A stretch of 64,000 bases of DNA from a virus (Duplodnaviria > Heunggongvirae > Uroviricota > Caudoviricetes). The position numbers and the translations under genes are program-made. The notes below the pieces were generated by a model. That model saw only the letters and a list, made by a program, of their open reading frames with translations. It was not told where the DNA came from and made no database searches. This document shows, one piece after another, positions 1 through 64,000 of this stretch. Within the stretch, counting starts at the first letter, position 1; each line of letters begins with the position of its first letter. The stretch lies in the IMG/VR virus record IMGVR_UViG_3300035210_000102, positions 28,354-92,353 of that record. One strand, 5' to 3'.

Positions 1-25
1 CAGCAGAGCATGCAGTTTTAGGTGA

Positions 26-622
26 GTGATGTTTGAATATGTTTCGCCGACGCTTTCTTACGATGAGTGGCTAAAAACGCTTTCGAACGATAAAGCGTGG
101 GCCGGAAGGCGGCGGCCAAAGAAAACCTTCACGCAGGCCGCGCCGCAACGAACAGGGTCAAGACGAGCCTTTCTTGGGCCGGAAGAGCGCCGAGAATATC
201 GCCGTACACCCGAGGGGAGAGTGAAACTACTCGCGGAAGGGGCCATTCAGCGCGAAAAACAAAAAGGAAAAAACACAACAACAGTGCGTGCCCTTATAGA
301 TAGCCTTCGCCCATTTCCTACTCATTGCCCGCTAACTGGCGTTGAATTGAGTTATGCCGGCAGCGGAAGCATTGCAGTGCGACACCCTAACGCCGCCAGC
401 ATAGACCAGATAATCCCCGGCGCTGGCTATGGAAACAACAACGCCCGCATTGTTGCTTTGCGAATAAATGTAATCTTGAGCAATTCCAGCGCAGAGCGGC
501 ACCGTGCTCTCGAGCAGAAACATCTTACTCTCGCCCAAGACCACCTCATCGCCGCAGAAGACCGCCTTCGCACCGAACAGCTCATCCAAGCCGCCGCCAA
601 CGACGCCGGCCCAGAACTCTGA
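26..622 (+). CDS. HNH homing endonuclease
   Basis: Motif HCPLTG...SIDQIIP...N typical of the HNH fold. C-terminal tail ...AAANDAGPEL is shared with the next ORF. Confidence 0.55.
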   Translation: MMFEYVSPTLSYDEWLKTLSNDKAWAGRRRPKKTFTQAAPQRTGSRRAFLGPEERREYRRTPEGRVKLLAEGAIQREKQKGKNTTTVRALIDSLRPFPTHCPLTGVELSYAGSGSIAVRHPNAASIDQIIPGAGYGNNNARIVALRINVILSNSSAERHRALEQKHLTLAQDHLIAAEDRLRTEQLIQAAANDAGPEL

Positions 623-634
623 AGTGAAAGCAAG

Positions 635-1126
635 ATGTTTGTAAATTATGCGGCGCGCGGCGAGGTCCGGCCCGATACTCCAGCGAGCAGGCGCTACTAT
701 CAAGGTCTTGCCGAGAACCCGCAACAAACCAAAGCGCGACAGTGCATTACAGATGCGTTTACAAACGATCGGGAGCGCTTATCTGTTGAAAGGACAAGAG
801 AAGAGAGAGCCTCGATCCGCGCGCTCTTAGTCTATATTTTACCGAAAGACCATCGCTGCCAAACATGCGGTAAATTATTTGACTACTCTGGCAAATGCTG
901 GGGGGATCGCATGACTATTGGTCATGTATTCCCTAATTTACCGATCGGTGCTTACACCGATGAGGGCAAATTTAACGCTGTTTGGGAATGTGGCGACTGC
1001 AACACCGACCAAGGCAGACTGTCACCCGCGCGAATGAGGATAGTTGCCGACCTCAAAGATGCCGCCGTCGCCCACGTCTCCCACCTCATCCTCGCCGCCG
1101 CCAACGACGCCGGCCCGGAACTATGA
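635..1126 (+). CDS. HNH endonuclease (second copy, zinc-finger type)
   Basis: HRCQTCG...IGHVFP...N...CGDCN Cys pairs flanking His/Asn. Same C-terminal AAANDAGPEL tail as ORF 26-622. Confidence 0.55.
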   Translation: MFVNYAARGEVRPDTPASRRYYQGLAENPQQTKARQCITDAFTNDRERLSVERTREERASIRALLVYILPKDHRCQTCGKLFDYSGKCWGDRMTIGHVFPNLPIGAYTDEGKFNAVWECGDCNTDQGRLSPARMRIVADLKDAAVAHVSHLILAAANDAGPEL

Positions 1127-1157
1127 CTATGCGAATCTAGCCACCCCCAACCGAGTA

Positions 1158-1892
1158 ATGCGTATGTCCACGAATGTTACCTTTGTCCTCGATCGCTCCG
1201 GCTCTATGCGCCTGATCGCAGGCGACACGATCGGCGCCCTCAATGCCTACATAGACACACTGAAGGAGGGCGACGCTGACATCACATTTAGCCTTTCCCT
1301 ATTCGATTCAATCGACTTGTACGGTGAGCTCGCCGGCGCCCGCATTGAATGCGTGCACACAAATAAGCCGATCAAAGAGGTCGAGCCATTCGCGCTTGAG
1401 GCTTACAAGCCCTGCGGGTTCACGCCTCTGATCGACACCGTCTACAAGACGATCAAAGAGGTCAGCAAAGCCACCAAGGGCACGGACACAAAGGTCGTGA
1501 TCTGCGTGCAGACCGATGGGCAAGAGAACTCATCGAAGAAGCACACCTGGGAACAGTTGAACGCCCTGGTCAAGAAAAAGACCGCCAAGGGCTGGCAATT
1601 CAATTTCATGGGCGCCGGCATCGACGCGTACAAGCAAGCCCGCCAAATGGGCCTGGATGCCGGCCAGACCATGTCCTACGACAGCGGCGACCGCATTTCG
1701 ACTGTGTCGGCATTCTCGGCACAAGCACGGAACACACGCCTGTACGCTTCCGGCAGCCTCGCCGATACGAACTATACTTCCGCACAGAAGAAAATGTCGG
1801 GCGACAAGTTTGTGCCGAAGAGCACCGCAACTGCAAAACCCAGGGGCGCCAAGAAAGCGCCTGTGAGCGCAAACGCGGACCCCGTGACATGA
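1158..1892 (+). CDS. von Willebrand factor A (vWA) domain protein
   Basis: MIDAS motif DRSGSM near the N-terminus, then later conserved T and D residues. Start chosen at the ATG giving MRMSTNVTFVLDRSGSM. Confidence 0.65.
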   Translation: MRMSTNVTFVLDRSGSMRLIAGDTIGALNAYIDTLKEGDADITFSLSLFDSIDLYGELAGARIECVHTNKPIKEVEPFALEAYKPCGFTPLIDTVYKTIKEVSKATKGTDTKVVICVQTDGQENSSKKHTWEQLNALVKKKTAKGWQFNFMGAGIDAYKQARQMGLDAGQTMSYDSGDRISTVSAFSAQARNTRLYASGSLADTNYTSAQKKMSGDKFVPKSTATAKPRGAKKAPVSANADPVT

Positions 1893-2119
1893 TCGGCATC
1901 CCTGACAGTATCCCCGTATGCGGGAACGACGAATGTCCCTCCGCTCAATCGTGTTTGCGGTTCCGTGCTGAGCCGTCCGCATATCAAACGGTCGAATTCT
2001 TCGCGCCCGGCATCGACGGCGTCTGCGAGGAGTACATGGACTATCACGACGAAGACGAGAGGCCAGCAAAGAAGCCACGCGCACGTCGCCGCCCGGCAGC
2101 CCGAAAGGATGCGGCGTAA
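1889..2119 (+). CDS. hypothetical Cys-rich small protein
   Basis: ORF with start overlapping the previous stop (ATGA). CGNDEC...C pattern and a basic C-terminus. Confidence 0.3.
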   Translation: MIGIPDSIPVCGNDECPSAQSCLRFRAEPSAYQTVEFFAPGIDGVCEEYMDYHDEDERPAKKPRARRRPAARKDAA

Positions 2120-2379
2120 TGCTGGATCAAGCTGTTTGGACAGCCGAAAACAAAGAAAGCGGCTTGTTCGTTCTGAAGGGGTTGCGCCGATGCGGCGTGG
2201 CCATTCTCGGGATAACTGATGGCGGGCGGGAAGGCATCACTTTTTGGTGCGAGCACGAGCCGGGGCTGCCGGATGAAACGATCGTGAAGGCCATCGAAGC
2301 GGCCATGGAAGCCGCTGGCTTCGACCCGATAGACGATGTCGAGGAGGAGACGAGCAAAAAGCCCGTCTACAATTCCTAA
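2119..2379 (+). CDS. hypothetical protein
   Basis: Tightly packed ORF in the same operon-like array. Confidence 0.3.
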   Translation: MLDQAVWTAENKESGLFVLKGLRRCGVAILGITDGGREGITFWCEHEPGLPDETIVKAIEAAMEAAGFDPIDDVEEETSKKPVYNS

Positions 2380-2621
2380 TGGACATCATTGCCAGCCTGT
2401 TCATCCTGGTCGCATTCGTTGCCGGCGCGTGGCTCGGCCGCTTCAGTAGCGGGCCTTGTTTCGAGATCGCGGACTTCGGCCAGGACCGCCGCGACAATGA
2501 GGAAGTCTTGCGCTATTGGCACAAGGCTCGCCCCATCCCGCCCGGCTGGGAACTCGCCAGCGATCTTGCCGACTGCCATCACGGCGAGTACGCAATCATC
2601 ATCCGTAAAGTAAAGCAGTAA
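2379..2621 (+). CDS. hypothetical small membrane protein
   Basis: Hydrophobic N-terminal segment IIASLFILVAFVAGAWLG. Start overlaps the upstream stop. Confidence 0.3.
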   Translation: MDIIASLFILVAFVAGAWLGRFSSGPCFEIADFGQDRRDNEEVLRYWHKARPIPPGWELASDLADCHHGEYAIIIRKVKQ

Positions 2622-2806
2622 AGGGCCCGCCCCATGGTGGACATGAAGAAGATTCTGGCGGAAGTCGACGCCGATCTCGACAAGGAGTTCGAAGCCGCCG
2701 CCAAGCGCAAAATCCGAGACAAGAAGGCCGCGATCGCCAACGCCAAGCGCGTCGTCGCCAACCTGGAAAGCGAGCTTGCCGTCCTTATCGAGACGTTGGC
2801 TGAACA

Positions 2807-3337
2807 ATGCGCCGCCACCTGAAACTCTTCTCCGATCCGCTGATCCTTCGCTGGGACGGCTGGGAAGGCCGCACAGACCATCTCCAATACATGGGCTGGC
2901 AGCTGAGTGCGGAGCAGAACGTTCGCCGCGCAACAATGCAGATCGCCGCCTATCACCCACACACGGGCATGTCGCTCATGACCGAGATGCAGGACTTTCG
3001 TTATTACTCCGCCGAAGAGTATTACGTGCGCGGCATCGCCCCCCTGCCCGCGCTGCAAGTCAAGGCGCTCGGCCGTGTCGAGCTGGTCTTGTATGGCGCG
3101 CCCCAAATCCAGTTGTTTGATCGCTTCGACCCGATCGACGCCAAGCCTCATGCGTGTGAGGTCACACGGAGCCGCATGGAAGACTTTTTCCATTTCGCCC
3201 CGGCAGCCTCGCCGAATGACCTGATTGTTCCCGACACGGCGATCCCCGAGCTGCTCGATCGCATCCTGAAGCTGCAGCAACCTGCTTGCGAGCAACGCGC
3301 GAAAGCCCGCGTGGCTGCTCGCCTTCTGACACTGTAG
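2807..3337 (+). CDS. hypothetical protein
   Basis: 176-aa ORF in the co-directional array. No recognisable motif. Confidence 0.35.
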   Translation: MRRHLKLFSDPLILRWDGWEGRTDHLQYMGWQLSAEQNVRRATMQIAAYHPHTGMSLMTEMQDFRYYSAEEYYVRGIAPLPALQVKALGRVELVLYGAPQIQLFDRFDPIDAKPHACEVTRSRMEDFFHFAPAASPNDLIVPDTAIPELLDRILKLQQPACEQRAKARVAARLLTL

Positions 3338-3347
3338 GAGTAACCCA

Positions 3348-3965
3348 GTGCGCCGCCGCCGCAACTATAAGAAACGCCCAAGGCTCACAGATGAACAAGG
3401 CCGCGCCCTCATCCCGGGCGGCCCGGTCGACGCCCGCGGCGCCCGTCGCGGCCGGCTGGCCCTTGAAGTCCGCGCCGCCACAGACAAGGGCACGCCGCTT
3501 GTCATGGGGCAAGTCGTCTCGACCCCTGTGCGCAAACTGTTCGATGAAGGCAACATCGCCGAGCCGCAAATTCACGCCGTTTCACGCTACGTCAATGATC
3601 ACGATACCGCTTATGCCGGCATGAAAAACCCGCTCGCCGCGCTGCATGTTGATGGCGGCACCCCGGGCGCCGGCGACGGGATGGAGCACCGCGCGGAATG
3701 CGGCGCCCGCTTCCGCGCCTGTAACAAATACCTCGGCCCGCGGTTAACTGATATTGCAGCCGCGTTGATTCTGGAGCATCCCAACGCGCAAACCGGCCCT
3801 TCCTATGTGGGAGCCGGGGCGCTCTGCCTGCCAAACGCCAATCGCGACGACCAGCGCGCCGCCGGCCGCGCCACCTTGTCTCTCGTAACCCAAGAGATCG
3901 CCTACTTCTACGGAAGCGGCGCCCGCCACCCGCGCAAAAGGACAGCACATGGCCCCCAGAGCTAA
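3348..3965 (+). CDS. hypothetical protein
   Basis: 205-aa ORF with basic N-terminus. No motif recognised. Confidence 0.35.
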   Translation: MRRRRNYKKRPRLTDEQGRALIPGGPVDARGARRGRLALEVRAATDKGTPLVMGQVVSTPVRKLFDEGNIAEPQIHAVSRYVNDHDTAYAGMKNPLAALHVDGGTPGAGDGMEHRAECGARFRACNKYLGPRLTDIAAALILEHPNAQTGPSYVGAGALCLPNANRDDQRAAGRATLSLVTQEIAYFYGSGARHPRKRTAHGPQS

Positions 3966-4129
3966 AGAGACGTACCGCGGCTATAAGCGCAATCATGAGC
4001 CGGACAAGCGCCGATCGGGTCGCGCTCAAGCGTTGAAAGCGGACAGACGCAGCTGCGGATGGACGATCGCGCAATATGACGGCTGGATTTCAGCCCTCAA
4101 ACGCGTAGAGACAAGAACAGAGGCGCCCG

Positions 4130-4411
4130 ATGTCGGATTTTAGGTACGTCACCAGAGACGACGAGACCTATGGGCGCGACCCGCGCGACATGAGCGTCGA
4201 GGAACTCAACCGCATGGGGCATATAAAGATGCCCATGCTGAAAGTCATCCGCGAGAAGTGCACCGACTGCTCCGGCGGCTCTATTGGCGAGGTGCGCAAA
4301 TGCACGGCGTTCAAATGCGCGCTCTGGCCCTATCGCACGAACAGCAACCCGTTTACCGGGAAACTCGGGCATGCCGCCGCGTTCGCCACTTTAACGCCGC
4401 CTTCATGCTGA
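4130..4411 (+). CDS. hypothetical zinc-ribbon protein
   Basis: CTDCSGG...KCTAFKC four-Cys cluster. Confidence 0.35.
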   Translation: MSDFRYVTRDDETYGRDPRDMSVEELNRMGHIKMPMLKVIREKCTDCSGGSIGEVRKCTAFKCALWPYRTNSNPFTGKLGHAAAFATLTPPSC

Positions 4412-4841
4412 TCGCGAATCGCGCTTGCGAATCAATTACGCAGCCCGCATACTGATTACGCATCGTGAGTACTCGCGGCGACCCTTCCACAAAGGTGAAG
4501 AGCAACCGTTACACCGTTCCTCTTTCTTCTGCGTGCATTCACGATGCACCCCCTGACGATCAACTGGACGGAAGACCCCGTTGATTTCTCAGGCTGAAAG
4601 AGTGGCGGCTCGATGACCGACAGACTGGGTTAGGGGTTCTCCCCGGTCTGTCGGCCCAGCTTTCTTGGAGGGCTTTGCAGTGTACATCCTGGCTCGAGAA
4701 ATGTTCGAGCATCTTGATCGCGAGCCACACATCGATCTCTTCCCGCTCTGGGTTAGAGGCTGCATCTTGGTTAGCGTATTCCTGCTCGGCCTCGCTGTCT
4801 GGGGTGGCGTCATAATGGCAATTCTGTATCTCTCAAGCTGA

Positions 4842-5279
4842 GTGAATTCAATGAGCTTTGAATCTTGCGGCCTTATCCCGCCACCGACCTTCAATCCCAC
4901 CGCTGAGCAAATCAGAAGTCTGCAGCAAGCGGCTATCTGCCAAACGTACCCGGCTTATTCAACCTCACCGCTTTCGCCTTCGGTCCAAAGCCTCACATCG
5001 CAGGAAATGAACCGCCTCATCGAGTCTTCCCGCGAAGAAGGCCGCCGGGCGGGCTATGGTGAGGGGTATGAGAAGGGTTTCAATACTGCAATCGAAAGAC
5101 TTGAGCGCAAAGCAAGCGATCGCCTGGACTGCATTATCGACGTGTTCGATTGCGCCCGCGAAATCGCGGAGGAAAAGGCCGACGCCGCCGATTGTTATGA
5201 TGGCGAAAAGGTCCGGTTCAGCTGGAAATTCCACGCGACCCAACTCAAAAAGCTGCTGGAAACAGCGCGCAAGCTCTAA
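4842..5279 (+). CDS. hypothetical protein
   Basis: 145-aa ORF ending immediately before the tRNA-like gene. Confidence 0.35.
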   Translation: MNSMSFESCGLIPPPTFNPTAEQIRSLQQAAICQTYPAYSTSPLSPSVQSLTSQEMNRLIESSREEGRRAGYGEGYEKGFNTAIERLERKASDRLDCIIDVFDCAREIAEEKADAADCYDGEKVRFSWKFHATQLKKLLETARKL

Positions 5280-5286
5280 AGTTTTC

Positions 5287-5362
5287 GCCCTTGTAGCTCA
5301 GCGGTAGAGCAGCCCCCCTGTAAGGGGCAGGTCGCGGGTTCAAATCCATGCCGGGGGCACCA
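5287..5362 (+). tRNA. tRNA-like gene (anticodon loop cctgtaa, possibly TGT/Thr) with a disrupted T-stem
   Basis: Acceptor stem gcccttg/cgggggc with two G-U pairs, D-arm gctc..gagc, anticodon stem gcccc/ggggc, T-loop ggttcaaatcc and a CCA end. The 3' T-stem reads ccatgc where cccgc is expected, so it may be a pseudo-tRNA or att remnant. Confidence 0.5.
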
Positions 5363-5388
5363 ATACAGTACGCAGGTTGCATAATTTG

Positions 5389-5424
5389 TTTGACGCATAG
5401 GTGCATTCCGTGTAATCCTGTTGT
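5389..5424 (+). promoter_or_regulatory. putative sigma70-type promoter (ttgacg ... tgtaat/taatcc)
   Basis: -35-like ttgacg followed ~17 nt later by a taat-containing hexamer in the 350-bp non-coding gap after the tRNA. Confidence 0.2.
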
Positions 5425-5944
5425 CATAATCAAGAACTACGACGAATACTTGGGCGTCCCGGCCTCTGTTTGCGATCCTGGTTCTCCTTGACGGTCTTGC
5501 GTTTTCTCCCCGTGCCCCATCCAAACGGCGACCTTAGCAATAGGGTCGCCGTTTTTCGTATATGCTGACGGGAATACTTGTCGGCATTGACCGCCGCCCT
5601 TACGCTCCGCGCGATTCCTTTTTTGGGTCGGCCCGCGCACGCCTATGTGGGCCCTGAAAGTTTACGCCTGTCTTTTCGGCCAAAACAGGCGATTCCTACT
5701 CATCGTAAGAGGTCCCATGCCAGCTCGCATCAAGCTGTTGTGCACGCTCGTTCAGCCGCTCAGCTATTCCGACCGTGTGCATTTCAAAGTTCTGTCCGAT
5801 GACGCGCCTGATGCACCGACCATTGCCGGCAAGCTGACCATCGACGTTTCCAGTACGAACGACAACCCACCACTTTTCGAGCGCGACCGTACCTATGCCG
5901 CGGACATTGTAGAGCTCGACTGACCCCCAACCCTGTAGGCCCAC

Positions 5945-6118
5945 ATGGCAAAGAGTAAAGCCCCCCAGAAATGGAAAGAGGGTAACGCAGTTGATGAGCA
6001 GATGGATGCCGCCGAGGAAAAGGTTGGCATCGCCAAAGAGTCCAAAAAGGACAGGGCCATCGACAAGATTATGAAGTCGGCCGGCAAAGCCAAGCCCAAG
6101 GGCAAGAAGCGCAAGTAG
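5945..6118 (+). CDS. hypothetical small Lys-rich protein (57 aa)
   Basis: ATG at 5945, stop TAG at 6116-6118. Translation MAKSKAPQKWKEG...KPKGKKRK. This ORF is below the cutoff of the supplied ORF track. Confidence 0.25.
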   Translation: MAKSKAPQKWKEGNAVDEQMDAAEEKVGIAKESKKDRAIDKIMKSAGKAKPKGKKRK

Positions 6119-6119
6119 C

Positions 6120-6479
6120 ATGCCCATCAATCGAACTGAGGGCGAGATCATCGGCAATCTGGGCGGCGACTTCGAGATTATGCCCGTCGAGATATATGCC
6201 GCCACCGATGAGTTTAAGCAGGCCTGCGAACACGCCGCCGCCAAATTCAAAGATGCTGGCGTGATCGAAACGCCCCTCCGCTTCCATGTCGACGATGTGC
6301 AGGCGCAATACTATCCGCGTGCCAAGCCCGCCCCGCTCCTTGTGTTCCTGTTTTGCAAGAAATGCCGCGGCGGCCACGACTCCGCTGAAGGCCCCAAGCG
6401 CGAAGATATGCCGATCGAACGTTTCGTCACTTATCAGTTCAGCGTTATCGACACGCCGCACGCGCCAGGACACGCCTAA
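6120..6479 (+). CDS. hypothetical protein
   Basis: 119-aa ORF directly upstream of the terminase small subunit. Confidence 0.35.
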   Translation: MPINRTEGEIIGNLGGDFEIMPVEIYAATDEFKQACEHAAAKFKDAGVIETPLRFHVDDVQAQYYPRAKPAPLLVFLFCKKCRGGHDSAEGPKREDMPIERFVTYQFSVIDTPHAPGHA

Positions 6480-6673
6480 TGCCTTGGACCCCCGCCCAAT
6501 TCCGCAACCGGCACAACCGGAAACTCACACTCGCCCAAGCCAAGAAAGCGACAGAGATGGCAGCCGCCATGCTGCGCGGTGGCGTCCCCGAAGGCGAAGC
6601 AATCGCGACCGCAAACAAGCACGCCCGCGACAAACCCAAACCCAAAGGGAAACAACATGGCAAAGAAACCTGA
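6479..6673 (+). CDS. hypothetical small basic protein
   Basis: 64-aa ORF. Start overlaps the previous stop. Confidence 0.3.
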   Translation: MPWTPAQFRNRHNRKLTLAQAKKATEMAAAMLRGGVPEGEAIATANKHARDKPKPKGKQHGKET

Positions 6674-6753
6674 AAAGCCGAAAGGCGACAAACCCAAGGG
6701 CGGCAAAGGTTGCGGCCCCAAAAAGTGTTAACGAAAAGACCAGGCGCTAGTTA

Positions 6754-7389
6754 ATGCCCGGCACCATCCCCAAGGATAAACGGGGCAGCAAAGGTCTCAC
6801 GTTTTCGCAAGATAAGTTCGCGAGGGCGCTGGTGCAGACCGGCACCTACCATGAAGCTTTCCTGATCGCTCGCCCCGAAACAGCCAAACCCCTTACACGT
6901 GCCGAACGTTCGATGCGCGGCCGGGTTTGGGCCAACTACCCGCCCGTCGCGAAGCGCATTGACCAAATGCGAGCACAAGCCCGCAAGCGCAACGATGACG
7001 TTGTCGACCGCCTCATTCACGAGCTCGCCGGCATCGCATTCTCCGACATCCGTGATGTTCTCGACTTCGACAAAGACGGCGTCACGATCAAGAATTCCGA
7101 AGACATCCCCGACAGCGTCGCGCGCACGATCTCCGAAGTTTCCAGTGATGGCGACAAAGTGAAGGTCAAACTGTACGACAAGCTAGCCGCGATCGATAAG
7201 CTGGGCAAGCACCTCGGAATGTTTGTCGAGCGCCGCGAGCTTACCGGCGCCGGCGGCAAAGACCTAATTCCCAAGCAAATGGACGATTTAGAGCTTGCCC
7301 GCCTTGTGGCCTTTCTGATGGGCAACGGCGAGCGGCAACAGGCGGCCTTGACCGTCATCGACACTGACAGCGAGACCGTCAATGAGTGA
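6754..7389 (+). CDS. terS: terminase small subunit
   Basis: LTFSQDKFARALVQTGTYHEAFLIA...RVL.ELAGIAFSDIRDV...KLYDKLAAIDKLGKHLGMF matches the P27/Terminase_2-type small-subunit pattern. Confidence 0.6.
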   Translation: MPGTIPKDKRGSKGLTFSQDKFARALVQTGTYHEAFLIARPETAKPLTRAERSMRGRVWANYPPVAKRIDQMRAQARKRNDDVVDRLIHELAGIAFSDIRDVLDFDKDGVTIKNSEDIPDSVARTISEVSSDGDKVKVKLYDKLAAIDKLGKHLGMFVERRELTGAGGKDLIPKQMDDLELARLVAFLMGNGERQQAALTVIDTDSETVNE

Positions 7390-7891
7390 ACAAGACAGCT
7401 ACTCAACCCGCATCTATACGGTGCCATTTGTCGCCTTTCCCGTCTCCACAACGGCCGGCGCTTCTTATTATGACTTGTGGGCCGGAACCGCGACGACCGT
7501 CGGCCGCGTCGAGCTGAAAGAGGTCAACCTCGGCCAGCTCTCAACGGCCACCGCCGGTAACCAACAACTCAATGTGCAAATCTATCGCGGCTCGACTGCG
7601 ATCGGCGGCGGCTCTGCCGTTACGCCGGTGAACTTGAAAGGCTGGGCGACAGCCCCGGCCGCGGGCACCATTGTAAATGCGCCAGCCGCAACCCTGTCTT
7701 CGACCGTCGCGGCCACCCTGGTCATCGCCGACAACACGGACTGGTCGGGCAACTGGGACTATAGGCCAGACGATTTCGAAGAGCTTACCATCGACACCGG
7801 GCAAAGCTTCTTTGTGCGCGTCTCGGCGCCTCCCATACTCACGTATCTGTCGGGCACCCTGAAGTTTAAGGAAGTCACGAAGACAAAATAA
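7382..7891 (+). CDS. Ser/Thr/Gly/Ala-rich structural-type protein (paralog family member)
   Basis: Low-complexity beta-type composition. Motif IYRGSTA is shared with ORF 22839 (IFRGSTA). Confidence 0.4.
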   Translation: MSEQDSYSTRIYTVPFVAFPVSTTAGASYYDLWAGTATTVGRVELKEVNLGQLSTATAGNQQLNVQIYRGSTAIGGGSAVTPVNLKGWATAPAAGTIVNAPAATLSSTVAATLVIADNTDWSGNWDYRPDDFEELTIDTGQSFFVRVSAPPILTYLSGTLKFKEVTKTK

Positions 7892-8739
7892 TGTGCGCCA
7901 ATTCCGTCCTCATCACTGGCGGCACCGGCACGCTCGGCAACGCGCTGGCCCGCCACATCCTCAATTACGACCTATCGGACCGCATTTGCATTTATAGCCG
8001 TGGCGAGCACGCCCAGGCTGAAATGCGCGAACGTTTCAACAATGACCCCCGCCTGCGCTGGTTTATCGGCGACGTGCGCGACGCCAGCCGGCTCCGGCGG
8101 GCTATGAACGGTGTCGATCTCGTTATTCACGCCGCCGCTCTCAAGCGCATCGAGGTCGGCTTCTACAATCCGCTCGAGATGGTCAAAACCAATGTCGACG
8201 GAACCGCTAATGTCATCGAAGCATCGCAAGATGCCGGCGTGTCCAAAGTTGTCTTTGTTTCCTCAGATAAGGCCTATCAGCCGGTTTCGGCCTATGGCTT
8301 TTCCAAGGCGCTCGGCGAGGCGCTGATTCTCGCCGCAAATAACACCACGGGAGACACTACGCGTTTTGCGGCGGTCCGCTACGGCAATGTCTGGGGCTCT
8401 AATGGGAGCGTCGTGCCGAAATGGCGGAACATGGTCGCCACCGGCGCGAAGGAAGTCCCTGTGACGGACCCCGATTGTACACGCTTTTTTATGCGAATCG
8501 ATCAGGCTGTTAACCTTGTGTTAGAGACGGCGCAGTCAATGATGGGTGGCGAACTCGCCATTCCTGATCTTCCCGCGTACCGGATGGGAGACCTCGCGCA
8601 AGCGTTCGGCGTAGGCCCTCGCGTAGTCGGACTTCCCCCGTGGGAAAAACGACATGAGGGCATGTCGGCCGACAAGACCAGCGACAAAGCCCGCCGCATG
8701 AGCGTTGACGAACTGCAAGCGCTTCTGAAGGCCGCATGA
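7891..8739 (+). CDS. UDP-GlcNAc 4,6-dehydratase/epimerase (PseB/CapD/FlaA1-like SDR, short form)
   Basis: ITGGTGTLG Rossmann motif, IYSRGEHAQAEM, FIGDVRD, VIHAAALK, SSDKAY...YGFSK (catalytic YxxxK). Confidence 0.7.
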   Translation: MCANSVLITGGTGTLGNALARHILNYDLSDRICIYSRGEHAQAEMRERFNNDPRLRWFIGDVRDASRLRRAMNGVDLVIHAAALKRIEVGFYNPLEMVKTNVDGTANVIEASQDAGVSKVVFVSSDKAYQPVSAYGFSKALGEALILAANNTTGDTTRFAAVRYGNVWGSNGSVVPKWRNMVATGAKEVPVTDPDCTRFFMRIDQAVNLVLETAQSMMGGELAIPDLPAYRMGDLAQAFGVGPRVVGLPPWEKRHEGMSADKTSDKARRMSVDELQALLKAA

Positions 8740-9449
8740 GCAACCCGTTCGACATCAATCGCGAGTTTGAGGCGGCGATCGGCCTGTACACCGGCTCGCC
8801 CTATGTTGTCGCGGTCAACAGCTGCACCTCTGCGCTGTTCCTTGCGCTCAAATGGCACGAGATGAACAAGTTCGGCCGGGATGATTTTGAAGAGATTTAC
8901 GACTGGCCTGTCACGGTGACCATTCCGAAACGCACCTACGTGTCAGTCCCGATGCAAATCAAGCTTGCTGGGCTGCGCCTCGCATTCGAGGACAAAGAAT
9001 GGTCCGGAATGTATCCGCTAAAGCCTTTCCGCATTTGGGATAGCGCCCGATGGTTCACGGCGGGGCTGTTCCATAAGGCCTGCACCACCGGCGGTGGCCA
9101 CCCCCACAACTATGTGTGTGTCAGCTTTCACAGCACCAAGACGCTCGGTATCAAGCGCCGTTGGGGCGATGAGTACCGTGAAGGCTGGGACATCGAGCAG
9201 GGCGGCGCCATCCTGCACAATGACGCCGCGGCCGACAAATGGTTCCGCCGCGCCCGCTTTGACGGTCGCACTGAAGGCGTACCTGCGGCGGAAGACACCT
9301 TCGATATGCTCGGCTACCACTGCTACATGAACCCGAGCACGGCGCGGTTGGGGTTGCAGTTGTTACGTCGGTTGCCAAAAGATAACCCCCCGCTCCCCAA
9401 CGACCCCTACCCCGATTTGAGTAAGGCGCCGATTTTCAAATACGCCTAA
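8736..9449 (+). CDS. DegT/DnrJ/EryC1-family aminotransferase-like protein (short)
   Basis: AVNSCTSALFLAL, SFHSTKTLG (PLP-Lys region) and GYHCYMNPSTARLGLQLL near the C-terminus. Confidence 0.45.
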   Translation: MSNPFDINREFEAAIGLYTGSPYVVAVNSCTSALFLALKWHEMNKFGRDDFEEIYDWPVTVTIPKRTYVSVPMQIKLAGLRLAFEDKEWSGMYPLKPFRIWDSARWFTAGLFHKACTTGGGHPHNYVCVSFHSTKTLGIKRRWGDEYREGWDIEQGGAILHNDAAADKWFRRARFDGRTEGVPAAEDTFDMLGYHCYMNPSTARLGLQLLRRLPKDNPPLPNDPYPDLSKAPIFKYA

Positions 9450-10429
9450 GCCGCCTTCTTGTGCGGCTTTTGTGGCGTCCTGACCTCTGGGTTCTCTATC
9501 TTCTCCTTCGCAAACAGCGCGCCTTCCCTGGTCAGCCACCATTCCTCGCCTTTTCGCACCAAAAGTTGCTTCTTCTCTTGGTTGGTGAGTAACCCGCTCA
9601 GCAGGCTTGGGTTGCCGCCATACCCCGTAAATCCGGCCTCCCTCAATTCCGCTGTGGTTTGCTGCCCATTTTTGTAGATGTAAATCAGCAGTGCATGATT
9701 CTGCGGAATTGCCGGCGCCGCCTCGACCTTTGCCACCGCCTGCACAGGTTCGGCCACCACCGGCACACTCGGCTCCGGCTCCGGCTCCGGCTCGGCTGGC
9801 CTCGGCTCAGGCTGCGCGACAACCTCTAACGGTTTCACAGTCGGCGCGGCCTCGATCAGCTTCGGCTCTGACTTCGATTCACTGTCGGCCCCGGCTACGC
9901 GAAGAAATCTGAATTTCCTGGTTGCATGCTCTTCCTCGACCGCCAAAAGGTCCAGGATTAGGCCCATTACCCGGCCGCTCACTTCCGTTTGTATGCGAAA
10001 CAGGCCACCTTCCCGCGCTTCCGTTGCTCTCGCGATTCGCTCAAGCGTAGGCTTCACATCGAGGATCAAGTCAACCAGGGCCTCGTGATCGTCCGCTAGT
10101 TGGTCGATACGGCTTTTGATTATATTGGCGGGCTCGGTTGTCGAAACGAGGCGGGGCATTTTTGTCACCCTCACCACTTTTTCTGCAGGCGATAACGGCT
10201 TGATGCCCCTCACTTTTAGTTGCCGCCGCACCTCACCCCTTACATTCATCCACGTTCGGCCATCAGAGGGTGTCGCGCTTGTTGTGACCACTCCCTCGTT
10301 CCCGTTATGCCGCCACCTTATTTGGTAGTGGCCGCCGCCCGTGTAATGGTGGTTGACGTCGACAACCCCGTATCGTCGGAATTCCTGCTTTATCCGGTCT
10401 ACATTCTCGTTGCCTGCTGCTGCAGCCAT
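9446..10429 (-). CDS. hypothetical protein with (PE)n linker
   Basis: Only sizeable minus-strand gene in the island. Start taken at the ATG giving MAAAAGNEN. The supplied ORF extends to a GTG at 10477. Encodes a PEPEPEP repeat. Confidence 0.4.
   Translation of the reverse strand: MAAAAGNENVDRIKQEFRRYGVVDVNHHYTGGGHYQIRWRHNGNEGVVTTSATPSDGRTWMNVRGEVRRQLKVRGIKPLSPAEKVVRVTKMPRLVSTTEPANIIKSRIDQLADDHEALVDLILDVKPTLERIARATEAREGGLFRIQTEVSGRVMGLILDLLAVEEEHATRKFRFLRVAGADSESKSEPKLIEAAPTVKPLEVVAQPEPRPAEPEPEPEPSVPVVAEPVQAVAKVEAAPAIPQNHALLIYIYKNGQQTTAELREAGFTGYGGNPSLLSGLLTNQEKKQLLVRKGEEWWLTREGALFAKEKIENPEVRTPQKPHKKAA
9771..9800. repeat. hexanucleotide microsatellite (ccggct)n encoding the PE repeat
   Basis: ctccggctccggctccggctcggct, read directly from the sequence. 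Confidence 0.6.
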
Positions 10430-10468
10430 GCGCCTTTCACTCCTTGCGCGTTGTGTGCATACCCTATG

Positions 10469-10491
10469 CAAATGCACGGAAAGTGCATTTG
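10469..10491. promoter_or_regulatory. perfect 9-bp inverted repeat, candidate operator
   Basis: caaatgcac-ggaaa-gtgcatttg lies in the divergent intergenic region. ttacgca/tgcgtaa repeats sit further downstream at ~10537-10588. Confidence 0.4.
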
Positions 10492-10580
10492 GCCCACTCT
10501 TCCACTCTGCTCATCTTTCGTCAACCACGCCTTGCGAATTACGCACCTTGCATTTGCCAAGCTGCCGAAAATTACGCAAA

Positions 10581-11285
10581 ATGCGTACTATGACAATGAC
10601 AGTAGCCATAGTAGAAGCCCGCCTGAGATCGAAGCGTCTCCCGTGCAAAACGCTCCTTCCGTTGCCCACAGCGCGCCTTGTTATTCAAGAGGTGCTGTAT
10701 CGCGCCAGCAAAATCAAAGGTGTCGACGTGGTCATCGCCGCTTTGGCTGACGATCCCGGAACAGATTTATTGTTGCCTTGGATTAGCTACTCCATTGACT
10801 TCGCCTACGACAGCCACGCAGCCAAGATCGGCGTTGTTCGTGGCCCCGAAAACGACGTTCTAAGTCGCGACTTACTTGCTGCAAAGCATGTGGGGGCCGA
10901 CACGATAATGCGCCTCACCTCAGACTGCCCCCTACTCGATCCAGTAATCTGCGGGCAGGTCTTAGAGGCCTATCGTGGCGGCTTCGTCGATTATTGTACG
11001 AACGCTTTTCCCCGCACTTGGCCGCGCGGTTATGACTGTGAAGTCTTCTCGATAGACCTTCTCGAGGAAGCCAACAAATACGGCGACGACCAATACCCCG
11101 ACAACCGCCAAGGCGTCGACGTTTGGATGCAAGCCAGCCCAGATGTGCGCCGCCTGAACATCACAGCCCCAGGTGAAAGCAGAGGACACATTCAGTGGTC
11201 ACTGGACGAGGAACCCGACTACGAGCGTATTGTCGCGGAATTCAATCGCCGCATAGCCGCTGGGGGCGATACGCTATGCGAGTAG
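10581..11285 (+). CDS. sugar-nucleotide cytidylyltransferase (PseF/NeuA/SpsF-like)
   Basis: N-terminal IVEARLRSKRLPCKTLLPL...LV.QEVL.RA matches the acylneuraminate cytidylyltransferase P-loop-like motif. Start chosen at MRTMTMTVAIVEARL. Confidence 0.55.
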   Translation: MRTMTMTVAIVEARLRSKRLPCKTLLPLPTARLVIQEVLYRASKIKGVDVVIAALADDPGTDLLLPWISYSIDFAYDSHAAKIGVVRGPENDVLSRDLLAAKHVGADTIMRLTSDCPLLDPVICGQVLEAYRGGFVDYCTNAFPRTWPRGYDCEVFSIDLLEEANKYGDDQYPDNRQGVDVWMQASPDVRRLNITAPGESRGHIQWSLDEEPDYERIVAEFNRRIAAGGDTLCE

Positions 11286-11367
11286 CTGAATTCGTCTTTT
11301 CCTTCGCTGTTGCGGTCGCAATCGGAAAAGCTTTTGCATACGCACTCTTGCCGACGCCGTTGATGCC

Positions 11368-11856
11368 ATGAAGCTCGTCCCCGTCGACCCGAAAAACAAG
11401 GCTCACGTGCGCTTCCTGTGGCGGCTACTCAGGACCCGGTTGGCAGTTTCCCGCATAAGCCATGACGGCAAGACCACCTGGAAACAGCACCAAGCGTTTG
11501 TCGCCAACCATCCTTACCATGATTGGTGCCTCGTTGAAGTAGCAAAAACAGGGCATTGGTGGAACTGGCCCCGCTACCCGCGCTTTGCAGGCGCCGCTTT
11601 CATCTCCATGCCGGCTAAACCAAGCGTTGTCGGCGATGAGCTGCATGTCGAGTTGCTGCCAAAACACCAAGGTCGCGGCCTCGCTGAAAAAGCACTGCTC
11701 GCCTTGATGAAGAAGCACCCCCGCAAGCGCTACGTGGCGAATGTCGCGCCCGGCAATCTCGGCTCATATTCTCTTTTTAACAAGATGGGCTTTCGCCTCT
11801 GCCAGTATACGCTGGAGCGCATTATCGACGAATATACGCCAGAGCGGGTAAAATGA
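11368..11856 (+). CDS. GNAT-family N-acetyltransferase (PseH-like candidate)
   Basis: Motif-A-like QGRGLAEKALLAL. Size matches the GNAT fold. Confidence 0.5.
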   Translation: MKLVPVDPKNKAHVRFLWRLLRTRLAVSRISHDGKTTWKQHQAFVANHPYHDWCLVEVAKTGHWWNWPRYPRFAGAAFISMPAKPSVVGDELHVELLPKHQGRGLAEKALLALMKKHPRKRYVANVAPGNLGSYSLFNKMGFRLCQYTLERIIDEYTPERVK

Positions 11857-12836
11857 TCCCGCATAACAAAGTCTTAACCACAGAGCAGGACATCGAAGCC
11901 CTTGTCCGCGTGGGGCGTTCGAACCAGCTTACCCAAGGCCCCGAAGTGGAAGCGCTCGAGGCAGAATACTGCGCCTACACCGGGCGCAAATATGCGGTTG
12001 CGGTGGGGAGCGGTTTAGCAGCCCTTCGTCTTGCGTTGCTGTGTCGTCGCGATCTCATCCCCACCGTGCCCGCATATTCCTGTGTCGCCCTGGCGAATGC
12101 CGCCTACAGCTATTCGGCCAAGCTTGGCATTGCTGACGCACTCCCGCTTTCCTGGACGCTTGACCCGAGCGACATTGGCGAATCGCCCGGCCAAACCGCC
12201 GTCGTCACAGTCAACACGTTTGGCGTGAAGGCACCGCTCCCGCGCGCCCCGCTTCTTGTAATCGAAGACTGCACGCACGGATTTGGCGATCATCGATCAG
12301 ACATTGAAGTCTTGAGCCTGCACGCCACGAAACTTGTTGGCGGCGCCGCCGGCGGCATGATTTTGACCGACGTGAAGACCTACGCCGACCAATGCCGCGA
12401 TCGGCGTGATTACGACGACAAGGCCAGCTCCGGCACACGCTTAAATGACAAGATGAGCGACATTCACGCCGCTTTGGCCCGCGCCAAGTTGGCTCGCCTG
12501 CCCGAACTTATTGAAGAGCGCGAAGAGCATGCTGCCGCATATCGTTGTGGTCTCGAGCATATTGACCCCGGCCTGCTCACGTTACCTTTGGGCGGCGACC
12601 GGACTTGGTATCGCTTTGTGATACGCACCAAGATGGAAGCACCTCTCCTACGCGCCGCCCTGCATCGTAAGGGTGTCGGCGCCGAACTTCCTATCGAGTG
12701 GTGGCCAGATGACAAAGCGCCCTACCCCGCCGCGCTCAACGCTTACCGGCGCAACGTTTCCCTCCCCCTTTATCCCGGGCTCTCCAAAGAGGCCCTTCAT
12801 CATGTCTGCAAGGCTGTATCGGAGATTATAGCGTGA
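11853..12836 (+). CDS. DegT/DnrJ/EryC1 PLP-dependent sugar aminotransferase (PseC/LegC-like)
   Basis: AVAVGSGLAALRLAL, D..H.FG, SLHATKLV (PLP lysine) and the typical C-terminal helical region. Confidence 0.7.
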   Translation: MIPHNKVLTTEQDIEALVRVGRSNQLTQGPEVEALEAEYCAYTGRKYAVAVGSGLAALRLALLCRRDLIPTVPAYSCVALANAAYSYSAKLGIADALPLSWTLDPSDIGESPGQTAVVTVNTFGVKAPLPRAPLLVIEDCTHGFGDHRSDIEVLSLHATKLVGGAAGGMILTDVKTYADQCRDRRDYDDKASSGTRLNDKMSDIHAALARAKLARLPELIEEREEHAAAYRCGLEHIDPGLLTLPLGGDRTWYRFVIRTKMEAPLLRAALHRKGVGAELPIEWWPDDKAPYPAALNAYRRNVSLPLYPGLSKEALHHVCKAVSEIIA

Positions 12837-12957
12837 CCTGGGTTCTCATCATCTTCCTGAGTAACTTCGCGACATCCGTCGATTTTGACTCAAAGGAAGC
12901 CTGCCATGCCGCGCAAAAGGCGATCACGCAAATCAAGAACGGCAACCCGTCCTCGGT

Positions 12958-13671
12958 GTGCGCCGCCAAAACTGGCTACCTCTATCCGATCAGGCGGGCA
13001 CAGTGACAAACGTTCTCTGCGTCGCCGCCCACCCCGACGATGAATCCCTCGGCTGCGGTGGCACACTCGCAAAACACGCCCTCAACGGCGACAATGTGTA
13101 CGTCATGTTCATGACCGACGGCGTCGGCGCCCGGCAACCCAACGATGACAGCTTGCAACAGCGCCGTGACGCTTCGATCAAGGCATGCCGCGCCCTCGGC
13201 GTGACGCCAATGTGGGCGAACACTCTGCTGCCCGATAACGCCATGGACTCCGTTCCGCTGCTCGAGGTCGTGCGGCGCATAGAGAAAGCGCCCTACCCTG
13301 CTCCCGACATCATATACACGCACCACGGGGGCGATTTAAACGTCGATCACGTCATAACCCACAAGGCGGTCATGACGGCGTTTCGACCAAAACCCGGCTC
13401 GAGCGTAAAGGCGATTTACTGCTTTGAAGTGCCGAGCTCGACGGAATGGGCGCCTAGCAGTTCACCGCAGTTCAATCCAAGACATCACGTCAACATCACC
13501 GGCGCACCCGGCGAGAAAAAAATCGAAGCCCTCAACGTTTACCGAATGGAGATGCTCGCATGGCCGCATGCGCGCTCCATGATGGGCATCCGTGCACTTA
13601 TGCAGTGGCGGGGCGCGAGCAGAGGATTTGACGCAGCAGAAGCGTTTGTAGTGGAAAGGTCAATCGCGTGA
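12958..13671 (+). CDS. PIG-L/LmbE-family N-deacetylase
   Basis: LCVAAHPDDESLGCGGTLAKH, the signature AHPDDE zinc-binding motif, plus downstream HxDH. Confidence 0.7.
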   Translation: MRRQNWLPLSDQAGTVTNVLCVAAHPDDESLGCGGTLAKHALNGDNVYVMFMTDGVGARQPNDDSLQQRRDASIKACRALGVTPMWANTLLPDNAMDSVPLLEVVRRIEKAPYPAPDIIYTHHGGDLNVDHVITHKAVMTAFRPKPGSSVKAIYCFEVPSSTEWAPSSSPQFNPRHHVNITGAPGEKKIEALNVYRMEMLAWPHARSMMGIRALMQWRGASRGFDAAEAFVVERSIA

Positions 13672-14696
13672 AAATCGGTGATCGCATCATCGGAAAGGGT
13701 CTTTGCCCCTATGTCGTTGCGGACATCTCGGCAAGCCACAATGGCTCACTCGATCGCGGCCTCGCGCTGATAGATGCCGCCAAGGCCGCGGGCGCGGACG
13801 CTGTCAAATTCCAGGCGTATTTGCCGGAGCTCGTGAGCTGTCATGTTGACCGACCGGAGTTCATCATCCAGGGTGGCCCTTGGAAGGGCATGCACCTTTA
13901 CGAGCTTTACCAGGACGCCTACACCCCGCGGCAAATGTTGCAAGCGTTCTTCGGCTACGCGCGTGAAATCGGCATAACCGCCTTCTCCACGGCATGCGCC
14001 AATGAGGACGTTGATTTCCTGGAAACGCTCGATAATCCGGTCATAAAAATCGCCTCTATGGACATTGTGAACCTGCCGCTGATCGATTACGCCGCGAGCA
14101 AGCGCCGCCCGCTCATCATCTCAACTGGCATGGCCAGCGAAGATGAAATTATGGACGCAATGGACGTGGTCGAAATGCAGGGCGCGGAATATTTGCTTTT
14201 GCACTGCGTATCCGAATACCCTTGTCCCCTTGCGAAGGCCAACATTGCCGGCCTTGTCGACCTCGATTGCTGGGCTGGTCCATCCGGTTATTCCGATCAC
14301 ACTCTTGGTTTTGCTGCTGCCGTGATGGCTACCACGGCCGGCGCCACCATGATCGAAAAGCACCTTACCCTTGACGCCAAGGGTGGCGGTCCCGATGATC
14401 ACTTTGCGACTGAACCGCACGAATTCAAAACGATGGTTTCGATGATCCACGACGCGCACAAGGCTATGACGCCGGTCGCCGCTGAAGCAGAAAACCCCCA
14501 CAAGGCTTTGCGCCCATCCCTTTACGTCGTTTCGGATTTGAAAGCCGGAGAGCTGTTCACGCCGCAAAGCGTCAGGGCGATCCGGCCATCCTTCGGTCTT
14601 CCCCCGGTCGAGCTCCCCGCGGTCCTGGGATGCCGCGCCTCTCGTGACATTGCCCGCGGCGAACCGCTGCATTGGAATATGGCGGAGGCGGCATAA
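13668..14696 (+). CDS. nonulosonic acid synthase (NeuB/PseI/LegI family)
   Basis: ISASHNGSLDRGLALIDAAKAAGADAVKFQ NeuB signature and a C-terminal SAF domain. Confidence 0.8.
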   Translation: MKIGDRIIGKGLCPYVVADISASHNGSLDRGLALIDAAKAAGADAVKFQAYLPELVSCHVDRPEFIIQGGPWKGMHLYELYQDAYTPRQMLQAFFGYAREIGITAFSTACANEDVDFLETLDNPVIKIASMDIVNLPLIDYAASKRRPLIISTGMASEDEIMDAMDVVEMQGAEYLLLHCVSEYPCPLAKANIAGLVDLDCWAGPSGYSDHTLGFAAAVMATTAGATMIEKHLTLDAKGGGPDDHFATEPHEFKTMVSMIHDAHKAMTPVAAEAENPHKALRPSLYVVSDLKAGELFTPQSVRAIRPSFGLPPVELPAVLGCRASRDIARGEPLHWNMAEAA

Positions 14697-15385
14697 TGCG
14701 AAAGATTGGCTCCCCCGTCCCCACGCCGCAGGAATATTACAGCAATCTTCTCCGGGAGCACGGCCCGGGTCCGGCCTCTGTCGATGTGACGCGCGAAGGC
14801 CAGCTCCAACGGTTCGAAATTCTCTTGAAGGCTTTCGGCGACACGACCAATTGCCAGTTTTTGGATGTTGGCTGCGGTTACGGCGCATTTGCTGATTTTC
14901 TTTACGACAATGGCCGCCACAGCGCCAGTTATCACGGCATCGACGTCTGCTCTGAAATGATCCGTGCGGCATGCGACAGATTCATGGCGCGTAAGCCGAG
15001 CGAGCGGTTGGATGATCTCGCATTTGAGGTGCGCGATCTTCTCGCGGCGCCTCTTCCCCGGACTTATGAATGCGTCGTCGCTTCCGGCCTTTTCCAACTG
15101 CACCACGGGCTCTGGCACGCCGAGCGTCTCATCAGGGCGCTTTGGGAGCACACTGAACACATTCTTGCGTTCAACATGCTGTCGGTTCACGCGCCCCAGC
15201 CACACACAAACGGCGAGCTGTACGCGGACCCCAAACGCATCTGGGATATTTGTGAGCGTCTGACTCCGCACGTTTTGCTGGATCACACGTACCGGCGGAA
15301 CGATTTCACGGTTGTGCTCCACCGCGGACCTGATACGGTCGGACAGTTCAGTTTTCCAAAGGTTATGGAAGCCGCCGCGGCATGA
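14696..15385 (+). CDS. class I SAM-dependent methyltransferase
   Basis: LDVGCGYGAF motif I. The ATG overlaps the NeuB stop (ATAATG) and follows a ggagg RBS. Confidence 0.6.
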   Translation: MRKIGSPVPTPQEYYSNLLREHGPGPASVDVTREGQLQRFEILLKAFGDTTNCQFLDVGCGYGAFADFLYDNGRHSASYHGIDVCSEMIRAACDRFMARKPSERLDDLAFEVRDLLAAPLPRTYECVVASGLFQLHHGLWHAERLIRALWEHTEHILAFNMLSVHAPQPHTNGELYADPKRIWDICERLTPHVLLDHTYRRNDFTVVLHRGPDTVGQFSFPKVMEAAAA

Positions 15386-16092
15386 CCGTCGCTCATATCA
15401 ACCAATTCCGGTTTCTCCCCGCCCTCAACTTTATGCAACGTCCGCTCATCGCCGATTGGTTCATTTGGCGCGATGACGTGCAATATCAGCCGAAAGACTG
15501 GGAAAACCGAAACAAGATCAAGACGCGCGACGGCTGGATGTGGCTCACCGTGCCGATGAAGAAACAGCCGATCGGCGTTCCGATCGGCGAGGCGGAGATT
15601 GATAATTCGGTCCCCCGGTGGCGCGGTAAGATGCTGCAATCTCTGATCTGCAACTATGCGCGCTCGCCCTATTATGATGAATTTATGCCCGGCTTTGAGG
15701 AAATCCTTTCCGAGGATTGGCGCTATCTGGCAGACCTGAATTTGGCGCTGTTTGATTGGCTGCGCGGGGCCTTCCGCTTTCCGCTCAAATGTCGCTTCGT
15801 CCGAGCTTCCGAGCTGGGCTGCACCGGCGACAAGGATGATATCCTGATCGAAATGTGCAAGAAGGTCGGCGCCACGACGTACCTATCGGGCGCTGAAGGG
15901 CGTAATTACAACCGGCCGGAACGCTGGACCGAGGCAAACATCGCCCTGACCTACCACGACTACACTTATCCGATTTACCCGCAACAGCACGGCGAATTCG
16001 AGCCATGGATGTGCGCGCTTGATTTGCTGCTCAACTGCGGCGGACAGCGCGGAAGGGAAATCCTGGAGCAACCCATGAATTTCACATCCTAA
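15382..16092 (+). CDS. WbqC-like family protein
   Basis: HINQFRFLPALNFMQ...WRDDVQYQPKDWENRNKI...WLTVP matches the WbqC pattern seen in O-antigen/nonulosonic-acid clusters. Confidence 0.6.
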   Translation: MTVAHINQFRFLPALNFMQRPLIADWFIWRDDVQYQPKDWENRNKIKTRDGWMWLTVPMKKQPIGVPIGEAEIDNSVPRWRGKMLQSLICNYARSPYYDEFMPGFEEILSEDWRYLADLNLALFDWLRGAFRFPLKCRFVRASELGCTGDKDDILIEMCKKVGATTYLSGAEGRNYNRPERWTEANIALTYHDYTYPIYPQQHGEFEPWMCALDLLLNCGGQRGREILEQPMNFTS

Positions 16093-16106
16093 ACCTGCTC
16101 GCGCTG

Positions 16107-16415
16107 TTGCTCCTGGCAACAGCTTTTGTCGGCCCTGCCCGCGCTGAATGCGGCATCGCTTCGACCTATCACGAAGGCAGCCGCACGGCGAGCGGCGAGC
16201 ACTACAACCCCCATGGCATCTCAGCCGCTCACAGAACGCTTCCGTTCGGTAGTCGCGTCGTGGTTCGTAATCAGCGCACTGGACGCACAATCGAAGTCCG
16301 TATCAATGACCGCGGACCCTTCATTGCCGGACGCATCATCGATCTTTCAGCGGGCGCAATGCGCGCCCTGGCTGGCGCAGCAGGGCTGGTCCCCGTTTGC
16401 ATCGAGCGCCGCTAA
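16107..16415 (+). CDS. secreted RlpA-like double-psi beta-barrel (DPBB) protein
   Basis: Signal-peptide-like N-terminus, then GIASTYHEG..TASGE...AAH.TLPFGS.V.V.N..TGR...VRINDRGPF..GRIIDLS. Confidence 0.55.
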   Translation: MLLATAFVGPARAECGIASTYHEGSRTASGEHYNPHGISAAHRTLPFGSRVVVRNQRTGRTIEVRINDRGPFIAGRIIDLSAGAMRALAGAAGLVPVCIERR

Positions 16416-16470
16416 TCAGGCCCTGACCTGATCGCAAACTCCCAAACTCAGCCTACGACCTGATTATTTT

Positions 16471-16548
16471 CGCGGGGTAGCGCAGCTTGGTCAGCGCGCG
16501 TGGCTCATAACCACGAGGCCGTGAGTTCAAATCTCACTCCCGCAACCA
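16471..16548 (+). tRNA. tRNA-Met (anticodon CAT), initiator-like with a C1:A72 mismatch
   Basis: cgcgggg...ctcataa...ttcaaat...cccgcaacca aligns closely to bacterial tRNA-fMet. Confidence 0.85.
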
Positions 16549-16551
16549 GAT

Positions 16552-16576
16552 AGCCGCTCCTGAGCGGCTTTTTTTA
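16552..16576 (+). terminator. rho-independent terminator
   Basis: agccgctcctgagcggct hairpin followed by T7. Confidence 0.7.
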
Positions 16577-16645
16577 TGCCCGCCGCCATGCGGGTATTGG
16601 CCATCCGGCCCAGCAAACCAGCAATAAGCAAATCGGAGGAAACCA

Positions 16646-17163
16646 TGGCAACACCACCTGTCGCCCAATACGGCATGTATTCGTGGAACGATTCAATGAA
16701 GACCAGCATGCACGGTCGGCGTTGCGGTCTCGACAATTTGGATTTCGGCGTAGGCGGCCCCGGTAGCCGCGATGGCGTTGAAATCTGGACGCAAGGCAGT
16801 ACCGGCTCTGGCGCATCCAGCACGGCCATTCTTCATCCCGGCGGCCTTAGCATGCTGCAATGCACGACTGCGTCGACGTTTACAATGCCAGCACCTTCCG
16901 CCACCTATGGCGGTGTCAACAAGAGCATCCAGTTCTACACGACCGCCGCCGGCGTCACGATGGAAATCGATATCACCTCTGGGAACTTCCAGACGTCCGC
17001 GAGTTCCACTTGGGTAAAAATTACAATGGCGTCCGCGGCCGGCGCAGTAAACGGCGGCATCTACCTACAGTGTATCCCGACATCGAGCGGCGCCTACTAC
17101 TGGGCGCTGAACGGCTCTACCGGCGTCACCGGCTCCGGCTCTACTCACATCGTCTTCGCTTAA
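16646..17163 (+). CDS. Ser/Thr/Gly-rich protein (paralog family member)
   Basis: Start at MATPPVAQ after a ggagg RBS. S/T/G-rich beta-type composition. Confidence 0.4.
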
Positions 17164-17182
17164 CCTCCAACAAGGAACTATC

Positions 17183-18097
17183 TTGAAGAAGATTGCTCTG
17201 ATCGGGTCCGCTCCATCATCGGTGAAGCGGGCCCCTTACGATGATCCATCTTGGACCATCTTCGCGTGCTCCCCTGGTGCGATCGGCCATTGCCGTCGCA
17301 TCGACCATTTTTTCGAGATGCACGCTTGGCGGCCGGAAAACCCGTGCTGCGAAATCAACTACGTCAAGAAACTGGCCGCCCTTGAGTGCCCGGTTTATAT
17401 GGTCAATCCGGTTCCGGATGTGCCGACGTCAGTGTCTTATCCAAAAGAGCAAGTGCTCGGCTGGTCTTACGGCACGGTGCGCAACCATAAAGGCGAAGAG
17501 CGCCACCTCAGATTTAATCCAAACGATTTTGCCTCGAGCCTCTCCTGGATGCTGGCCTTTGCAATTATGCAAGGCCCCGAGGAGATAGGGTTGTGGGGCG
17601 TCGACATGGCCGCCAATGAAGAATATGGCGGACAGAAAGATGGATGCCTCGCGCTTATCCATATCGCCAAATCACTTGGTATCAGAATTACCGTTCCGCC
17701 CGAAAGCGATTTACTGCGCCCCGCGCCGCTATACGGCTACCAAGAACACGACCACATGTACATCAAGCTTAATCAGCGTCTGCTGGAGCTTGATCAACGT
17801 ATCAACGAAGCAATTCAGCGAGAAGGAGCAGCGCGCGAGGAGCGCATGTTCCTCATGGGCGCGAAAGACGACATAGTGTACACACTCCGAACATGGATTG
17901 CTGACGGACAAGCTATCCATCGTATGTTTTCCGAACCCGAAGACGCGCTCAATCCGCGTGACGGAATTTACCAAGCCCTACTTGATGGCGAAGAAGCAGA
18001 GCCCGGCTTTGCCCCGCCACCGCGCGCACGGCGCAACCCAAAAAAGCCGCCGCATAAGCACGTTAGCGTGGTCGCGCGAGAAGAAGCCACCGCCTAG
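17183..18097 (+). CDS. DUF115/Maf-like protein, candidate nonulosonic-acid (pseudaminyl) transferase
   Basis: TTG start after an aaggaa RBS. The N-terminal IALIGSAPS, the FACS..A block and SSLSWMLAFAI.QGPEEIGLWGVDMA resemble the MptE/motility-accessory-factor DUF115 blocks. Confidence 0.4.
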   Translation: MKKIALIGSAPSSVKRAPYDDPSWTIFACSPGAIGHCRRIDHFFEMHAWRPENPCCEINYVKKLAALECPVYMVNPVPDVPTSVSYPKEQVLGWSYGTVRNHKGEERHLRFNPNDFASSLSWMLAFAIMQGPEEIGLWGVDMAANEEYGGQKDGCLALIHIAKSLGIRITVPPESDLLRPAPLYGYQEHDHMYIKLNQRLLELDQRINEAIQREGAAREERMFLMGAKDDIVYTLRTWIADGQAIHRMFSEPEDALNPRDGIYQALLDGEEAEPGFAPPPRARRNPKKPPHKHVSVVAREEATA

Positions 18098-19666
18098 ATG
18101 GGCCTAGTCGAGGAGCTCTTCGCCAAACTGGCGGGGATGAGCGCTGAGCAAAAAGCAGAGCTGCAAAGGGCTGTCCTTAGTAAAGGCAAGCCCATTTGGT
18201 TCCCGAACCCCGGCCCGCAGACGCAAGCCTACATGTCGGAAGCGGATGAACTGTTCTACGGAGGTTCCGCAGGCGGAGGGAAAACGGACTTACTTGTTGG
18301 GTTATCCCTTACCGAGCATAAGCGCGCTTTGATCTTGCGCCGCACAAACAAAGAAGCATCAAAACTATTCGACCGCTACTTTGACATACTCGGTTCTCGA
18401 GACGGCTGGAACGGCCAGGATCACACATGGCGCCTTCCGGAAGGCCGCGTTATTGACTTGGCCGGCGTTCAACTTGAAGACGACAAACAGAAACTGAAGG
18501 GCACCGCCCGCGACTTCTATGGCTTCGACGAGGTCAGCGATTTTTCGGAAACGCAATTCAGGTTCATCATCGGCTGGAACCGCTCGCCAAATTCCGCCCA
18601 GCGCTGCCGCGTAGTCGCTGCAGGCAACCCACCTACCCAGCCCGAGGGTTTGTGGGTCATCAAATACTGGGGCCCGTGGTTGGACGAAACGCATCCCAAT
18701 CCCGCGAAACCCGGCGAGCTGCGCTGGTTCACCACCGTCGCTGGCAAGGATATGGAAGTCGACGGCCCGGGCCCGCACCTCATCAACGATGAGTATATCC
18801 GCGCCCGATCTAGAACATTTATCCCCGCCAGACTGGACGACAACCCCTATCTCGCCCGCACAAACTATGAGGCCAGTCTAGCCGCCCTGCCCGAGCCATT
18901 GCGCAGCGCGTACAAAGATGGCCGCTTCGACATCTCGATTAAGGACGCCGATTTTCAGTGCATTCCGACTGCCTGGATTCTTGCCGCTCAAGCGCGCTGG
19001 GACAAGGACGGATACAGGAAAGCCCCGATGACGGCCATGTCTTATGATCCGGCCGGCGGGGGCAAGGATGCCGCTGAACTGTGCTGGCGTCACGATGCGT
19101 GGTTCGCGCCGCTGGTATCCGAAAAAGGCGAGGAAACTTCGGACGGCTCACGTTCCGCGGCTTACATCGTCAAGCACCGTAAAGACGACGCGCCCGTGGT
19201 GGTCGACGTTGGCGGCGGGTATGGCGGCGCAGTGACAATGCGCCTGCGCGACAACAACATTGATCACACCAGTTTCAACGGCTCCAAAAGCTCCACAGCG
19301 CGCACAAAAGACGGCAAGCTGACATTTGCCAACCGACGCGCCGAAGCGTGGTGGAAATTCCGCGAAGAGCTCGATCCGGACCAACCCGGCGGCTCAGTTA
19401 TTGCCCTGCCCCCTGATCCCGAGTTGCGGGCCGATTTGGCCGCGCCGAGCTATGAAGTCAAGGCACGCGGCATTCAAATCGAGTCCAAGGACAAATTGCG
19501 TGAACGCCTCGGCCGATCGCCCGGAAAAGGCGATGCAGTTGTCATGTGCCTCTCCGTAGGCAACACCGCCGTTCGGCGTGCCCTGGCGCGCAAATCTGCA
19601 GATCAAGGGCCGCAATTTGCGCACATGCGCGAGGGGCCGCTTTCTCGCTATAGGAGACAGCAATAA
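18098..19666 (+). CDS. terL: terminase large subunit
   Basis: Walker A YGGSAGGGKT, ATPase coupling motif and a C-terminal nuclease region. Confidence 0.8.
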   Translation: MGLVEELFAKLAGMSAEQKAELQRAVLSKGKPIWFPNPGPQTQAYMSEADELFYGGSAGGGKTDLLVGLSLTEHKRALILRRTNKEASKLFDRYFDILGSRDGWNGQDHTWRLPEGRVIDLAGVQLEDDKQKLKGTARDFYGFDEVSDFSETQFRFIIGWNRSPNSAQRCRVVAAGNPPTQPEGLWVIKYWGPWLDETHPNPAKPGELRWFTTVAGKDMEVDGPGPHLINDEYIRARSRTFIPARLDDNPYLARTNYEASLAALPEPLRSAYKDGRFDISIKDADFQCIPTAWILAAQARWDKDGYRKAPMTAMSYDPAGGGKDAAELCWRHDAWFAPLVSEKGEETSDGSRSAAYIVKHRKDDAPVVVDVGGGYGGAVTMRLRDNNIDHTSFNGSKSSTARTKDGKLTFANRRAEAWWKFREELDPDQPGGSVIALPPDPELRADLAAPSYEVKARGIQIESKDKLRERLGRSPGKGDAVVMCLSVGNTAVRRALARKSADQGPQFAHMREGPLSRYRRQQ

Positions 19667-20109
19667 TGGGCAGTTCCCCCTCTTATTCATCCGCGCCACC
19701 GCCGACCGACAAGGTGAGCATTACACCCACCGTAACCGCCGCACGCGGCGCCGGCGTCGACCCCTTACAGGGGCTCCGGGTTGGTCAGGGTAGCAGCAAT
19801 TCAAGCGTTTTGGGCTCTAACCCGCTCGGTAGCCCAACGCGAACGTCCGGCGCTCAGCCTTATTCCTCCGGCACGCTCGGCAGCGGAAGGCTCTAATGCC
19901 AACGCACAGCACAAAGGTCATCTGATGGGAAGCGTACCAGCACCTCCTCCCGTGCCGCCGCCACCGCGGATGCCGGTCCCCAATGACGCCGCCGCGCAAG
20001 CGCGAGAAGCGCAAGCTAAGCAAAGCCTTCTCCTGCCGCAAGGGCGGGAATCGACCGATTTGACCGGACCTAACAGGAATGCCGGCGTCGGCACGGTGTT
20101 GGGCAAATA

Positions 20110-22827
20110 GTGGCGATCGACCAGCGCGCGCTAGAGCTCATCACATTAGGTGACAAGCTCTTCGGGGATAAGAAGCAGCTCGATTCGCTCTGCCAGGAGG
20201 TTGCGTGGCATTTCGCGCCAGACCTCGCCGATTTTACGACCAAACTGATTTTGGGCCAAGATTTCGCGATCGACCGCATGGACAGTTTTCCCGAGCTGAT
20301 GAGCCGGGAGTTGACAAACCAGCTGAGTGCGATGCTTCGGCCGACTGACCGGCCATGGTTCCGGCTAACGACGTTGAATGATGAGGTGGACGCAAACGAA
20401 GACAATGCCCGCTATCTTGAGTATGTCAGTCACGTCATAAGGCGCTACATCTACGACCCGCGGTCTAAATTTGTGCGGGCTACGAAGCTTGCCGATCGGT
20501 TCTATGTCAATTTTGGTATGGCGGTCATCTCGGTCGAGGAAGCGCCCAGAACCCGCGATCACTTATTCTTCCGCAGCCACCATTTGAAGGACTGCGCTTG
20601 GCTCGAAAACGAGACCGGCGAAGTCGATCACTTGCATCGCAAGGAGATGATCACAGCCCGCAAAATGGTCGAGCGCTTTGGTAAAAGCGGAGCTCTGGCC
20701 CCGGAAGTCAAGGAGGCGGCCGAGAAGACCCCAAACAAGGAATTTGAAATTCGTGTCGTGGTCATGCCGGCCGACGAATACGACACGGTCAAAGAGGGCC
20801 CGAAAGGCCCGCGCAAGAAACTTCCCTATGTCGTTCTGTATCTTGATCAGGCCCATCAGCGCGTAATCCGCGAGGGCGGCCTCCCGACTTTCAATTACGT
20901 TGTGCCCCGCTGGTCGATGTTCGCATCGACGCAATACGCCTTTTCGCCCTGCGCAATGCTGGCCCTGCCAGATGCCAGGATGGCGCAGATGGTCAATCAG
21001 ATTTTGCTCGAGGCTGGCGAAAAGTCTATCGATCCGCCCCTTATCGCAAAGCAAGAAATAGTAATCGGCGAGCCGAATATTCAAGCTGGCGGTATATCCT
21101 GGGTCGATCTTGAGCATGACGCCAGTCTGAAAGAAGCGATCGACGCTATTCGTCTCGAGCCTGACATGAAAACAGGCTTCGAGATCAGAAAAGACTTGCG
21201 CGAAATGCTGTCGAAGGCCTTCTTTATCGACAAGCTGGGTCTACCCGAACCAAGCCCGCGCATGACGGCGTATGAACTGGGTCGAAGATTAGAAGAGCAT
21301 ATCCGCAACTTGTTGCCACTATTCGAACCGATGCAGCAAGAATACAATACACGTTTGCTAGATAAAACCTACGCCACTCTAGCAAACATGAATGTATTTG
21401 CAAAGGATGCTGCCGCCGGAATTGCCGCCCCTCTGCCTCCTGGCCTTTCAGGCGCAGACGTCACATGGGCCTTTGAGTCCCCCATTCAGCAAGCGTCGGA
21501 TCAGGTCAAGGTCGAGTATTTCAAGGGTGCGCTGGAATTGGTTGGCTTGGGCATGCAGGGCGGCGCCACCGCCAACCCACTGCACGTCGATCGCAGTTTG
21601 CGCGACGCAATTCGAGGTCTCGGGACGCCCGCGACTTGGCGGAAGACGGACGGCGAACTGCAGCACGATCAGCAGCAAATGGCCCAAGAAAAAGCAGCCG
21701 CGGCGCAAATGCAGGCGGCTCATGCCGTTTCCCAGATCGCACAGAACGCCGGCGACGCCGGTTCGAAAATGGGCGATGCCGGCCAGAAATTCGGACTACT
21801 GCCGCCAGCCGCTCAAAAGGTTGTGCAGGGCTCGGCCCAAGGCAGCCCAGAACTTGCTGGGGCGATGGGCATGTCCGCGCCCGACGTTGGCGATCAAGGC
21901 CCGGCGGCCAACCCCAACGAAAGCATGCCTCAGCCTTGGATGCCAAATCAAACGCAGGCCGTTCTCTCTGGGGATGCCGGAACAGGATTTAGCGCTGGGG
22001 CAGGGCTTGATGCCAGCCCCGGGCCTGCATTGATCCCGCAGGCGCAACCCGCGCAGAAGCCGGTTTCCGTCCCGATGCAACAGCCACGGTCGCGCACCGC
22101 TTCTTCGGCTTCGTCCTCACCCTCTCCCCGTCCAGCCAATCAGCAACCCCGCGATGCCGCTGCAAGCGCAGGCCCAATAGTGCAAGTTGCGCGTGACCTC
22201 GTGCGTGAACTGAGCTCGGCCCGCGAAGACTCAATGCGCACCGTGAGCGATATTGCGGCCAAGTTCGGAGAGTCAAACGCTGAGATTTTGGCAAAGTTCC
22301 ATGAGGCCACGGTTGAGTCTGGCAAGTCTAATACTGCGTCCATGAAGACCGTAAAAGACCTTGTCGAGTCATTAAGCAATCGAGACTTTGAGAAGGACCT
22401 GCTTCAGGCAATCAAAAAAATCGCCGAAACTGGGGAAAACAAGGACGCTGGAAAAGAGCTCTTGGGCGCTATGCAAAAAGTTGCAGACGCGACCGTCGGC
22501 GCGAATGCTGACACGTTGCAGGCTGTAGAAAAGGCCACAAGCGAAATGAGCGTCGCCGTGATCGAGCTTGCGAAATCTCGCGAACTCGCAGCTAAGCCCG
22601 ACCCAGCCCCCCAGACCCCAGGTCAAATTCATGCAATGCCGCCGGGCGGCGCGATGGCTCCACAGCAACTCCCCGCTTCAGGCGGAACTGATTTGGCAAG
22701 TCTGCTCGCTAGGCTTGTATCGCAGGTCTCCACTCTCGAGGAGAACGTGAATAAGCCGAAGAAAATAAGCATCCAGCGCAACGAAAAAGGGCAAATCGTC
22801 GGAGCGACGGCGACCCCGCAAATCTAA
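20110..22827 (+). CDS. portal protein (with long low-complexity C-terminal extension)
   Basis: Lies immediately downstream of terL. The N-terminal ~500 aa have a portal-like profile. The C-terminus is Q/A/P-rich. Confidence 0.5.
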   Translation: MAIDQRALELITLGDKLFGDKKQLDSLCQEVAWHFAPDLADFTTKLILGQDFAIDRMDSFPELMSRELTNQLSAMLRPTDRPWFRLTTLNDEVDANEDNARYLEYVSHVIRRYIYDPRSKFVRATKLADRFYVNFGMAVISVEEAPRTRDHLFFRSHHLKDCAWLENETGEVDHLHRKEMITARKMVERFGKSGALAPEVKEAAEKTPNKEFEIRVVVMPADEYDTVKEGPKGPRKKLPYVVLYLDQAHQRVIREGGLPTFNYVVPRWSMFASTQYAFSPCAMLALPDARMAQMVNQILLEAGEKSIDPPLIAKQEIVIGEPNIQAGGISWVDLEHDASLKEAIDAIRLEPDMKTGFEIRKDLREMLSKAFFIDKLGLPEPSPRMTAYELGRRLEEHIRNLLPLFEPMQQEYNTRLLDKTYATLANMNVFAKDAAAGIAAPLPPGLSGADVTWAFESPIQQASDQVKVEYFKGALELVGLGMQGGATANPLHVDRSLRDAIRGLGTPATWRKTDGELQHDQQQMAQEKAAAAQMQAAHAVSQIAQNAGDAGSKMGDAGQKFGLLPPAAQKVVQGSAQGSPELAGAMGMSAPDVGDQGPAANPNESMPQPWMPNQTQAVLSGDAGTGFSAGAGLDASPGPALIPQAQPAQKPVSVPMQQPRSRTASSASSSPSPRPANQQPRDAAASAGPIVQVARDLVRELSSAREDSMRTVSDIAAKFGESNAEILAKFHEATVESGKSNTASMKTVKDLVESLSNRDFEKDLLQAIKKIAETGENKDAGKELLGAMQKVADATVGANADTLQAVEKATSEMSVAVIELAKSRELAAKPDPAPQTPGQIHAMPPGGAMAPQQLPASGGTDLASLLARLVSQVSTLEENVNKPKKISIQRNEKGQIVGATATPQI

Positions 22828-22838
22828 GGAAACTACCC

Positions 22839-23297
22839 ATGCCGCTTTCCCCCCAATGGAGCTACGGTATTCTGCAGCTGATCTTTCAGGCTGCCAGCGC
22901 CAACACAACGAATATTGCAGTAGCCTCAACTCTTGGCACGAACACTTCGTTGTGGCTATCGCTGCATACAGCCGCGCCTACGACGAATTCGCAGGCAACA
23001 TCCGAGGCCGCGTATACGAGCTATACGCGCATCCCTATTTTCCGCGGTTCCACAGCCGGCGCTTTCACGGCCACACAAGGGTCGTCAGCTGGTGCGGCGA
23101 GCTCGATTAGCCCGAATGTGACGCTAAGTTTCCCGCAAGCAACCGGCGGCGGTGAAACCGAAACCTATTTCGGCATCGGGCTGTCTTCGGCCGGCGCAGG
23201 CACACTTCTGCTTTCTGGCTCGATCTCGCCAACGCTGGCGGTTTCAAACGGCGTCACTCCGCAATTGACGACCGGCACAGCCATCACGATCGTTTAG
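22839..23297 (+). CDS. Ser/Thr/Ala/Gly-rich structural-type protein (paralog family)
   Basis: IFRGSTAGAF motif shared with ORF 7382. Confidence 0.4.
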   Translation: MPLSPQWSYGILQLIFQAASANTTNIAVASTLGTNTSLWLSLHTAAPTTNSQATSEAAYTSYTRIPIFRGSTAGAFTATQGSSAGAASSISPNVTLSFPQATGGGETETYFGIGLSSAGAGTLLLSGSISPTLAVSNGVTPQLTTGTAITIV

Positions 23298-23300
23298 CCT

Positions 23301-24281
23301 GTGGCCTTCTCCACCTTACAAAACCTCGTTCGCGTTTTAACGGCGACAACGGGGACCGGCACGTTAACGCTTGGGGCCACCGTAACCGGCTTCATTGGCG
23401 TACCGGCGGCTTTGGACGGCAAGTATGTCACCTATGAGATAGCAGAACCGGGAAGCGCTCCGACTGCTCGCGAGGTGGGGAGAGGTCTGTACACGCTTTC
23501 GGGCGCAACGCTTACTCGTGCCACGATTTTTGCCTCCACCAATGGCGGGTCGGCGATCAACTTGACTAGTGGCGCCGCCTATGTGTCGCTCACCCTATGC
23601 GATGACGACATCGAGAATCTGTGGCCGATCAGTATTACTTGCCAAGCCGGCACAACCAGCGTCGATCCGCTCACATTTACATCCGGGACGAACCTATCAG
23701 CTGCGGCAAACGGGGCTTGCGAATACAACGGCACCGCTTTGATGTTCACGCCCTGCGCGTCGTCGCGCGGCGCTGTCCCGGCCGTACAGTTCGCGGCCCT
23801 GACCGCCGATTACACGCTGACATCGACAACGGCGGCACAGAAAATCTTCAACGTGCCATCCGCTGGCTCGCTCACAGTGGCGGCATCCACACGGTACTTT
23901 TTCAAGGCGCTTCTCTACATCACCGGCTTTTCGAGCGCCTCGGGAAACGCCAAAATCGACCTGATCGGCACCGGCAACGCCACATTCAGCTCGACCCTTT
24001 GGACCGCGTTCGGCCTCGACGGCGCGACGCCAACAACGGCAGCCGCACCTGTCGGCGTGTTGATCACGGCCACTGGTTCCGGCGCCTCGATCATGACGGC
24101 GAGCACCGCAACTAACCTGTACGTCATGTGCGATGGCCAGTTTCGCGTAAACGCCGGCGGCACCCTTGTCCCTGCCATCTCACTCGTAACGGCTATTGCT
24201 GCGGTGGTGAAGGCAGATTCGTACTTCACATGCTGGCCGGTGAGCACCGGCGCCACAACAACTCTGGGAGCTTGGACATAA
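23301..24281 (+). CDS. Ser/Thr/Ala/Gly-rich structural-type protein (326 aa)
   Basis: Composition and position among the virion genes. Confidence 0.4.
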   Translation: MAFSTLQNLVRVLTATTGTGTLTLGATVTGFIGVPAALDGKYVTYEIAEPGSAPTAREVGRGLYTLSGATLTRATIFASTNGGSAINLTSGAAYVSLTLCDDDIENLWPISITCQAGTTSVDPLTFTSGTNLSAAANGACEYNGTALMFTPCASSRGAVPAVQFAALTADYTLTSTTAAQKIFNVPSAGSLTVAASTRYFFKALLYITGFSSASGNAKIDLIGTGNATFSSTLWTAFGLDGATPTTAAAPVGVLITATGSGASIMTASTATNLYVMCDGQFRVNAGGTLVPAISLVTAIAAVVKADSYFTCWPVSTGATTTLGAWT

Positions 24282-24331
24282 CCACACTCGTTGCCTACTG
24301 CATTCCATCTGGAGACACGTGGAAAGCGGAC

Positions 24332-24889
24332 ATGGGCGTCTGCTTTGGTGGCCTATGCGGCACTACGGCAGAAAACGGCATAAGAGCCGGCATCCTCAAT
24401 TTTCGCATGTGCGGGATTTCGCATTCGCGCAATCAGCATGTGCATGAAGTCTTGGCCGCGCCCCAGCAGTTCACGCACCTGTTATGGATCGACAGCGACA
24501 TGGCCTTTCCGACTGATGCCCTTGTTCGGTTGCTGGCGCATGACAAAGACATCGTCGGCGCCTTCTATATGCAGAAGGCTGAGCCGTACAAGATTGTCGG
24601 CCGACCAAAGGACTTAAGCGACACCTCGATAACGGGCTTGAAGGAAGCTGAACTTTTGGGCGGCGGCTTTGTGCTCGTGAAGCGCGAAGTTTACGAGAAA
24701 ATCCCCTATCCTTGGTACGAAGAGCGACATACGCCACCGCGTGAATTCATTTCTGAAGACGTCATGTTCTGCCACAAATGCCGCGCCGCTGGCATTGAAA
24801 TGTGGGCCGACATGGACCTGAGTCTCGAGATGGGGCACAGCGGCAATCACCTCATCCGATTTGGCCCGCCCAGTCAGGTTGCCGGCTGA
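24332..24889 (+). CDS. GT-A-fold glycosyltransferase-like protein
   Basis: LLWIDSDMAF DxD-type motif, IVGAFY and GGGFVLVKREVYEKIPYPW. The N-terminal boundary is uncertain (the ORF opens at 24128). Confidence 0.35.
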   Translation: MGVCFGGLCGTTAENGIRAGILNFRMCGISHSRNQHVHEVLAAPQQFTHLLWIDSDMAFPTDALVRLLAHDKDIVGAFYMQKAEPYKIVGRPKDLSDTSITGLKEAELLGGGFVLVKREVYEKIPYPWYEERHTPPREFISEDVMFCHKCRAAGIEMWADMDLSLEMGHSGNHLIRFGPPSQVAG

Positions 24890-25422
24890 TGGAACTGCTC
24901 ATCGGCTCCGGCTACAACCACAAAAAGAAGCTCTCCTGCAACGAGCGCGACGACTGGGCCAAACTCGTCACGCTTGACATCAACCCGGACTGCAAGCCTG
25001 ATGTGCTTTGGGACCTGACAAAGCTCCCGCTGCCATTTGACGACAACACCTTCGACGAAATCCACGCCAGCCAAGTTTTAGAGCATGTAGGGCAGCAAGG
25101 GGACTGGCGCTTCTGGCTCAATCAATGGGCCGACTTCTGGCGCATCCTCAAGCCGGACGGCATGTTCTTCGCCGACTGCCCGCATTACACGTCGCCCTGG
25201 TGCTGGGGCGACCCCGGCCACTCCCGGGCCATCACCCTCGAAAGCTTGATTTTTCTCGACCAGACCGAATACGCCAAACAAGTCGGCGTCACGCCCATGA
25301 CGGATTACCGCCCGTACTACAGGGCGGATTTCCGTCCACTTTTTCAGCAGACCGTCGCCGGCGAAATACGTTTTGTTGTGCAGGCGGTTAAGCCCGCGCG
25401 TCTTTTAGACCATTCAGGATAG
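24889..25422 (+). CDS. class I SAM-dependent methyltransferase (Methyltransf_11/23-like)
   Basis: FDEIHASQVLEHV...WRILKPDGMFF. Start overlaps the upstream stop. Confidence 0.5.
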   Translation: MELLIGSGYNHKKKLSCNERDDWAKLVTLDINPDCKPDVLWDLTKLPLPFDDNTFDEIHASQVLEHVGQQGDWRFWLNQWADFWRILKPDGMFFADCPHYTSPWCWGDPGHSRAITLESLIFLDQTEYAKQVGVTPMTDYRPYYRADFRPLFQQTVAGEIRFVVQAVKPARLLDHSG

Positions 25423-25426
25423 CCCC

Positions 25427-26008
25427 ATGCCCTATATTGCTAAAGTTTCCGACGCCTCCGGATCATGGCAGGTTACAGAGCTTCGCTTGGCTACAAATGG
25501 GCTCAACGATGTTGGGCAGGCGGAGCGTGCCGAATGGCGTTTAGTCATCGACAACCGTCCTGTTGTCGACAACTATACTCAGGTTCTTATCCCGCAAACG
25601 CTGAACGTCAACGAGGATGGCTCGGAAGCAACGATAATTTGGCAAGCCGTTGATACGCCCGCCGCTTGGGGCAAAATGCGCCTCAGAGACTATGCCTTGC
25701 AATGCTCGACTACGAAAGCAAATGCTGGGTTGATGCTTCCTAACGGCATTCAACTTTCGACCACGGGCGAGCAGACCGGCATGGTTGTGGCGGCGATCGT
25801 GGCCCTCGAACGGGGCTGGCTCACCGAGCCGTTACTCTTCCAGGCCCTAAACGGCGAATGGGTTACTCTGAGTCTTTCTGCTCTACAAGCCGCCGGCGCG
25901 GCTATTGCTCAATTCCGACAAGGAATTTACCAGACGCGCAAAGCGGTCTACGACGCGATCGACGCCGGCACAATTGTGTCGACCGCGCAAGTCGATGCAG
26001 CGATCTAG
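25427..26008 (+). CDS. hypothetical protein (possible fiber-assembly/chaperone-like)
   Basis: 193-aa ORF just upstream of the large repeat protein. Confidence 0.3.
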   Translation: MPYIAKVSDASGSWQVTELRLATNGLNDVGQAERAEWRLVIDNRPVVDNYTQVLIPQTLNVNEDGSEATIIWQAVDTPAAWGKMRLRDYALQCSTTKANAGLMLPNGIQLSTTGEQTGMVVAAIVALERGWLTEPLLFQALNGEWVTLSLSALQAAGAAIAQFRQGIYQTRKAVYDAIDAGTIVSTAQVDAAI

Positions 26009-26023
26009 TGTAGACGCTGATTT

Positions 26024-28402
26024 ATGGCAATCGTCCTTGCCTCCGCATATAGCAGTGGGAACACGCTTCTAGCCCCTGGAACCGCGAGTTCCAGCTTTAC
26101 GCCGCCTAACAACTCCCTTGTTATTGTCGTTGCGCAAGCGCTAACCGCCAATCTTGCCAATTTAAGCACCGCGACGATTTCGGGCGGCAGCCTTAGTTGG
26201 ACGGTGCGGCATTCCCAGTTAAACCCTGTTTCCACAGCGGACCAGGGTGCCTGTATTGTTTGGACTGCCCCCGTGACAACGGGCGCGTCGATGACGGTTT
26301 CGGTTTCATTTGCCGGGTCGGCGCCCGCCGGCGTCAACATTTTCACCATTACCGGCTACAATACCTCTACTCCAGTTGGGGCCACCGCAACCGGCACGTC
26401 CACGGCTGCAGGTGCGGGATCGATTACCTTGTCCAGCGCCCCGGCCGCTACATCGCTTGTCATGGCCACGCAGGGATACTGCCCGGTCGGGGCCGGCAGT
26501 GCGCCAACACAGGGTTCCGGCTGGACTCAAAGCGCCACTCTTGTTAATGGCACCTTTTCCGGCGACATTCAGACACTATACGGTACAACATCAACCACTG
26601 TGCCGTGGGTGGCGTTGTGCGGCAGCGATGCCGTTGCTAACAACGCGGCGGGCCAACTTGCCCTTGAGTTTCTTGGCTTGGGCGGCATCGGCACCGCAAC
26701 CATTACGACTTCGGCCACCGCTGTCGGTTTACCCCTCGCTTCCGGCGGTTCGACGGTCTCTATTCAGACAGCCGTCGCCGGCGCCGGAAGCGCAATAAAG
26801 GGAGCGCCGCAATACTGGAGCGGTGCGCTTGGCGATGGTCCGCTCGGGTCCGGCGTACTCGGTACAGCTGACCTATCCGGCGATATCTCGGCTGGCGGGT
26901 CAGCGCCTGCGGCTGGCACGGTCGCAATCGCGGCAACAGCCAGCGCGACCGGCAGCGAAACAGCGGCTTCTAGTACAACTTCACCCATTACGACCGCTGC
27001 GACTGCCATCGGAGCGGCGCTGACGGCGACGGTTGGCGCCGCTCCGCTCACAACAACCGCATCCGCGGCAAGCTCATTCAATATTATGGTCGCTGGCGCG
27101 GGGTCCTGCGCTTGTGCGACATCCGCGACCGCGATCGGCTCGGAACTGGATAGCGCTGCAGGCTCTGTCGCGCTGGCGACAACAGCAAGCGCAACCTCCT
27201 CGGAAATAACCGGCGGAGCGGGCTCTTCGGCGATCGTCACTGTGGCGACAGCGGCAAGCACATCCGGTGCAGCCGCCAGTGGTGCCGGCTCTTCCACTAT
27301 AACAACGGCAGCTTCGGCCGTAGGTGCCGAAACTCAAAGCACTGCCGGCTCTGCCTTGATCGCACTTGCGGCAACCGCGGCCGGCGGCGCCTCGGCATCC
27401 TCGGCCATTTCAACCACTGCGTCTGCGGTAGGCGCCGAAACTCAAAACGCCGCCGGTACAGGGGCGGTTTCAACCGCTGCCGCAGGCGCCAGTAGCGAAC
27501 TTATCGCGGCCTCCGGAACGGCTTCGATATTGACGTCCGCGGCAGCGCTCGGCACAGAGACCGCTTTAACTGCTGGCACGGCGACGATCACAACAACGGC
27601 CACGGCGACTGGTGCGGCCACTTCTGCTGGGCAATCGGTTGGAACCGTTTCGGTTTCAACGACCGCCGCAGCTGTCGGCGCAGAAAGCGCAAAAGCCGCC
27701 GGGTCCGCGGATATTACAACTGTGGCGACGGCCGGAGAGACGACGTCTATCAGCGCTTCCGGGATAGCCGCAATTGTTACCGAAGCGACCGCGGCCGGAA
27801 GTGCCACAAAGTCGGCCATAGGTGTAGCCACCCTTTCGACAACGCAAGCCGCCACCGGCGTTGTATCTGCCGGCGCCGCCGGCAGTGCGGCAATTCTGAC
27901 TTCAGAGGCCGCAAGCACAGAGAGTGCGTTTTCGGCGACCGGGTCGGCCGCAATCACGTTTTTGGCTACAGCAAATGGACAGGCGACAGCAAACAGCGGC
28001 GCCGGGTCCTCTGCGATCAGCACAAGCGCTACAGCGGAAGGGTTGGAGACAAAGGATGCTATTGCCCTTCCTCCACCGATCGGGAAGCCTCTCGGCTCGG
28101 TCCCTGGCGGCGTGCGCAACGTCAATCCCGAAGGCGAGCAGAAAAAGAAACGGCGCAAGCCGAAGCTTATCAGGGCGATTTCGCAAACTGTCGCCCCCTC
28201 CGAGCCAACCGCCGAAGCACCATCCATTGACCATCCTGGCCCCAATCGGGATGCCTCCCCCTCCGAGCCGACCGCCAAAACACTACCCATCGACTATTTC
28301 GACCCCAATCGGGATGTCGCCGCAATTTTGCGGGTCTTGCCACCCGACGTGGGCGATGACGATGATGAAGCGATGGCGTTGATTTTGGCTCTTGCTGCCT
28401 AA
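26024..28402 (+). CDS. fiber/decoration-like protein with ~16 tandem ~20-aa A/S/T/G repeats
   Basis: The N-terminal domain resembles the N-terminus of ORF 29513. The central part is built of GS.AI.T.ATA.G.ET...A repeats. The C-terminus carries a duplicated PSEPTA...PNRD module. Confidence 0.5.
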   Translation: MAIVLASAYSSGNTLLAPGTASSSFTPPNNSLVIVVAQALTANLANLSTATISGGSLSWTVRHSQLNPVSTADQGACIVWTAPVTTGASMTVSVSFAGSAPAGVNIFTITGYNTSTPVGATATGTSTAAGAGSITLSSAPAATSLVMATQGYCPVGAGSAPTQGSGWTQSATLVNGTFSGDIQTLYGTTSTTVPWVALCGSDAVANNAAGQLALEFLGLGGIGTATITTSATAVGLPLASGGSTVSIQTAVAGAGSAIKGAPQYWSGALGDGPLGSGVLGTADLSGDISAGGSAPAAGTVAIAATASATGSETAASSTTSPITTAATAIGAALTATVGAAPLTTTASAASSFNIMVAGAGSCACATSATAIGSELDSAAGSVALATTASATSSEITGGAGSSAIVTVATAASTSGAAASGAGSSTITTAASAVGAETQSTAGSALIALAATAAGGASASSAISTTASAVGAETQNAAGTGAVSTAAAGASSELIAASGTASILTSAAALGTETALTAGTATITTTATATGAATSAGQSVGTVSVSTTAAAVGAESAKAAGSADITTVATAGETTSISASGIAAIVTEATAAGSATKSAIGVATLSTTQAATGVVSAGAAGSAAILTSEAASTESAFSATGSAAITFLATANGQATANSGAGSSAISTSATAEGLETKDAIALPPPIGKPLGSVPGGVRNVNPEGEQKKKRRKPKLIRAISQTVAPSEPTAEAPSIDHPGPNRDASPSEPTAKTLPIDYFDPNRDVAAILRVLPPDVGDDDDEAMALILALAA
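26890..28060. repeat. intragenic degenerate ~60-bp tandem repeat array
   Basis: Protein-level periodicity of ~20 aa across ~390 aa. Confidence 0.55.
28194..28319. repeat. 63-bp direct tandem duplication (x2)
   Basis: ccctccgagcc(a/g)accgcc... is repeated with period 63. Confidence 0.6.
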
Positions 28403-28887
28403 TGAAAGAAAGCCGTCGCATGGGTTTGATCAACGAACATGCCCTAACTCACCGCGAAGACTATTTGACTGCGCGATACTGCATTCGTCTGGGCCCAGAC
28501 GTGAGCTATGACGATCTCTTCATCCCGAAGAACTGGGCGAAATGCAACAAACAGATGCACCCCTACGATGTAATCAGGGTGATTGGTCATAATGATGAAT
28601 TCGACGTTGAATTGACCGTCACGCTAATTACGCCAGCTGGCGCAACCATGCGCTTGCGCCACAAGCTACCAGGGCAAAGCGACACGGAGCGAACGTTTGT
28701 GCCAGCTCCTCCAGAGGTTCGTTTGCAGTTCACCGCGGCGACCCGCTGGCGACTCCTTGGCGTCGGCAACGAAGAAATCAAGCGCGGAATGTCGAAGCCG
28801 GAAGCTGATGTCGAACTTCAGCAATACCTTAAGGACGCCGGCCTGTACCTGCTTAATCCGATTTCCGCAGAAGAGGTTATCGAATGA
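28402..28887 (+). CDS. hypothetical protein
   Basis: 161-aa ORF with a start/stop overlap. Confidence 0.35.
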   Translation: MKESRRMGLINEHALTHREDYLTARYCIRLGPDVSYDDLFIPKNWAKCNKQMHPYDVIRVIGHNDEFDVELTVTLITPAGATMRLRHKLPGQSDTERTFVPAPPEVRLQFTAATRWRLLGVGNEEIKRGMSKPEADVELQQYLKDAGLYLLNPISAEEVIE

Positions 28888-29516
28888 CGTATGCGGTTTC
28901 CAATCCTCCATTCCTGGCAGTCCCAGCTTTGGCCGGCGGCGCCAGCGGAAGCAACAAGGGTGGCAACATCTGGGTCTACAGATCGACAGATTCGATCCCA
29001 GCCGTTGTGGCCCCTTATTACTTTTCCAATGGCGCGCTCGAGGGCATGCAAGTCAGTGACGTTGTAGTCGTCATTGACACCGCAACGCCAGCCATCGCCA
29101 TTTGCAGCGTCGTGAACGCCTCTCTTTCCCTTGGCGTTTCCGTACAGCTATCCCAGGAAGCGTCCGGACTATTCGGCCCGCTCTACGTGACCAATACGCG
29201 AGCGTCGAACGGCACCGCCGGGAACATCACGCTTACAGACGCTGACGCGGGTTGTCTGATTGTGCAAGCGTCGACTGACACATCATCTCGCACCGTAACG
29301 ATTGCCAAGGGGCTCAACGCTGGCGCGCGTGCATTTCACCTTTATTCGGAACCAAGCGCTGGCGGGCTTGTCGTGACACCGGCTGCCGGCGTTACTTTGC
29401 AAAGAGCGGACGGAACGGGCGCGGTTGCGAATGCAACATTAGCTGCCGGCAGTGACGCCACCATTATGCACGTGCGCGCTGAGATTTACAAAATAACGGG
29501 AAGCTCGCTGTCATGA
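28884..29516 (+). CDS. Ser/Thr-rich protein, paralog of ORF 34196
   Basis: Shared N-terminal motif L.VPALAGG...GN.W.YR.TD.I..V....YF..G. Confidence 0.45.
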   Translation: MTYAVSNPPFLAVPALAGGASGSNKGGNIWVYRSTDSIPAVVAPYYFSNGALEGMQVSDVVVVIDTATPAIAICSVVNASLSLGVSVQLSQEASGLFGPLYVTNTRASNGTAGNITLTDADAGCLIVQASTDTSSRTVTIAKGLNAGARAFHLYSEPSAGGLVVTPAAGVTLQRADGTGAVANATLAAGSDATIMHVRAEIYKITGSSLS

Positions 29517-31288
29517 CCGGCGTTGTGACCGCCGCCGCGGCAGGCCCATCGACAATTGGCGTCACTCTGCCCGTAACCCCCGTCTGCACCTATGTTGGCA
29601 GTGCAACCTTCCCGGCCGTAGCGACGTCATGCACATACTCGGCGGCTCCAGTAGGAACGCCAGACGCCAATCGTGTTGCGGTGGCTGTCGTCACTCTTAA
29701 CGGTGAGGGCACTGTAACCATATCGAGTGTGACCATCGGCGGCGTTGCGGCGACACAAGCAGTCTACACGCAAGGGTCGACGGTAACTCACGCCGCACAA
29801 GGCATCTATTACGCATCGCTGCCTACGGGCACAACGGCCGACGTAGTCGTCACACCGTCTGCAGCTGTCGGCTATTATGTCGGTGTCGACGTCTACACGA
29901 TCACGGGCGGCGCTGTTTCGTTCGTATCCGGCACGTCAACCACTACGCCGGGCGACCGATGGGATGCGACATACTCTGTCACGACGCCGGCGGCGGGAGT
30001 TGCGATTTTCGGCGTGGCCGGCGCGGACAACTACGCTATTGACACAAACCTTATTACATGGAGCGGCGCGACCAAAGACCTTTACACCCACCCTGGAAAT
30101 TACATGAACCGATCGGTGGCGCACCTTGCGACACCCGAGGCGCTCACCAGTTTCCCCGTCGTCGTGGACTCGACAAACAACGCCGTGAGCACTTTTGGGC
30201 ATGGGCACACGCAGGCGGTTTTTCAGGTCAATACCGGAACCTACATTGCTCGCCTTCCGCGTGCATCCGACGCTACCCGCATTTCGTTTACAACTGAAGG
30301 TTCAACCTTTGCGCCAATGATCACCACGACGGGATCGCAGCTGATTGTCTGGCAATTCAGCGACGGCAGCGTCTCCGCCATTGGTGCTCCATCAAAGAAT
30401 TTCGGGTCTTCCAGCCAGCGGAAACACACCCTGTACGTTAAGCCTTGGTCCGCGCTGACAGACATCAACGTCGGCTATGACGCTGCAGACGGCGGCACCA
30501 ATACAATTCCCTTGCTGACGCAACAAAACGTATCTGCCGTTAGCGGCCTTCAGCTTGCTAAAACGTCTTTAAAAACGTGGGCGTCAAACTACAACCCCAT
30601 TACGCAGCTCGATTTCTCCAACTTCTCTGCCATCACCGACATAGAGTGCTATGGGTGTTCGTCTCTTACATCCATAAATCTAACCGGAACATCCGCAGTG
30701 AAGCGCGTTGCTGTAGAAGGCGGCCGGTTAACATCCTTGGACCTGAGTCAGTCCCCTCTTTTGGAAGACCTTCGCGGCGCGGTGCAGACCAGCGCGTCGT
30801 ATCATATCAATTGGGGGGCGACCGGCACACACTCATGGCACGTGTGCATTCGCGATAACCCCCAGTTTACAGGCGATCTCCCATTGCCGCAATTGACGGC
30901 TGTCTCCCAGCTGTGGATTTGGGGCATGGGGCTGAGTGGCACCCTGACCCCGAATTCAAATTTCCTCACAAGCGTGCTGGCGCATTATAACAATTACACG
31001 AGTGCAAACTTTTCCGGAAGGTTTGCCGCCGGCACCAACGCTCAGCTGCAAATGGATCACAACCAGCTCACGAGCATAAACATAGACAATTGCCCGGGCC
31101 TGAGCTGGGTTATTCTTCAGAATAACAACTTTAACCAAGCGGCCGTCGACTACATTCTAGCGACGCTGGACTCATACAACACAAATAATGGCACGCTTAA
31201 TATTGCAGTTAACTCCGTGCCATCCGCAACAGGCATAACCCACGCGAACAATCTAACCGCAAGGGGTTGGACTATTACCCGCGACTAA
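29513..31288 (+). CDS. virion-associated protein with C-terminal leucine-rich-repeat (LRR) domain
   Basis: The C-terminal ~250 aa show LxxLxLxxNxLT periodicity (LTSINLTG..., LTSLDLSQSPLLEDL, LTSINIDNCPGLSWVILQNNNF). The N-terminus is S/T-rich, like ORF 26024. Confidence 0.5.
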   Translation: MTGVVTAAAAGPSTIGVTLPVTPVCTYVGSATFPAVATSCTYSAAPVGTPDANRVAVAVVTLNGEGTVTISSVTIGGVAATQAVYTQGSTVTHAAQGIYYASLPTGTTADVVVTPSAAVGYYVGVDVYTITGGAVSFVSGTSTTTPGDRWDATYSVTTPAAGVAIFGVAGADNYAIDTNLITWSGATKDLYTHPGNYMNRSVAHLATPEALTSFPVVVDSTNNAVSTFGHGHTQAVFQVNTGTYIARLPRASDATRISFTTEGSTFAPMITTTGSQLIVWQFSDGSVSAIGAPSKNFGSSSQRKHTLYVKPWSALTDINVGYDAADGGTNTIPLLTQQNVSAVSGLQLAKTSLKTWASNYNPITQLDFSNFSAITDIECYGCSSLTSINLTGTSAVKRVAVEGGRLTSLDLSQSPLLEDLRGAVQTSASYHINWGATGTHSWHVCIRDNPQFTGDLPLPQLTAVSQLWIWGMGLSGTLTPNSNFLTSVLAHYNNYTSANFSGRFAAGTNAQLQMDHNQLTSINIDNCPGLSWVILQNNNFNQAAVDYILATLDSYNTNNGTLNIAVNSVPSATGITHANNLTARGWTITRD

Positions 31289-31300
31289 ATCGGAGTTTTT

Positions 31301-31651
31301 GTGACACAGCAGACTTTCTGGCGGCCCAAACAGCACCCTTGGCTTCCGCCCGACCACGATCAAGGAGTGGTCTATGCCTATCGTGCACTGGTTGAAGGCG
31401 TAGCGAATGCCGGGCAGCAAAAGCTGTTCGTCGAATACCTCAAATACATAACAGACCAGGATGTTCTTTCGTATCGCCCTGGCTCCGACCGCGACAGCGC
31501 CTTCGCGGAGGGTAAGCGGTTTGTCGGCCTCGAACTGGCCAAGCTGCTACATCCACTGATGACACCACCAAGCAAATCGCGGGCAAGGCCACTCGCACTC
31601 GCACAAGAGCGTTTGCGCGCCAAGTACCAAAGGGAAACCCCAAATGAGTAA
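31301..31651 (+). CDS. hypothetical protein
   Basis: 116-aa ORF. Confidence 0.3.
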   Translation: MTQQTFWRPKQHPWLPPDHDQGVVYAYRALVEGVANAGQQKLFVEYLKYITDQDVLSYRPGSDRDSAFAEGKRFVGLELAKLLHPLMTPPSKSRARPLALAQERLRAKYQRETPNE

Positions 31652-31919
31652 ATCAAAAGAAACGGCGAAGCCCACCAAAGATGGCGGGCATGACGACTAT
31701 CAGGCCCACTCCGACCTCCATACCATGATCGAGCACGCTAAAATTCACAAAGACCCAAAGCGGAAGAAAGCCGCAATGGCAAAACATGCGGAGATGTTGG
31801 CCGCACTGCAGGCCGTCGCCGCTCAAGCCCAGCAACCCCAACAACAACAAATGCCACCCGAAGGCGCAGCGCCCCCGGTTGCCCCGGCTGGCCCAACCGC
31901 TAATGGTGGAGCTTACTAA
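31644..31919 (+). CDS. hypothetical protein
   Basis: 91-aa basic/Q-rich ORF overlapping the previous stop. Confidence 0.3.
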   Translation: MSKSKETAKPTKDGGHDDYQAHSDLHTMIEHAKIHKDPKRKKAAMAKHAEMLAALQAVAAQAQQPQQQQMPPEGAAPPVAPAGPTANGGAY

Positions 31920-31921
31920 GC

Positions 31922-33079
31922 ATGGCCGATGCCGAAGATTTCTCGCTGGATGACCTGACCCTCCTTAATGAAGGAACGCCCGACAACCCAAAGCCGGACA
32001 CGCCGGCCGAGGACAAGCCCGCCGACCCAGCGCCCTCCCAAGAGCAAAAGGAAGATGCACCGGCTGCCGAAGACAAACCCGCTGCGCAAGATGCCAAACC
32101 GGCCGCGAAACCGAGGTCCACATCGATCTTGGATGACGCCGATGGCGAGGACGCGCCGGCCGAGGGAAAAGCGGACGAAAAGCCCGGCGACAAGCCCGTT
32201 ACTGCCGACGAAGACCCCAAATGGCGCGAAGCTTTTGCGGACAAGCTTCTCGAGCGGCTGAAAGACAAACTTCCGGCCGACAAGTTGGAGGGACGGCGAA
32301 AGGCTATCTTGAACCAGCTCGGCCGCTATCGCAGCAGCTTCGACTACATGGTGAGCGGCTTCTCTGCACAGGAACGTATCCGCGCTGGCGATCTCCGCTC
32401 TCAGTTGCCGGCCGACGCCAGCGATGACGAAAAGGCGGCGTGGCGCGAAGAGAACGGCCTGCCGGCCGCCCCCAAAGACTACGACTTCCCCAAGGTTGCC
32501 GGGCACAAGTGGACCGACGCCGACGCGCCCTACATCGACAGCTTCAAAGAACTGGCCTATGCGGAGAACATGTCGCAAAGCCAGCTGAATAAAGCTGCCG
32601 CTTGGTACGCCGACACGATCGCAAAACAGCAAGCCGCATATTGGGAAACCGCCCAGGTGACCGACGCCGAGGACGGCGACAAAATGCGTGAGATACTGCG
32701 CGCCGAGCTTGGGCCAGCTGACTACAAGCCCACCGCCGCGCTCGTGCGCCGTTTTCTCGAAGACCCGGCTATGATGGGCGAGTCCGCGCGGACGGCATTC
32801 ACGCAGGCGCGCTGGACCGACGCCAATGGCGTCTCGCACAAACTGATCAATGACCCGGACGTGCTGCGCATCATTATCGATGCAGCCAGAAACACCTACG
32901 GCGATGCCAGCTTCATTCGAGGTGACGCGCGAACCCAGTCGCAAAACGACATCGAAGAGGGCGAGCGGCTCATGAACACGAACATCGACGAGTATTGGCG
33001 GGGCGGCTGGGACAAGAAAATTGCGGACGCCCGCGAGGCTCTGGAAGCCCAATCACGCGGCCGACGCAGAGCCGCATAA
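31922..33079 (+). CDS. scaffolding-like protein (acidic, helical)
   Basis: Very acidic, Pro/Ala/Lys-rich N-terminus. Sits immediately upstream of the capsid gene. Confidence 0.4.
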   Translation: MADAEDFSLDDLTLLNEGTPDNPKPDTPAEDKPADPAPSQEQKEDAPAAEDKPAAQDAKPAAKPRSTSILDDADGEDAPAEGKADEKPGDKPVTADEDPKWREAFADKLLERLKDKLPADKLEGRRKAILNQLGRYRSSFDYMVSGFSAQERIRAGDLRSQLPADASDDEKAAWREENGLPAAPKDYDFPKVAGHKWTDADAPYIDSFKELAYAENMSQSQLNKAAAWYADTIAKQQAAYWETAQVTDAEDGDKMREILRAELGPADYKPTAALVRRFLEDPAMMGESARTAFTQARWTDANGVSHKLINDPDVLRIIIDAARNTYGDASFIRGDARTQSQNDIEEGERLMNTNIDEYWRGGWDKKIADAREALEAQSRGRRRAA

Positions 33080-33343
33080 TACATGTATTCCTAGATTTAA
33101 TTAGTGGCTGTGAGATTTAATTCACGGCCACCCTTAGTCCCTTTTCCAAAAGTGACAGTCGACGCGCCCGGCCACCCTGCTTTGCAGCCCCGCACACGCA
33201 ACGACACAAACTACCAGCCAACAAGTAGCGCCCCTGAACACGCGCAAGCGGCCCCGTAAGGATACCCCGCAACGTGCGCCATTACGGCCACCCTCTACTC
33301 ACGGCTCGAAAGCAACCCATCGTTCCCCTCTAGTATTGGAGAA
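33080..33343 (+). promoter_or_regulatory. AT-rich intergenic region with direct repeats (candidate late promoter for capsid gene)
   Basis: The locally AT-rich stretch contains agatttaatt twice. A strong ggag RBS precedes the capsid ATG. Confidence 0.25.
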
Positions 33344-34183
33344 TTGACCATGGCTGACTCAGCCTTCGTCACCCAGTACCGCAAGGAACACATTGCAGCG
33401 TTCGAGCAGACTTATTCTCTCCTGCGCGCGACGTGTGTTCGCGAAGCGGTTATAAAGGGCAATCAGGCAGTATTCCTGGTAGCCGGCTCTGGCGGTATGG
33501 CCGCCACATCTCGCGGCGTCAATGGATACATTCCATTCGCGACCGTTAGCAACGTGCAAAGCACAGTAACGCTTACCGAATTCCATTCGGCATTTGAGCG
33601 CACTGGCTTCAATATTTTTGCGTCTCAGGGTGATCAGAAAAAGATCATGCAATCGGCTTCGGTTGCAGTCCTGAACCGAAATATTGATGCTGTGATTACC
33701 GCACAGCTCGACACGGCCACCACAACCACAGGCACTGCCACCACGGCTAATTTGCCTATGGTTATCCACGCACGTAGTATCCTCGGCAACAACGCCGTCC
33801 CGCTTTGGGAAGAGGATAATATGTTTGCGATCATCACACCGGCGTTTGAAGGTTATCTCATGCAGGCCACAGAATTCGCTTCTGCGGACTATGTAGAGGT
33901 TAAACCTTTTGCTGGTCCCGCAAAGCAAATGCGGCGCTGGATGGGCGTAAATTGGTTCGTGCATCCCAACCTCACCGGAAAGTCGACTACAAGTGAGAAA
34001 TGTTACATGTACCACAAGAACTCTATTGGCCATGCTGCAAACAGCACGGAAATGGACGTAAAGGTGGACTATGAAGCAAAACAGGACTTGTCCTGGTCTC
34101 GCGCTAGTCTTTTCCATGGCTCGCTGTTGCTGCAACAGACTGGTATTGTCCAGATGCTGCACGATGGCTCGGCTTACGCATAG
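33344..34183 (+). CDS. major capsid protein (candidate)
   Basis: Strong RBS, a 264-bp upstream leader and two rho-independent terminators downstream. The size and position are typical of a highly expressed coat gene. Confidence 0.5.
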   Translation: MTMADSAFVTQYRKEHIAAFEQTYSLLRATCVREAVIKGNQAVFLVAGSGGMAATSRGVNGYIPFATVSNVQSTVTLTEFHSAFERTGFNIFASQGDQKKIMQSASVAVLNRNIDAVITAQLDTATTTTGTATTANLPMVIHARSILGNNAVPLWEEDNMFAIITPAFEGYLMQATEFASADYVEVKPFAGPAKQMRRWMGVNWFVHPNLTGKSTTSEKCYMYHKNSIGHAANSTEMDVKVDYEAKQDLSWSRASLFHGSLLLQQTGIVQMLHDGSAYA

Positions 34184-34195
34184 GAGGGCTAGACT

Positions 34196-34510
34196 ATGGC
34201 TACTTGGCTGACTACCGGCTCTACAACGCCCCACCTCTTGGTGCCGGCGCTTGCGGGCGGCTTCACACCCGGTTCCACTCTCGACTTCATCGGGACTGGC
34301 GGCAACGTGTGGGCATATCGCACAACCGACACCATCACGCAGATTGTTGGTTCGCAGTATTTCACGGACGGCTTCCGCCGTGGCATGCGCAAATACGACC
34401 TTGTGTCGCTTCTGGACGTGACCACACCACGCGCGACTTGGAGCTATGTCTCCGCGCTGTCGACTGTGTCGACTGGCGGCGCGACGGTTACGCTTTTCTC
34501 GAGCACATAA
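34196..34510 (+). CDS. small Ser/Thr-rich protein, paralog of ORF 28884 (possible decoration protein)
   Basis: LLVPALAGG..G.NVWAYRTTDTI motif. Lies directly after the capsid gene and before a terminator. Confidence 0.45.
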   Translation: MATWLTTGSTTPHLLVPALAGGFTPGSTLDFIGTGGNVWAYRTTDTITQIVGSQYFTDGFRRGMRKYDLVSLLDVTTPRATWSYVSALSTVSTGGATVTLFSST

Positions 34511-34517
34511 CCTTAGA

Positions 34518-34542
34518 GGGCGGCTTCGGCCGCCCTTTTTCT
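34518..34542 (+). terminator. rho-independent terminator
   Basis: gggcggcttcggccgccc hairpin followed by T5. Confidence 0.6.
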
Positions 34543-34748
34543 CGTATTCATTTGGAAATTTTTTGGAAAACCGCTGTTTCAGCAAACGCTGAAATTCACT
34601 GTGCAGTGAAAATGGGCCTTCCAGCGAATAACCGCCAAAGGGGCCGGTTGCAAAACCCCCCTGGCGGCCATCTTCCTGTAGCTTGTGGCACTAGACCCAG
34701 GACGCTACGCAGCTTGCATAGAACACCCCCTCACGTCAACGCCTTTCC

Positions 34749-34771
34749 AGCCGCAATCAGCGGCTTTTTTT
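34749..34771 (+). terminator. rho-independent terminator
   Basis: agccgcaatcagcggct hairpin followed by T7. Confidence 0.6.
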
Positions 34772-34789
34772 ACGCCCCCAAGGAGCAAC

Positions 34790-35419
34790 ATGACCAAGCA
34801 TCTCCGCCACAATGCCTTCCAGAATAATGCCGCAAACAGAGACGGCTTGGAGACACAGGAATACCTGACAGTCCTCGGCGAAACCGAAACTTTCGAAGAC
34901 CTTTTCGACCCCAGTTTCTGGCGGCACCACGCGACAGGTCGGCTTAAAGACCTGGACGTGCTTCGCGTGCGAGCCGCCGACGGTTCGTTCGATGTGTTTG
35001 TCACCGTCGAGCGCATCATTCCTGGCGGCGCCGAAATTCACGTTTTGTCCGGCCGCCTGCCGGCCAAATATCACGGCATGCACAGCTTCGAAATTCGCGA
35101 GCTCCTGACAAAGGATGAGGCGGATTTCGAAATCGTCAAAATGAACCAGGACGGTCGGGCCGTTCCACGGGTCGAGCAGCTGGCCACAGGTTGGCGCGTC
35201 GTCGGCAACGACAATGAAGTTGTCGACAAGGATATGAAATCCAAAACGCTCGCCGACAATCGCCTCGAGCGGTATTTGCGCGACCTGATGTTGCGCATGC
35301 CGACGCCGGCTGAAGCCGCCGCGCACAAGTCGGCGATCGAAGCGCGCGAAGCAGAACAGCTCGCCGCCATTGCACGAAAATCCGCAACACCCGGCCGCCG
35401 CCAGCAAGCGGCTGCCTAA
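34790..35419 (+). CDS. hypothetical virion protein
   Basis: Start at MTKHL after an aaggag RBS. The supplied ORF opens earlier, at 34685. Confidence 0.4.
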   Translation: MTKHLRHNAFQNNAANRDGLETQEYLTVLGETETFEDLFDPSFWRHHATGRLKDLDVLRVRAADGSFDVFVTVERIIPGGAEIHVLSGRLPAKYHGMHSFEIRELLTKDEADFEIVKMNQDGRAVPRVEQLATGWRVVGNDNEVVDKDMKSKTLADNRLERYLRDLMLRMPTPAEAAAHKSAIEAREAEQLAAIARKSATPGRRQQAAA

Positions 35420-35437
35420 TTATTCCGAGGGGCGCAC

Positions 35438-36079
35438 ATGGCCGATAAACTCGACATATTCAGTCGCACGCTTGTAAAGTGCGGCCAGCGCCCTTTGCTT
35501 TCGCTCAGTGACGCCCGCCCAGAACAGCGCGCTATCGATCGCGTCTACGATTCCGCAGTTGAGAAACTCATTGAAGGCGCTTTGTGGAAGTTTGCCGCGC
35601 GCACAGATGAGCTTCAACCCTCCGCTACGGTGACATCCAACTTTGGCTACCAGTACGTGTACGAGCAGCCCGAGGACTATGTTCGCATTATCCGCATCTG
35701 CGACAACGAACGCCTTCGCCCGACGCTTCGCGACTTCATGCTCGAGGGCGAGTTCATCTACGCGGACTGCAACCCACTATATTTGCAATACGTTTCGGAT
35801 GACCCGAGGCACGGCTACGATGTTGGCAAATGGACGCCATCATTCACTGATGCGCTGGTCGACGAACTCGTTGTTCGGACAGCCCCGTTTCTGATGAATG
35901 CCGATGTGCAGAAAATCGAACAGCTCGAGAAACAGGCGAAGCGCAGCTTTTATGTGGCGAAAGGAAGGGATGCGGTCAATCAGCCGGAGTGCTGGACGCC
36001 CCCCGGCCGGCTCGTTCGTGCCCGTTCTGGCGGCACACGCATCAACAATATGCGCGCTTCGGGCTACCCGTATTATTAA
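35438..36079 (+). CDS. hypothetical virion protein (possible head-tail adaptor/tubular protein A-like by size and position)
   Basis: 213-aa ORF after the capsid block. The call rests only on position and size. Confidence 0.3.
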   Translation: MADKLDIFSRTLVKCGQRPLLSLSDARPEQRAIDRVYDSAVEKLIEGALWKFAARTDELQPSATVTSNFGYQYVYEQPEDYVRIIRICDNERLRPTLRDFMLEGEFIYADCNPLYLQYVSDDPRHGYDVGKWTPSFTDALVDELVVRTAPFLMNADVQKIEQLEKQAKRSFYVAKGRDAVNQPECWTPPGRLVRARSGGTRINNMRASGYPYY

Positions 36080-37011
36080 GGCCGCAAGTGCTGATCGACG
36101 TTCATAAAAGGCATGACGCTGGACAGCATTGACTTCGGCAGCTCGCCATTCCAGCGATCGGCTTTTTTGTATTCCACGTAGGTTGGATTTGTTGAGATGG
36201 CCTTGCCTTGCGCTTCGATGGCTTTCGCTTCCGCCTCGCCTTTCAGCTGAATGCCTTTCGCGGTCGCCTCGGCTTGCAATAGCGTAGCGTCGGCCGACCC
36301 CCTTGCCTTCTCGCGTGCTGCGTTGGCCTCACCTTCCGCGGCGATCTTCACCATCTGGGCCGTCTTCTCGGCTTGCTGGCGTTGATATTCAACGGCTTCG
36401 ATGTTGGCTTTTTGTACCGCCGCATTGCCAACTGCGTTCCGGAACGACTCTTTGTATTGCAAGTCGGTGAGCTGGAAATCCACGACCTCCACGCCGAGAT
36501 GCACGGCGTCCGTCTTCAAGGTGGAAAAGATGGCATCACGAATGGAACCACGATCGCCGGCAATCTTCTGCGCGTTGGCATGCCCAAACGCCGTTTTCAC
36601 GCGGTCATTTGAAAGAGATGCCAGCCGCGACTCATAGTCCTGCACGTGTTCGAACAAATATAGCAGCCGGTCCTTTGGCAGGACGTAAAACACGGTGTAG
36701 GAAATGTCGACTTCCTGATTATCGACCGTGTAGGTGTTGGCATGCTTTGTCGGCACGAGCTCGAGAATGTCCGTGCGGTACGTATTGGCCGTCTCCACCC
36801 ATGGTAGTTTGAAGTTCAAGCCCGGGCCCGCAAGGCGTACCGCCTTACCGAATTGCGTCACGACGGCCACTTGGTTCTGCTGCACCGAAAAGTAGGCCAG
36901 TAGCCCCGTAATGATCACGAGGGCTGCGATAGCAACCCCCACAATGAGTTTGATGCGGCCCCTTCCAGGCGCCGGCTTGTGCGGGTTTCTGTAATCTGCT
37001 TCGAGTGTCAT
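36076..37011 (-). CDS. SPFH/band-7 (stomatin/prohibitin/HflC-like) membrane protein
   Basis: N-terminal TM segment, SPFH core (VVTQFGK...LPWVE...VDNQEVDISYTVFY) and a C-terminal coiled coil AEGEANAAREKARG. Confidence 0.7.
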   Translation of the reverse strand: MTLEADYRNPHKPAPGRGRIKLIVGVAIAALVIITGLLAYFSVQQNQVAVVTQFGKAVRLAGPGLNFKLPWVETANTYRTDILELVPTKHANTYTVDNQEVDISYTVFYVLPKDRLLYLFEHVQDYESRLASLSNDRVKTAFGHANAQKIAGDRGSIRDAIFSTLKTDAVHLGVEVVDFQLTDLQYKESFRNAVGNAAVQKANIEAVEYQRQQAEKTAQMVKIAAEGEANAAREKARGSADATLLQAEATAKGIQLKGEAEAKAIEAQGKAISTNPTYVEYKKADRWNGELPKSMLSSVMPFMNVDQHLRP

Positions 37012-37015
37012 TGGC

Positions 37016-37336
37016 TCACCAGTAGTAGACGTGCGGTTTCTTTGAAAGAGGCCAGCAAACCCCCTCGGGATCGTCTTGGCCGGTTAAAATGCGATGTTCC
37101 AGCCGCGCCTCGGCCGCTCGCCTTCTGCGCGAATGGTAGATGATGTCGTGCCATCGTGGGTATGCCCACCAATGGCAACGCCCAGAGCCCGCCGGCCAGT
37201 AATCGATCTCCGGATCGCGCTCGGTCCAGTGCGGCACGCGAACGGGCTTCAACCCAAGTCTCCCCCTTCTGAATGTTTCGCCGCTGCGGCGGCCCTTCCC
37301 CTGATAACGGCACTTGCCGCGCTTGTAATGTGACAT
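37016..37336 (-). CDS. hypothetical Arg/Trp/His-rich protein upstream of SPFH gene
   Basis: Co-oriented with and abutting the SPFH gene. No motif recognised, and it is not obviously NfeD-like. Confidence 0.3.
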   Translation of the reverse strand: MSHYKRGKCRYQGKGRRSGETFRRGRLGLKPVRVPHWTERDPEIDYWPAGSGRCHWWAYPRWHDIIYHSRRRRAAEARLEHRILTGQDDPEGVCWPLSKKPHVYYW

Positions 37337-37446
37337 GGCGTAACTCCGCTCGAGTGTCGGTGACTACGTCATGTTTTCCCCCTCTCGATTCCGGCCAGTA
37401 CGCGCGTTGCATTATAGCGCTACGCAGCCTGCAAAGGAATTAACGC

Positions 37447-40047
37447 ATGGCTGATGAAGCGATAAAAGCTGCCCTTGTCGCGCAGCTCAGCTGTTTCCGC
37501 ACGCCGCTCTGCGCCTCGATTAGCTCGACCAATCTGACGATTGACGTCGAGGTCCGAGGATTCGGCCTCCCCCCAATCTACACAGCCAAATGTGCCGGCG
37601 GATGCGGAAACAGCGCATCCAACGCAGGAGACGTGCTTATGGTCGACAATTATAATCGCCTCCAAGGCGCGACGGCAACAACTGTCGGCAAGATGCCGGT
37701 GCGTGCTGCGACAACCGAAAATATTACGCTGTCGGGCTACCAAACTATAGACGGGCAAACCTTCGGCTCATCCGACGAAAGCGCCTATCACAATATGCGC
37801 GTACTTGTGTGGAAACAGTCGGACCCGAAGCAAAATGGAATTTATTTGGCAAATTCCGGGGCCTGGACGCGCACGCCTGACTTTGACGGCAACACGGACT
37901 TCGTATGCGGCAGCACGGTCTATGTTACAAACGGCACCATCTATGGTGGCCAGTTGTTTGTTGTTTCGTCAGCCGACCCGCAAAGCGTCGGCGTGAACAA
38001 CATCACGTTCAGCCAGTTTACGATTACGAAAAACCTATCGGTCGAATACTTCGGCGTAACCCCCGGCCTGCCTTCATCTGGTAGTGCTTCTGCAGTGGCC
38101 GCCGCCAACACAAGCGCGATGACCGCGGCCCTGTCCTATTGCGCGTCAAACGGCATCAGTCAGATATTCGCGCTTTCGCAGTATTATGTTTTCAGCGGCG
38201 CCGGCATCCGCATCCCCGATAGCGTGACCATCAAGGGCGGCGGCGTTGGCTTCTGGGACCCCGGCAGCACATCGCGGCAGAAGACCTGGGCCGGCACGAG
38301 CTTTATCGCCTACGGGACAGGGAGCAAGGTCGAATCGGTGTCCGGCATCACCGACCGTTCGGCCACGGGCGGCACGCGCACCGATGGCGTAAACACCTAC
38401 AAGCTCACAAACCTTATGAACACGGATGGTTCGGGCACAACGCCGGCAACCGCCAAAGCCTTCTCGGCCTTTGTCGCCCCACTTACCCGCGCGAGCGGCT
38501 ACTCCTACGCGTCCCATTGGGGCCTCGAGGATGTTCGCCTTGTCCCCTGGATCGGCACGGACGGCATTTCCGATTGGAATGACACAGGCAAAACCGCGCT
38601 TGCAGCGAACTGGGATGTCGGCCTCTACTCTCCGGACTCGGAATATGAGTGCTGCAAAAACGTTCAAGTTGTCGGCGATTGGCGCATTGCCGCGCTGTTC
38701 CGCGTGCAGGGCGATAATAGCGCTGCTACTGGCGCCGGCGGCGAGCGCGGCTACTACGAACGCTGCAGCTTCCAAGGATATCGAGGCGTCCTGCTTCGCG
38801 CACACGACATGTTGCCCGTGGTCGCAACAACTGTCAGCACCATCGACCTCCCCCTGACCTCTTCGAACTGGGTGCCAACTTCCGGCCAGCTTAAAACAGC
38901 CTCAACCACATATACCTATACGAACACGAGCTCTCCTGGCGGTGGCCTTCTTCGGCTGACAGGCGTTACGCCTGATCCATCATCCGTTACGGCCGGAACG
39001 CAAATGCGCGTTACCTACACGGGGTCCGGCGTCTCTGGCACGATTTTTCTTGGCTGTGAGATTCGCCCACTGATGCACGTATCTCAGCAGCCGGCGACGG
39101 CCCTTGGCTGGTCCTCGCCATCGCTCGCGCTTGAGGTCGACGGTTATCCGTTGCGCCGTTATGTGTTCATTTCCACGCGAATGATGAACCAGTCCGTTGA
39201 GCCCGGGAACACTTTCTTTGGCAACTGTTCGGACCTGGAGTTCCACGCATGCCAATTTGAAAACGGCTCTGTTATAGCGACGCCGAACTATTCCGATCAG
39301 ATTTGGGCCGCATATCCAGTAGGCGATACGCGCGGGATGATCTGGCTTCGGTGCGACCAAACGGCGGACCTAACACTATTTACACCTAGAACATTTTTCG
39401 ACTTCGACACTATATTCCCGTCATCTCGTAATTTCTCTTCGACCACTGAGGTTATTACGTCGGCCGCGACCCGCCCTCTTAGCATTCAGAACATTGGCGA
39501 CCTGACCTACAACAATACCGCAATCGGGACAATAGTCGCTCCATCGGCCTACAGCTGGTATCTAAAAGGCGGAGTCACAAATAGACTTGCCCTATTCGCG
39601 TCCGGGAATTTTGGGGCCGGCGTTGATAATACGCAAACCTTTGGCACGGGTTCACTTCGCTGGTCGACTATCTATGCCGGCACCGGCGCGATCAATACGT
39701 CGGACGAACGTGAAAAGCAGGACATTGAGGAGTTCGGCGATGCTGAGCGCCGCGTGGCTGCACGCCTGAAGCGCCTGTTGCGCAAGTTCCGCTTCAAAGA
39801 CGCCGTCACCGCAAAAGGCAATGAAGCGCGAATCCACTCCGGCGTTATCGCGCAAGACGTAATCGCAGCTTTTGACACGGAAGGCCTGGATGCTTCCCGC
39901 TACGGCCTACTCTGTCACGACGCGTGGGCGGCCGAGGCGGAAACATTCAACGAGGACGGCACTATAGCATCGCCAGCGCGCGATGCCGGCGAACGCTACG
40001 GCGTGCGCTACGAAGAACTGTTCTCTTTCATCCTGGCGGCACTTTAA
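37447..40047 (+). CDS. tailspike/tail fibre with pectin-lyase-like beta-helix and C-terminal peptidase-S74 intramolecular chaperone
   Basis: C-terminus AINTSDEREKQDIEEF...RIHSGVIAQDV...YEELFSFILAAL matches the endosialidase-type auto-cleaving chaperone domain (S-DxRxK, HxGxIAQ). The middle region is Gly/Thr/Ser beta-rich. Confidence 0.7.
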   Translation: MADEAIKAALVAQLSCFRTPLCASISSTNLTIDVEVRGFGLPPIYTAKCAGGCGNSASNAGDVLMVDNYNRLQGATATTVGKMPVRAATTENITLSGYQTIDGQTFGSSDESAYHNMRVLVWKQSDPKQNGIYLANSGAWTRTPDFDGNTDFVCGSTVYVTNGTIYGGQLFVVSSADPQSVGVNNITFSQFTITKNLSVEYFGVTPGLPSSGSASAVAAANTSAMTAALSYCASNGISQIFALSQYYVFSGAGIRIPDSVTIKGGGVGFWDPGSTSRQKTWAGTSFIAYGTGSKVESVSGITDRSATGGTRTDGVNTYKLTNLMNTDGSGTTPATAKAFSAFVAPLTRASGYSYASHWGLEDVRLVPWIGTDGISDWNDTGKTALAANWDVGLYSPDSEYECCKNVQVVGDWRIAALFRVQGDNSAATGAGGERGYYERCSFQGYRGVLLRAHDMLPVVATTVSTIDLPLTSSNWVPTSGQLKTASTTYTYTNTSSPGGGLLRLTGVTPDPSSVTAGTQMRVTYTGSGVSGTIFLGCEIRPLMHVSQQPATALGWSSPSLALEVDGYPLRRYVFISTRMMNQSVEPGNTFFGNCSDLEFHACQFENGSVIATPNYSDQIWAAYPVGDTRGMIWLRCDQTADLTLFTPRTFFDFDTIFPSSRNFSSTTEVITSAATRPLSIQNIGDLTYNNTAIGTIVAPSAYSWYLKGGVTNRLALFASGNFGAGVDNTQTFGTGSLRWSTIYAGTGAINTSDEREKQDIEEFGDAERRVAARLKRLLRKFRFKDAVTAKGNEARIHSGVIAQDVIAAFDTEGLDASRYGLLCHDAWAAEAETFNEDGTIASPARDAGERYGVRYEELFSFILAAL

Positions 40048-40050
40048 CCA

Positions 40051-42981
40051 GTGGCCCGCGCACTTCGGTCTATCCACGCCTTCAATGGAGGCGAGGCGAG
40101 TTATGCCGCCATGGCGAGGGTGGACCAGGAGTCCATCAAGCTTGCGGCCGAGGAGCAAGTAAACCTGCTCCCTTACGTGGTGGGCAAGGCGATCCAGCGC
40201 CCCGGCACAAAGCATCTCGGATCGGCACGCATTACACCGGCACAGGGGAGTGTCAAACTTATCCCCTTCGCCCGCAACGCGGACACCACGGCGCTGTTGG
40301 AGCTCTGCCTCCGGCCGTCATCGCCATCTGTCAGCATGCGCGTTTACGACAGCACCGACACCCTTGTCTCGATCCCGGCCGTTAGTTGCACAATAGCCGA
40401 CTCGACGCTTACGGGGTCCGGATGGACTAATGCGTCGACCGGCGGCGCAACTGTAACCTACGCCGCTCCTCCCGGATGCTTGATGTATTCGTCGTACACC
40501 GGCGGCAAAGCCGTCATTTGGCAGAAGGTAACGACAGCCTCGGTTGGCACGTCACATTCGCTTTCGATCACAAACGCCAATTCGGCAAACCCGGTGAGCC
40601 TGCGCATCGGCACATCGCTCAATGGGCAAGACCTCGTTAAACTGACAAGCCTCCCGCCGGGCAATCACATCGTCAGTTTTACGCCGGCCGCCGCTGATTT
40701 CTGGGTTCAATTTGAGACGTCTGGCGGCGCGGTGCACGTAGCGGAATGCTCCATCGCATCAGCCGGGCCCTTGGTCGTGTGGGTTCCAAACCCGACAAGC
40801 TGGGCGACGGCCAATCTCGCAGACCTTCGATATACGCAATCGCTGGATGAAATCTTTATCGCCGCGGCCGATAGCCAGCAGCTCATCATCCAACACCGCG
40901 GGCCTACATCCTGGTCATTGTGTTACTACTTCACAAATGATGGTCCTTTCCAGGACACTCAGTCCGACCCGAACATCTTCATCTCGCCGAGCTCGACACA
41001 GGGCACGCCCCTGTTGACCTCAAATTACGACTTCTTCACCAGCGACAAAGTCGGGCAATTGCTGCAAATCTCGCATTCCAAAACGAATGCAGATTACTTC
41101 ATTGCGGCGCAGGGCGCCTCCACCGCACCTATTCGTGTGACGGGTATTCAGGTTGCCGGCGACCGCGAATGGAGCGCCACAATCAGCGGCACATGGGTCG
41201 GCACAATTTCCGTCGAGCGGTCCTTCAACAATCAATTTTCGGGCTATGAAGTCTACAAGCCTATGGTGGCCTCCGGAGACACTTACGTGGCCGGCTCGCC
41301 CGTTACCACAACCGTCAACGCCACGATCAGCGTTAATGATGCCAGTGACAACGCGATCGCTTGGTATCGCCTGACATTTTCGTCTTACACTTCCGGCGCC
41401 GCGACAGTGCATATCAACTATGGCGGCTTCGGCGGCACGGGCATTTGCCGTATCATCGAAGCGGTGACACCTACCACCGCTTACGCTGAAGTCTTCACGC
41501 CATTCACCGACGTTACGCCAAGCAAGGTGTGGCTCGAGGGGGACTGGTCCGACGCAAGAGGCTGGCCGACAGCCTGCGCATTCTTCGATGGTCGGCTCTG
41601 GTGGGCGCGAGACAACCAGTTCTGGGGCAGTGTCGCAGACTCGTTCTTCTCCATGGCCGTCGCGGAATCGGCAAGCACGACGACGTCGGGCACAACGATG
41701 ACCACCGACGCGAGCTCAATCCAACGCTACATCGCGACCGGCGGCACATTCGATGATGTGCAGTATATGTTGCCGTTGCAACGGCTCTTAATGGGAACTT
41801 CCGGCGCCGAGATCCCAGCCCGATCGTCAAATCTCGACGAGCCGCTTACCCCAACCAACGTCACACTGCGCGATTCGTCGAGCCAGGGCTCCGCCAACAT
41901 CCAGGCCGTCAAGATCGACAAGCGCGGCATCATGGTGCAGGGCTCGACGCACAAACTGTATGCGCTGGCCTACAACCCCTATAACCAGGACTTCGACGCT
42001 GAAAATATTTTGCGCATCAACGAGGATATTGGCTATCCGGACAACCCGGCCTATACGACCGGCTTTGTTGATCTAGCCGTTCAGCGGCAGCCTGAAACAT
42101 ATATTTGGGCGGCGCGCTCTGATGGCATTGCGGTTTGTGTTCTTTATGAGCCGGCAGAAAAGGTGCAAGCCCTCTTTCGCATCATGACAGGCACAGGCGA
42201 ATTCTCCTATGACGGAGCAGGCCAAACACCGGATGAAATCTTGCAAGTCGTCGTGATCCCGCAGACCGGCGAAGATAGCGTTTACTGGCTGGTAAAGCGT
42301 TACATTTCCGGCGTAGCCTGTTATTATATTGAGAAAATGGAAGCCCATCGCGACACGCTGACTCGCGTTTGGGATAGCACTACTCGAAAACAAGTTACAG
42401 CGCCCGGCACCCGCCAAGTCGACTCTTACGTCTATGCAACACCAGATGCCACAAACACAGTTTCCGGCCTCTCACACCTTGCGGGACGTACCGTCATGGC
42501 TTTGGGATACTCGGATGAGCGGGCGACATACGGGCCGCTGCTTAATTCAGTCGGCGGAACAACATTCACTGTCTCTGGTGCTGGCACAATTACACTCGGA
42601 GAAACCGCAAGCACCGGCGTTCGTGTAGGCATACCCTATTACGGATATTACAAATCGTCCAAACTGGTCAGTGCCACAGCCCAAGGGGACACGACGCTGC
42701 TGAAGCCCAAGAAGGTCGGCGCGATCGGTCTCTTGATGCAGGACACACACCCCGACGCGCTACTACTCGGGTCTGACTTCGACGGCATTGAAACGATGGA
42801 CCCGCTGCCGCGGATCGAAGACCTGAAGCCCGTCCAGACAAAAGGCGCCCTCCAACGCCTTTACGACAAACGCCTGTTCCCGTTCGCGAATGTCTGGGAC
42901 ACGGACGCCCGGGTTTGTATTCAGGTGCAGCCCGGCTACTCGACAACCCTTAGCCATATAGTGCTTGAACTTGAAACATGA
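40051..42981 (+). CDS. large tail/nozzle-type structural protein (976 aa)
   Basis: Sits between the tailspike and the internal-virion-type proteins. Beta-rich composition. Confidence 0.45.
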   Translation: MARALRSIHAFNGGEASYAAMARVDQESIKLAAEEQVNLLPYVVGKAIQRPGTKHLGSARITPAQGSVKLIPFARNADTTALLELCLRPSSPSVSMRVYDSTDTLVSIPAVSCTIADSTLTGSGWTNASTGGATVTYAAPPGCLMYSSYTGGKAVIWQKVTTASVGTSHSLSITNANSANPVSLRIGTSLNGQDLVKLTSLPPGNHIVSFTPAAADFWVQFETSGGAVHVAECSIASAGPLVVWVPNPTSWATANLADLRYTQSLDEIFIAAADSQQLIIQHRGPTSWSLCYYFTNDGPFQDTQSDPNIFISPSSTQGTPLLTSNYDFFTSDKVGQLLQISHSKTNADYFIAAQGASTAPIRVTGIQVAGDREWSATISGTWVGTISVERSFNNQFSGYEVYKPMVASGDTYVAGSPVTTTVNATISVNDASDNAIAWYRLTFSSYTSGAATVHINYGGFGGTGICRIIEAVTPTTAYAEVFTPFTDVTPSKVWLEGDWSDARGWPTACAFFDGRLWWARDNQFWGSVADSFFSMAVAESASTTTSGTTMTTDASSIQRYIATGGTFDDVQYMLPLQRLLMGTSGAEIPARSSNLDEPLTPTNVTLRDSSSQGSANIQAVKIDKRGIMVQGSTHKLYALAYNPYNQDFDAENILRINEDIGYPDNPAYTTGFVDLAVQRQPETYIWAARSDGIAVCVLYEPAEKVQALFRIMTGTGEFSYDGAGQTPDEILQVVVIPQTGEDSVYWLVKRYISGVACYYIEKMEAHRDTLTRVWDSTTRKQVTAPGTRQVDSYVYATPDATNTVSGLSHLAGRTVMALGYSDERATYGPLLNSVGGTTFTVSGAGTITLGETASTGVRVGIPYYGYYKSSKLVSATAQGDTTLLKPKKVGAIGLLMQDTHPDALLLGSDFDGIETMDPLPRIEDLKPVQTKGALQRLYDKRLFPFANVWDTDARVCIQVQPGYSTTLSHIVLELET

Positions 42982-43393
42982 GTTCCGCCTTGCCGAGTTA
43001 TCGGAACTAAAACACTTTTACGAAGCCCCCGCATTGCCTCCTATGTTGGCCATGTGGGGGCTTTTCCTGCATAATGAGATCGTCGGCGCCGCGGGCGTGA
43101 TCCTCGACCCCAGGGATGTCGGAACGATCCTGGAAGAGGATGCCCGGCATATTGTTTTTTTCGACCTGCGCCACCAAGCGGATGTCTTTCTTGGCGCCGA
43201 GATCGTGCGCCGCATTCGTGACTGGCTGCGTCAATTCGGCCGCCCCGTCTGGGCGCAGCACGATGACAGGCATCCACAATCTGAGAAATTCTTGACCGTC
43301 CTCGGCTTCCGACCAACTGGTCGGGTCCGCAGCGACTTACAAAATACCGGCCGCATGCTCCAAATGTGGGTGCGCCCGAGCGACTTAAAGTGA
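42965..43393 (+). CDS. hypothetical protein
   Basis: 142-aa ORF. Confidence 0.3.
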   Translation: MNLKHEFRLAELSELKHFYEAPALPPMLAMWGLFLHNEIVGAAGVILDPRDVGTILEEDARHIVFFDLRHQADVFLGAEIVRRIRDWLRQFGRPVWAQHDDRHPQSEKFLTVLGFRPTGRVRSDLQNTGRMLQMWVRPSDLK

Positions 43394-43400
43394 GGCTACA

Positions 43401-43880
43401 ATGGCAGAATTAGCGGCAATTTCCGCGATCGCCTCAATTGCGGGCGGCGGCATTGGTGCCATGGGCGCGATGCAGCAAGGCGCGGCAGCAAAGGCGGCTG
43501 GGGAATATCAGAACAAGGTCGACATTGCGCAGGGCAAACAGGCCTTCGCTGAAAGCCAGATTCCGGAATTCAACCAGTATCGCAAAGGCGACGCTGAAGC
43601 CGGCAAGTTTCGCACAATCGCGGCGGGGTCTGGGGCCGGCGGCGGCCCGACCGTCAAAGAGCTGTACGGCCAGATGGCCAGTCTCAACGAAACGCAGGCC
43701 GACGAAGAGCTCTTCAAGGGCCAACAAAAGCAACAAGCCTACAACGTGGCCGGGGCGAACGCGCTCTATCAAGGGCAGGTCCAGAAAGACGCGTCGATGT
43801 GGAACGCGGCTGGAACTTTCCTTTCCGGCGCCTCGAAGGCCTTCGCCGGAAAGACCGGCTCAGACTTCAATTTTACTTAA
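43401..43880 (+). CDS. hypothetical internal-virion-type protein
   Basis: 159 aa, Ala/Gly/Gln-rich. Confidence 0.35.
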   Translation: MAELAAISAIASIAGGGIGAMGAMQQGAAAKAAGEYQNKVDIAQGKQAFAESQIPEFNQYRKGDAEAGKFRTIAAGSGAGGGPTVKELYGQMASLNETQADEELFKGQQKQQAYNVAGANALYQGQVQKDASMWNAAGTFLSGASKAFAGKTGSDFNFT

Positions 43881-43895
43881 TACGGGCCAACGCTC

Positions 43896-46800
43896 ATGGT
43901 TAAACTACCCGACCAATTCTCACTGGGTGAAATTCCCGATCCGTATGTTCGCGTGCCAGTTCCGACCGCGAGCGAAGTCGATGCTGGCGCGATCGGCCGG
44001 GCGATGCAGCATTTCGGCAGCGCTGTTGGCGACGTCTCCACCGCGCTCGCAAACCACCAGAACCAAAACAACGCGCTCGAGCTCGCAAAAGCCGACACCG
44101 CCTATAAGGTCGGCATCGCGGGTCTTTCGGAGTCGCTCGCAAACGACCCGGACCCCGACACGCATGTGCAGCGCTACAATGAAGGCGAGGCCGCGCTTCG
44201 GCAGCAGTCCAAGAGCATGTTCAGCAAGCCGGAAAAGGGCGATCTCTGGGAACAGCACGCAATCCCGCATGGCGTGAATACCGGAATAGGCGTCGGCCGA
44301 TACGCAAACGGGCTGATCAAGGAACGGCAGAGCGGCGAGTTTGACGACACATTCAAGTCAGCGCTGACCCACTTTTACGCCAACCCGACTAGCGAAAATC
44401 TGACAGCCCTTGAGCATCACGTCGACAATGGCGAACATTCTGGGTTGCTCAACCCGAAGACGGCGCGGCAATACCGGGCCGATATCAACTCAGCGATGAA
44501 TGGCGTCTATCTCGGCGTCGGTGCTCCAACCGCGCAACCGCAGTCAAACATGCCCGGTGGGGCACCAGGTATTGCGCCTCCGCCCGCAAACGAAACGATA
44601 GAGGCACAAGGCGGCGAGCCGACAGAACAAAAGCCAGACCAGTCGCGGCTTGTGTCCGCGCCTGCAAAGCCAACAATGCAGCCGACGCAGGTTTCGACCG
44701 CGCCGGAACAACCGGCGCAAAGTTCGGTCGACTATCTGGCGCCCTATGCTGGCAAGTCGAACATCAAAGACCTGAACCCCGATTTTCGTCAGCGCGTAGT
44801 AAGCGCACTTTCCGATATGCCGGAGAATTTACGCTCCACAATTCGCATCACCGGATATCGGAACGACCAGGAACAGCATGACGCCATCGTCCGACATCTG
44901 CGAGCAGCCGGCATGCCGGTCACGCAGGCTAATCTGGAGCGCGGCATACCGGGCGTAGTCGCTGGCCTCGATTTCAATCCCGATGGCAGCTACACCTCAA
45001 GGTCAAGGCATTCGGTGAAAGGCGAAAACGGCGATCCATCTGGCGAAGCCGTCGATATCACCGGCTCGGATGCCGCGATGGCGTGGCTGCACCGCAAAGG
45101 GTTTGGCACCCAATATGGGTTTGAGAACCCCGCAAATCTTCGCGGCTCGGACCCTGTGCATTTCCAGATGACCGGAGGCGCCGGGCAAGATTTCAGCTCG
45201 CGCACGGGCGGCGTCATTAACGCCCCCACCCGGCAAGCCATCGCTGATGTATCTGGCGCCTACGGCTTTAAGCCGGGCGTGCTGCCGTCCCTGATAAACT
45301 TGGAGTCCGGCTGGAACACAAAGAACAGCACAGGCTCATACAGCGGTCTGACCCAAATGGGCAAGGATACGTTCGATGAGGCCGGCGGTCGCTTGGCCGG
45401 ACTGACATACAGCCAATATCTGAACGCTGGCCCGGCCGACCAGATCAAGGCCTACGGCGCATGGCTGCAGCATTACGGCTTCAGCGACAAGATGCAGCGC
45501 AATGGCATCGATTTCGCCAACTTGCCGCCTGAAAAACAAGCCGCTGTCCTGCAGGCGTTTCAGTTCGGGCCCAACGATGAACGATGGATGGAGGCCGCGG
45601 GCCGGGGTGATTGGCATACGCCAGTCACCAACACTAAGCAGGCGGACGCGCTCGGCGACACGTCCCTTAGCGTTATGTCACAATATTATGGCGGGCAGGT
45701 TAGAATCGCATCCGCCCAAACTGGTACGGCAACCGATGCCAGCCGCGCCCCGCGCAGCCTGAGTGACCCTGCCCTGCCAGATGGCCCGCAGGTCGACATG
45801 TCCAAGGTTCCGGACTGGATGCGCGAACGCCGATCGCCGTTTGAGATTCAACAGCTGGAACGGATACGGCAGTCGCAAGTCGCAAAAGTCGATGATGCCG
45901 TGCGCGAGCAGGCGGAGAGCTCAATCAGAAACGACATCGCTCGGCTGAAGGACGGCGTTCCTGTTGCCAAAAACGAAGCCGGCCTCGCGTCTATCGACGC
46001 TTTGCGCGATCGCTTTCAGGGGCCGAAAGGGCAAGCCAAGATTTCGAAGCTCGGGCGCGAGTGGAATGTCGCGCAATACGAGCATAACCTCAAAGCTCCG
46101 CTCACCGGCATGAGTTACTCAGACGGCATGGCCTGGATTGCCAACAATGACCCACGGAAACTGGACAGCAAAGATTTCGATTACGAAGACGCCAAAGTCG
46201 CACACGATGAAGTGCAACACTACTTCGAGCAGCTTCACAAGGTCCGGAACGATGACGCGGCGCGGTCTGTAAGCGGCTTCCAAATCTCGAAAATGAGCAA
46301 CGGGGCAGGTATTGTCCCGCCGGCGCCGGAAGTGCAGGCCGCTATGGAAGAGGCGCGCACCGGCGGCACACGTCAGTTCGATGGCTCGATCATCCCCTAT
46401 ACCCATCAGCAACGCTGGGGCGTGCTTTTCAAGGGGCGGCTGGCAGCGCAAGAAAAAGCCGGCCTTGATGAAGGGCAGCAGCGCGTGCTTACAGTCCCAG
46501 AGTCCGAGCAGCTGCTCAACATGGATATCTCGCACATTCCGGACGGCAATCTTCTGACCGAAAAATTGGATGAGGCGGCCGCCAGAGCCAAGGTGTGGTT
46601 TGGGCCGGAAAATGCCGAGCGCGGATTGCGCGATGCCATCGCTGTGATGATGCACAAAACGGAGCAGCGCGACGCGGCCACTAACGCGCTGAGCGAACTA
46701 GCGACCTACAGAACCCTGCAGCCCGCCACGATCGCCGCTCTGCAAAACCAAAGCAAACTCGACCCGCTCTCGCAATACATTAGGCGACAGCAAGTAATGG

Positions 46801-47396
46801 GCGCGCGCGTCGATACCACCCTCCCCGTGCCGGCAGTTGCGGCAACTGGCTTCGGCGAGATGCCGCCGTCAAAGCAGGACATCAAGGATCTTCGAATGAA
46901 CCCGGCCAACTGGCGCAATTTCGATTCTCAGTTCGGCGACGGCGCCGCAGCTCGAGCGCTCATGTCGCCGGATGCCCAGTACGACAAGTCGGCCTATTAC
47001 CCCGGCAATTCAGGGGGTTACGACCGGCCAATCAGAATCGGACATCAGCTGTCCGCGGCCACCCGAAAAGAAGCGGCCAACTTTACTGGACGCAACCCGG
47101 TAAGCATCGATGAGATCAGGCAGCAAGCAGGATCGGGCGCCGATCCGATGGTTCGGCCAAGTGCGAACTACATGCCGGAGCCGGAAGCTCAAAGCCTCCC
47201 TCGTTGGGCTGGAATATCTCGTCGTGACATGCCGCAAACAGAAAAATCCAGCACTGAAGAGCCCGCAACGCCGTTTGGCGGCCACACAGCCGGCGGCTAC
47301 ACCATTGGCGGCGTCAAGCCGATCGGTAGCGGACAACGTTTTGGAGGCAAACGTTATGGCGCCTCCGCAATACCAAAAACTATGGAAGCGCAATAA
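43896..47396 (+). CDS. large virion protein with peptidase-M15 (VanY/D-Ala-D-Ala carboxypeptidase-like) and lysozyme-like regions
   Basis: ITGYRNDQEQHDAI...SRHSVKGENGDPSGEAVDI...PVHFQ resembles the M15 zinc-ligand pattern. The size and position resemble ejection-type (gp15/16-like) proteins. Confidence 0.55.
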   Translation: MVKLPDQFSLGEIPDPYVRVPVPTASEVDAGAIGRAMQHFGSAVGDVSTALANHQNQNNALELAKADTAYKVGIAGLSESLANDPDPDTHVQRYNEGEAALRQQSKSMFSKPEKGDLWEQHAIPHGVNTGIGVGRYANGLIKERQSGEFDDTFKSALTHFYANPTSENLTALEHHVDNGEHSGLLNPKTARQYRADINSAMNGVYLGVGAPTAQPQSNMPGGAPGIAPPPANETIEAQGGEPTEQKPDQSRLVSAPAKPTMQPTQVSTAPEQPAQSSVDYLAPYAGKSNIKDLNPDFRQRVVSALSDMPENLRSTIRITGYRNDQEQHDAIVRHLRAAGMPVTQANLERGIPGVVAGLDFNPDGSYTSRSRHSVKGENGDPSGEAVDITGSDAAMAWLHRKGFGTQYGFENPANLRGSDPVHFQMTGGAGQDFSSRTGGVINAPTRQAIADVSGAYGFKPGVLPSLINLESGWNTKNSTGSYSGLTQMGKDTFDEAGGRLAGLTYSQYLNAGPADQIKAYGAWLQHYGFSDKMQRNGIDFANLPPEKQAAVLQAFQFGPNDERWMEAAGRGDWHTPVTNTKQADALGDTSLSVMSQYYGGQVRIASAQTGTATDASRAPRSLSDPALPDGPQVDMSKVPDWMRERRSPFEIQQLERIRQSQVAKVDDAVREQAESSIRNDIARLKDGVPVAKNEAGLASIDALRDRFQGPKGQAKISKLGREWNVAQYEHNLKAPLTGMSYSDGMAWIANNDPRKLDSKDFDYEDAKVAHDEVQHYFEQLHKVRNDDAARSVSGFQISKMSNGAGIVPPAPEVQAAMEEARTGGTRQFDGSIIPYTHQQRWGVLFKGRLAAQEKAGLDEGQQRVLTVPESEQLLNMDISHIPDGNLLTEKLDEAAARAKVWFGPENAERGLRDAIAVMMHKTEQRDAATNALSELATYRTLQPATIAALQNQSKLDPLSQYIRRQQVMGARVDTTLPVPAVAATGFGEMPPSKQDIKDLRMNPANWRNFDSQFGDGAAARALMSPDAQYDKSAYYPGNSGGYDRPIRIGHQLSAATRKEAANFTGRNPVSIDEIRQQAGSGADPMVRPSANYMPEPEAQSLPRWAGISRRDMPQTEKSSTEEPATPFGGHTAGGYTIGGVKPIGSGQRFGGKRYGASAIPKTMEAQ

Positions 47397-50300
47397 TGAC
47401 TGACAACCAAGGTTACGGCGCGCAACTCAACGCGCTTGTCAGCGACGAAGAAGCGCCTCCGATTACGGCGCAAGAGCTGCTCGGCGATCAAACCTATCAG
47501 GCCGTAAAGCTTTGGCAGCAAGACCAAGAACAGCGGTCGCTCCAGCAAGCAATTCAAGGGTCGGCGGATAATGCTGCGCGTTCGCAGCAGAACTTCGCCA
47601 TGCCCGAGCATCACACGCTGCGCGAGCCGCACGAGCGCCCGGTCACCGTGCCGAGCCCATTTGGCATGCCGGGCTCCCCGAACATTGAGCGCAATACGGC
47701 AGGACCCGTGCGCGCCCAGCCGGCCGAGACCGGAACACCAATCACGCCGCCCTCGGCCGAACAGACGGCTGGCGGGTCCGTTGAGGCAACGAAGGGCCTC
47801 GAGGAGCGGCAGAAAAAGGGCGAGCAGCTCGCCGCGCAAGCCGCTTCCGCAAAGCAGCAATTCGACAAAGCCACCAAAGAGCTCGAGTATTTCGATCGCC
47901 AAGCCGCGGCGCAAATGCAAGCCGAGGAGACTGGCGCGCAGCCGACGCAAGACTTGAACGCTATGCGCGCCAACATTGAAAACCGCGTGCGCAATGCGTG
48001 GGCGTTGTACGCCTCGGCCGAGCACGAGCAGGCGCAACACGAATATGCCGCCGCGCATACCGGCAAACCCATGCCGATGCCCTGGACGGCTGCGCTGCAG
48101 GGCCTTGTCGTCGGCAGCGTGAAAAAGCCCCAACAAACCTTGGAAGCGTTGCGGCATCAAAGGCCGACACCGATCGAGGAAAGCCCGGCCGCTCAGCCAA
48201 TAGAACTCGGCTGGCCCTCGCTGTCGGGCATTTCAAAGGGCTTCTATGGATTGGGCGAAAGCGCCCCCGAAATGGGCGGCGGCATCTTTGGCGCTATGCT
48301 CGGAAGCGAGTACGGCCCGCTCGGAACACTCGCAGGAACCGCCGGCGGCGCGGCTTTTGTCAACAGGCTTAAGTCGTTCGGCTCGTTCTATGAGCAACGC
48401 CTAAACGAAACGCCCGACAACCCGGACGCCGCCTATGTGAAGGCGATGGCCGACGCGCAGACATCTTCGCTATTCACCGGCGCGGGCTGGGCGCTCTTTG
48501 CTGCCAAGCCGTTCCAGAGCGAAATCCGCAATGCCCTGATGCAATCTTTCGGCGTGCAACCGAGCGTCGCGGTTATGGAGCGGATGACCAATAACATTCG
48601 CGACAACAAGCCGCTTTCAGAGGGGACGCAAGAAGCCTACACGCAGGGCGTGTTCGGCGTTGCTCCGCTTATGCTGGGCCACGTCGCCATAAACCGCATA
48701 ACCGGCCACACACCGACCCAAGGCACGGACGGGCGCGGCGCCGCGCGGCCAACTGTCGAAATGGCCTACCCTGGCGCCGGCCTGCAAACGATGGAAGCCG
48801 GCGTTACCACGCCCGAGCTGAAAGCCCCCGCCGAACCGCAGGCAATCGCGCCAAGTGCAAACGCGCAAGCCAGGGAAGGCGACGGCGGCCCGACGCTGCC
48901 GACAACTCCCGAAGCGCAGGCGGTATCTGCCGGCAACGAAAAGCTGAAAGCCGGGATTGAGGGATGGCAAAAACCGGCGGACGCCACGGAAGCCGCAGCG
49001 CCCGTAGAAGCACCGGCCGCGCCGGCAGAAGTCAGCACGGGTACGGAATGGCGTGACATCGCGAAGGCAGGCGAGCCGGGCGTAAAGCTTCCGGAAGCGC
49101 CAGCCACGGCGCCGGCCTCCCCTTTCGACGCGCTCTATAATAAAGCCGTCGACCTCGTTCGCACCGATAACAGGCCGAGCGCCAACTACCTGCAACGCAA
49201 GATGGGGCTTGGCTATATTCCGGCGTCCGAGCTTATGGCGCGCATGGAAAAGGAAGGCGTCGTAAGCTCGCCGCATCCAACGACCGGGCGCCGCCTTGTT
49301 CTCCCGCCAAAAGTGCAGGAACCTGTCGCACAACCTGAACAGCCGCAGACGGCCCCGGCGCCGATCGCGGCCGAGGCGGCGCCTGTCGCCATGCCGATCT
49401 ATTCCGGCCCTGCATCTGGCTTTTCGAATGTCGACATCTCGCGCGTCGGTGACCGCATTGTCGTCAAGGGCACTGACACCAGCGGCCGGCCGTTTACGCA
49501 AAGCTTCAACGAACAAGACTGGACCGGCGGGAACACCGGACAGGCAAAATGGGAACGGCTCACAAGCGCGCAGCTAAAGGAAACGCCCGAACAGATTATG
49601 GCGAAAGGCGCCGCCCAGTTTCAGAACTCAGCCAAAAACTACCCACCAGTAAAGCTGGCGGGCATATATCGAGGTCTTCGCCAGCATATCGCTAATGTCG
49701 AGCTCACCGTGAATGACCCGGTAGAGCGCGCCCGCCAAGCCGGAACGGGCATGATCGAACACCTCGAGGAGCAACTTGCCAGTATGAAGGGCTGGGTTGG
49801 TGCTTACGAGGCACGCGAAGCAATTTCCCCTACCCTCAAGCGCCTGCCCTCCGCAATTCCGCAGTCGGAGCTTCCGCCCGCATACAGGAACCCGCCGAGA
49901 CAGGCGTGGCTGCGCCCCGAAAGAGCGCCAGAGCCTTACGAGCACAACTACGCTTTCGGCCCCGACGATGAACCCTGGCGGCGCACCGACGCGCCGTACT
50001 ATAGCGGCATTCCCGACACGGCCGATATCCGCGGTGGGCCGAAATATCGAAACATCGCCGAAAACCCGAATGCCGAGCCCGGCCGACCCGACCTCGAGCG
50101 CGTATTCGGTTGGAATACAGTCGCCGAAAATCCGAAAGCAGAGCCGGGCGGGCCAAGCCTTGTCAGGCCTCACCGCTGGAATACCATCGCGGAAAACCCG
50201 AACGCAGAGCCCGGCAGTCCCGAAGTCAAAGGTAAGCCCGGCCTTTCCGAGCGCATAAGGGACGCCCTTGTCGGCGCGGCTAAGCGCCTGAAGGAGATGG

Positions 50301-53300
50301 CGACCGGAAAGACGGAAGCACACGAAGACCCGGTTGCCGAGGCGATCGCGACTTCGCTGCATGAAGACGGGCAAACGCCCGAGCAAATAAAGGGAAAGTT
50401 GGATGAGCTCGAGCAGCACATTACCGCCGGGGCTGAAGAAGAAAAGCCACAGCAGCAGCCAGGGGATGGCAGTGGGGCGGCAGAAACACACGAAGCCGGG
50501 AGCGGGAGCAATGCACCCACAACACCTGAAAGCAGTGGCGAACGGCCTACGGAAGATGTCGAACAACACCCCAGCGATGCAGGAGCAGGCGAACAAGCTG
50601 GACCAGATGGCGCAGGAGCAGGAGCAGGCGAACCAAAACCCGCAGCCGAGCTCACCGATGCCGAACGAAACGCCTTCGACGCCATCCTTGCCAGCCGCGC
50701 CAAGCAATCCGAATGGGGATCAAAGCTCGGAGTCTCTGCTGACGATCTAAAGCGCTATATCGAGGACGCGGTTCGCCGCGGCAAACTGCGCGAGGCCGAC
50801 CGCAACGGCATCTATCGCCGCACGCCGAAAGGGAAGGAAAAGCCGGCCGAGACGCAGGTGCCACAAACGCCGGCCGACATCGCCGACCTGATGGCTGACA
50901 ACGTCTTGCCCGCGGTCCCGGTTGATGAAGCGGGATGGAAAGCACTCATTCCGCAGCTTGTTGACCGCTACACAAAGGCCGCCTACTCGGTTGAGCAGGG
51001 GCAATCCGACGCTGCCTACGCACGCACTATGATGGGCGAGATGTATTATTTCCACCGCGGCGCAACGGAAACGGGCGCCACGGAAGCCGCGAATACATTG
51101 ACGGTCATAGGTCAGCGACTGTATCAGGCGATGGAAGCCGCCGAACGTCGCGAAGCGCTTGATGGCCCGCTTGATGAAAGGCCGCCAGAGAAGCCAGCCG
51201 AGCAGCCGCCGGCGCCGGCACCTCAAGACGAAACGCCGCCGGCCGACCTACACGAGCGCTTTGTTGCGCATGTGAAGGCGCGGCTGATCGCGGGCGAACG
51301 CCCCTTCAAGAATATCATTGAGGCGCGGCAGCTCGCGAAAGCCCTCGGTCTCGAATTCCCGGAAAACACATCCGCCAACAAACAGGTCGACGAGCTCGTT
51401 GAACGCGCCGTTGTCGAGGCCGCCCGCGTTGTGGTTGAGCACGGCCGGGCCGAGGGCGCGCCGTCCGATGAAATATATGAACGCATGGTCAAGCTGTACG
51501 ACAATCAGCCAAACCTTGCCACGCGCACCGGCAAAAGCATTTCTGAGCAAGCGTACTCTACGCCGGCGCCGCTCGCGTATGTCGCCAGTCGCCTTGCAGG
51601 TATTGACGCCAACACGCGCGTGCTTGAGCCAACAGCAGGCAACGGCATGCTTCTCATGGAAGCAACGCCGAAGCATGCGCGCGTCAACGAGATCGATGCC
51701 ACGCGAGCGAAGGCGCTCGAGGCGCAGGGCTTCCAGGTCACCAAGTGGGATGCAACCGAAGCACAAACCTTTGCGGGCACCACTGGCAAGTATGACGTCG
51801 TAATCACCAACCCGCCCTTCGGCGCGGTGAAAGTTGGCGGCAAGTCCAAGGTGTTCAAGGCGCCCGGGCTCAATACAACGAACATTGACCATGCGATTGC
51901 ATTGAATGCGCTGCAAAGCATGAAGAGCGATGGCCGGGCCGTGCTAATCGTGGGTGGCGTAAAGGCCGACAGCCCGGCAGAACGTGCCGCGGGCTACGGC
52001 AGCGCCAAGCGCAAATTTTGGAATCAGCTGCTGACCAAATATAAGGTTGCCGACGTTTTCACCGTCGATGGCGACCTCTATGCAAAACAAGGTGCGGGCT
52101 GGCCTGTCGATGTTATTGTTATCCATGGCAAGGGCAGGACGGAAGGTTTCAAGCCGCTAACGCTGGAAGCACCGCCGCTCCTGAAGTCATGGGAAGAGGT
52201 AGGAGAAAGACTTCGTGGAACAGAAAAACAAGAAACCCCTGTCGGACCAGGACTACATGGAGACAGTGGCGGCAAGGGCCCTGAAACTCCTGGAGGAGAG
52301 CCCGCAACCGATGGACCTAATGCGCTGGGCGGATCGTCGTCTGGTGGCGGAGGGGCTGGAGAACGGCAGCCCGGCGGAAAAGACGCCGGAGGCGTGGGTG
52401 GACCACGTGATATCCCAGAACCTGAATCTCCGGGACAACCTCCATTGGGTGAGAAGCCGGGGGAGTCAGCCGGAGAAAGCGGAGACGTTCGAGGACCTGA
52501 TAACGGCCTTCATCCCAACGGAGGGGGGCCTGTAGAAGAACGGCCGACTGAAAAGCCGCCAGAGCGGCCGGCGGATTACGGCTCTAAGAATACGCTTATC
52601 ACAAAGGAACGCGCGGACGCTGTTCGCGAGCGCTTGCGGCAGAAGCTTCGCGAGTCCGGTTCACAGCTAAACGCCGGTATTGACCCGGAATTTGTGCAGC
52701 TCGGGACCGAACTTGCCGTGTTCCACATCGAGGCCGGAGTTCGGAAATTCGCCGACTTTGTCGCGGCAATGACGCAAGACCTTGGCGCCAAGGTTGCTGA
52801 CCTGAAGCCCTACCTGCGTTCCTGGTATAACGGCGCGCGGGACATGATCGAGGATCATGGACTTGACACCGAGGGGCTCGAACACCCCGATGTTGTGCGC
52901 ACCGAACTGGATCGGCTGATCGCCGAAGAGGTCGCGCCAAAAAAAAACCAGGCGCCCCCACCGCGCGAAAAACTCGCCATCAACGAAGGCGACACACAAA
53001 CCCCTTACATGCCTGTCTCTAAGGTCAAAGACAGGTTGGGCACATTGCTGCCCGCCAATTTGCACAACGCGACAAATGAAGCGCTCGACCGTATTCAGCG
53101 CGAGCACGGCAGCATCGATCACTATGTTGCCAATGGGCTCGGCCGAGACCCGATGGAACTTGGCAAATGGTTCGCGCAAGAGCAGGTCGACGCTATCGCC
53201 CTGGCAATGGACAACCTCGAAAGGGGCGGCTCGCTAATCCTCGGTGATCAAACCGGCATCGGCAAAGGGCGTGTCGTTGCGGCGATGATCACCTACGCCC

Positions 53301-56300
53301 GCAAGCGTGGCCTTGTCCCCGTCTTTGTAACCGAAAAGGCCGACTTGTACGGCGACATGTGGCGCGACCTGCACGACATCGAATGGGATAAGCAGCTCGG
53401 CCGTCCCATCGAAATGATGATGACAAACTCAGAGATCAAGGTTCCTCTCGATGAGGCGGCGGTGGCGTGGACCCTAGAGCGCGACGAGGCAAAGGCTGAA
53501 GGCATGCCGCTGCCCCCGCGTTTCGGGCAATTCTCCCCTTCCCAAACCCTCGACATGTCGCGCGACAACATGATGGCGCTTCGGCGCGGCGAGTCGAGCC
53601 CTGACGTCGTGTTCACGACCTACAGCCAAATGCAGAGCACCAAGGGGCAGGAGAACGATCGCCGGGCCTTCTTGCTCGACATCGCTCCTGCGGCATTCCT
53701 CATAATGGATGAAGCCCATAACGCCGGCGGCGGAGCGAGCGCTAACGAAAGGGGCACGCCGAAAGGCAAGGCGCCCCCAGCATCAGAGCTGTTCCGCGAG
53801 GCCGTCAATCGCGCCTCGGCGGTCATGTATTCATCGGCGACTTACGCCAAGTCTCCCAACGTCATGACGCTGTACTCGCGCACCGACATGGCAAAGGCGG
53901 TCGAGAAGGTCGACCAGTTGCCGGGCCTGATCGCTCGCGGCGGCGTGCCGTTGCAACAAATCGTTGCCTCGATGCTGGCGAAAGCCGGGCAGTACTTGCG
54001 CCGCGAGCGTTCCTTTGAGGGCGTCGAGTACAAGCAACAGACAGTGCCCGTCAAAGAAGAGGCCTACCAGGAATTCACGCACGGCGTCAGCGGCATCTTC
54101 CGGTTCGATCTTGGTTTTGCAAAAGAGCGCAAGGAAATCGCGAAGAAGATGGCCGCGGCCGAGTTTGGCGGCACAGCAAACGACAACGCGATCGGCGAAC
54201 CGTCCGCGTCTTCCACTTCGTTCTCATCGCTCATGCACAACGTCGTCAATCAGATGGTTGTCGCTATGAAGGTTGAGCAGGCGGGCGATGCGGCGATCGA
54301 GGCGCTGAAGCGCGGCGAAAAGCCGGTCCTCACCCTGTCACGCACGAACCTGTCTTTCATCAAGCAGTTCCGCGAAGAGCAGGGCTACGAGATGGGGCAT
54401 GCGCTGCCTATCGGCTTTGCGGACATCCTACACCGCTACCTCGAACGCACGCGGCGTGTGACGCTCAAGTCTGCCGCCGGCGAAAAAGTGCACAAAATGA
54501 TTGCGCTGGAGGACATGTCTCCTCGGGCGAGGGCGCGCTACAACGAAGTCGCTCAACTCCTCCGCGAGGTCGAGCTCGGCGACCTGCCTATTTCGCCGAT
54601 CGATGCGATCCGGAACAAGATCACACAGGCCGGCTATAGCGTGCGCGAGATCACCGGGCGCAGTGAGATGCTGGATTATTCAGCACGCGAGGAAACGGAA
54701 GATAGCCTCATCGGCCAGGGCTTTGTCTTCGAAGAGCCTGGGAAATGGAGGGACCTGCCGAACCAGCCGAAAAATCAAAATGAGTGGCTGATAGCGACCG
54801 AAAGCGGCTCGGTTATGGCGCATGCTGCAACAAAAGAAGCAGCAATCGCGGCCTACAATAAGAAGTACGCCAACACAGACCCGATCGTGGTCAACCGCCC
54901 GGCAGGCGAACAGGGCGCGCAGGGCAAGGCGGTCACCAAGCAGATGTTCAATGACGGCAGCCTGGACGCCATCATTCTGAACAGCTCAGGCTCGACCGGC
55001 ATATCGCTGCACTCCTATTCGAAGTTCAAGGACCAGCGCCGCCGGCACATGATCATTGTCGAGCCGGATGCGAATATCGACACGCACATGCAAACGCTCG
55101 GCCGTGTACATCGTACCGGGCAAGTCATTCCGCCGATCTACACGCATTTGACGGCCGACATCCCGGCCGAGGTGCGGCCAACAGCTGTGCTTATGCGCAA
55201 GATGGCGTCGCTGAATGCCAACACGACAGGCGCGACCAAGTCGCATGTGTCGGGCGAGGCGGTCGACTTCCTGAACAAATACGGCGATCAGGTCGTTTTG
55301 GAAGCCCTTATCGAAGACCGCGAAATTGCGGATCAGCTTGGCGTCGACCCCGAAGGCGACTTCGAAGGCCTTGCCGCCAAAGCGACCGGCCGCTTAACGT
55401 TGCTTTCGCCAAAAGATCAGAAGACGTTTCTTGATGACATCTCGCAACGCTATACGCGGTTGATTGCGGCTCTCGACGCCACTGGCGCGAACGACCTCGA
55501 GGCGAAGTATCTCAATTTGCAAACACGCATTCTTGAATCGCAGGAGCTGAAGCCGGCAACCGGCGATTCCCCCTTCCAGGAAGCGGTCAAGCTCGACAAA
55601 GTTTCGATCAAATCGCAAGGCCGCGCAATGGCGCCCAGCGAAGTTGTTGAGCGCATCGAGAAGGCGACCAAGAGTAAGGCCGGCGGCGATGGTTTCGCCC
55701 TTGACATGGCGATGCTGCAGAACAAAGGGCGGGACGTTCAGAACAAGCTTGCGCAGGATGTCGACGTCAAAATCGACATGCAAATCCAGGCTATCCGCAA
55801 GGCGATGAAAGACCCGGAAGCGGCACAACGCGCGGTGGACAAGATCCTCGTTGATAAGCGCAAGTGGCGCATGCTGGCGAGCATCGTGTATCCCGGTGCC
55901 CGAGTCGATCTTCACCTTGAAGGGGAAACTGTTCCGGCGATCGCTATCGGATTAGAGCAAACCAAAAACGCCAAAAACCCCATCGCGCTGTCGACCTGGA
56001 CAGCACTATTCGCACTCCCTGACAGCCGTCGCACGCTGGGTGTGCCGCTGTCGAAGCTGGAAGAAGGCGAAGTGATTGTCGATGTCGGCGGGGAAAACAG
56101 CAAAGACATCCATGTCACCCACGGCAAGACTAGCTTTGCTAATCTCGAGGGGATGTTCGAAGCGGCCCGCAAAGAAGGGCGGGAAACCCGCTACATGCTG
56201 TCGGGCAACATTTTGGCTGGCTTCAGCGAGACGCAAGGCGCCGGCCAAATTGTGATGCACTCGCTCGAGGACGGCACGGTGCAGCCCGGCATCTTGATGG

Positions 56301-59300
56301 CACGCCAGTTCAAGCCCAAGGATTTTCTCGAGAACCGCGCCGTGCGTTTTGCAAGCGGGCGGCATGTGCTCGACTTCTTCAAGGAGTCGACAGCCGGTGA
56401 AGTGGTCTCAAGCGACAAGATCGTCACCATCCGACGCGAACCGCAACGGTGGGGGCCGCCGAACTTCGAATTCGAGATGCCCCCTGCCCGCGGTGTCGGC
56501 GGAAAGTATTTCGGCGATCAGCGCGTGCGTGACATCTACGACAATTGGCAGCGAAGCCACGGCAAGATGCGGGCAACCGTGGACGCCGCGATGGCCGAAA
56601 ACCTCATCGACGCCATGCGCGACATCGGCGCGAGCTTCGAAACGCGCACGGAACAGAACCTTGCGAACAGCTCCCGCCCGGCCGAGAAGCCCGTGGCGTC
56701 CTTTGGTGCCGGCGGGCCCGACATTGCGGCAGCCGGCGGCAGGCAGATGATCGACCCGCACACGGGCATTGATGATGTAAAGGAGCTGCTGGCTGCGGGC
56801 CGGACCGCGGTTGTGCACCCCGAAATGACAGCGGCGGTGCACGATGTTCTCACTCGCATGAAAAACGAGATTCCGGCGGAGATGCAGGCCGGCGCGCTGG
56901 TCGCAATCGACCCGATCGGCAAGACGCGGGCTCGGCTGCGCTTCACATCACCGGACGGCGGGAAGTTCTCAGTTGTTGTTGAGTCTCGTTTTGCGGCTAG
57001 TTACCGTGCCCTCTTTGATAGAACGTCCAATTTCGTCTTGGGCATCCTTCATGCTCATGGGGCCGATGGGAGCGCCTCCGAAAGCATCTCGGAAACTCTG
57101 GCCGGACGGGTCAGGCATGAGATCGTTCACTTTCTGAGAGACACCGGGCGCTTTTCCGCGGGTGAGTGGAACCGGCTTGTTGATCATGCGAATAAACTCC
57201 ATCCTTTGGATTGGTCGGCGAAAGCTTGGCTTACGGCATTGCGCGATCCACTTGCAGAACACGCGCGGCATGACGAAAGTCACCGTGATTGGTACGAAGA
57301 TTATTATAAGCACCTCTCGCCCGAGGAGCTACAGAAAAAGCTTGACGAAGAGCAAGTGGCCCATAGCGCTGAATTCTTGTCAACTCTGCTTGACATGGAC
57401 GAGAACGATCCTTTCCGCCAAGAATACTTGCCGCATTTCGACGATGTCATGGACATCTACGGCAAGCTTTTCTCCGGAGAGCTCGCGCGGCGCCTGCCGG
57501 AAGACGTGGCCGACCATAATTCAGAACCCGGCGAGCTGCCCTCCCCTGCCCTCGCTGGCGGTCCGGCCGGCGCCTACACGCTGTCGGCACTCAACGACAA
57601 AAACTCGCCGGAATTCTCCGAACTGCGTAAGGCGCTCGCCGGCGCCCGACGCCTGTTGAGCCTGACGGAAACGTCCGGCAAGCGCGTCGGCGCGGCCAAA
57701 GATAGCTACGCCTATCAGCTCGCCGACACGTTGTCGCTTATTGCTGAGAAAGGCGCGGACGCCCTTGACGCAAAGATGGGCCCCGAGTTTACGGCGCTGA
57801 AAGAGTTGCACCGCGACGAGCTCGAGCTGCTCGCCCCGAGCGGTTCCGCGGACCCCTTGCAAGATGGCTTCCACGCATTCATGCGGTCCTATATCGAGGA
57901 GTCCGACGCCCTACAGAAGGCGGTTCCGGAATTTTTCGAAGCTTTCGAACATCACGTCGAGCATGAAGCTCCGAAACTTTTGGAAAATTTGCAAAAGATA
58001 CAAGAGGCCCTCGGCGTCGGCGGCACGCATCACCTATTAACCTCCGTTCTGTCGGACCCGCACTTCAGTGGAACATTCGGCGTGGATCGCGCCGAGCTGT
58101 TTGACCGGCTTGGTAGGGCGGCCGACGCCTACAAAACCGCGAATGACGGCTACGAGAACGTCAAGGCCGACGTGACAGCGGCAAACGACTATCTGAAGGG
58201 GCTGCCGGCCGACCAGCGGAGCTATGTGCTCTTCAATACCGACCGACACGTCATGCAGGCGCACCCCGTCATCCGCGCGAACAAGATCGCCAACATCATT
58301 CACCAACTCGCGAACGCCCTCAACCTGGGGCAACTGCGCGACACATCGCAGGGGCGCACCGCGCCTTACATCCAGCTTCCGCCGGAACGCGCAAAGGAGG
58401 TCTACAACCTGCTTCTGCAGCATGCGGGCGTCGAGCTGCACAACGCCATGTATGCGGCCGGGCATCCGGGATACAGCGGCGCCGGCAAGGTCAACCCGCG
58501 CGTCACATTGGCGGACCTGAAAGAAGCGTCACCGGCGGTGCGTGCCGAGCTCGATCGCCGGCTGAAGCGTGCCAACATCCAGAAGCCACTCGTGGTTGAT
58601 CGGTTTTACCCGCTCCTCGCCAAGCATATTGAGCATACATGGCAAAGCGCCGCAGCGTCCGATCAATTATTTCGCGCGCAGTTCCGGCCGAGCCGTTGGC
58701 AGCGGATTTGGAAGGCGCCCGCGGGCTTTGTCCAGACCCCGAACCAAGGATTCCAGCCACCGCAGACGCCCGCCGGTGGCGCGTATGGCCCGGCAGGCGT
58801 ACCGAAGAAGCCGAGCCATTTGGCCGCCAAGATCGCCGAGTCTTTCAAGCGCACGATGGCGCCGGAAAGCATTTCGGAAGATGCGCTGAAGGCTGGGCCG
58901 CGCTTCAAGGAATTCAATTCGCTCACGCAGCAAGGCAAAGACGCGTTCGTCAAGCTGTTCGATAACTACCACAAGGCCTGGAACCGCATCTCGGATGCCG
59001 ACCAAATCCGCTGGCTCGGCAACTTCGAGCGCGGCACATGGGACAATATGAACCCATGGGAGCGCGAGTTCGCCGACCTTGTGAAGCCGTTGATGGACTG
59101 GGCCTACGACACCGAAAGGGACTACGGTTCCAAGGCGGCCTATCGCGAGAACTATCTCGCCCACATGTGGGAGCTGGGCGATCGCGTGACCGAACATTTC
59201 AACTCGGTCGCCACACAAAACCGGCTCGGCCCCACTTGGTTTCAGAAAGCCCGCGTGTTCGACTTTGTCGATGAAGGGCTGGCGGCCGGCTACAAACTAA

Positions 59301-61528
59301 AGACTACGAACCCGGCCGAGATCATCACCAAGCGGTTGATGGCCTCGATCGACATGCAAGAGCGCATGAAGCTGCTCGCCGACCTGCGCGATACTTACGG
59401 CTTGGCGGCCAAAGCCAAGGGCGCCCCGCCCGTTCTGGACAAGCTTGGGTGGCGAGAGATCAGCGCGCCTGATCGCGAGAACTGGCTGCTCCATCCCGAC
59501 CTTTTGCCAACATGGGATAACGTGTTGGCCCAGACGGGGTGGTGGGGCTCGCAAGGCTGGGGCGGCAGTATCTTCCGCGGCTGGATGGGCCTGAAAGCGC
59601 TGTGGGTTCCGATCAAGCTTGCCGTCAGCGGCTTCCATCCGCTGCACGTTGTCGGCATCAATTGGGCCGCGCACGTCTCGCGCGGGCTGCACAGTTTCTA
59701 TGGCGCCGCGACAGCCACGAAGACGGTGACACGAAAGGTGGGCGGCGCCACCGTTGTCGAGTCTCGTGTAAGAGATCACGACAAGGCGGGCAAACTGCTG
59801 CAGATGGCCACCACCGATCTGTTACGCAGCCTTGACCCGATGGGCCTGCGTTATGCCGCGAAAGGCGGGGAGAATAGCGGCTGGTATGCAAGGCAGGCCT
59901 GGGAAATCCCCGAAAAGGACCAGACGCCCGAGCAGCGCGCTATCGTCAAGCGCATAGCCGAGATGGGCCTTGTGCCTCAGATGCCCGAAGAAATGCGCGT
60001 CAACTCAAAGCGTGCCTTCTCCAATGCAATGCACGACGTTCGCGAAGAGTGGTCGAAAAATTGGCACTCATGGGACAGCATGAAGGCTCAAGGTGCACTT
60101 GGGTTTGCTGGCGCAAAGCGGGTTGTGGAGCATGGCGGCATCGCCGGCGCAATCGTTGGCGGAAGCATCGGCGGCATCCCTGGCGCGCTGCTCGGCGCCG
60201 CGGCTGACATCGGAATCCGCCGCTTCATCTTTGAGCGCTGGATTCCGGCCATGAAAATCTCGGCCGCCCTTCTCGATGACGCGGCCATGGCCGCACGGCA
60301 TCCGGAAATCTACGCCGACGACATTCAGCGCAAAGTGGCGCGTGAGGCGATCGGCGAGCAGAACGAGAACCGCTTCGGCGAGATGTTCCACAAAAACCTG
60401 TTTTGGGACAAGAAGCTGCGCGAGACGCTTACCGGCGTGTATCTGTCGATGCCCTGGCAGCTCGGCTTCCTTCGCGAGCACCTCGGCGCGCCGATCTCGG
60501 CCGTCGCGCGTGTGTCGGATGCTGCGCGCGGTTTAGTGACCGATCACAAGCCTACAGAGACAAGGGCGACGATCCGCGCGGCGGAAAACAAACTGCTCTA
60601 TGTGCCCGTCTATTTGCTCGGCGGCGCGATGGCGGCGGCGATGATCCAGTATTTTCGCACGGGCAGTCTGCCGGACCCCTACGACCCGCTCAGTCTCGAT
60701 TGGCAAATGCCCAAAGTCGGAGGGAACAACGCTGATGGCTCACCGCGGCGCGTGTCGACGATGTGGTACAACCGCGAATATGTCGCCTGGATCAAACACA
60801 TGCAGGAGATGGGCGGCGGCGTGAGCGGCGCGTGGCAGGGCACTAAGGAGATGAACTGGAACAAACTGATGCTCCAGCCGCTCTGGGAAATGTACACGGG
60901 GCAAGACTATTTCCGCAACGAGATCAGAGATCCGCACGGCACGCTTCCGGAGAAGATCGGACAGACGGCACGCTCGATCCTTACCGAGCAGCTCAGCCCT
61001 ATGTCGTGGACGAACGCACAGCAGGCGTTGAAGTCCAGCAGCTCGCCGGCGTCTGACGTCACCCTATCGCTCCTCGGCTTCGGCCCGGCTCCGGCTTATG
61101 TGTCGCGCACGGCAACACAGAACCGCATCGCCTATCTCTATCGCGAGTACAATCAAGGTGCTCGGCCCTACTCTGAAGTCGAGATCGCGAAATCGAAGAG
61201 AGACGCCCAGTCGGCCTACGATGCCGCCAAGCGCATCGAAGACCCGGCAGCGCGGCGCGCGGCAGAACAAACCGCCGTGGAGAAGATGCACGCGGTTGGC
61301 GCCAAAATCCGATCCAAGGATTTCGACGTGACCATGTTTTCCAAACTGCCTCCGGCCGATCAGCTCGCCATCCTTGAAGAAGCAACGCCGGCCGAGGCGA
61401 ATAAATACGTGTCGCGCGTCAACAAGAAGCTTTACGGAAACCCGGATTTCTGGGCTTTGAGGAAGACTATCACCGGCGCCGCGAAGCAACCGAAGCCGGT
61501 CGGCGACGCAAGCTTAGCTTTGCGTTAA
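47396..61528 (+). CDS. giant 4710-aa multidomain protein: FtsK-gamma-like wHTH, N6-adenine DNA methyltransferase, SNF2/DEAH helicase, HExxH region
   Basis: Single uninterrupted 14.1-kb ORF. Motifs seen: LQRKMGLGYIPASELMARMEKEGVVS (FtsK-gamma-like); VITNPPFG (MTase motif IV) with upstream LEPTAGNG; GDQTGIGKG Walker A; MDEAHNA (DEAH); LGRVHRTGQ (motif VI); HEIVH. It is DarB-like in architecture. Confidence 0.7.
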   Translation: MTDNQGYGAQLNALVSDEEAPPITAQELLGDQTYQAVKLWQQDQEQRSLQQAIQGSADNAARSQQNFAMPEHHTLREPHERPVTVPSPFGMPGSPNIERNTAGPVRAQPAETGTPITPPSAEQTAGGSVEATKGLEERQKKGEQLAAQAASAKQQFDKATKELEYFDRQAAAQMQAEETGAQPTQDLNAMRANIENRVRNAWALYASAEHEQAQHEYAAAHTGKPMPMPWTAALQGLVVGSVKKPQQTLEALRHQRPTPIEESPAAQPIELGWPSLSGISKGFYGLGESAPEMGGGIFGAMLGSEYGPLGTLAGTAGGAAFVNRLKSFGSFYEQRLNETPDNPDAAYVKAMADAQTSSLFTGAGWALFAAKPFQSEIRNALMQSFGVQPSVAVMERMTNNIRDNKPLSEGTQEAYTQGVFGVAPLMLGHVAINRITGHTPTQGTDGRGAARPTVEMAYPGAGLQTMEAGVTTPELKAPAEPQAIAPSANAQAREGDGGPTLPTTPEAQAVSAGNEKLKAGIEGWQKPADATEAAAPVEAPAAPAEVSTGTEWRDIAKAGEPGVKLPEAPATAPASPFDALYNKAVDLVRTDNRPSANYLQRKMGLGYIPASELMARMEKEGVVSSPHPTTGRRLVLPPKVQEPVAQPEQPQTAPAPIAAEAAPVAMPIYSGPASGFSNVDISRVGDRIVVKGTDTSGRPFTQSFNEQDWTGGNTGQAKWERLTSAQLKETPEQIMAKGAAQFQNSAKNYPPVKLAGIYRGLRQHIANVELTVNDPVERARQAGTGMIEHLEEQLASMKGWVGAYEAREAISPTLKRLPSAIPQSELPPAYRNPPRQAWLRPERAPEPYEHNYAFGPDDEPWRRTDAPYYSGIPDTADIRGGPKYRNIAENPNAEPGRPDLERVFGWNTVAENPKAEPGGPSLVRPHRWNTIAENPNAEPGSPEVKGKPGLSERIRDALVGAAKRLKEMATGKTEAHEDPVAEAIATSLHEDGQTPEQIKGKLDELEQHITAGAEEEKPQQQPGDGSGAAETHEAGSGSNAPTTPESSGERPTEDVEQHPSDAGAGEQAGPDGAGAGAGEPKPAAELTDAERNAFDAILASRAKQSEWGSKLGVSADDLKRYIEDAVRRGKLREADRNGIYRRTPKGKEKPAETQVPQTPADIADLMADNVLPAVPVDEAGWKALIPQLVDRYTKAAYSVEQGQSDAAYARTMMGEMYYFHRGATETGATEAANTLTVIGQRLYQAMEAAERREALDGPLDERPPEKPAEQPPAPAPQDETPPADLHERFVAHVKARLIAGERPFKNIIEARQLAKALGLEFPENTSANKQVDELVERAVVEAARVVVEHGRAEGAPSDEIYERMVKLYDNQPNLATRTGKSISEQAYSTPAPLAYVASRLAGIDANTRVLEPTAGNGMLLMEATPKHARVNEIDATRAKALEAQGFQVTKWDATEAQTFAGTTGKYDVVITNPPFGAVKVGGKSKVFKAPGLNTTNIDHAIALNALQSMKSDGRAVLIVGGVKADSPAERAAGYGSAKRKFWNQLLTKYKVADVFTVDGDLYAKQGAGWPVDVIVIHGKGRTEGFKPLTLEAPPLLKSWEEVGERLRGTEKQETPVGPGLHGDSGGKGPETPGGEPATDGPNALGGSSSGGGGAGERQPGGKDAGGVGGPRDIPEPESPGQPPLGEKPGESAGESGDVRGPDNGLHPNGGGPVEERPTEKPPERPADYGSKNTLITKERADAVRERLRQKLRESGSQLNAGIDPEFVQLGTELAVFHIEAGVRKFADFVAAMTQDLGAKVADLKPYLRSWYNGARDMIEDHGLDTEGLEHPDVVRTELDRLIAEEVAPKKNQAPPPREKLAINEGDTQTPYMPVSKVKDRLGTLLPANLHNATNEALDRIQREHGSIDHYVANGLGRDPMELGKWFAQEQVDAIALAMDNLERGGSLILGDQTGIGKGRVVAAMITYARKRGLVPVFVTEKADLYGDMWRDLHDIEWDKQLGRPIEMMMTNSEIKVPLDEAAVAWTLERDEAKAEGMPLPPRFGQFSPSQTLDMSRDNMMALRRGESSPDVVFTTYSQMQSTKGQENDRRAFLLDIAPAAFLIMDEAHNAGGGASANERGTPKGKAPPASELFREAVNRASAVMYSSATYAKSPNVMTLYSRTDMAKAVEKVDQLPGLIARGGVPLQQIVASMLAKAGQYLRRERSFEGVEYKQQTVPVKEEAYQEFTHGVSGIFRFDLGFAKERKEIAKKMAAAEFGGTANDNAIGEPSASSTSFSSLMHNVVNQMVVAMKVEQAGDAAIEALKRGEKPVLTLSRTNLSFIKQFREEQGYEMGHALPIGFADILHRYLERTRRVTLKSAAGEKVHKMIALEDMSPRARARYNEVAQLLREVELGDLPISPIDAIRNKITQAGYSVREITGRSEMLDYSAREETEDSLIGQGFVFEEPGKWRDLPNQPKNQNEWLIATESGSVMAHAATKEAAIAAYNKKYANTDPIVVNRPAGEQGAQGKAVTKQMFNDGSLDAIILNSSGSTGISLHSYSKFKDQRRRHMIIVEPDANIDTHMQTLGRVHRTGQVIPPIYTHLTADIPAEVRPTAVLMRKMASLNANTTGATKSHVSGEAVDFLNKYGDQVVLEALIEDREIADQLGVDPEGDFEGLAAKATGRLTLLSPKDQKTFLDDISQRYTRLIAALDATGANDLEAKYLNLQTRILESQELKPATGDSPFQEAVKLDKVSIKSQGRAMAPSEVVERIEKATKSKAGGDGFALDMAMLQNKGRDVQNKLAQDVDVKIDMQIQAIRKAMKDPEAAQRAVDKILVDKRKWRMLASIVYPGARVDLHLEGETVPAIAIGLEQTKNAKNPIALSTWTALFALPDSRRTLGVPLSKLEEGEVIVDVGGENSKDIHVTHGKTSFANLEGMFEAARKEGRETRYMLSGNILAGFSETQGAGQIVMHSLEDGTVQPGILMARQFKPKDFLENRAVRFASGRHVLDFFKESTAGEVVSSDKIVTIRREPQRWGPPNFEFEMPPARGVGGKYFGDQRVRDIYDNWQRSHGKMRATVDAAMAENLIDAMRDIGASFETRTEQNLANSSRPAEKPVASFGAGGPDIAAAGGRQMIDPHTGIDDVKELLAAGRTAVVHPEMTAAVHDVLTRMKNEIPAEMQAGALVAIDPIGKTRARLRFTSPDGGKFSVVVESRFAASYRALFDRTSNFVLGILHAHGADGSASESISETLAGRVRHEIVHFLRDTGRFSAGEWNRLVDHANKLHPLDWSAKAWLTALRDPLAEHARHDESHRDWYEDYYKHLSPEELQKKLDEEQVAHSAEFLSTLLDMDENDPFRQEYLPHFDDVMDIYGKLFSGELARRLPEDVADHNSEPGELPSPALAGGPAGAYTLSALNDKNSPEFSELRKALAGARRLLSLTETSGKRVGAAKDSYAYQLADTLSLIAEKGADALDAKMGPEFTALKELHRDELELLAPSGSADPLQDGFHAFMRSYIEESDALQKAVPEFFEAFEHHVEHEAPKLLENLQKIQEALGVGGTHHLLTSVLSDPHFSGTFGVDRAELFDRLGRAADAYKTANDGYENVKADVTAANDYLKGLPADQRSYVLFNTDRHVMQAHPVIRANKIANIIHQLANALNLGQLRDTSQGRTAPYIQLPPERAKEVYNLLLQHAGVELHNAMYAAGHPGYSGAGKVNPRVTLADLKEASPAVRAELDRRLKRANIQKPLVVDRFYPLLAKHIEHTWQSAAASDQLFRAQFRPSRWQRIWKAPAGFVQTPNQGFQPPQTPAGGAYGPAGVPKKPSHLAAKIAESFKRTMAPESISEDALKAGPRFKEFNSLTQQGKDAFVKLFDNYHKAWNRISDADQIRWLGNFERGTWDNMNPWEREFADLVKPLMDWAYDTERDYGSKAAYRENYLAHMWELGDRVTEHFNSVATQNRLGPTWFQKARVFDFVDEGLAAGYKLKTTNPAEIITKRLMASIDMQERMKLLADLRDTYGLAAKAKGAPPVLDKLGWREISAPDRENWLLHPDLLPTWDNVLAQTGWWGSQGWGGSIFRGWMGLKALWVPIKLAVSGFHPLHVVGINWAAHVSRGLHSFYGAATATKTVTRKVGGATVVESRVRDHDKAGKLLQMATTDLLRSLDPMGLRYAAKGGENSGWYARQAWEIPEKDQTPEQRAIVKRIAEMGLVPQMPEEMRVNSKRAFSNAMHDVREEWSKNWHSWDSMKAQGALGFAGAKRVVEHGGIAGAIVGGSIGGIPGALLGAAADIGIRRFIFERWIPAMKISAALLDDAAMAARHPEIYADDIQRKVAREAIGEQNENRFGEMFHKNLFWDKKLRETLTGVYLSMPWQLGFLREHLGAPISAVARVSDAARGLVTDHKPTETRATIRAAENKLLYVPVYLLGGAMAAAMIQYFRTGSLPDPYDPLSLDWQMPKVGGNNADGSPRRVSTMWYNREYVAWIKHMQEMGGGVSGAWQGTKEMNWNKLMLQPLWEMYTGQDYFRNEIRDPHGTLPEKIGQTARSILTEQLSPMSWTNAQQALKSSSSPASDVTLSLLGFGPAPAYVSRTATQNRIAYLYREYNQGARPYSEVEIAKSKRDAQSAYDAAKRIEDPAARRAAEQTAVEKMHAVGAKIRSKDFDVTMFSKLPPADQLAILEEATPAEANKYVSRVNKKLYGNPDFWALRKTITGAAKQPKPVGDASLALR
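50050..50240. repeat. three imperfect tandem repeats (63/66 bp) inside giant ORF
   Basis: Encodes N.(I/V)AENP.AEPG.P...W three times. Confidence 0.55.
52939..52947. repeat. A9 homopolymer tract inside giant ORF
   Basis: gcgccaaaaaaaaaccagg in a ~64% GC background. It sits between the MTase and helicase domains. Confidence 0.6.
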
Positions 61529-61600
61529 CCACGCCAGCCGTTAGAGCGCCTACGCAAACAGCGTATAGTGCTATACTAATGGTAACCAATCCCTAAACTT

Positions 61601-62716
61601 TTGGATTCTCCGATGGCTGCGAGCAATTACGAGCGCTGCCTTGCCATTACATTGAAATGGGAAGGCGGCTATTCCAATCATCCCGACGACCCGGGCGGCC
61701 CGACGAACTTCGGCATCATCCAGCGGGAATACGACAAGTGGCGTGTGGCGCATGGGCTTCCTGCGCGTTCTGTCCGTTATATCGAGGTCGGCGAGTATCG
61801 CGACATCTACCGTAAGGAATACTGGGATGTGGTTGGCGGCGACCAGCTGCCGGCCGGGTACGACCTTGCCGTCTTTGATGCCGCGGTAAACAACGGAACC
61901 GGCCGCGCGCGGCAGTGGCAGGCGCAATACCCGAACGATATCGACAAATTCTGCGATGCGCGCCTCGCCTTCGATCAGCGCCTCGGCCGCCTTTGGCGCG
62001 TGTTCGGCGCGGGCTGGGCGCGACGCATCTCTAGCATCCGGCTTGCGGCGCATGCGATGGCCGAACCGAGCACCTACACACCGCCACCGCCCGATGACAC
62101 CGTAAGATGGGCGCAGGGTGTTCTATGCAAAATTGGCCTTCCCTGCATCGTCGATGGATACGACGGGCCAAAGACACAAGGCGCCGTAGTGCTTTTCCAA
62201 TCCACGCATGGGCTTAAGGCGGATGGGCAACTTGATCCGAAAACCATTGCGGCGCTGAAAGCTGCAATCACCCCTCCACCGGCAAAAGCTCCGGCATTCA
62301 ACCCCTTCACCATTTTCTTTGGCACCATCGGAAAGGTCATACACATGGTAACGAGTACCGTGGCAGCCGCCACAACCATTTCGCCCGAGGCGAAGGCTAC
62401 TGCGCAAGGCGCCGTGGTTGGCACGAAGTCGATCGCCGGCACACTCACGAGTTTGTTCGGGAGCGGCATTTTTGCGACCGCGGCAGGCATCTTTGCCACC
62501 TTGGCGCCCACGACCACGCTGGCCATCCTTTCGCTTGTCGCGGCGATCGGTGCCGTCGTCAACGCGATCGGCCACGGCCTACAGGCGATCGGCGTCATTC
62601 GGGCATCGGACGCGGCGACATACGTCATCATCGAAAACCTGCTGAATGAGGTTTCGCAAACGCTCGGCGGCAAGAAGGTTGTGTCCGACTTGGACCCTAC
62701 GCCGGCGACGGCGTAA
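61601..62716 (+). CDS. endolysin: GH108 N-acetylmuramidase + PG_binding_3 domain with hydrophobic C-terminal extension
   Basis: LKWEGGYSNHPDDPGGPTNFGI (GH108 signature with the catalytic Glu), then GYDGPKTQGAVVLFQ..GLKADG (peptidoglycan-binding). The final ~130 aa are Ala/Thr/Gly/Ile-rich and hydrophobic. Confidence 0.7.
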   Translation: MDSPMAASNYERCLAITLKWEGGYSNHPDDPGGPTNFGIIQREYDKWRVAHGLPARSVRYIEVGEYRDIYRKEYWDVVGGDQLPAGYDLAVFDAAVNNGTGRARQWQAQYPNDIDKFCDARLAFDQRLGRLWRVFGAGWARRISSIRLAAHAMAEPSTYTPPPPDDTVRWAQGVLCKIGLPCIVDGYDGPKTQGAVVLFQSTHGLKADGQLDPKTIAALKAAITPPPAKAPAFNPFTIFFGTIGKVIHMVTSTVAAATTISPEAKATAQGAVVGTKSIAGTLTSLFGSGIFATAAGIFATLAPTTTLAILSLVAAIGAVVNAIGHGLQAIGVIRASDAATYVIIENLLNEVSQTLGGKKVVSDLDPTPATA

Positions 62717-63045
62717 TGCAGCGTAGCCTCACCCTCTCCCTTGCTCCAGCGGACAGGGCCGCGCTGGACCGCCTTTCTCAGGCCCTGATTTCGACCTCGC
62801 TCACATTGGAGACCGCTATGTCCGAACTCAAAGACACCGCTGACGCCGTACTCGCCGAATCTAAGAAAGCTGCCGCTTACATCGTTTCACTGGCTGACCA
62901 ACTCCTCGCCGCGATCGCCAGCAATGACCCCGCCGAACGTGACGCTGTCATTGCCGAACTCAAGGAAGCTGTGGCCACCCTAGCCCAGGTCGACACCCCA
63001 ACCGTTGCCGCCGGCGCCGGCTCAAGTGACACCTCCGCATCATAG
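62716..63045 (+). CDS. hypothetical helical protein in lysis cassette
   Basis: 109 aa with coiled-coil-like composition. Start overlaps the endolysin stop. Confidence 0.35.
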   Translation: MQRSLTLSLAPADRAALDRLSQALISTSLTLETAMSELKDTADAVLAESKKAAAYIVSLADQLLAAIASNDPAERDAVIAELKEAVATLAQVDTPTVAAGAGSSDTSAS

Positions 63046-63047
63046 TA

Positions 63048-63425
63048 ATGGCCGGCATACCTGAACCATTACAACAACTACTGGAAGCGCTGCCAGACGC
63101 GGCGCTTTCGGTCGGAGGCGCGCCTATGAGCGACCATACGTGGCTGATCGTGGCCATCCCGATTTTCGTTAATCTTGCCGTTTTCGCTTACTACTTTGGT
63201 GGGCTGGCACAACGAATTCGCATTCTCGAGTCTGACTTTGAAAAGATGGTCAGCACGTACACGCGCGTAGACGATCGCACTCACGGATTGGCGGTGGTCA
63301 TGGGAAAGATCGAAACGAAGATGGACACGCTCTGCAATCGGCTGAGCGGCGACCACTCGGACTGCCCGCTGGCGCCGGCGAGACGCCGGCCACGAATTGA
63401 CGAGACGTCCGCTGTCCTGACATAG
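63048..63425 (+). CDS. single-TM membrane protein (holin or i-spanin-like candidate)
   Basis: TM segment WLIVAIPIFVNLAVFAYYFGGL followed by a helical periplasmic-type domain. Confidence 0.4.
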   Translation: MAGIPEPLQQLLEALPDAALSVGGAPMSDHTWLIVAIPIFVNLAVFAYYFGGLAQRIRILESDFEKMVSTYTRVDDRTHGLAVVMGKIETKMDTLCNRLSGDHSDCPLAPARRRPRIDETSAVLT

Positions 63426-63479
63426 AGGTGCTATAAACGGCACCTAAAGCCCTTTAAGGTGCTATTGATGATACAAAGA

Positions 63480-63504
63480 CCCCGCCAGCTCGGCGGGGTT
63501 TTTT
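63480..63504 (+). terminator. rho-independent terminator
   Basis: ccccgccagctcggcgggg hairpin followed by T6. Confidence 0.7.
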
Positions 63505-63530
63505 GTTGTCCTACTTTCCGGAAAGGTAGG

Positions 63531-63743
63531 TTAATCGTGCCGCTTGCGGTTCTGCTCGGCCATTATATTGGCAAAGAGCTCTTTCGCCATCGCCCAGCCC
63601 GGCGGCTCGCTGAAGCATAGGAGGCATCCCGCGCAATCCTTCAGCGTGACCATGACCGGGTCGAACCCCTGAACCGATTTGCGCAGGCATTTCGCGGTGC
63701 CCTTGTCGTAACGGGCGTCTTCGGAGAAATAGAGACAGTTCAT
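63531..63743 (-). CDS. hypothetical Cys-containing small protein
   Basis: 70-aa minus-strand ORF lying beyond the terminator. Confidence 0.3.
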   Translation of the reverse strand: MNCLYFSEDARYDKGTAKCLRKSVQGFDPVMVTLKDCAGCLLCFSEPPGWAMAKELFANIMAEQNRKRHD

Positions 63744-63784
63744 TGGTCATCCTCGGCTGGCGGGGTCAGCTCCTCGAGCTCGTG

Positions 63785-64000
63785 TCACGCCGCGATCTTG
63801 AGGCGAAACTCAGCGTCAAATTCGCCGTAGTTACACGTGATCTCCTCGCCGGCCCTGATGAGGCGTGTTGTGACGTCAACGCCGAATTCGGGGATGCCCT
63901 CCTTGTACCGGCCGACAGTGTTCGGATTGTCCGAATGGTTCGTGAACCGCGCGTCGTCATTGCACATCACGTAGAGACCGAGGCGTGCATCGAAGTAGCC
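63785..64000 (-). CDS. SET-domain protein (partial, N-terminus beyond window)
   Basis: C-terminal ...RFTNHSDNPN...GEEITCNYG matches the SET NHSxxPN and EELTxxY motifs. The ORF runs off the window edge. Confidence 0.5.
   Translation of the reverse strand, partial: GYFDARLGLYVMCNDDARFTNHSDNPNTVGRYKEGIPEFGVDVTTRLIRAGEEITCNYGEFDAEFRLKIAA

Follow-up and report, generated by a model that had tools for sequence, protein, structure and literature searches.

For short-tailed phages, the passage of DNA and protein through the Gram-negative envelope has been worked out in only a few models (T7, P22 and N4/DEV). In T7, the genes for gp14, gp15 and gp16 lie in this order after a tail tubular gene and encode proteins of rising size, of which the small one is hydrophobic, gp15 and gp16 are free of cysteine, and gp16 (1,318 aa) carries an N-terminal transglycosylase. 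In N4 and DEV, the third protein of the ejection cassette (N4 gp50, and gp71 of the DEV gp73-gp72-gp71 operon; PMC11445570) is a cysteine-free giant of 3,400-3,500 aa with membrane-interacting segments, an embedded nucleic-acid enzyme, in this case an RNA polymerase, and a HExxH-bearing C-region. Action on the entering genome has been proposed for these proteins, including genome pulling by the RNA polymerase core of N4/DEV gp71 (PMC11445570), and ejection of the N4 vRNAP has been shown experimentally. A lack of cysteine is itself a published signature of podophage ejection operons (PMC11445570).

A second line of work concerns polyvalent proteins, which are very large, multidomain, encoded with virion genes and predicted to be delivered with the DNA (PMC5512222). 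The paper that catalogued them includes the MTase-SNF2 dyad, zincin-like MPTase and FtsK wHTH among their modules, sets out a cis-methylation model, proposes that methylation by the DarB-type dyad depends on the ATPase, and calls the Strawberry-notch-type ATPase infrequent in the class; an arrangement with cargo lodged within a carrier protein is not described there, and the word cysteine occurs in it 0 times. P1 DarB, a virion-associated myovirus protein of 2,255 aa and 9 Cys, joins an N6A-MTase to a downstream SF2 ATPase within a single polypeptide, protects DNA in cis against type I restriction, and needs the partners DarA, Hdf and Ddr. Podophages of ~60 kb encode giants of 3,764-4,841 aa that take up ~22% of the genome (Bcep22 gp75, JC1 gp69, Parlo gp81 and POI1126 gp30). 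These giants contain no cysteine, follow genes for cysteine-free virion proteins, are encoded by the final virion gene ahead of those for lysis, and combine a DarB-type MTase and helicase with an N-terminal lytic transglycosylase, in phages with a P22/933W-like structural module. JC1 gp69 is virion-associated (51 peptides by mass spectrometry; PMC9144972), and phi24B gp47 is abundant in virions (preprint).

Here, we analysed a single gene in a 64-kb window (the whole stretch of phage DNA under study). It occupies 47396..61528 on the plus strand, as do all features given below, and encodes a protein of 4,710 aa (514 kDa, pI 5.9, zero cysteines), hereafter the giant. The first-pass annotation had reported one uninterrupted 4,710-aa frame covering ~22% of the window and following internal-virion-type genes, with an NPPF MTase, GDQTGIGKG, DEAH, QTLGRVHRTGQ, an FtsK-gamma segment and HEIVH, and each of these observations was reproduced. 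The ORF begins with ATG, runs for 4,710 codons with zero internal stops, and fills 22.1% of the window; the two alternative forward frames of the same span hold 115 and 135 stops, and an open frame of this kind would arise by chance, at the composition of the ORF itself, with a probability of ~8e-66. GC3 exceeds GC2 in all 200-codon blocks except a Gly/Pro linker, and the JGI gene caller independently arrived at the identical 4,710-aa product on the 92-kb metagenome contig. Megablast against 50,697 phage records found no close DNA relatives of the ORF, self-BLAST no internal duplication of the protein, and TRF a single trivial repeat. The protein is a singleton cluster, and its source contig belongs to a single metagenome assembly. 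Promoter and terminator scans gave matches at chance level, and no terminal repeats of the window were found.

A frame of this length could be produced artificially if two or three adjacent genes (for an N-domain, for a MTase-helicase, and for a zincin with a C-module, all described below) had been fused by sequencing error or chimeric assembly. Separate genes for the three blocks are indeed known (at locus L015, and in the metagenomic proteins P0002 and P0003, which end at aa ~3100), and an origin in one assembly and one singleton cluster would fit such a history. However, the codon-position signal is uniform through 14.1 kb without a stop, there is no shift in composition where the blocks meet, and an in-frame fusion of three genes needs several precise coincidences. 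An assembly artefact is further disfavoured because homologous uninterrupted ORFs of 4,153-4,989 aa occur on independent contigs, those of 4,153, 4,689 and 4,989 aa with the same layout of cargo and C-module, and sequence-verified ORFs of 4,600-5,400 aa are known in cultured phages. We consider an artefact very improbable. The giant ORF is a single real gene of an uncultured short-tailed phage, obtained from one metagenome assembly.

Upstream of the giant are genes for TerS, TerL, portal, major head, tailspike, tail and internal virion proteins, which makes it a late/virion gene of a portal-terminase phage, as is the case for polyvalent proteins. The portal is of T7-supergroup type (~26% identity), and the structural module reads as deeply divergent T7-like; a Bcep22-like identity of the phage was ruled out by this portal. 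Locally, a 976-aa tail protein (40051..42981; phrog_376) precedes the ejection cassette, which opens with a small internal virion protein of 159 aa and 0 Cys (43401..43880; phrog_418 E 1e-12) that has an N-terminal hydrophobic helix at aa 4-22. The medium partner protein (1,166 aa, 0 Cys; 43896..47396) comes next, and the stop of its gene overlaps the start of the giant (TAATG). No homologues of this partner were found, either by tblastn in phages or by PDB sequence search. Directly 3' of the giant is a muramidase/endolysin-like gene (61601..62716; phrog_315 E 4e-36, NCBIfam NF040573). By analogy of order and size, the 159-aa protein corresponds to T7 gp14 and DEV gp73, and the 1,166-aa protein is the positional analogue of T7 gp15 and DEV gp72. 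Like T7 gp16, the giant comes third in a Cys-poor cassette that follows tail tubular genes and is its largest member, although the phage has its muramidase as a separate downstream gene, whereas that of T7 gp16 is a transglycosylase domain at the N-terminus. Homology to T7 gp14-16 was ruled out (no sequence or fold similarity), as was homology to N4 gp50 (no sequence relationship found).

The cassette (159 + 1,166 + 4,710 aa) contains 0 Cys in 6,035 aa, compared with 1.01% in the other 34 ORFs (P ~1e-21). T7 gp15/gp16, N4 gp50 and the Bcep22, Parlo and POI1126 giants are likewise cysteine-free. We conclude that the giant belongs to the phage-type polyvalent proteins and fills the last ('gp16') position in an ejection cassette of small, medium and giant proteins. 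Gene position and zero Cys, shared with T7 gp15/gp16, N4 vRNAP and the Bcep22/JC1 giants verified by mass spectrometry, suggest by analogy that it is probably packaged and ejected with the DNA, as the first-pass annotation had proposed.

The same annotation had read the giant as one enzymatic module after another, a description that does not hold for its ends. An ordinary ~1,200-aa protein, of what we term the chassis family, is split in two here, with one half in the first ~470 residues and the other in the last ~900. At the N-terminal end is the chassis N-domain (aa 205-468, 48008..48799), delimited by tblastn, phmmer (iE 1e-25 to 1e-36) and profile alignment; it is glycine-zipper-rich, includes a hydrophobic segment at aa 414-437, and shows the motifs PMP, SPAAxP, PDNPDAAY, FGVQP, NKPLSE and MLGH. 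At the other end is the helical chassis C-module (aa 3800-4690, pI 9.3; 58793..61465), recognized by HMMER, alignments, AF2 and BFVD, whose two halves (aa 3800-4215 and 4275-4690) are linked by a Gly-rich hydrophobic loop at aa 4243-4279. The C-module also has a second hydrophobic helix (aa 4400-4418) and the motifs LSxFHPLHV, WIPxLK, DNRYGEM, GGxNPDGSPRR and GFGPAPxY. In family members this module is always at the extreme C-terminus, with a median tail of 19 aa after it, and the giant likewise ends in a ~880-aa C-module with the invariant motifs. Membrane insertion of the chassis is uncertain because only two segments of the giant exceed a Kyte-Doolittle mean of 1.4 and one of these is Gly-rich and poorly modelled.

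Word-indexed searches had made the C-terminal end look like an orphan (1 match for aa 3301-4710 and 0 for aa 2851-3550), and tblastn against phages with aa 3201-4710 gave no match; this reading was overturned by an exhaustive HMMER scan, in which the C-module matched 1,997 representatives at E<=1e-3. Similarly, a profile-based C-module scan of IMG/VR gave 102 loci, where a single C-terminal sequence gave nothing. AF2 with an alignment modelled the C-module at pLDDT 80 and pTM 0.81, and a BFVD fold search returned 22 matches at E<=1e-3, which are C-terminal pieces of phage polyvalent proteins. Neither a profile search nor a fold search identified a PDB counterpart of the C-module, and its hhalign match to the C-terminus of Bcep22 gp75 is weak (E 1.4e-4, probability 52%).

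The chassis family comprises ~2,000 clusters without a Pfam model, a PHROG model or a solved fold, and in many uncultured phages the family gene closes the virion module. Members have a median length of 1,369 aa and most are without an ATPase; 133/150 representatives have no Cys, and 80 viral ORFs of the family contain 9 Cys in 118,334 aa. Muramidase homologues directly follow the family gene at loci L025 and L028, and no conserved upstream partner gene was found across family loci beyond a weak L010-L011 sequence link. In ten minimal members (1,118-1,242 aa), the N-domain is followed directly by the C-module, with ~10-130 aa between, whereas in the giant the two are not adjacent and lie 3,330 aa apart. 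Matches to the N-domain profile are confined to minimal members, one upstream ORF and the giant. Locus L015 has an 806-aa N-domain ORF and then an ORF for zincin and C-module, and the free-standing proteins of L014 and L015 correspond to aa 3132-4685 of the giant, the last ~1,580 aa of which are a complete free-standing protein type. The two ends of the giant together form a complete ~1,200-aa family protein with ~3,350 aa of cargo (~370 kDa) between them. The kind of protein is already known; the new and unusual feature is this insertion anatomy, with cargo within a carrier protein.

The giant starts with an acidic low-complexity/coiled leader (aa 1-204, 47396..48007), defined by composition and without homologues found. 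Beyond the N-domain, the first recognizable element is an FtsK-gamma winged-helix dsDNA-binding domain (aa 578-633, pI 9.7; 49127..49294; Pfam PF09397 E 3e-12), which scores 46.6-48.9 bits against a Pfam cut-off of 30.6 and also resembles the solved PDB FtsK gamma chains 2ve8 and 2j5o (E 4.5e-5), so that both lines of evidence place it in the FtsK gamma family. It was the sole match in a PDB sequence search with the giant protein, and it shares 38-47% identity with its counterparts in the metagenomic proteins P0159 and P0143. Three tandem 22-aa repeats with the core AENP(N/K)AEPG follow at aa 888, 910 and 932 (50033..50275), and then a small basic domain (aa 1078-1150, pI 9.6; 50627..50845), which is common to other polyvalent giants (BLAST to P0153 and P0147, phmmer to L017) and is possibly a second winged helix.

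The methyltransferase is predicted to be a gamma-class N6-adenine DNA enzyme (aa ~1289-1576, 51260..52123; Pfam UPF0020, N6_Mtase, Eco57I), with motif I (EPTAGNG, aa 1411) ahead of motif IV (NPPF, aa 1472). Its Pfam scores fall below both cut-offs when the whole giant protein is scanned and exceed them in a 700-aa piece (UPF0020 25.6 bits, cut-off 22.3; N6_Mtase 21.6 bits, cut-off 20.4), and the NCBIfam scan of the giant gave only a weak MTase match. After an acidic Gly/Pro/Glu-rich linker (aa 1600-1720, 52193..52555; 74% P/E/G/S/Q/K/T, with a GC3 dip) comes a conserved ~135-aa domain without a Pfam model (aa 1722-1857, 52559..52966; phrog_10089 E 2e-42). It is followed by a SWI2/SNF2 ATPase of Strawberry-notch type, enlarged by inserts and extended at the C-terminus (aa 1860-3100, 52973..56695), in which AAA_34 (aa 1938-2225; Pfam E 1e-22, 80.4 bits, cut-off 27) and Helicase_C_4 (aa 2512-2639; Pfam E 5e-22, 79.2 bits, cut-off 30.5) are both above cut-off. 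Motifs I, II and VI are intact: the P-loop GDQTGIGKG is at aa 1949, DEAH at aa 2105 and QTLGRVHRTGQ at aa 2566, with PLPPRFG at aa 2038.

Further downstream is a putative zincin-like metallopeptidase domain (aa 3128-3380, 56777..57535), in which HEIVH (aa 3241) is predicted to lie on a helix, with a possible further ligand in a conserved acidic helix downstream. About 0.18 HExxH motifs are expected by chance in a protein of this length, and HEIVH is not one of these because HExxH is kept in 7/8 homologues. The domain is homologous to the N-terminal part of the free-standing L014 and L015 proteins and has no Pfam peptidase match; an unreliable AF2 single-sequence model of aa 3081-3660 (pLDDT 38) shows three strands ahead of the helices and places HExxH on the second of these, an order compatible with a zincin fold. 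A helical middle region (aa 3400-3790, 57593..58765) leads to the C-module and contains a zincin-like repeat in degenerate form (aa 3446-3538), in which EKGAD stands opposite HEGGH of the relative P0001 in the alignment. The cargo thus has predicted ATPase, N6A MTase and zincin activities.

With unrelated catalytic and DNA-binding domains (FtsK_gamma, N6A-MTase, Sbno ATPase and HExxH) in one polypeptide, the giant is polyvalent by definition, and its combination of MTase, SNF2, zincin and FtsK wHTH is already catalogued in that class (PMC5512222). It differs from the proteins of that catalogue in its Strawberry-notch ATPase, in ~1,150 aa of ends without Pfam or PHROG models, and in having no LPD, MuF or portal domain (no Pfam match to these at E<=1 on 700-aa pieces); the link to LPD is only indirect, through P0001, which carries LPD38, and through LPD-annotated BFVD fold matches. 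The closest relatives of the core are P0002 and P0003 (51-55% identity; MTase region 54%, ATPase 52-55%), both of which stop at the equivalent of aa ~3100. Among cultured phages, the MTase-Sbno core is found only in gp3 of Bacteroides phage BS-TP4 (30-36% identity, aa 1277-2968), which is encoded upstream of the portal gene and has 4 Cys. Metagenomic P0159 (4,689 aa) and P0163 (4,153 aa) are Cys-free and have the MTase, Sbno and C-module in the order of the giant, P0159 also with FtsK-gamma and with endolysin and holin genes following. The N-domain profile did not detect a chassis N-domain in BS-TP4 gp3, P0159 or P0163, and all three are annotated solely as hypothetical proteins.

The suggestion that the giant ranks with the largest known phage proteins holds only in a loose sense. 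Proteins of 5,391 aa (BS-TP4 gp3) and 4,841 aa (POI1126 gp30) in cultured phages exceed it, Bcep22 gp75 has 4,602 aa, and its metagenomic relatives reach 4,989 aa. The giant sets no size record, and its enzymatic modules all belong to known kinds.

A resemblance to P1 DarB had also been proposed, and it stands for the classes of domain and not for the sequence. Like DarB, the giant has an N6A-MTase and then an SF2 ATPase, with motif I EPTAGNG where DarB has EPSAGTG. BLASTP and phmmer between the two proteins gave E 0.005-0.03 over ~140 aa and ~60 aa, the match is marginal and limited to the MTase (24% identity, E 0.005-0.02), and the ATPase is Strawberry-notch and not of DarB type; for comparison, DarB matches Bcep22 gp75 and POI1126 gp30 at E ~1e-19. 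Membership of the DarB family was ruled out on this basis. DarB also lacks the chassis modules, FtsK-gamma and zincin. The Bcep22-type giants, unlike ours in their DarB-type enzymes and transglycosylase, share the ~135-aa domain with it: Bcep22, Parlo, POI1126, SopranoGao and Ralstonia-phage 'DarB-like/PLxRFG' giants have 44-53% identity to aa 1722-1857, which is the sole stretch in common at that identity and the only part clearly homologous to Bcep22-type giants. In BS-TP4 and L007 this domain lies on the opposite side of the MTase.

The giant might nevertheless be a DarB-type anti-restriction passenger, packaged in the head and without any structural or conduit role, its ends serving as packaging or targeting signals. 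DarB is built on the same MTase + SF2 ATPase dyad, polyvalent proteins are treated in the literature as injected effectors (PMC5512222), and the PHROG label of the shared 135-aa domain is 'DarB-like antirestriction'. Against this are the marginal match to DarB, the 9 Cys of that protein, and the absence of DarA, Hdf, DdrA/B and Ulx homologues among the annotated ORFs of the window. Moreover, a cargo-free chassis of ~1,200 aa is conserved in ~2,000 clusters, always in the last virion-gene slot, and ~1,150 aa of conserved sequence is too much for a mere packaging tag. We regard a pure passenger as unlikely.

We consider it fairly likely that the giant is an ejection protein packaged in the virion and that it also serves to carry DNA-handling enzymes. 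Where ejection of the N4 vRNAP is an experimental finding, that of the giant is something we infer, together with its packaging, topology and anti-restriction function. The giant would be packed in the head and would pass, unfolded, down the tail and into the envelope, and such unfolded passage could account for its complete absence of cysteine. The chassis would then refold on or within the inner membrane and form part of a DNA conduit. Exposed to the cytoplasm, the cargo would bind the entering genome, track along the DNA using ATP, and methylate it in cis ahead of host restriction enzymes, while the zincin might release the cargo by self-cleavage or cut peptidoglycan. The comparison with N4/DEV is one of design, with MTase + SNF2 as the cargo in the giant and RNA polymerase in N4/DEV. 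Not all family members are obviously predicted by such an ejection protein, in that those of L009, L014 and L015 are in small integrated elements beside a small terminase, with no capsid genes.

The same architecture could instead describe a motor that internalizes the genome, in which an anchored Strawberry-notch SNF2 with an FtsK-gamma clamp pulls the DNA and methylation is a by-product. The intact ATPase motifs, the presence of FtsK-gamma in three independent giants of the chassis family, and a design like that of DEV gp71 (membrane segments, an NTP-driven nucleic-acid enzyme, a Zn-motif C-domain, the giant slot and a Cys-free operon) are consistent with pulling, and no RNA polymerase gene was noticed in the window, with ~28 kb of the contig lying outside it. 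However, a motor is unnecessary for delivery in the chassis family because most members have no ATPase, the closest core relatives P0002 and P0003 have no chassis, and plasmids, which have no need of such pulling, commonly encode SNF2 + MTase dyads. We therefore hold a motor to be quite unlikely. Equally doubtful to us is a broader proposal, that the chassis is a general, cargo-tolerant podophage ejection chassis in which an inserted FtsK-gamma/SNF2 acts as an envelope-anchored ATP motor and the adjacent MTase marks the genome; if true, the ejection motor of the N4/DEV vRNAP would have a counterpart that does not depend on transcription.

For an ejection protein that carries enzymes, the value of this locus is that it ties the polyvalent-protein class to an ejection-protein cassette and separates a carrier (N-domain + C-module) from exchangeable cargo. 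The split between cargo and carrier opens anti-restriction to study through deletion or swapping of the cargo. The chassis may be a new component of the conduit by which short-tailed phages enter the cell, and possibly a vehicle for delivering engineered proteins into bacteria.

The 4,710-codon open reading frame (hereafter the giant; amino acid numbers refer to it) lies exactly where the first-pass annotation had placed it, at 47396-61528 on the plus strand, running from an ATG start up to the stop. Given the base composition, the probability of an open frame of this length is ~8e-66; the other two forward frames contain 115 and 135 stops over the same interval, and a coding signal extends along the entire gene, with GC3 exceeding GC2 in all 200-codon blocks except a Gly/Pro linker. 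The JGI pipeline called the identical protein on the 92,353-bp metagenome contig, as a "hypothetical protein" and a singleton cluster at 90% identity. The earlier observation is thus confirmed, and its interpretation is partly supported. With a predicted mass of 514 kDa the product is large, as had been claimed, but it sets no record: Bacteroides phage BS-TP4 gp3 has 5,391 aa and Ochrobactrum phage POI1126 gp30 has 4,841 aa, Bcep22 gp75 (4,602 aa) and Parlo gp81 (3,764 aa) are of similar order, and metagenomic relatives reach 4,989 aa. A set of 51 unique peptides shows that JC1 gp69 (4,515 aa; 22% of the phage genome) is associated with the virion (PMC9144972).

Word-indexed homologue searches of the C-terminal regions returned 1 and 0 matches, and "orphan" calls based on such fast searches alone would have been wrong for these regions. 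An orphan C-terminus was rejected by an exhaustive HMMER scan of aa 3511-4710, which found 1,997 cluster representatives (312 at E<=1e-30). These define a C-module of ~880 aa (aa 3800-4690) that has no Pfam or PHROG model and always ends within ~20 residues of the C-terminus, in proteins of 465 to 4,989 aa. The module is common in viral contigs: a profile scan of IMG/VR located 102 loci, with a median of 1,369 aa for the ORFs that carry it and about six of 80 ORFs, no more, of >=3,000 aa. At the other end of the giant, an N-domain (aa 205-468) has homologues at the N-termini of ten minimal members (1,118-1,242 aa), in which the C-module follows after ~10-130 residues; the N-domain profile matches almost only these minimal members, one separate upstream ORF (at locus L015), and the giant. 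The two ends of the giant therefore amount to one ordinary family protein, a chassis, and aa ~470-3800 are an insertion carrying the enzymatic cargo.

Judged by its sequence matches, the insertion is a composite in its own right. Nearest to its core are P0002 (2,256 aa) and P0003 (2,663 aa), which are 51-55% identical to the giant, match only its aa 1265-3099, and terminate there. Free-standing proteins at L014 and L015, from two Alphaproteobacteria MAGs, align instead with aa 3132-3364 and aa 3385/3441-4685, a stretch comprising the putative zincin, the middle region, and the C-module.

An AlphaFold2 model of the C-module, built from a 30-sequence alignment, is confident (pLDDT 80.2, pTM 0.81) and predicts a mostly helical fold, with a poorly ordered Gly-rich hydrophobic loop at aa 4228-4272. 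The model matches 22 predicted viral structures at E<=1e-3, all of them C-terminal pieces of phage polyvalent proteins with annotated LPD, ART-PolyVal, RelA/SpoT, helicase, or LT_GEWL domains; they include proteins of Ralstonia phage Alix, E. coli phage PTXU04, and Cellulophaga phage phi19:3. An hhalign comparison with the last ~300 aa of Bcep22 gp75 (E 1.4e-4, probability 52%) aligned the motifs PRxGGxNPDGS and NxDYFGxEI.

Within the cargo, all the motifs named by the first-pass annotation are found. FtsK_gamma (aa 578-633), AAA_34 (aa 1938-2225), and Helicase_C_4 (aa 2512-2639) score well over their Pfam cut-offs, and the N6A-MTase is barely over its cut-off in a scan of a 700-aa piece. The HExxH motif of the putative zincin is real: it is conserved in seven of eight homologues, with a downstream acidic helix; a degenerate second copy of the motif region occupies aa 3446-3538. 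At aa 888-938 (window 50057-50210), a 22-aa unit with the core (I/V)AENP(N/K)AEPG occurs in three tandem copies, which do not register as a tandem repeat at the DNA level. The MTase-SNF2 dyad, zincin MPTase, and FtsK wHTH are all catalogued polyvalent protein modules (PMC5512222).

The proposed resemblance to P1 DarB holds for the design common to both proteins, but not for family membership: the match is marginal (MTase 24% identity, pairwise E 0.005-0.02, versus ~1e-19 for P1 DarB against Bcep22 gp75 and POI1126 gp30), and the ATPase is of the Strawberry-notch type (Sbno). The "DarB-like/PLxRFG" giants are clearly homologous only in a 135-aa domain (aa 1722-1857, window 52559-52966) that has no Pfam model. 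No other piece is so well conserved among giant phage proteins that are otherwise unrelated, with 44-53% identity to Bcep22, Parlo, POI1126, SopranoGao, PBC5, Microcystis phage Mwe-JY07, and Bacteroides phages. Proteins differ in where the domain sits with respect to the MTase; in BS-TP4 and at L007, the contig carrying P0002, it lies on the other side.

The window is a tailed-phage genome segment, with TerS (6754-7389), TerL (18098-19666), a portal of T7-supergroup type (20110-22827), a major head protein (33344-34183), and a tailspike (37447-40047). The portal is only ~26% identical to those of Pelagibacter podophages and other T7-like phages, so this phage is deeply branching and has a structural module of T7-like type; the portal type also rejects a Bcep22-like identity. 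After a 976-aa tail protein (phrog_376, 40051-42981) come a 159-aa internal virion protein (phrog_418, 43401-43880), a 1,166-aa protein (43896-47396), and the giant, a small/medium/giant triple that mirrors T7 gp14/gp15/gp16; a muramidase/endolysin-like gene follows (61601-62716). The stop of the 1,166-aa ORF overlaps the start of the giant (TAATG), suggesting translational coupling. Homologues of this Cys-free protein were not detected in phages, PDB, Pfam, PHROGs, or NCBIfam, and it likely represents a new family of periplasmic tunnel proteins analogous to gp15/gp72.

Elsewhere in the window, a sugar biosynthesis cluster of nonulosonic-acid type (7891-16092) sits inside the phage between TerS and TerL, comprising a PseB-like Polysacc_synt_2 dehydratase (7891-8739, E 2e-75), DegT-type aminotransferase pieces (8736-9449 and 11853-12836), a PIG-L deacetylase (12958-13671), NeuB + SAF (13668-14696, E 1e-70), and WbqC (15382-16092), and a glycosyltransferase-like gene lies at 24128-24889; the cluster may be a sign of virion or host-surface glycan modification. 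The phage encodes tRNA-Thr(TGT) (5287-5362) and tRNA-Met(CAT) (16471-16548). The adjacent ORFs 26-622 and 635-1126 share 89% identical 45-nt 3' tails (578-622 versus 1082-1126) and may be paralogous small genes, and a 792-aa ORF (26024-28402) contains a 63-nt tandem duplication (79% identity, 28189-28314). The N-terminal (anchor) region of the tailspike (37690-38010) shares 38% identity with L007 13778-15982; on that contig, MTase-Sbno is a separate 2,256-aa gene between 1,371-aa and 917-aa genes.

The giant, 159-aa, and 1,166-aa proteins contain no cysteine among their 6,035 residues, whereas 34 other window ORFs have 121 in 11,923 (1.01%). For the giant alone the probability of zero is ~1e-21, and ~51 Cys codons are expected from position-specific base composition. 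T7 gp15 and gp16, N4 gp50, Bcep22 gp75, Parlo gp81, and POI1126 gp30 are likewise depleted, as are 133 of the 150 best family representatives, and 80 viral ORFs with the C-module hold nine Cys in 118,334 residues; P1 DarB has nine. N4-like gp71 homologues contain 0.00075% Cys versus 0.865% proteome-wide, which was ascribed to periplasm passage (Lokareddy et al. 2024, PMC11445570). Since the signature was published before, it is independent support for ejection rather than a new discovery.

The gene slot recurs across the family. The minimal member at L025 comes after genes for virion and tail proteins, for an acetyltransferase, and for an 811-aa protein and lies directly 5' of a phrog_315 endolysin homologous to the downstream gene of the window; lysis genes also come after the metagenomic relatives P0159 and P0143. 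High abundance in virions is reported in a 2026 preprint for phi24B gp47, a 2,811-aa protein with LPD5, LPD1, LPD38, and a MuF-C metallopeptidase that the preprint proposes as an ejection protein. C-module proteins poor in cysteine are also encoded in small integrated elements, beside integrase, replication, and small-terminase genes, at L009 (contig SRR11658478_19764, with an integrase, HTH_17, and an AAA_25 replication protein) and in Alphaproteobacteria MAG chromosomes (L014 6652-12544 and L015 3831-12448). In all three the order is a small-terminase gene, a single mid-sized protein, and then the C-module protein, and capsid genes are absent from the neighbourhood. Such elements may be satellite-like and bring their own ejection protein; the ejection model offers no explanation for the occurrence in small integrated elements.

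The best-supported reading, whose steps we infer, is as follows. The giant would be carried in the phage head and pass through the tail in an unfolded state on ejection, and the chassis ends would fold again at the envelope or the inner membrane to form part of a DNA conduit, membrane insertion being conjectural. The cargo would then work on the incoming genome: FtsK-gamma and a small basic domain would bind dsDNA, the Sbno SNF2 ATPase would track along it, and the N6A-MTase would methylate entering DNA in cis, pre-empting restriction, as in the DarB-type model (PMC5512222). The putative zincin may release the cargo by self-cleavage or degrade peptidoglycan. More adventurously, an anchored translocase could draw the genome into the cell, in the way suggested for the RNAP core of DEV gp71; a general need for one is doubtful because most family members lack any ATPase. 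The giant is a new architectural variant within a known kind of protein, the polyvalent/ejection protein that is probably delivered by the virion, and not a categorically new one. It matters mainly for bringing to light a large, uncharacterised family of carriers and for showing cleanly where carrier ends and cargo begins.

Follow-up and report, generated by a model that had tools for sequence, protein, structure and literature searches.

It is an acknowledged puzzle how endolysins with C-terminal transmembrane domains (TMDs) get to the cell wall. The closest described systems are the endolysins of the chi-like phages Siskin (Salmonella), BSPM4 (M4Lys) and Enc34 (Hafnia; ORF39), in which a signal-less N-terminal catalytic domain (PHA02564) is joined through a linker to a C-terminal pair of hydrophobic helices predicted to be N-in/C-in. 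Their genes lie, together with that for a small single-TMD protein, in a lysis cassette that ends the late genes. Toxicity or lysis depends on the TMD in both M4Lys and Enc34 (PMC7143992, PMC8943055, PMC6498227). On their own, C-terminal-TMD endolysins lyse E. coli in a TMD-dependent manner (PMC7143992, PMC8879335); the TMD of M4Lys by itself is bacteriostatic, not lytic (PMC7143992, PMC8943055). The Enc34 paper treats this architecture as peculiar to Chivirus and related phages, and states that the movement of an N-terminal domain by way of a C-terminal signal has no known mechanism. LysAP of Acidovorax phage AP1 is likewise an endolysin without an N-terminal signal; it combines a GH24 domain with one TMD and then an Arg/Lys cluster, a holin gene is adjacent, and its C-terminal TMD is required for membrane localisation and lysis (PMC8879335). 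In the TpeE family of Clostridium sporogenes, a Gram-positive host, a holin-type segment and an endolysin occur in a single polypeptide (PMC9527704), the holin (one transmembrane helix plus an amphipathic helix) being N-terminal and the enzyme C-terminal.

The locus described here lies in a 64,000-nucleotide stretch of a Caudoviricetes genome (IMG/VR record IMGVR_UViG_3300035210_000102), hereafter called the window. Positions 61601-63425 contain three plus-strand ORFs, 61601-62716, 62716-63045 and 63048-63425, of 371 (counted from a TTG), 109 and 125 aa. The first frame opens with TTG 61601, and its probable start is ATG 61613, which is used by gene callers and kept by the homologues P0002 and P0003; the gene (61613..62716, +) then encodes a 367-aa fusion of an endolysin and a membrane module. 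Its plan is that of the Siskin, M4Lys and Enc34 proteins: the catalytic domain is N-terminal and signal-less, and a linker connects it with two hydrophobic helices in the C-terminal part (aa 278-301 and 306-333, placed by hydropathy and alignment). The gene again sits among the last late genes, in a cassette that also encodes a small single-TMD protein. Because C-terminal-TMD endolysins are already known from Siskin, BSPM4, Enc34 and AP1, the architecture is not new; the window version, however, is unrelated to them in sequence. The catalytic part is GH108 with PG_binding_1 rather than PHA02564, the protein belongs to phrog_315 whereas the Siskin enzyme belongs to phrog_873, and comparison of the module profile with the Siskin endolysin by hhalign detected no homology (probability 0.1%, E = 0.5). 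Moreover, the window module has an extra conserved acidic tail of ~38 aa where Siskin has a short basic one, is common to several catalytic families, also occurs free-standing and has a conserved internal Shine-Dalgarno (SD) motif and start, and its cassette contains an extra soluble protein (ORF2) and no spanin pair. From LysAP it differs in its two-helix hairpin, its acidic tail and its enzyme family, and from TpeE in having the module at the C-terminus, with possible additional translation of the module by itself. With this locus, the same layout is seen with another membrane module, one unrelated to that of the chi-like phages.

The N-terminal part of the fusion protein is, as judged from its database matches, a GH108 muramidase, and muramidase activity is predicted. 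The Glyco_hydro_108 profile (PF05838) is covered in full at aa 15-99 in TTG numbering (61643..61897, +), with 90.2 bits against a cutoff of 21.2, and the catalytic-Glu motif W-E-G-G-Y, with the conserved EGGY, can be read in the translation at aa 20-24. Sequence-level matches in the PDB include 7dnp (1.4e-22) and 2is5 and 2ikb (~1e-16), and the AF2 model of this domain has pLDDT >90. Matches of the whole protein to cultured phages are confined to the first ~155 aa, i.e., the GH108 region. A predicted cell-wall-binding domain follows at aa 166-219 (62096..62257, +), matched by PG_binding_1 (PF01471; 41.5 bits, cutoff 23) and by PDB entry 5nm7. The initial annotation had named the two domains GH108 and PG_binding_3. 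The first name stands; PG_binding_3 gives only a marginal 30-residue overlap with the PG_binding_1 stretch (25.8 bits, cutoff 24.6), which makes the earlier name of the wall-binding domain slightly wrong.

The ~140-aa tail, for which the initial annotation gave ~130 aa, had been described there as Ala/Thr/Gly/Ile-rich with probable membrane-spanning stretches, and both composition (A26, T19, I14, G14 and V13 in the last 142 aa) and hydropathy bear this out. There is one clear and there are one or two weaker hydrophobic helices, with Kyte-Doolittle (KD) 19-mer maxima of 2.14 (aa 306-324, including ILSLVAAIGAVVNAIG), 1.57 (aa 284-302) and 1.39 (aa 238-256). Ahead of the module lie a Pro/Ala linker and the beginning of an amphipathic helix (FNPFTIFFGTIGKVIH; 62270..62344, +; muH ~0.4), the helix being restricted to the GH108 subgroup. 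Hydrophobic helix 1, IAGTLTSLFGSGIFATAAGIFATL (aa 278-301; 62432..62503, +), is placed by hydropathy and the family alignment; it is weakly hydrophobic (KD 1.3-1.6), and Gly, Ala, Ser and Thr make up 62% of it. A four-residue turn, APTT (62504..62515, +), which in the family alignment contains an invariant Pro, leads to helix 2, TLAILSLVAAIGAVVNAIGHGLQAIGVI (aa 306-333; 62516..62599, +), which is predicted to be a clear TM segment and has a largely conserved His. The protein closes with a hydrophilic, conserved and net-acidic tail (62600..62713, +; 1-4 Lys/Arg vs 3-6 Asp/Glu across the family) that is predicted to form a moderately amphipathic helix and carries the motif ..T..xxxENLLNxxxxxLGGKxxVxDLDP. 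The AF2 helices coincide with aa 278-301 and 306-333 at low confidence, with pLDDT values of 45-69 for the module in the full-length model and 51 when it is modelled alone. Application of the positive-inside rule to the module gave no clear topology; with few charged residues in the flanks and a net-acidic tail, it is ambiguous.

The Ala/Thr/Gly-rich composition, the low AF2 confidence and the lack of a positive-inside signal are what one would expect if the extension were a low-complexity, non-membrane linker, or a peptide that interacts with the wall or outer membrane, without a role in membrane passage. We consider this highly improbable. Helix 2 has a mean KD of 1.86 across 28 residues (best 19-mer 2.14), Pro, Thr, Glu and Gly are invariant at fixed positions in the family alignment, and the region also exists as an independent gene, none of which fits a linker. 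Furthermore, between the window and its relative L004 (dS ~1.2), dN/dS is 0.17 for the C-terminal region and 0.39 for the PG-binding domain, i.e., the C-terminal region is under purifying selection that is tighter than that on the PG-binding domain.

A signal-anchor-release (SAR) module, which the initial annotation had raised as another option, does not agree with the position of the helices. SAR domains are N-terminal Sec signals. The SAR endolysins P1 Lyz and phage 21 R21 resemble the window protein in having a weakly hydrophobic, Gly/Ala-rich membrane helix on a lysozyme, but in them an N-terminal domain exports the enzyme via Sec, whereas the N-terminus of the window protein has no hydrophobic segment: ahead of aa 236, no 19-residue stretch reaches KD 1.3, and the two helices come after ~275 soluble residues. 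The C-terminal position of the hydrophobic helices led us to reject the SAR reading.

Searched exhaustively with phmmer against 1.84 billion representatives, the module was found in 12 protein clusters only, with homologues of the C-terminal region reaching E = 6.5e-30. It is joined to at least three catalytic families: GH108 with PG_binding_1 (the query, P0002 and P0003), the PF11860 muramidase with PG_binding_1 (P0122), and GH24 (P0125 and P0127); in P0130 it is fused to an N-domain without family assignment. Searches with the module against Pfam, PHROGs and NCBIfam returned no holin or other family, only sub-threshold noise (DUF308, 8xMP), and neither a PDB profile search nor tblastn against GenBank phages and PLSDB plasmids gave a match. 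Nor was homology detected in comparisons with a 115-aa multi-TM protein of R. vannielii and with the Rhodomicrobium-type C-terminus. Pattern scans of IMG/VR and GTDB genomes yielded no module-bearing loci (one IMG/VR pattern gave matches to GH24 domains only), and a profile-based word search recovered no members beyond four already known; a scan of metagenomes provided two module loci, L036 and L037.

Among the matches checked, two are truly separate module genes. One is P0126 (L042/L043), whose 124-aa product has two hydrophobic helices and a four-residue turn. In L042 its gene lies between minus-strand genes, ~680 nt upstream of the gene for an endolysin with Muramidase and PG_binding_1 domains, which itself has one TMD and a basic tail and is closer to LysAP than the window protein is. 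An overlapped i-/o-spanin pair comes after the module gene and endolysin region, and the genes inspected from the module gene to the spanins encode no further small TM protein. The other separate gene, in L037, begins 125 nt past the stop of a GH24 lysozyme gene with its own AAGGAG-n6-ATG and encodes 131 aa, again with two hydrophobic helices and a four-residue turn between them. Four further matches that had appeared to be standalone genes (P0121, P0123, P0124 and P0129) were rejected as such; they lie at contig edges with the frame open upstream and are therefore truncated fusions. The re-examined matches are 85-164 aa long, and the count of separate genes leaves out P0128 and P0131. The module is fused or edge-cut in at least eight loci, separate yet adjacent to the endolysin gene in L037, and within ~700 nt of it in L042. 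From these sequence relationships, the C-terminal ~120 aa are an autonomous, previously undescribed module that has been shuffled among different catalytic domains.

The boundary of the module is marked by a potential translation start. In the window gene, an SD-like GGAAAGG (62330-62336) is followed after an 8-nt spacer by an in-frame ATG at 62345-62347 (together 62330..62347, +). From this ATG a putative nested in-frame product of 123 aa (62345..62716, +) would comprise the free membrane module, a holin-like candidate with P0126 and the L037 ORF as its standalone homologues. A boundary in-frame start 6-8 nt after an SD-like motif is present in all eight fused or edge-cut loci for which DNA is available (the window, L004, L036, L041, L007, L009, L006 and, with GTG, L039). 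In the four complete fusion genes with a boundary ATG, the motif is found at the boundary ATG in 4/4 cases vs 0/14 other in-frame ATGs, and the fifth complete fusion gene, that of L039, has AAGGAG-n6-GTG at the boundary. The background across the window is 13 such motifs at 320 internal ATGs, and 10 of the 36 listed gene starts of the phage have SD motifs; the SD core of the window's internal site comprises 4 nt only (AAGG). The 123-aa module alone is probably translated from this SD and ATG 62345, although the pair could instead be a relic of a once-separate ancestral gene and not a used start. The idea of a fused holin-like module, already put forward in the initial annotation, fits these observations: the module is swapped among catalytic domains, exists as a separate small gene in the place of a holin, beside endolysins, in L042 and L037, and carries an SD and start at its boundary.

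Holins provide the nearest parallels for such a product. Pinholin S21 68 has a SAR-type TMD1, and the lambda S105/S107 gene is a dual-start holin gene. Like class II holins and S21, the putative nested product is small, with two hydrophobic helices, the first of which is rich in Gly, Ala, Ser and Thr like TMD1 of S21. The nested (123 aa), P0126 (124 aa) and L037 (131 aa) products all have the size and the two helices of class II holins, with a weak helix 1. Basic C-termini are typical of holins, whereas the C-terminus in the window is acidic, and there is no holin match in Pfam or PHROGs. As with lambda S105/S107, one frame would yield two products with different N-termini; the lambda forms differ by 2-3 residues, whereas the long form in the window would differ by the whole ~245-aa enzyme. 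Lys170 and CTP1L/CD27L are endolysins of Gram-positive phages for which one gene gives the full-length enzyme and, from an internal RBS/start, its free C-terminal domain. The additional product in those phages is soluble, binds the cell wall and joins a hetero-oligomeric enzyme, in contrast to the putative membrane module of the window.

The genes around the fusion gene agree with two further remarks of the initial annotation. No canonical holin had been seen before the endolysin, and indeed the gene directly upstream is a 4710-aa ORF, so that no holin precedes the endolysin. The only clear TM protein had been placed two genes downstream, and this is ORF3. The intervening ORF2 (62716..63045, +; 109 aa), whose start overlaps the upstream stop codon, encodes a soluble, Ala-rich helical protein with no hydrophobic segment and no signal sequence, and is syntenic in L004, L007, L008, L009, L039 and L040. 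ORF3 (63048..63425, +; 125 aa; PHROG 3961) encodes a protein predicted to cross the membrane once and to have a helical domain at its C-terminal end; one TM segment is clear (KD 2.07, aa 33-51), and the topology of the protein did not emerge clearly from the positive-inside rule. The order fusion gene, ~110-aa soluble protein, single-TM protein is found in the window, L004, L007, L008 and L039/L040. A two-component spanin formed by ORF2 and ORF3 was considered and rejected: ORF2 is without a signal sequence, and a lipobox regex run over all frames of the window gave no credible o-spanin, neither around the cassette nor farther away, and only spurious matches inside other genes.

ORF3 is a plausible candidate for a second holin or a regulator. 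Taken further, the hairpin might be a membrane tether only, which holds the muramidase on the cytoplasmic face of the inner membrane, with ORF3 as the lesion-forming holin and ORF2 modulating the timing. In Siskin, Enc34 and BSPM4, a two-C-terminal-TMD endolysin, thought to be anchored N-in/C-in, is accompanied by a small single-TMD protein annotated as a holin. In the window, L007, L008, L036 and L039, the fusion gene is likewise followed by genes for single-TM plus helical proteins resembling ORF3. ORF3 is also highly conserved, with an alternative start at 63126 that would give 99 aa and hence a possible M1/M27 dual start, and its 95-aa counterpart in the R. vannielii cassette is similar to the holin of Siskin (E = 1e-7). 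For ORF3 itself, however, no similarity was detectable either to the holin of Siskin (E = 0.4) or to the R. vannielii 95-aa protein, and PHROGs calls the Siskin-type 'holins' Rz-like spanins, so their holin annotation is unsettled. In addition, a pure anchor leaves unexplained why the module is also encoded by itself, with a separate RBS, close to endolysin genes (L042, L037), and why the fusions retain the boundary SD and start. A tether with ORF3 as the holin is possible, but we regard it as doubtful.

The reading that we prefer is a natural endolysin/holin-like fusion in a lysis cassette, in which the genomic behaviour of the module is that of a class II-type (two-TMD) holin; we put the chance of this at about even. 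The first gene would encode a cytoplasmic GH108 muramidase with PG_binding_1, an Ala/Thr/Pro-rich linker, and a two-helix membrane hairpin of ~95 residues with its conserved tail. The steps that follow, from use of the internal start and insertion into the membrane with a given topology to hole formation and the tasks of ORF2 and ORF3, are inferred for this cassette. The full-length and 123-aa products would become embedded in the inner membrane, the enzyme facing the cytoplasm, and would build up during late expression. On triggering, the module would permeabilise the membrane, and the tethered muramidase would gain the murein. The soluble ORF2 and single-pass ORF3 proteins would assist or regulate lysis, or provide a second holin. 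A more specific and more tentative version is that one reading frame constitutes a self-timing lysis device, which makes a full-length tethered muramidase and a free 123-aa holin and in which the ratio of long to short form sets triggering. The bulky long form would then be cargo and antiholin simultaneously, and the same module would have been fused repeatedly to at least three unrelated catalytic families.

If the module is a holin that is produced free as well as fused, it would be a new holin family, currently missed by annotation pipelines, and would provide a directly testable model for C-terminal-TMD lysis systems, and the gene would be a compact one-gene lysis cassette usable in engineering. 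The natural variation of the module (several enzymes, separation from the enzyme, a conserved internal start) is close to a ready-made genetic experiment. Self-timing, if true, would in addition be a new way to move a signal-less endolysin across the inner membrane.

The position of the gene directly after internal-protein-like genes (142, 159, 1166 and 4710 aa) suggests a different function, that of a virion-associated ejection muramidase, for which T7 gp16 and PRD1 P7 are the comparison systems. The enzyme would be packaged with the giant internal protein encoded upstream. Ejected at infection, it would cut murein locally, and its hydrophobic C-terminus would enter the inner membrane and aid the formation of a DNA conduit. 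Consistent with this, Pfam finds no further peptidoglycan hydrolase domain in 16 other window proteins, the internal-protein-like ORFs included, and the Siskin-type catalytic domain also matches 'tail injection transglycosylase' PHROGs. Nevertheless, we judge such a role unlikely. Elsewhere the cassette is not beside internal-protein genes: in L040 it is placed after a tail-spike gene and a 65-aa gene, in L036 it sits behind a divergent HTH regulator, and in L042 it is found with spanins. Small membrane or helical proteins always accompany it, and GH108 with PG_binding_1 is a common layout among endolysins. Finally, the window cassette closes its operon before a terminator, the usual place of lysis genes. 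This predicted intrinsic terminator (63480..63509, no strand assigned), read from the sequence as CCCCGCC-agctc-GGCGGGG and then TTTTTTGTTGT, ends the late operon; the terminator scan flagged the stem on the minus strand, and the terminator may work in both directions.

The three ORFs of the cassette (61601-62716, 62716-63045 and 63048-63425, all on the plus strand) are the final genes of a plus-strand operon. Homologues and gene callers place the start of the first ORF at ATG 61613, giving a protein of 367 aa with the N-terminus MAASNYERCL; residue positions below follow TTG-start numbering. Its enzyme part consists of a Glyco_hydro_108 domain (Pfam, aa 15-99, 90 bits) with a WEGGY motif and a PG_binding_1 domain (aa 166-219, 41.5 bits), both with AF2 pLDDT >90, and solved structures of the GH108 type match by sequence (7dnp at 1.4e-22). 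The initial annotation had described this endolysin accurately except for the name of the wall-binding domain, PG_binding_3 being a marginal Pfam match with partial overlap only. The hydrophobic C-terminus that it had pointed out is borne out by the A/T/I/G/V-rich composition of the final 142 aa and by Kyte-Doolittle peaks of 2.14 (aa 306-324), 1.57 (aa 284-302) and 1.39 (aa 238-256); aa 233-250 are amphipathic (muH ~0.4). Its proposal of a holin-like fusion is plausible, but the signal-anchor-release idea was rejected.

The C-terminal extension is a genuine, autonomous module under selection. Compared with a 72%-identical relative in the homologous locus L004 (dS ~1.2), dN/dS is 0.17 in the C-terminal region, 0.09 in the GH108 domain and 0.39 in the PG-binding domain. 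When the last 148 aa of the fusion protein were run exhaustively with phmmer against 1.84 billion cluster representatives, the module was recovered in only 12 clusters, with E down to 6.5e-30. It is fused to GH108 in the query and in two homologous proteins (P0002, P0003), and lies C-terminal to a PF11860 muramidase with PG_binding_1 (P0122), two GH24 phage lysozymes (P0125, P0127) and an unassigned N-domain (P0130). The alignment runs from an Ala/Thr-rich lead-in through a weakly hydrophobic helix 1 (46-62% Gly/Ala/Ser/Thr across the alignment), the four-residue turn APTT with an invariant Pro, and a more hydrophobic helix 2 with a largely conserved His, to a conserved, net-acidic tail with the motif ..T..xxxENLLNxxxxxLGGKPxVFDNDP. 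The module has no match in Pfam, PHROG, NCBIfam or PDB, and, as far as the scans could detect, GenBank phages, PLSDB plasmids, IMG/VR and GTDB genomes lack it; AF2 was uninformative on it.

Two cases are genuine separate module genes. The first, P0126 (124 aa, loci L042 and L043), is flanked by minus-strand genes; it lies downstream of a tail-fibre-like gene in L043. In L042 a Muramidase+PG_binding_1 endolysin follows ~680 nt downstream of it, and the genes inspected from P0126 to the spanins include no further small TM protein. In the second (L037), a GH24 lysozyme gene closes with a stop codon and the module follows 125 nt further on in a different frame, with a perfect AAGGAG-n6-ATG start and a stop overlapped by the next gene, exactly as by ORF2 in the window. 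These free copies indicate that the module can function as a polypeptide of its own, then taking the usual holin position. Four other apparent standalone genes (P0121, P0123, P0124, P0129) were rejected as fusions cut by contig edges. The L042 lysis region (333-3739) also contains an overlapped i-/o-spanin pair after the endolysin (i-spanin 3148-3474, lipoprotein-like ORF in the +1 frame ending at 3739), and the endolysin itself ends in one TMD and a basic tail, as in LysAP.

The fusions carry a Met at the module boundary, with a Shine-Dalgarno (SD)-like motif 6-8 nt upstream in the DNA of each: GGAAAGG-n8-ATG 62345 in the window, AGGAAAGG-n8-ATG in L004, AAAAGGA-n7-ATG in L036, AGGAG-n8-ATG in L041, AAGGAG-n6-ATG in L007, GGAG-n6-ATG in L009, AAGGAG-n8-ATG in L006 and AAGGAG-n6-GTG in L039. 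The residues encoded by these motifs vary by locus (GKV, EKD, SGA, KEP, TES, KGV). Four complete fusion genes have an ATG at this boundary, and in them the motif precedes 4/4 boundary ATGs and 0/14 other in-frame ATGs; the background in the window's genes is 13/320 internal in-frame ATGs. The boundary signals point to a nested in-frame gene that would yield the free module (123 aa in the window); in the window, however, the SD-like core is only 4 nt. They could also be the leftover of a once-separate ancestral gene.

The likeliest reading, at about even odds, is that the first gene encodes a natural endolysin/holin-like fusion and that its module is made as a free holin-like protein too. Membrane insertion and topology, the formation of holes and initiation at the internal start are all inferred. 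The main rival, which we rate as possible and distinctly less probable, is that the hairpin serves only as a tether for the enzyme, with ORF3 as the holin. ORF3 has one hydrophobic stretch; ORF2 has none. A soluble, Ala-rich helical protein of ~105-125 aa, its start overlapping the preceding stop, follows the fusion gene in the window, L004, L007, L008, L009 and L039/L040; a single-pass membrane protein whose C-terminal domain is helical then follows in the window, L007, L008, L036 and L039. In ORF3 homologues the TM and the next 40 residues are nearly invariant, and two Cys (C96 and C106) are invariant. ORF3 has possible starts at M1 (63048) and M27 (63126), and its homologues are called long (125 aa) or short (97-100 aa); these features could represent a dual-start motif, or a disulfide or metal site, and the flanking charges do not decide orientation. 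No credible lipobox ORF, and thus no o-spanin, was found in the window.

Endolysins with C-terminal TMDs are known. That of Siskin has two, predicted N-in/C-in, with a single-TMD holin adjoining (PMC6498227); M4Lys of BSPM4 alone lyses E. coli, independently of Sec and requiring its TMD (PMC7143992); Enc34 ORF39 has a two-helix TMD, and its authors noted that no known mechanism accounts for export and considered the architecture confined to Chivirus relatives (PMC8943055). LysAP of AP1 combines GH24 with one TMD (PMC8879335), and a Clostridium sporogenes holin-endolysin fusion has an N-terminal holin (PMC9527704). Both the module and ORF3 are unrelated in sequence to the Siskin membrane domain and holin, respectively; the locus is therefore alike in architecture and outside those families. 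No description of the module, its multi-enzyme fusions or the internal start was found in the papers searched. The cassette is a new version of a rare, known kind of lysis system, and the hypotheses on it are directly testable. GH108+PG_binding_1 proteins of 345-353 aa in over 100 clusters end in another type of membrane extension, which has a single clear TM (WLLLCAVLVAAIAMIRLI in the Rhodomicrobium vannielii protein). In R. vannielii (assembly GCA_016461745.1; L005, 6130-9901) the lysin gene lies in a small cassette, after genes for a tail-fibre-like protein (538 aa) and a 95-aa protein and before those for a multi-TM protein of 115 aa and a single-TM protein of 95 aa; the last resembles the Siskin 'holin' (BLASTP E = 1e-7).

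The window derives from an uncultured podovirus-like phage (GC 55-63%). Its plus strand encodes a large terminase (18098-19666), portal (20110-22827; only ~26% identity to Pelagibacter HTVC010P-type podoviruses), major capsid protein (33344-34183), tail spike with a Peptidase_S74 domain (37447-40047), 976-aa tail protein, and ORFs of 142, 159, 1166 and 4710 aa of internal-protein-like appearance. The last of these (47396-61528, plus strand) immediately precedes the cassette and probably encodes a giant virion protein that is internal or ejected. This neighbour, and the lack of another murein hydrolase among 16 further window proteins scanned with Pfam, would suit a virion-associated role for the fusion protein, which we regard as improbable given its poor fit to other genomic contexts: in L040 the cassette lies 3' of a tail spike and a 65-aa gene, and in L036 behind a divergent HTH gene, with an integrase on the same contig. 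The giant ORF contains FtsK_gamma (aa 578-633), a methyltransferase signature (~aa 1434-1477) and a Strawberry-notch-type helicase (AAA_34 and Helicase_C_4, aa 1938-2639); its C-terminal ~650 aa are kept in L004, and tblastn with its last 711 aa matched nothing in GenBank phages.

Directly 3' of the cassette, a GC-rich hairpin with a T-run (63480-63509) was read from the sequence, its stem also flagged in a terminator scan, and past it gene direction switches to the minus strand. Beyond lie a Cys-rich 70-aa ORF (63531-63743, minus strand) and, leaving the window end (63531-64000 region), a minus-strand ORF resembling by eye the C-terminal part of a SET domain (..FTNHSDNPN..). TnpB/OrfB_IS605-like genes lie just downstream of the cassette in two family members unrelated to each other, L007 (2353-3549, minus strand) and L039 (2760-4838, minus strand). 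SD-like motifs precede only ~10/36 listed plus-strand gene starts in the window, some of which were simply taken as the earliest start codon in the ORF and may be misplaced. Two minus-strand genes (36076-37412) interrupt the plus-strand structural module, one encoding an SPFH/Band_7 protein (E = 1.5e-25).
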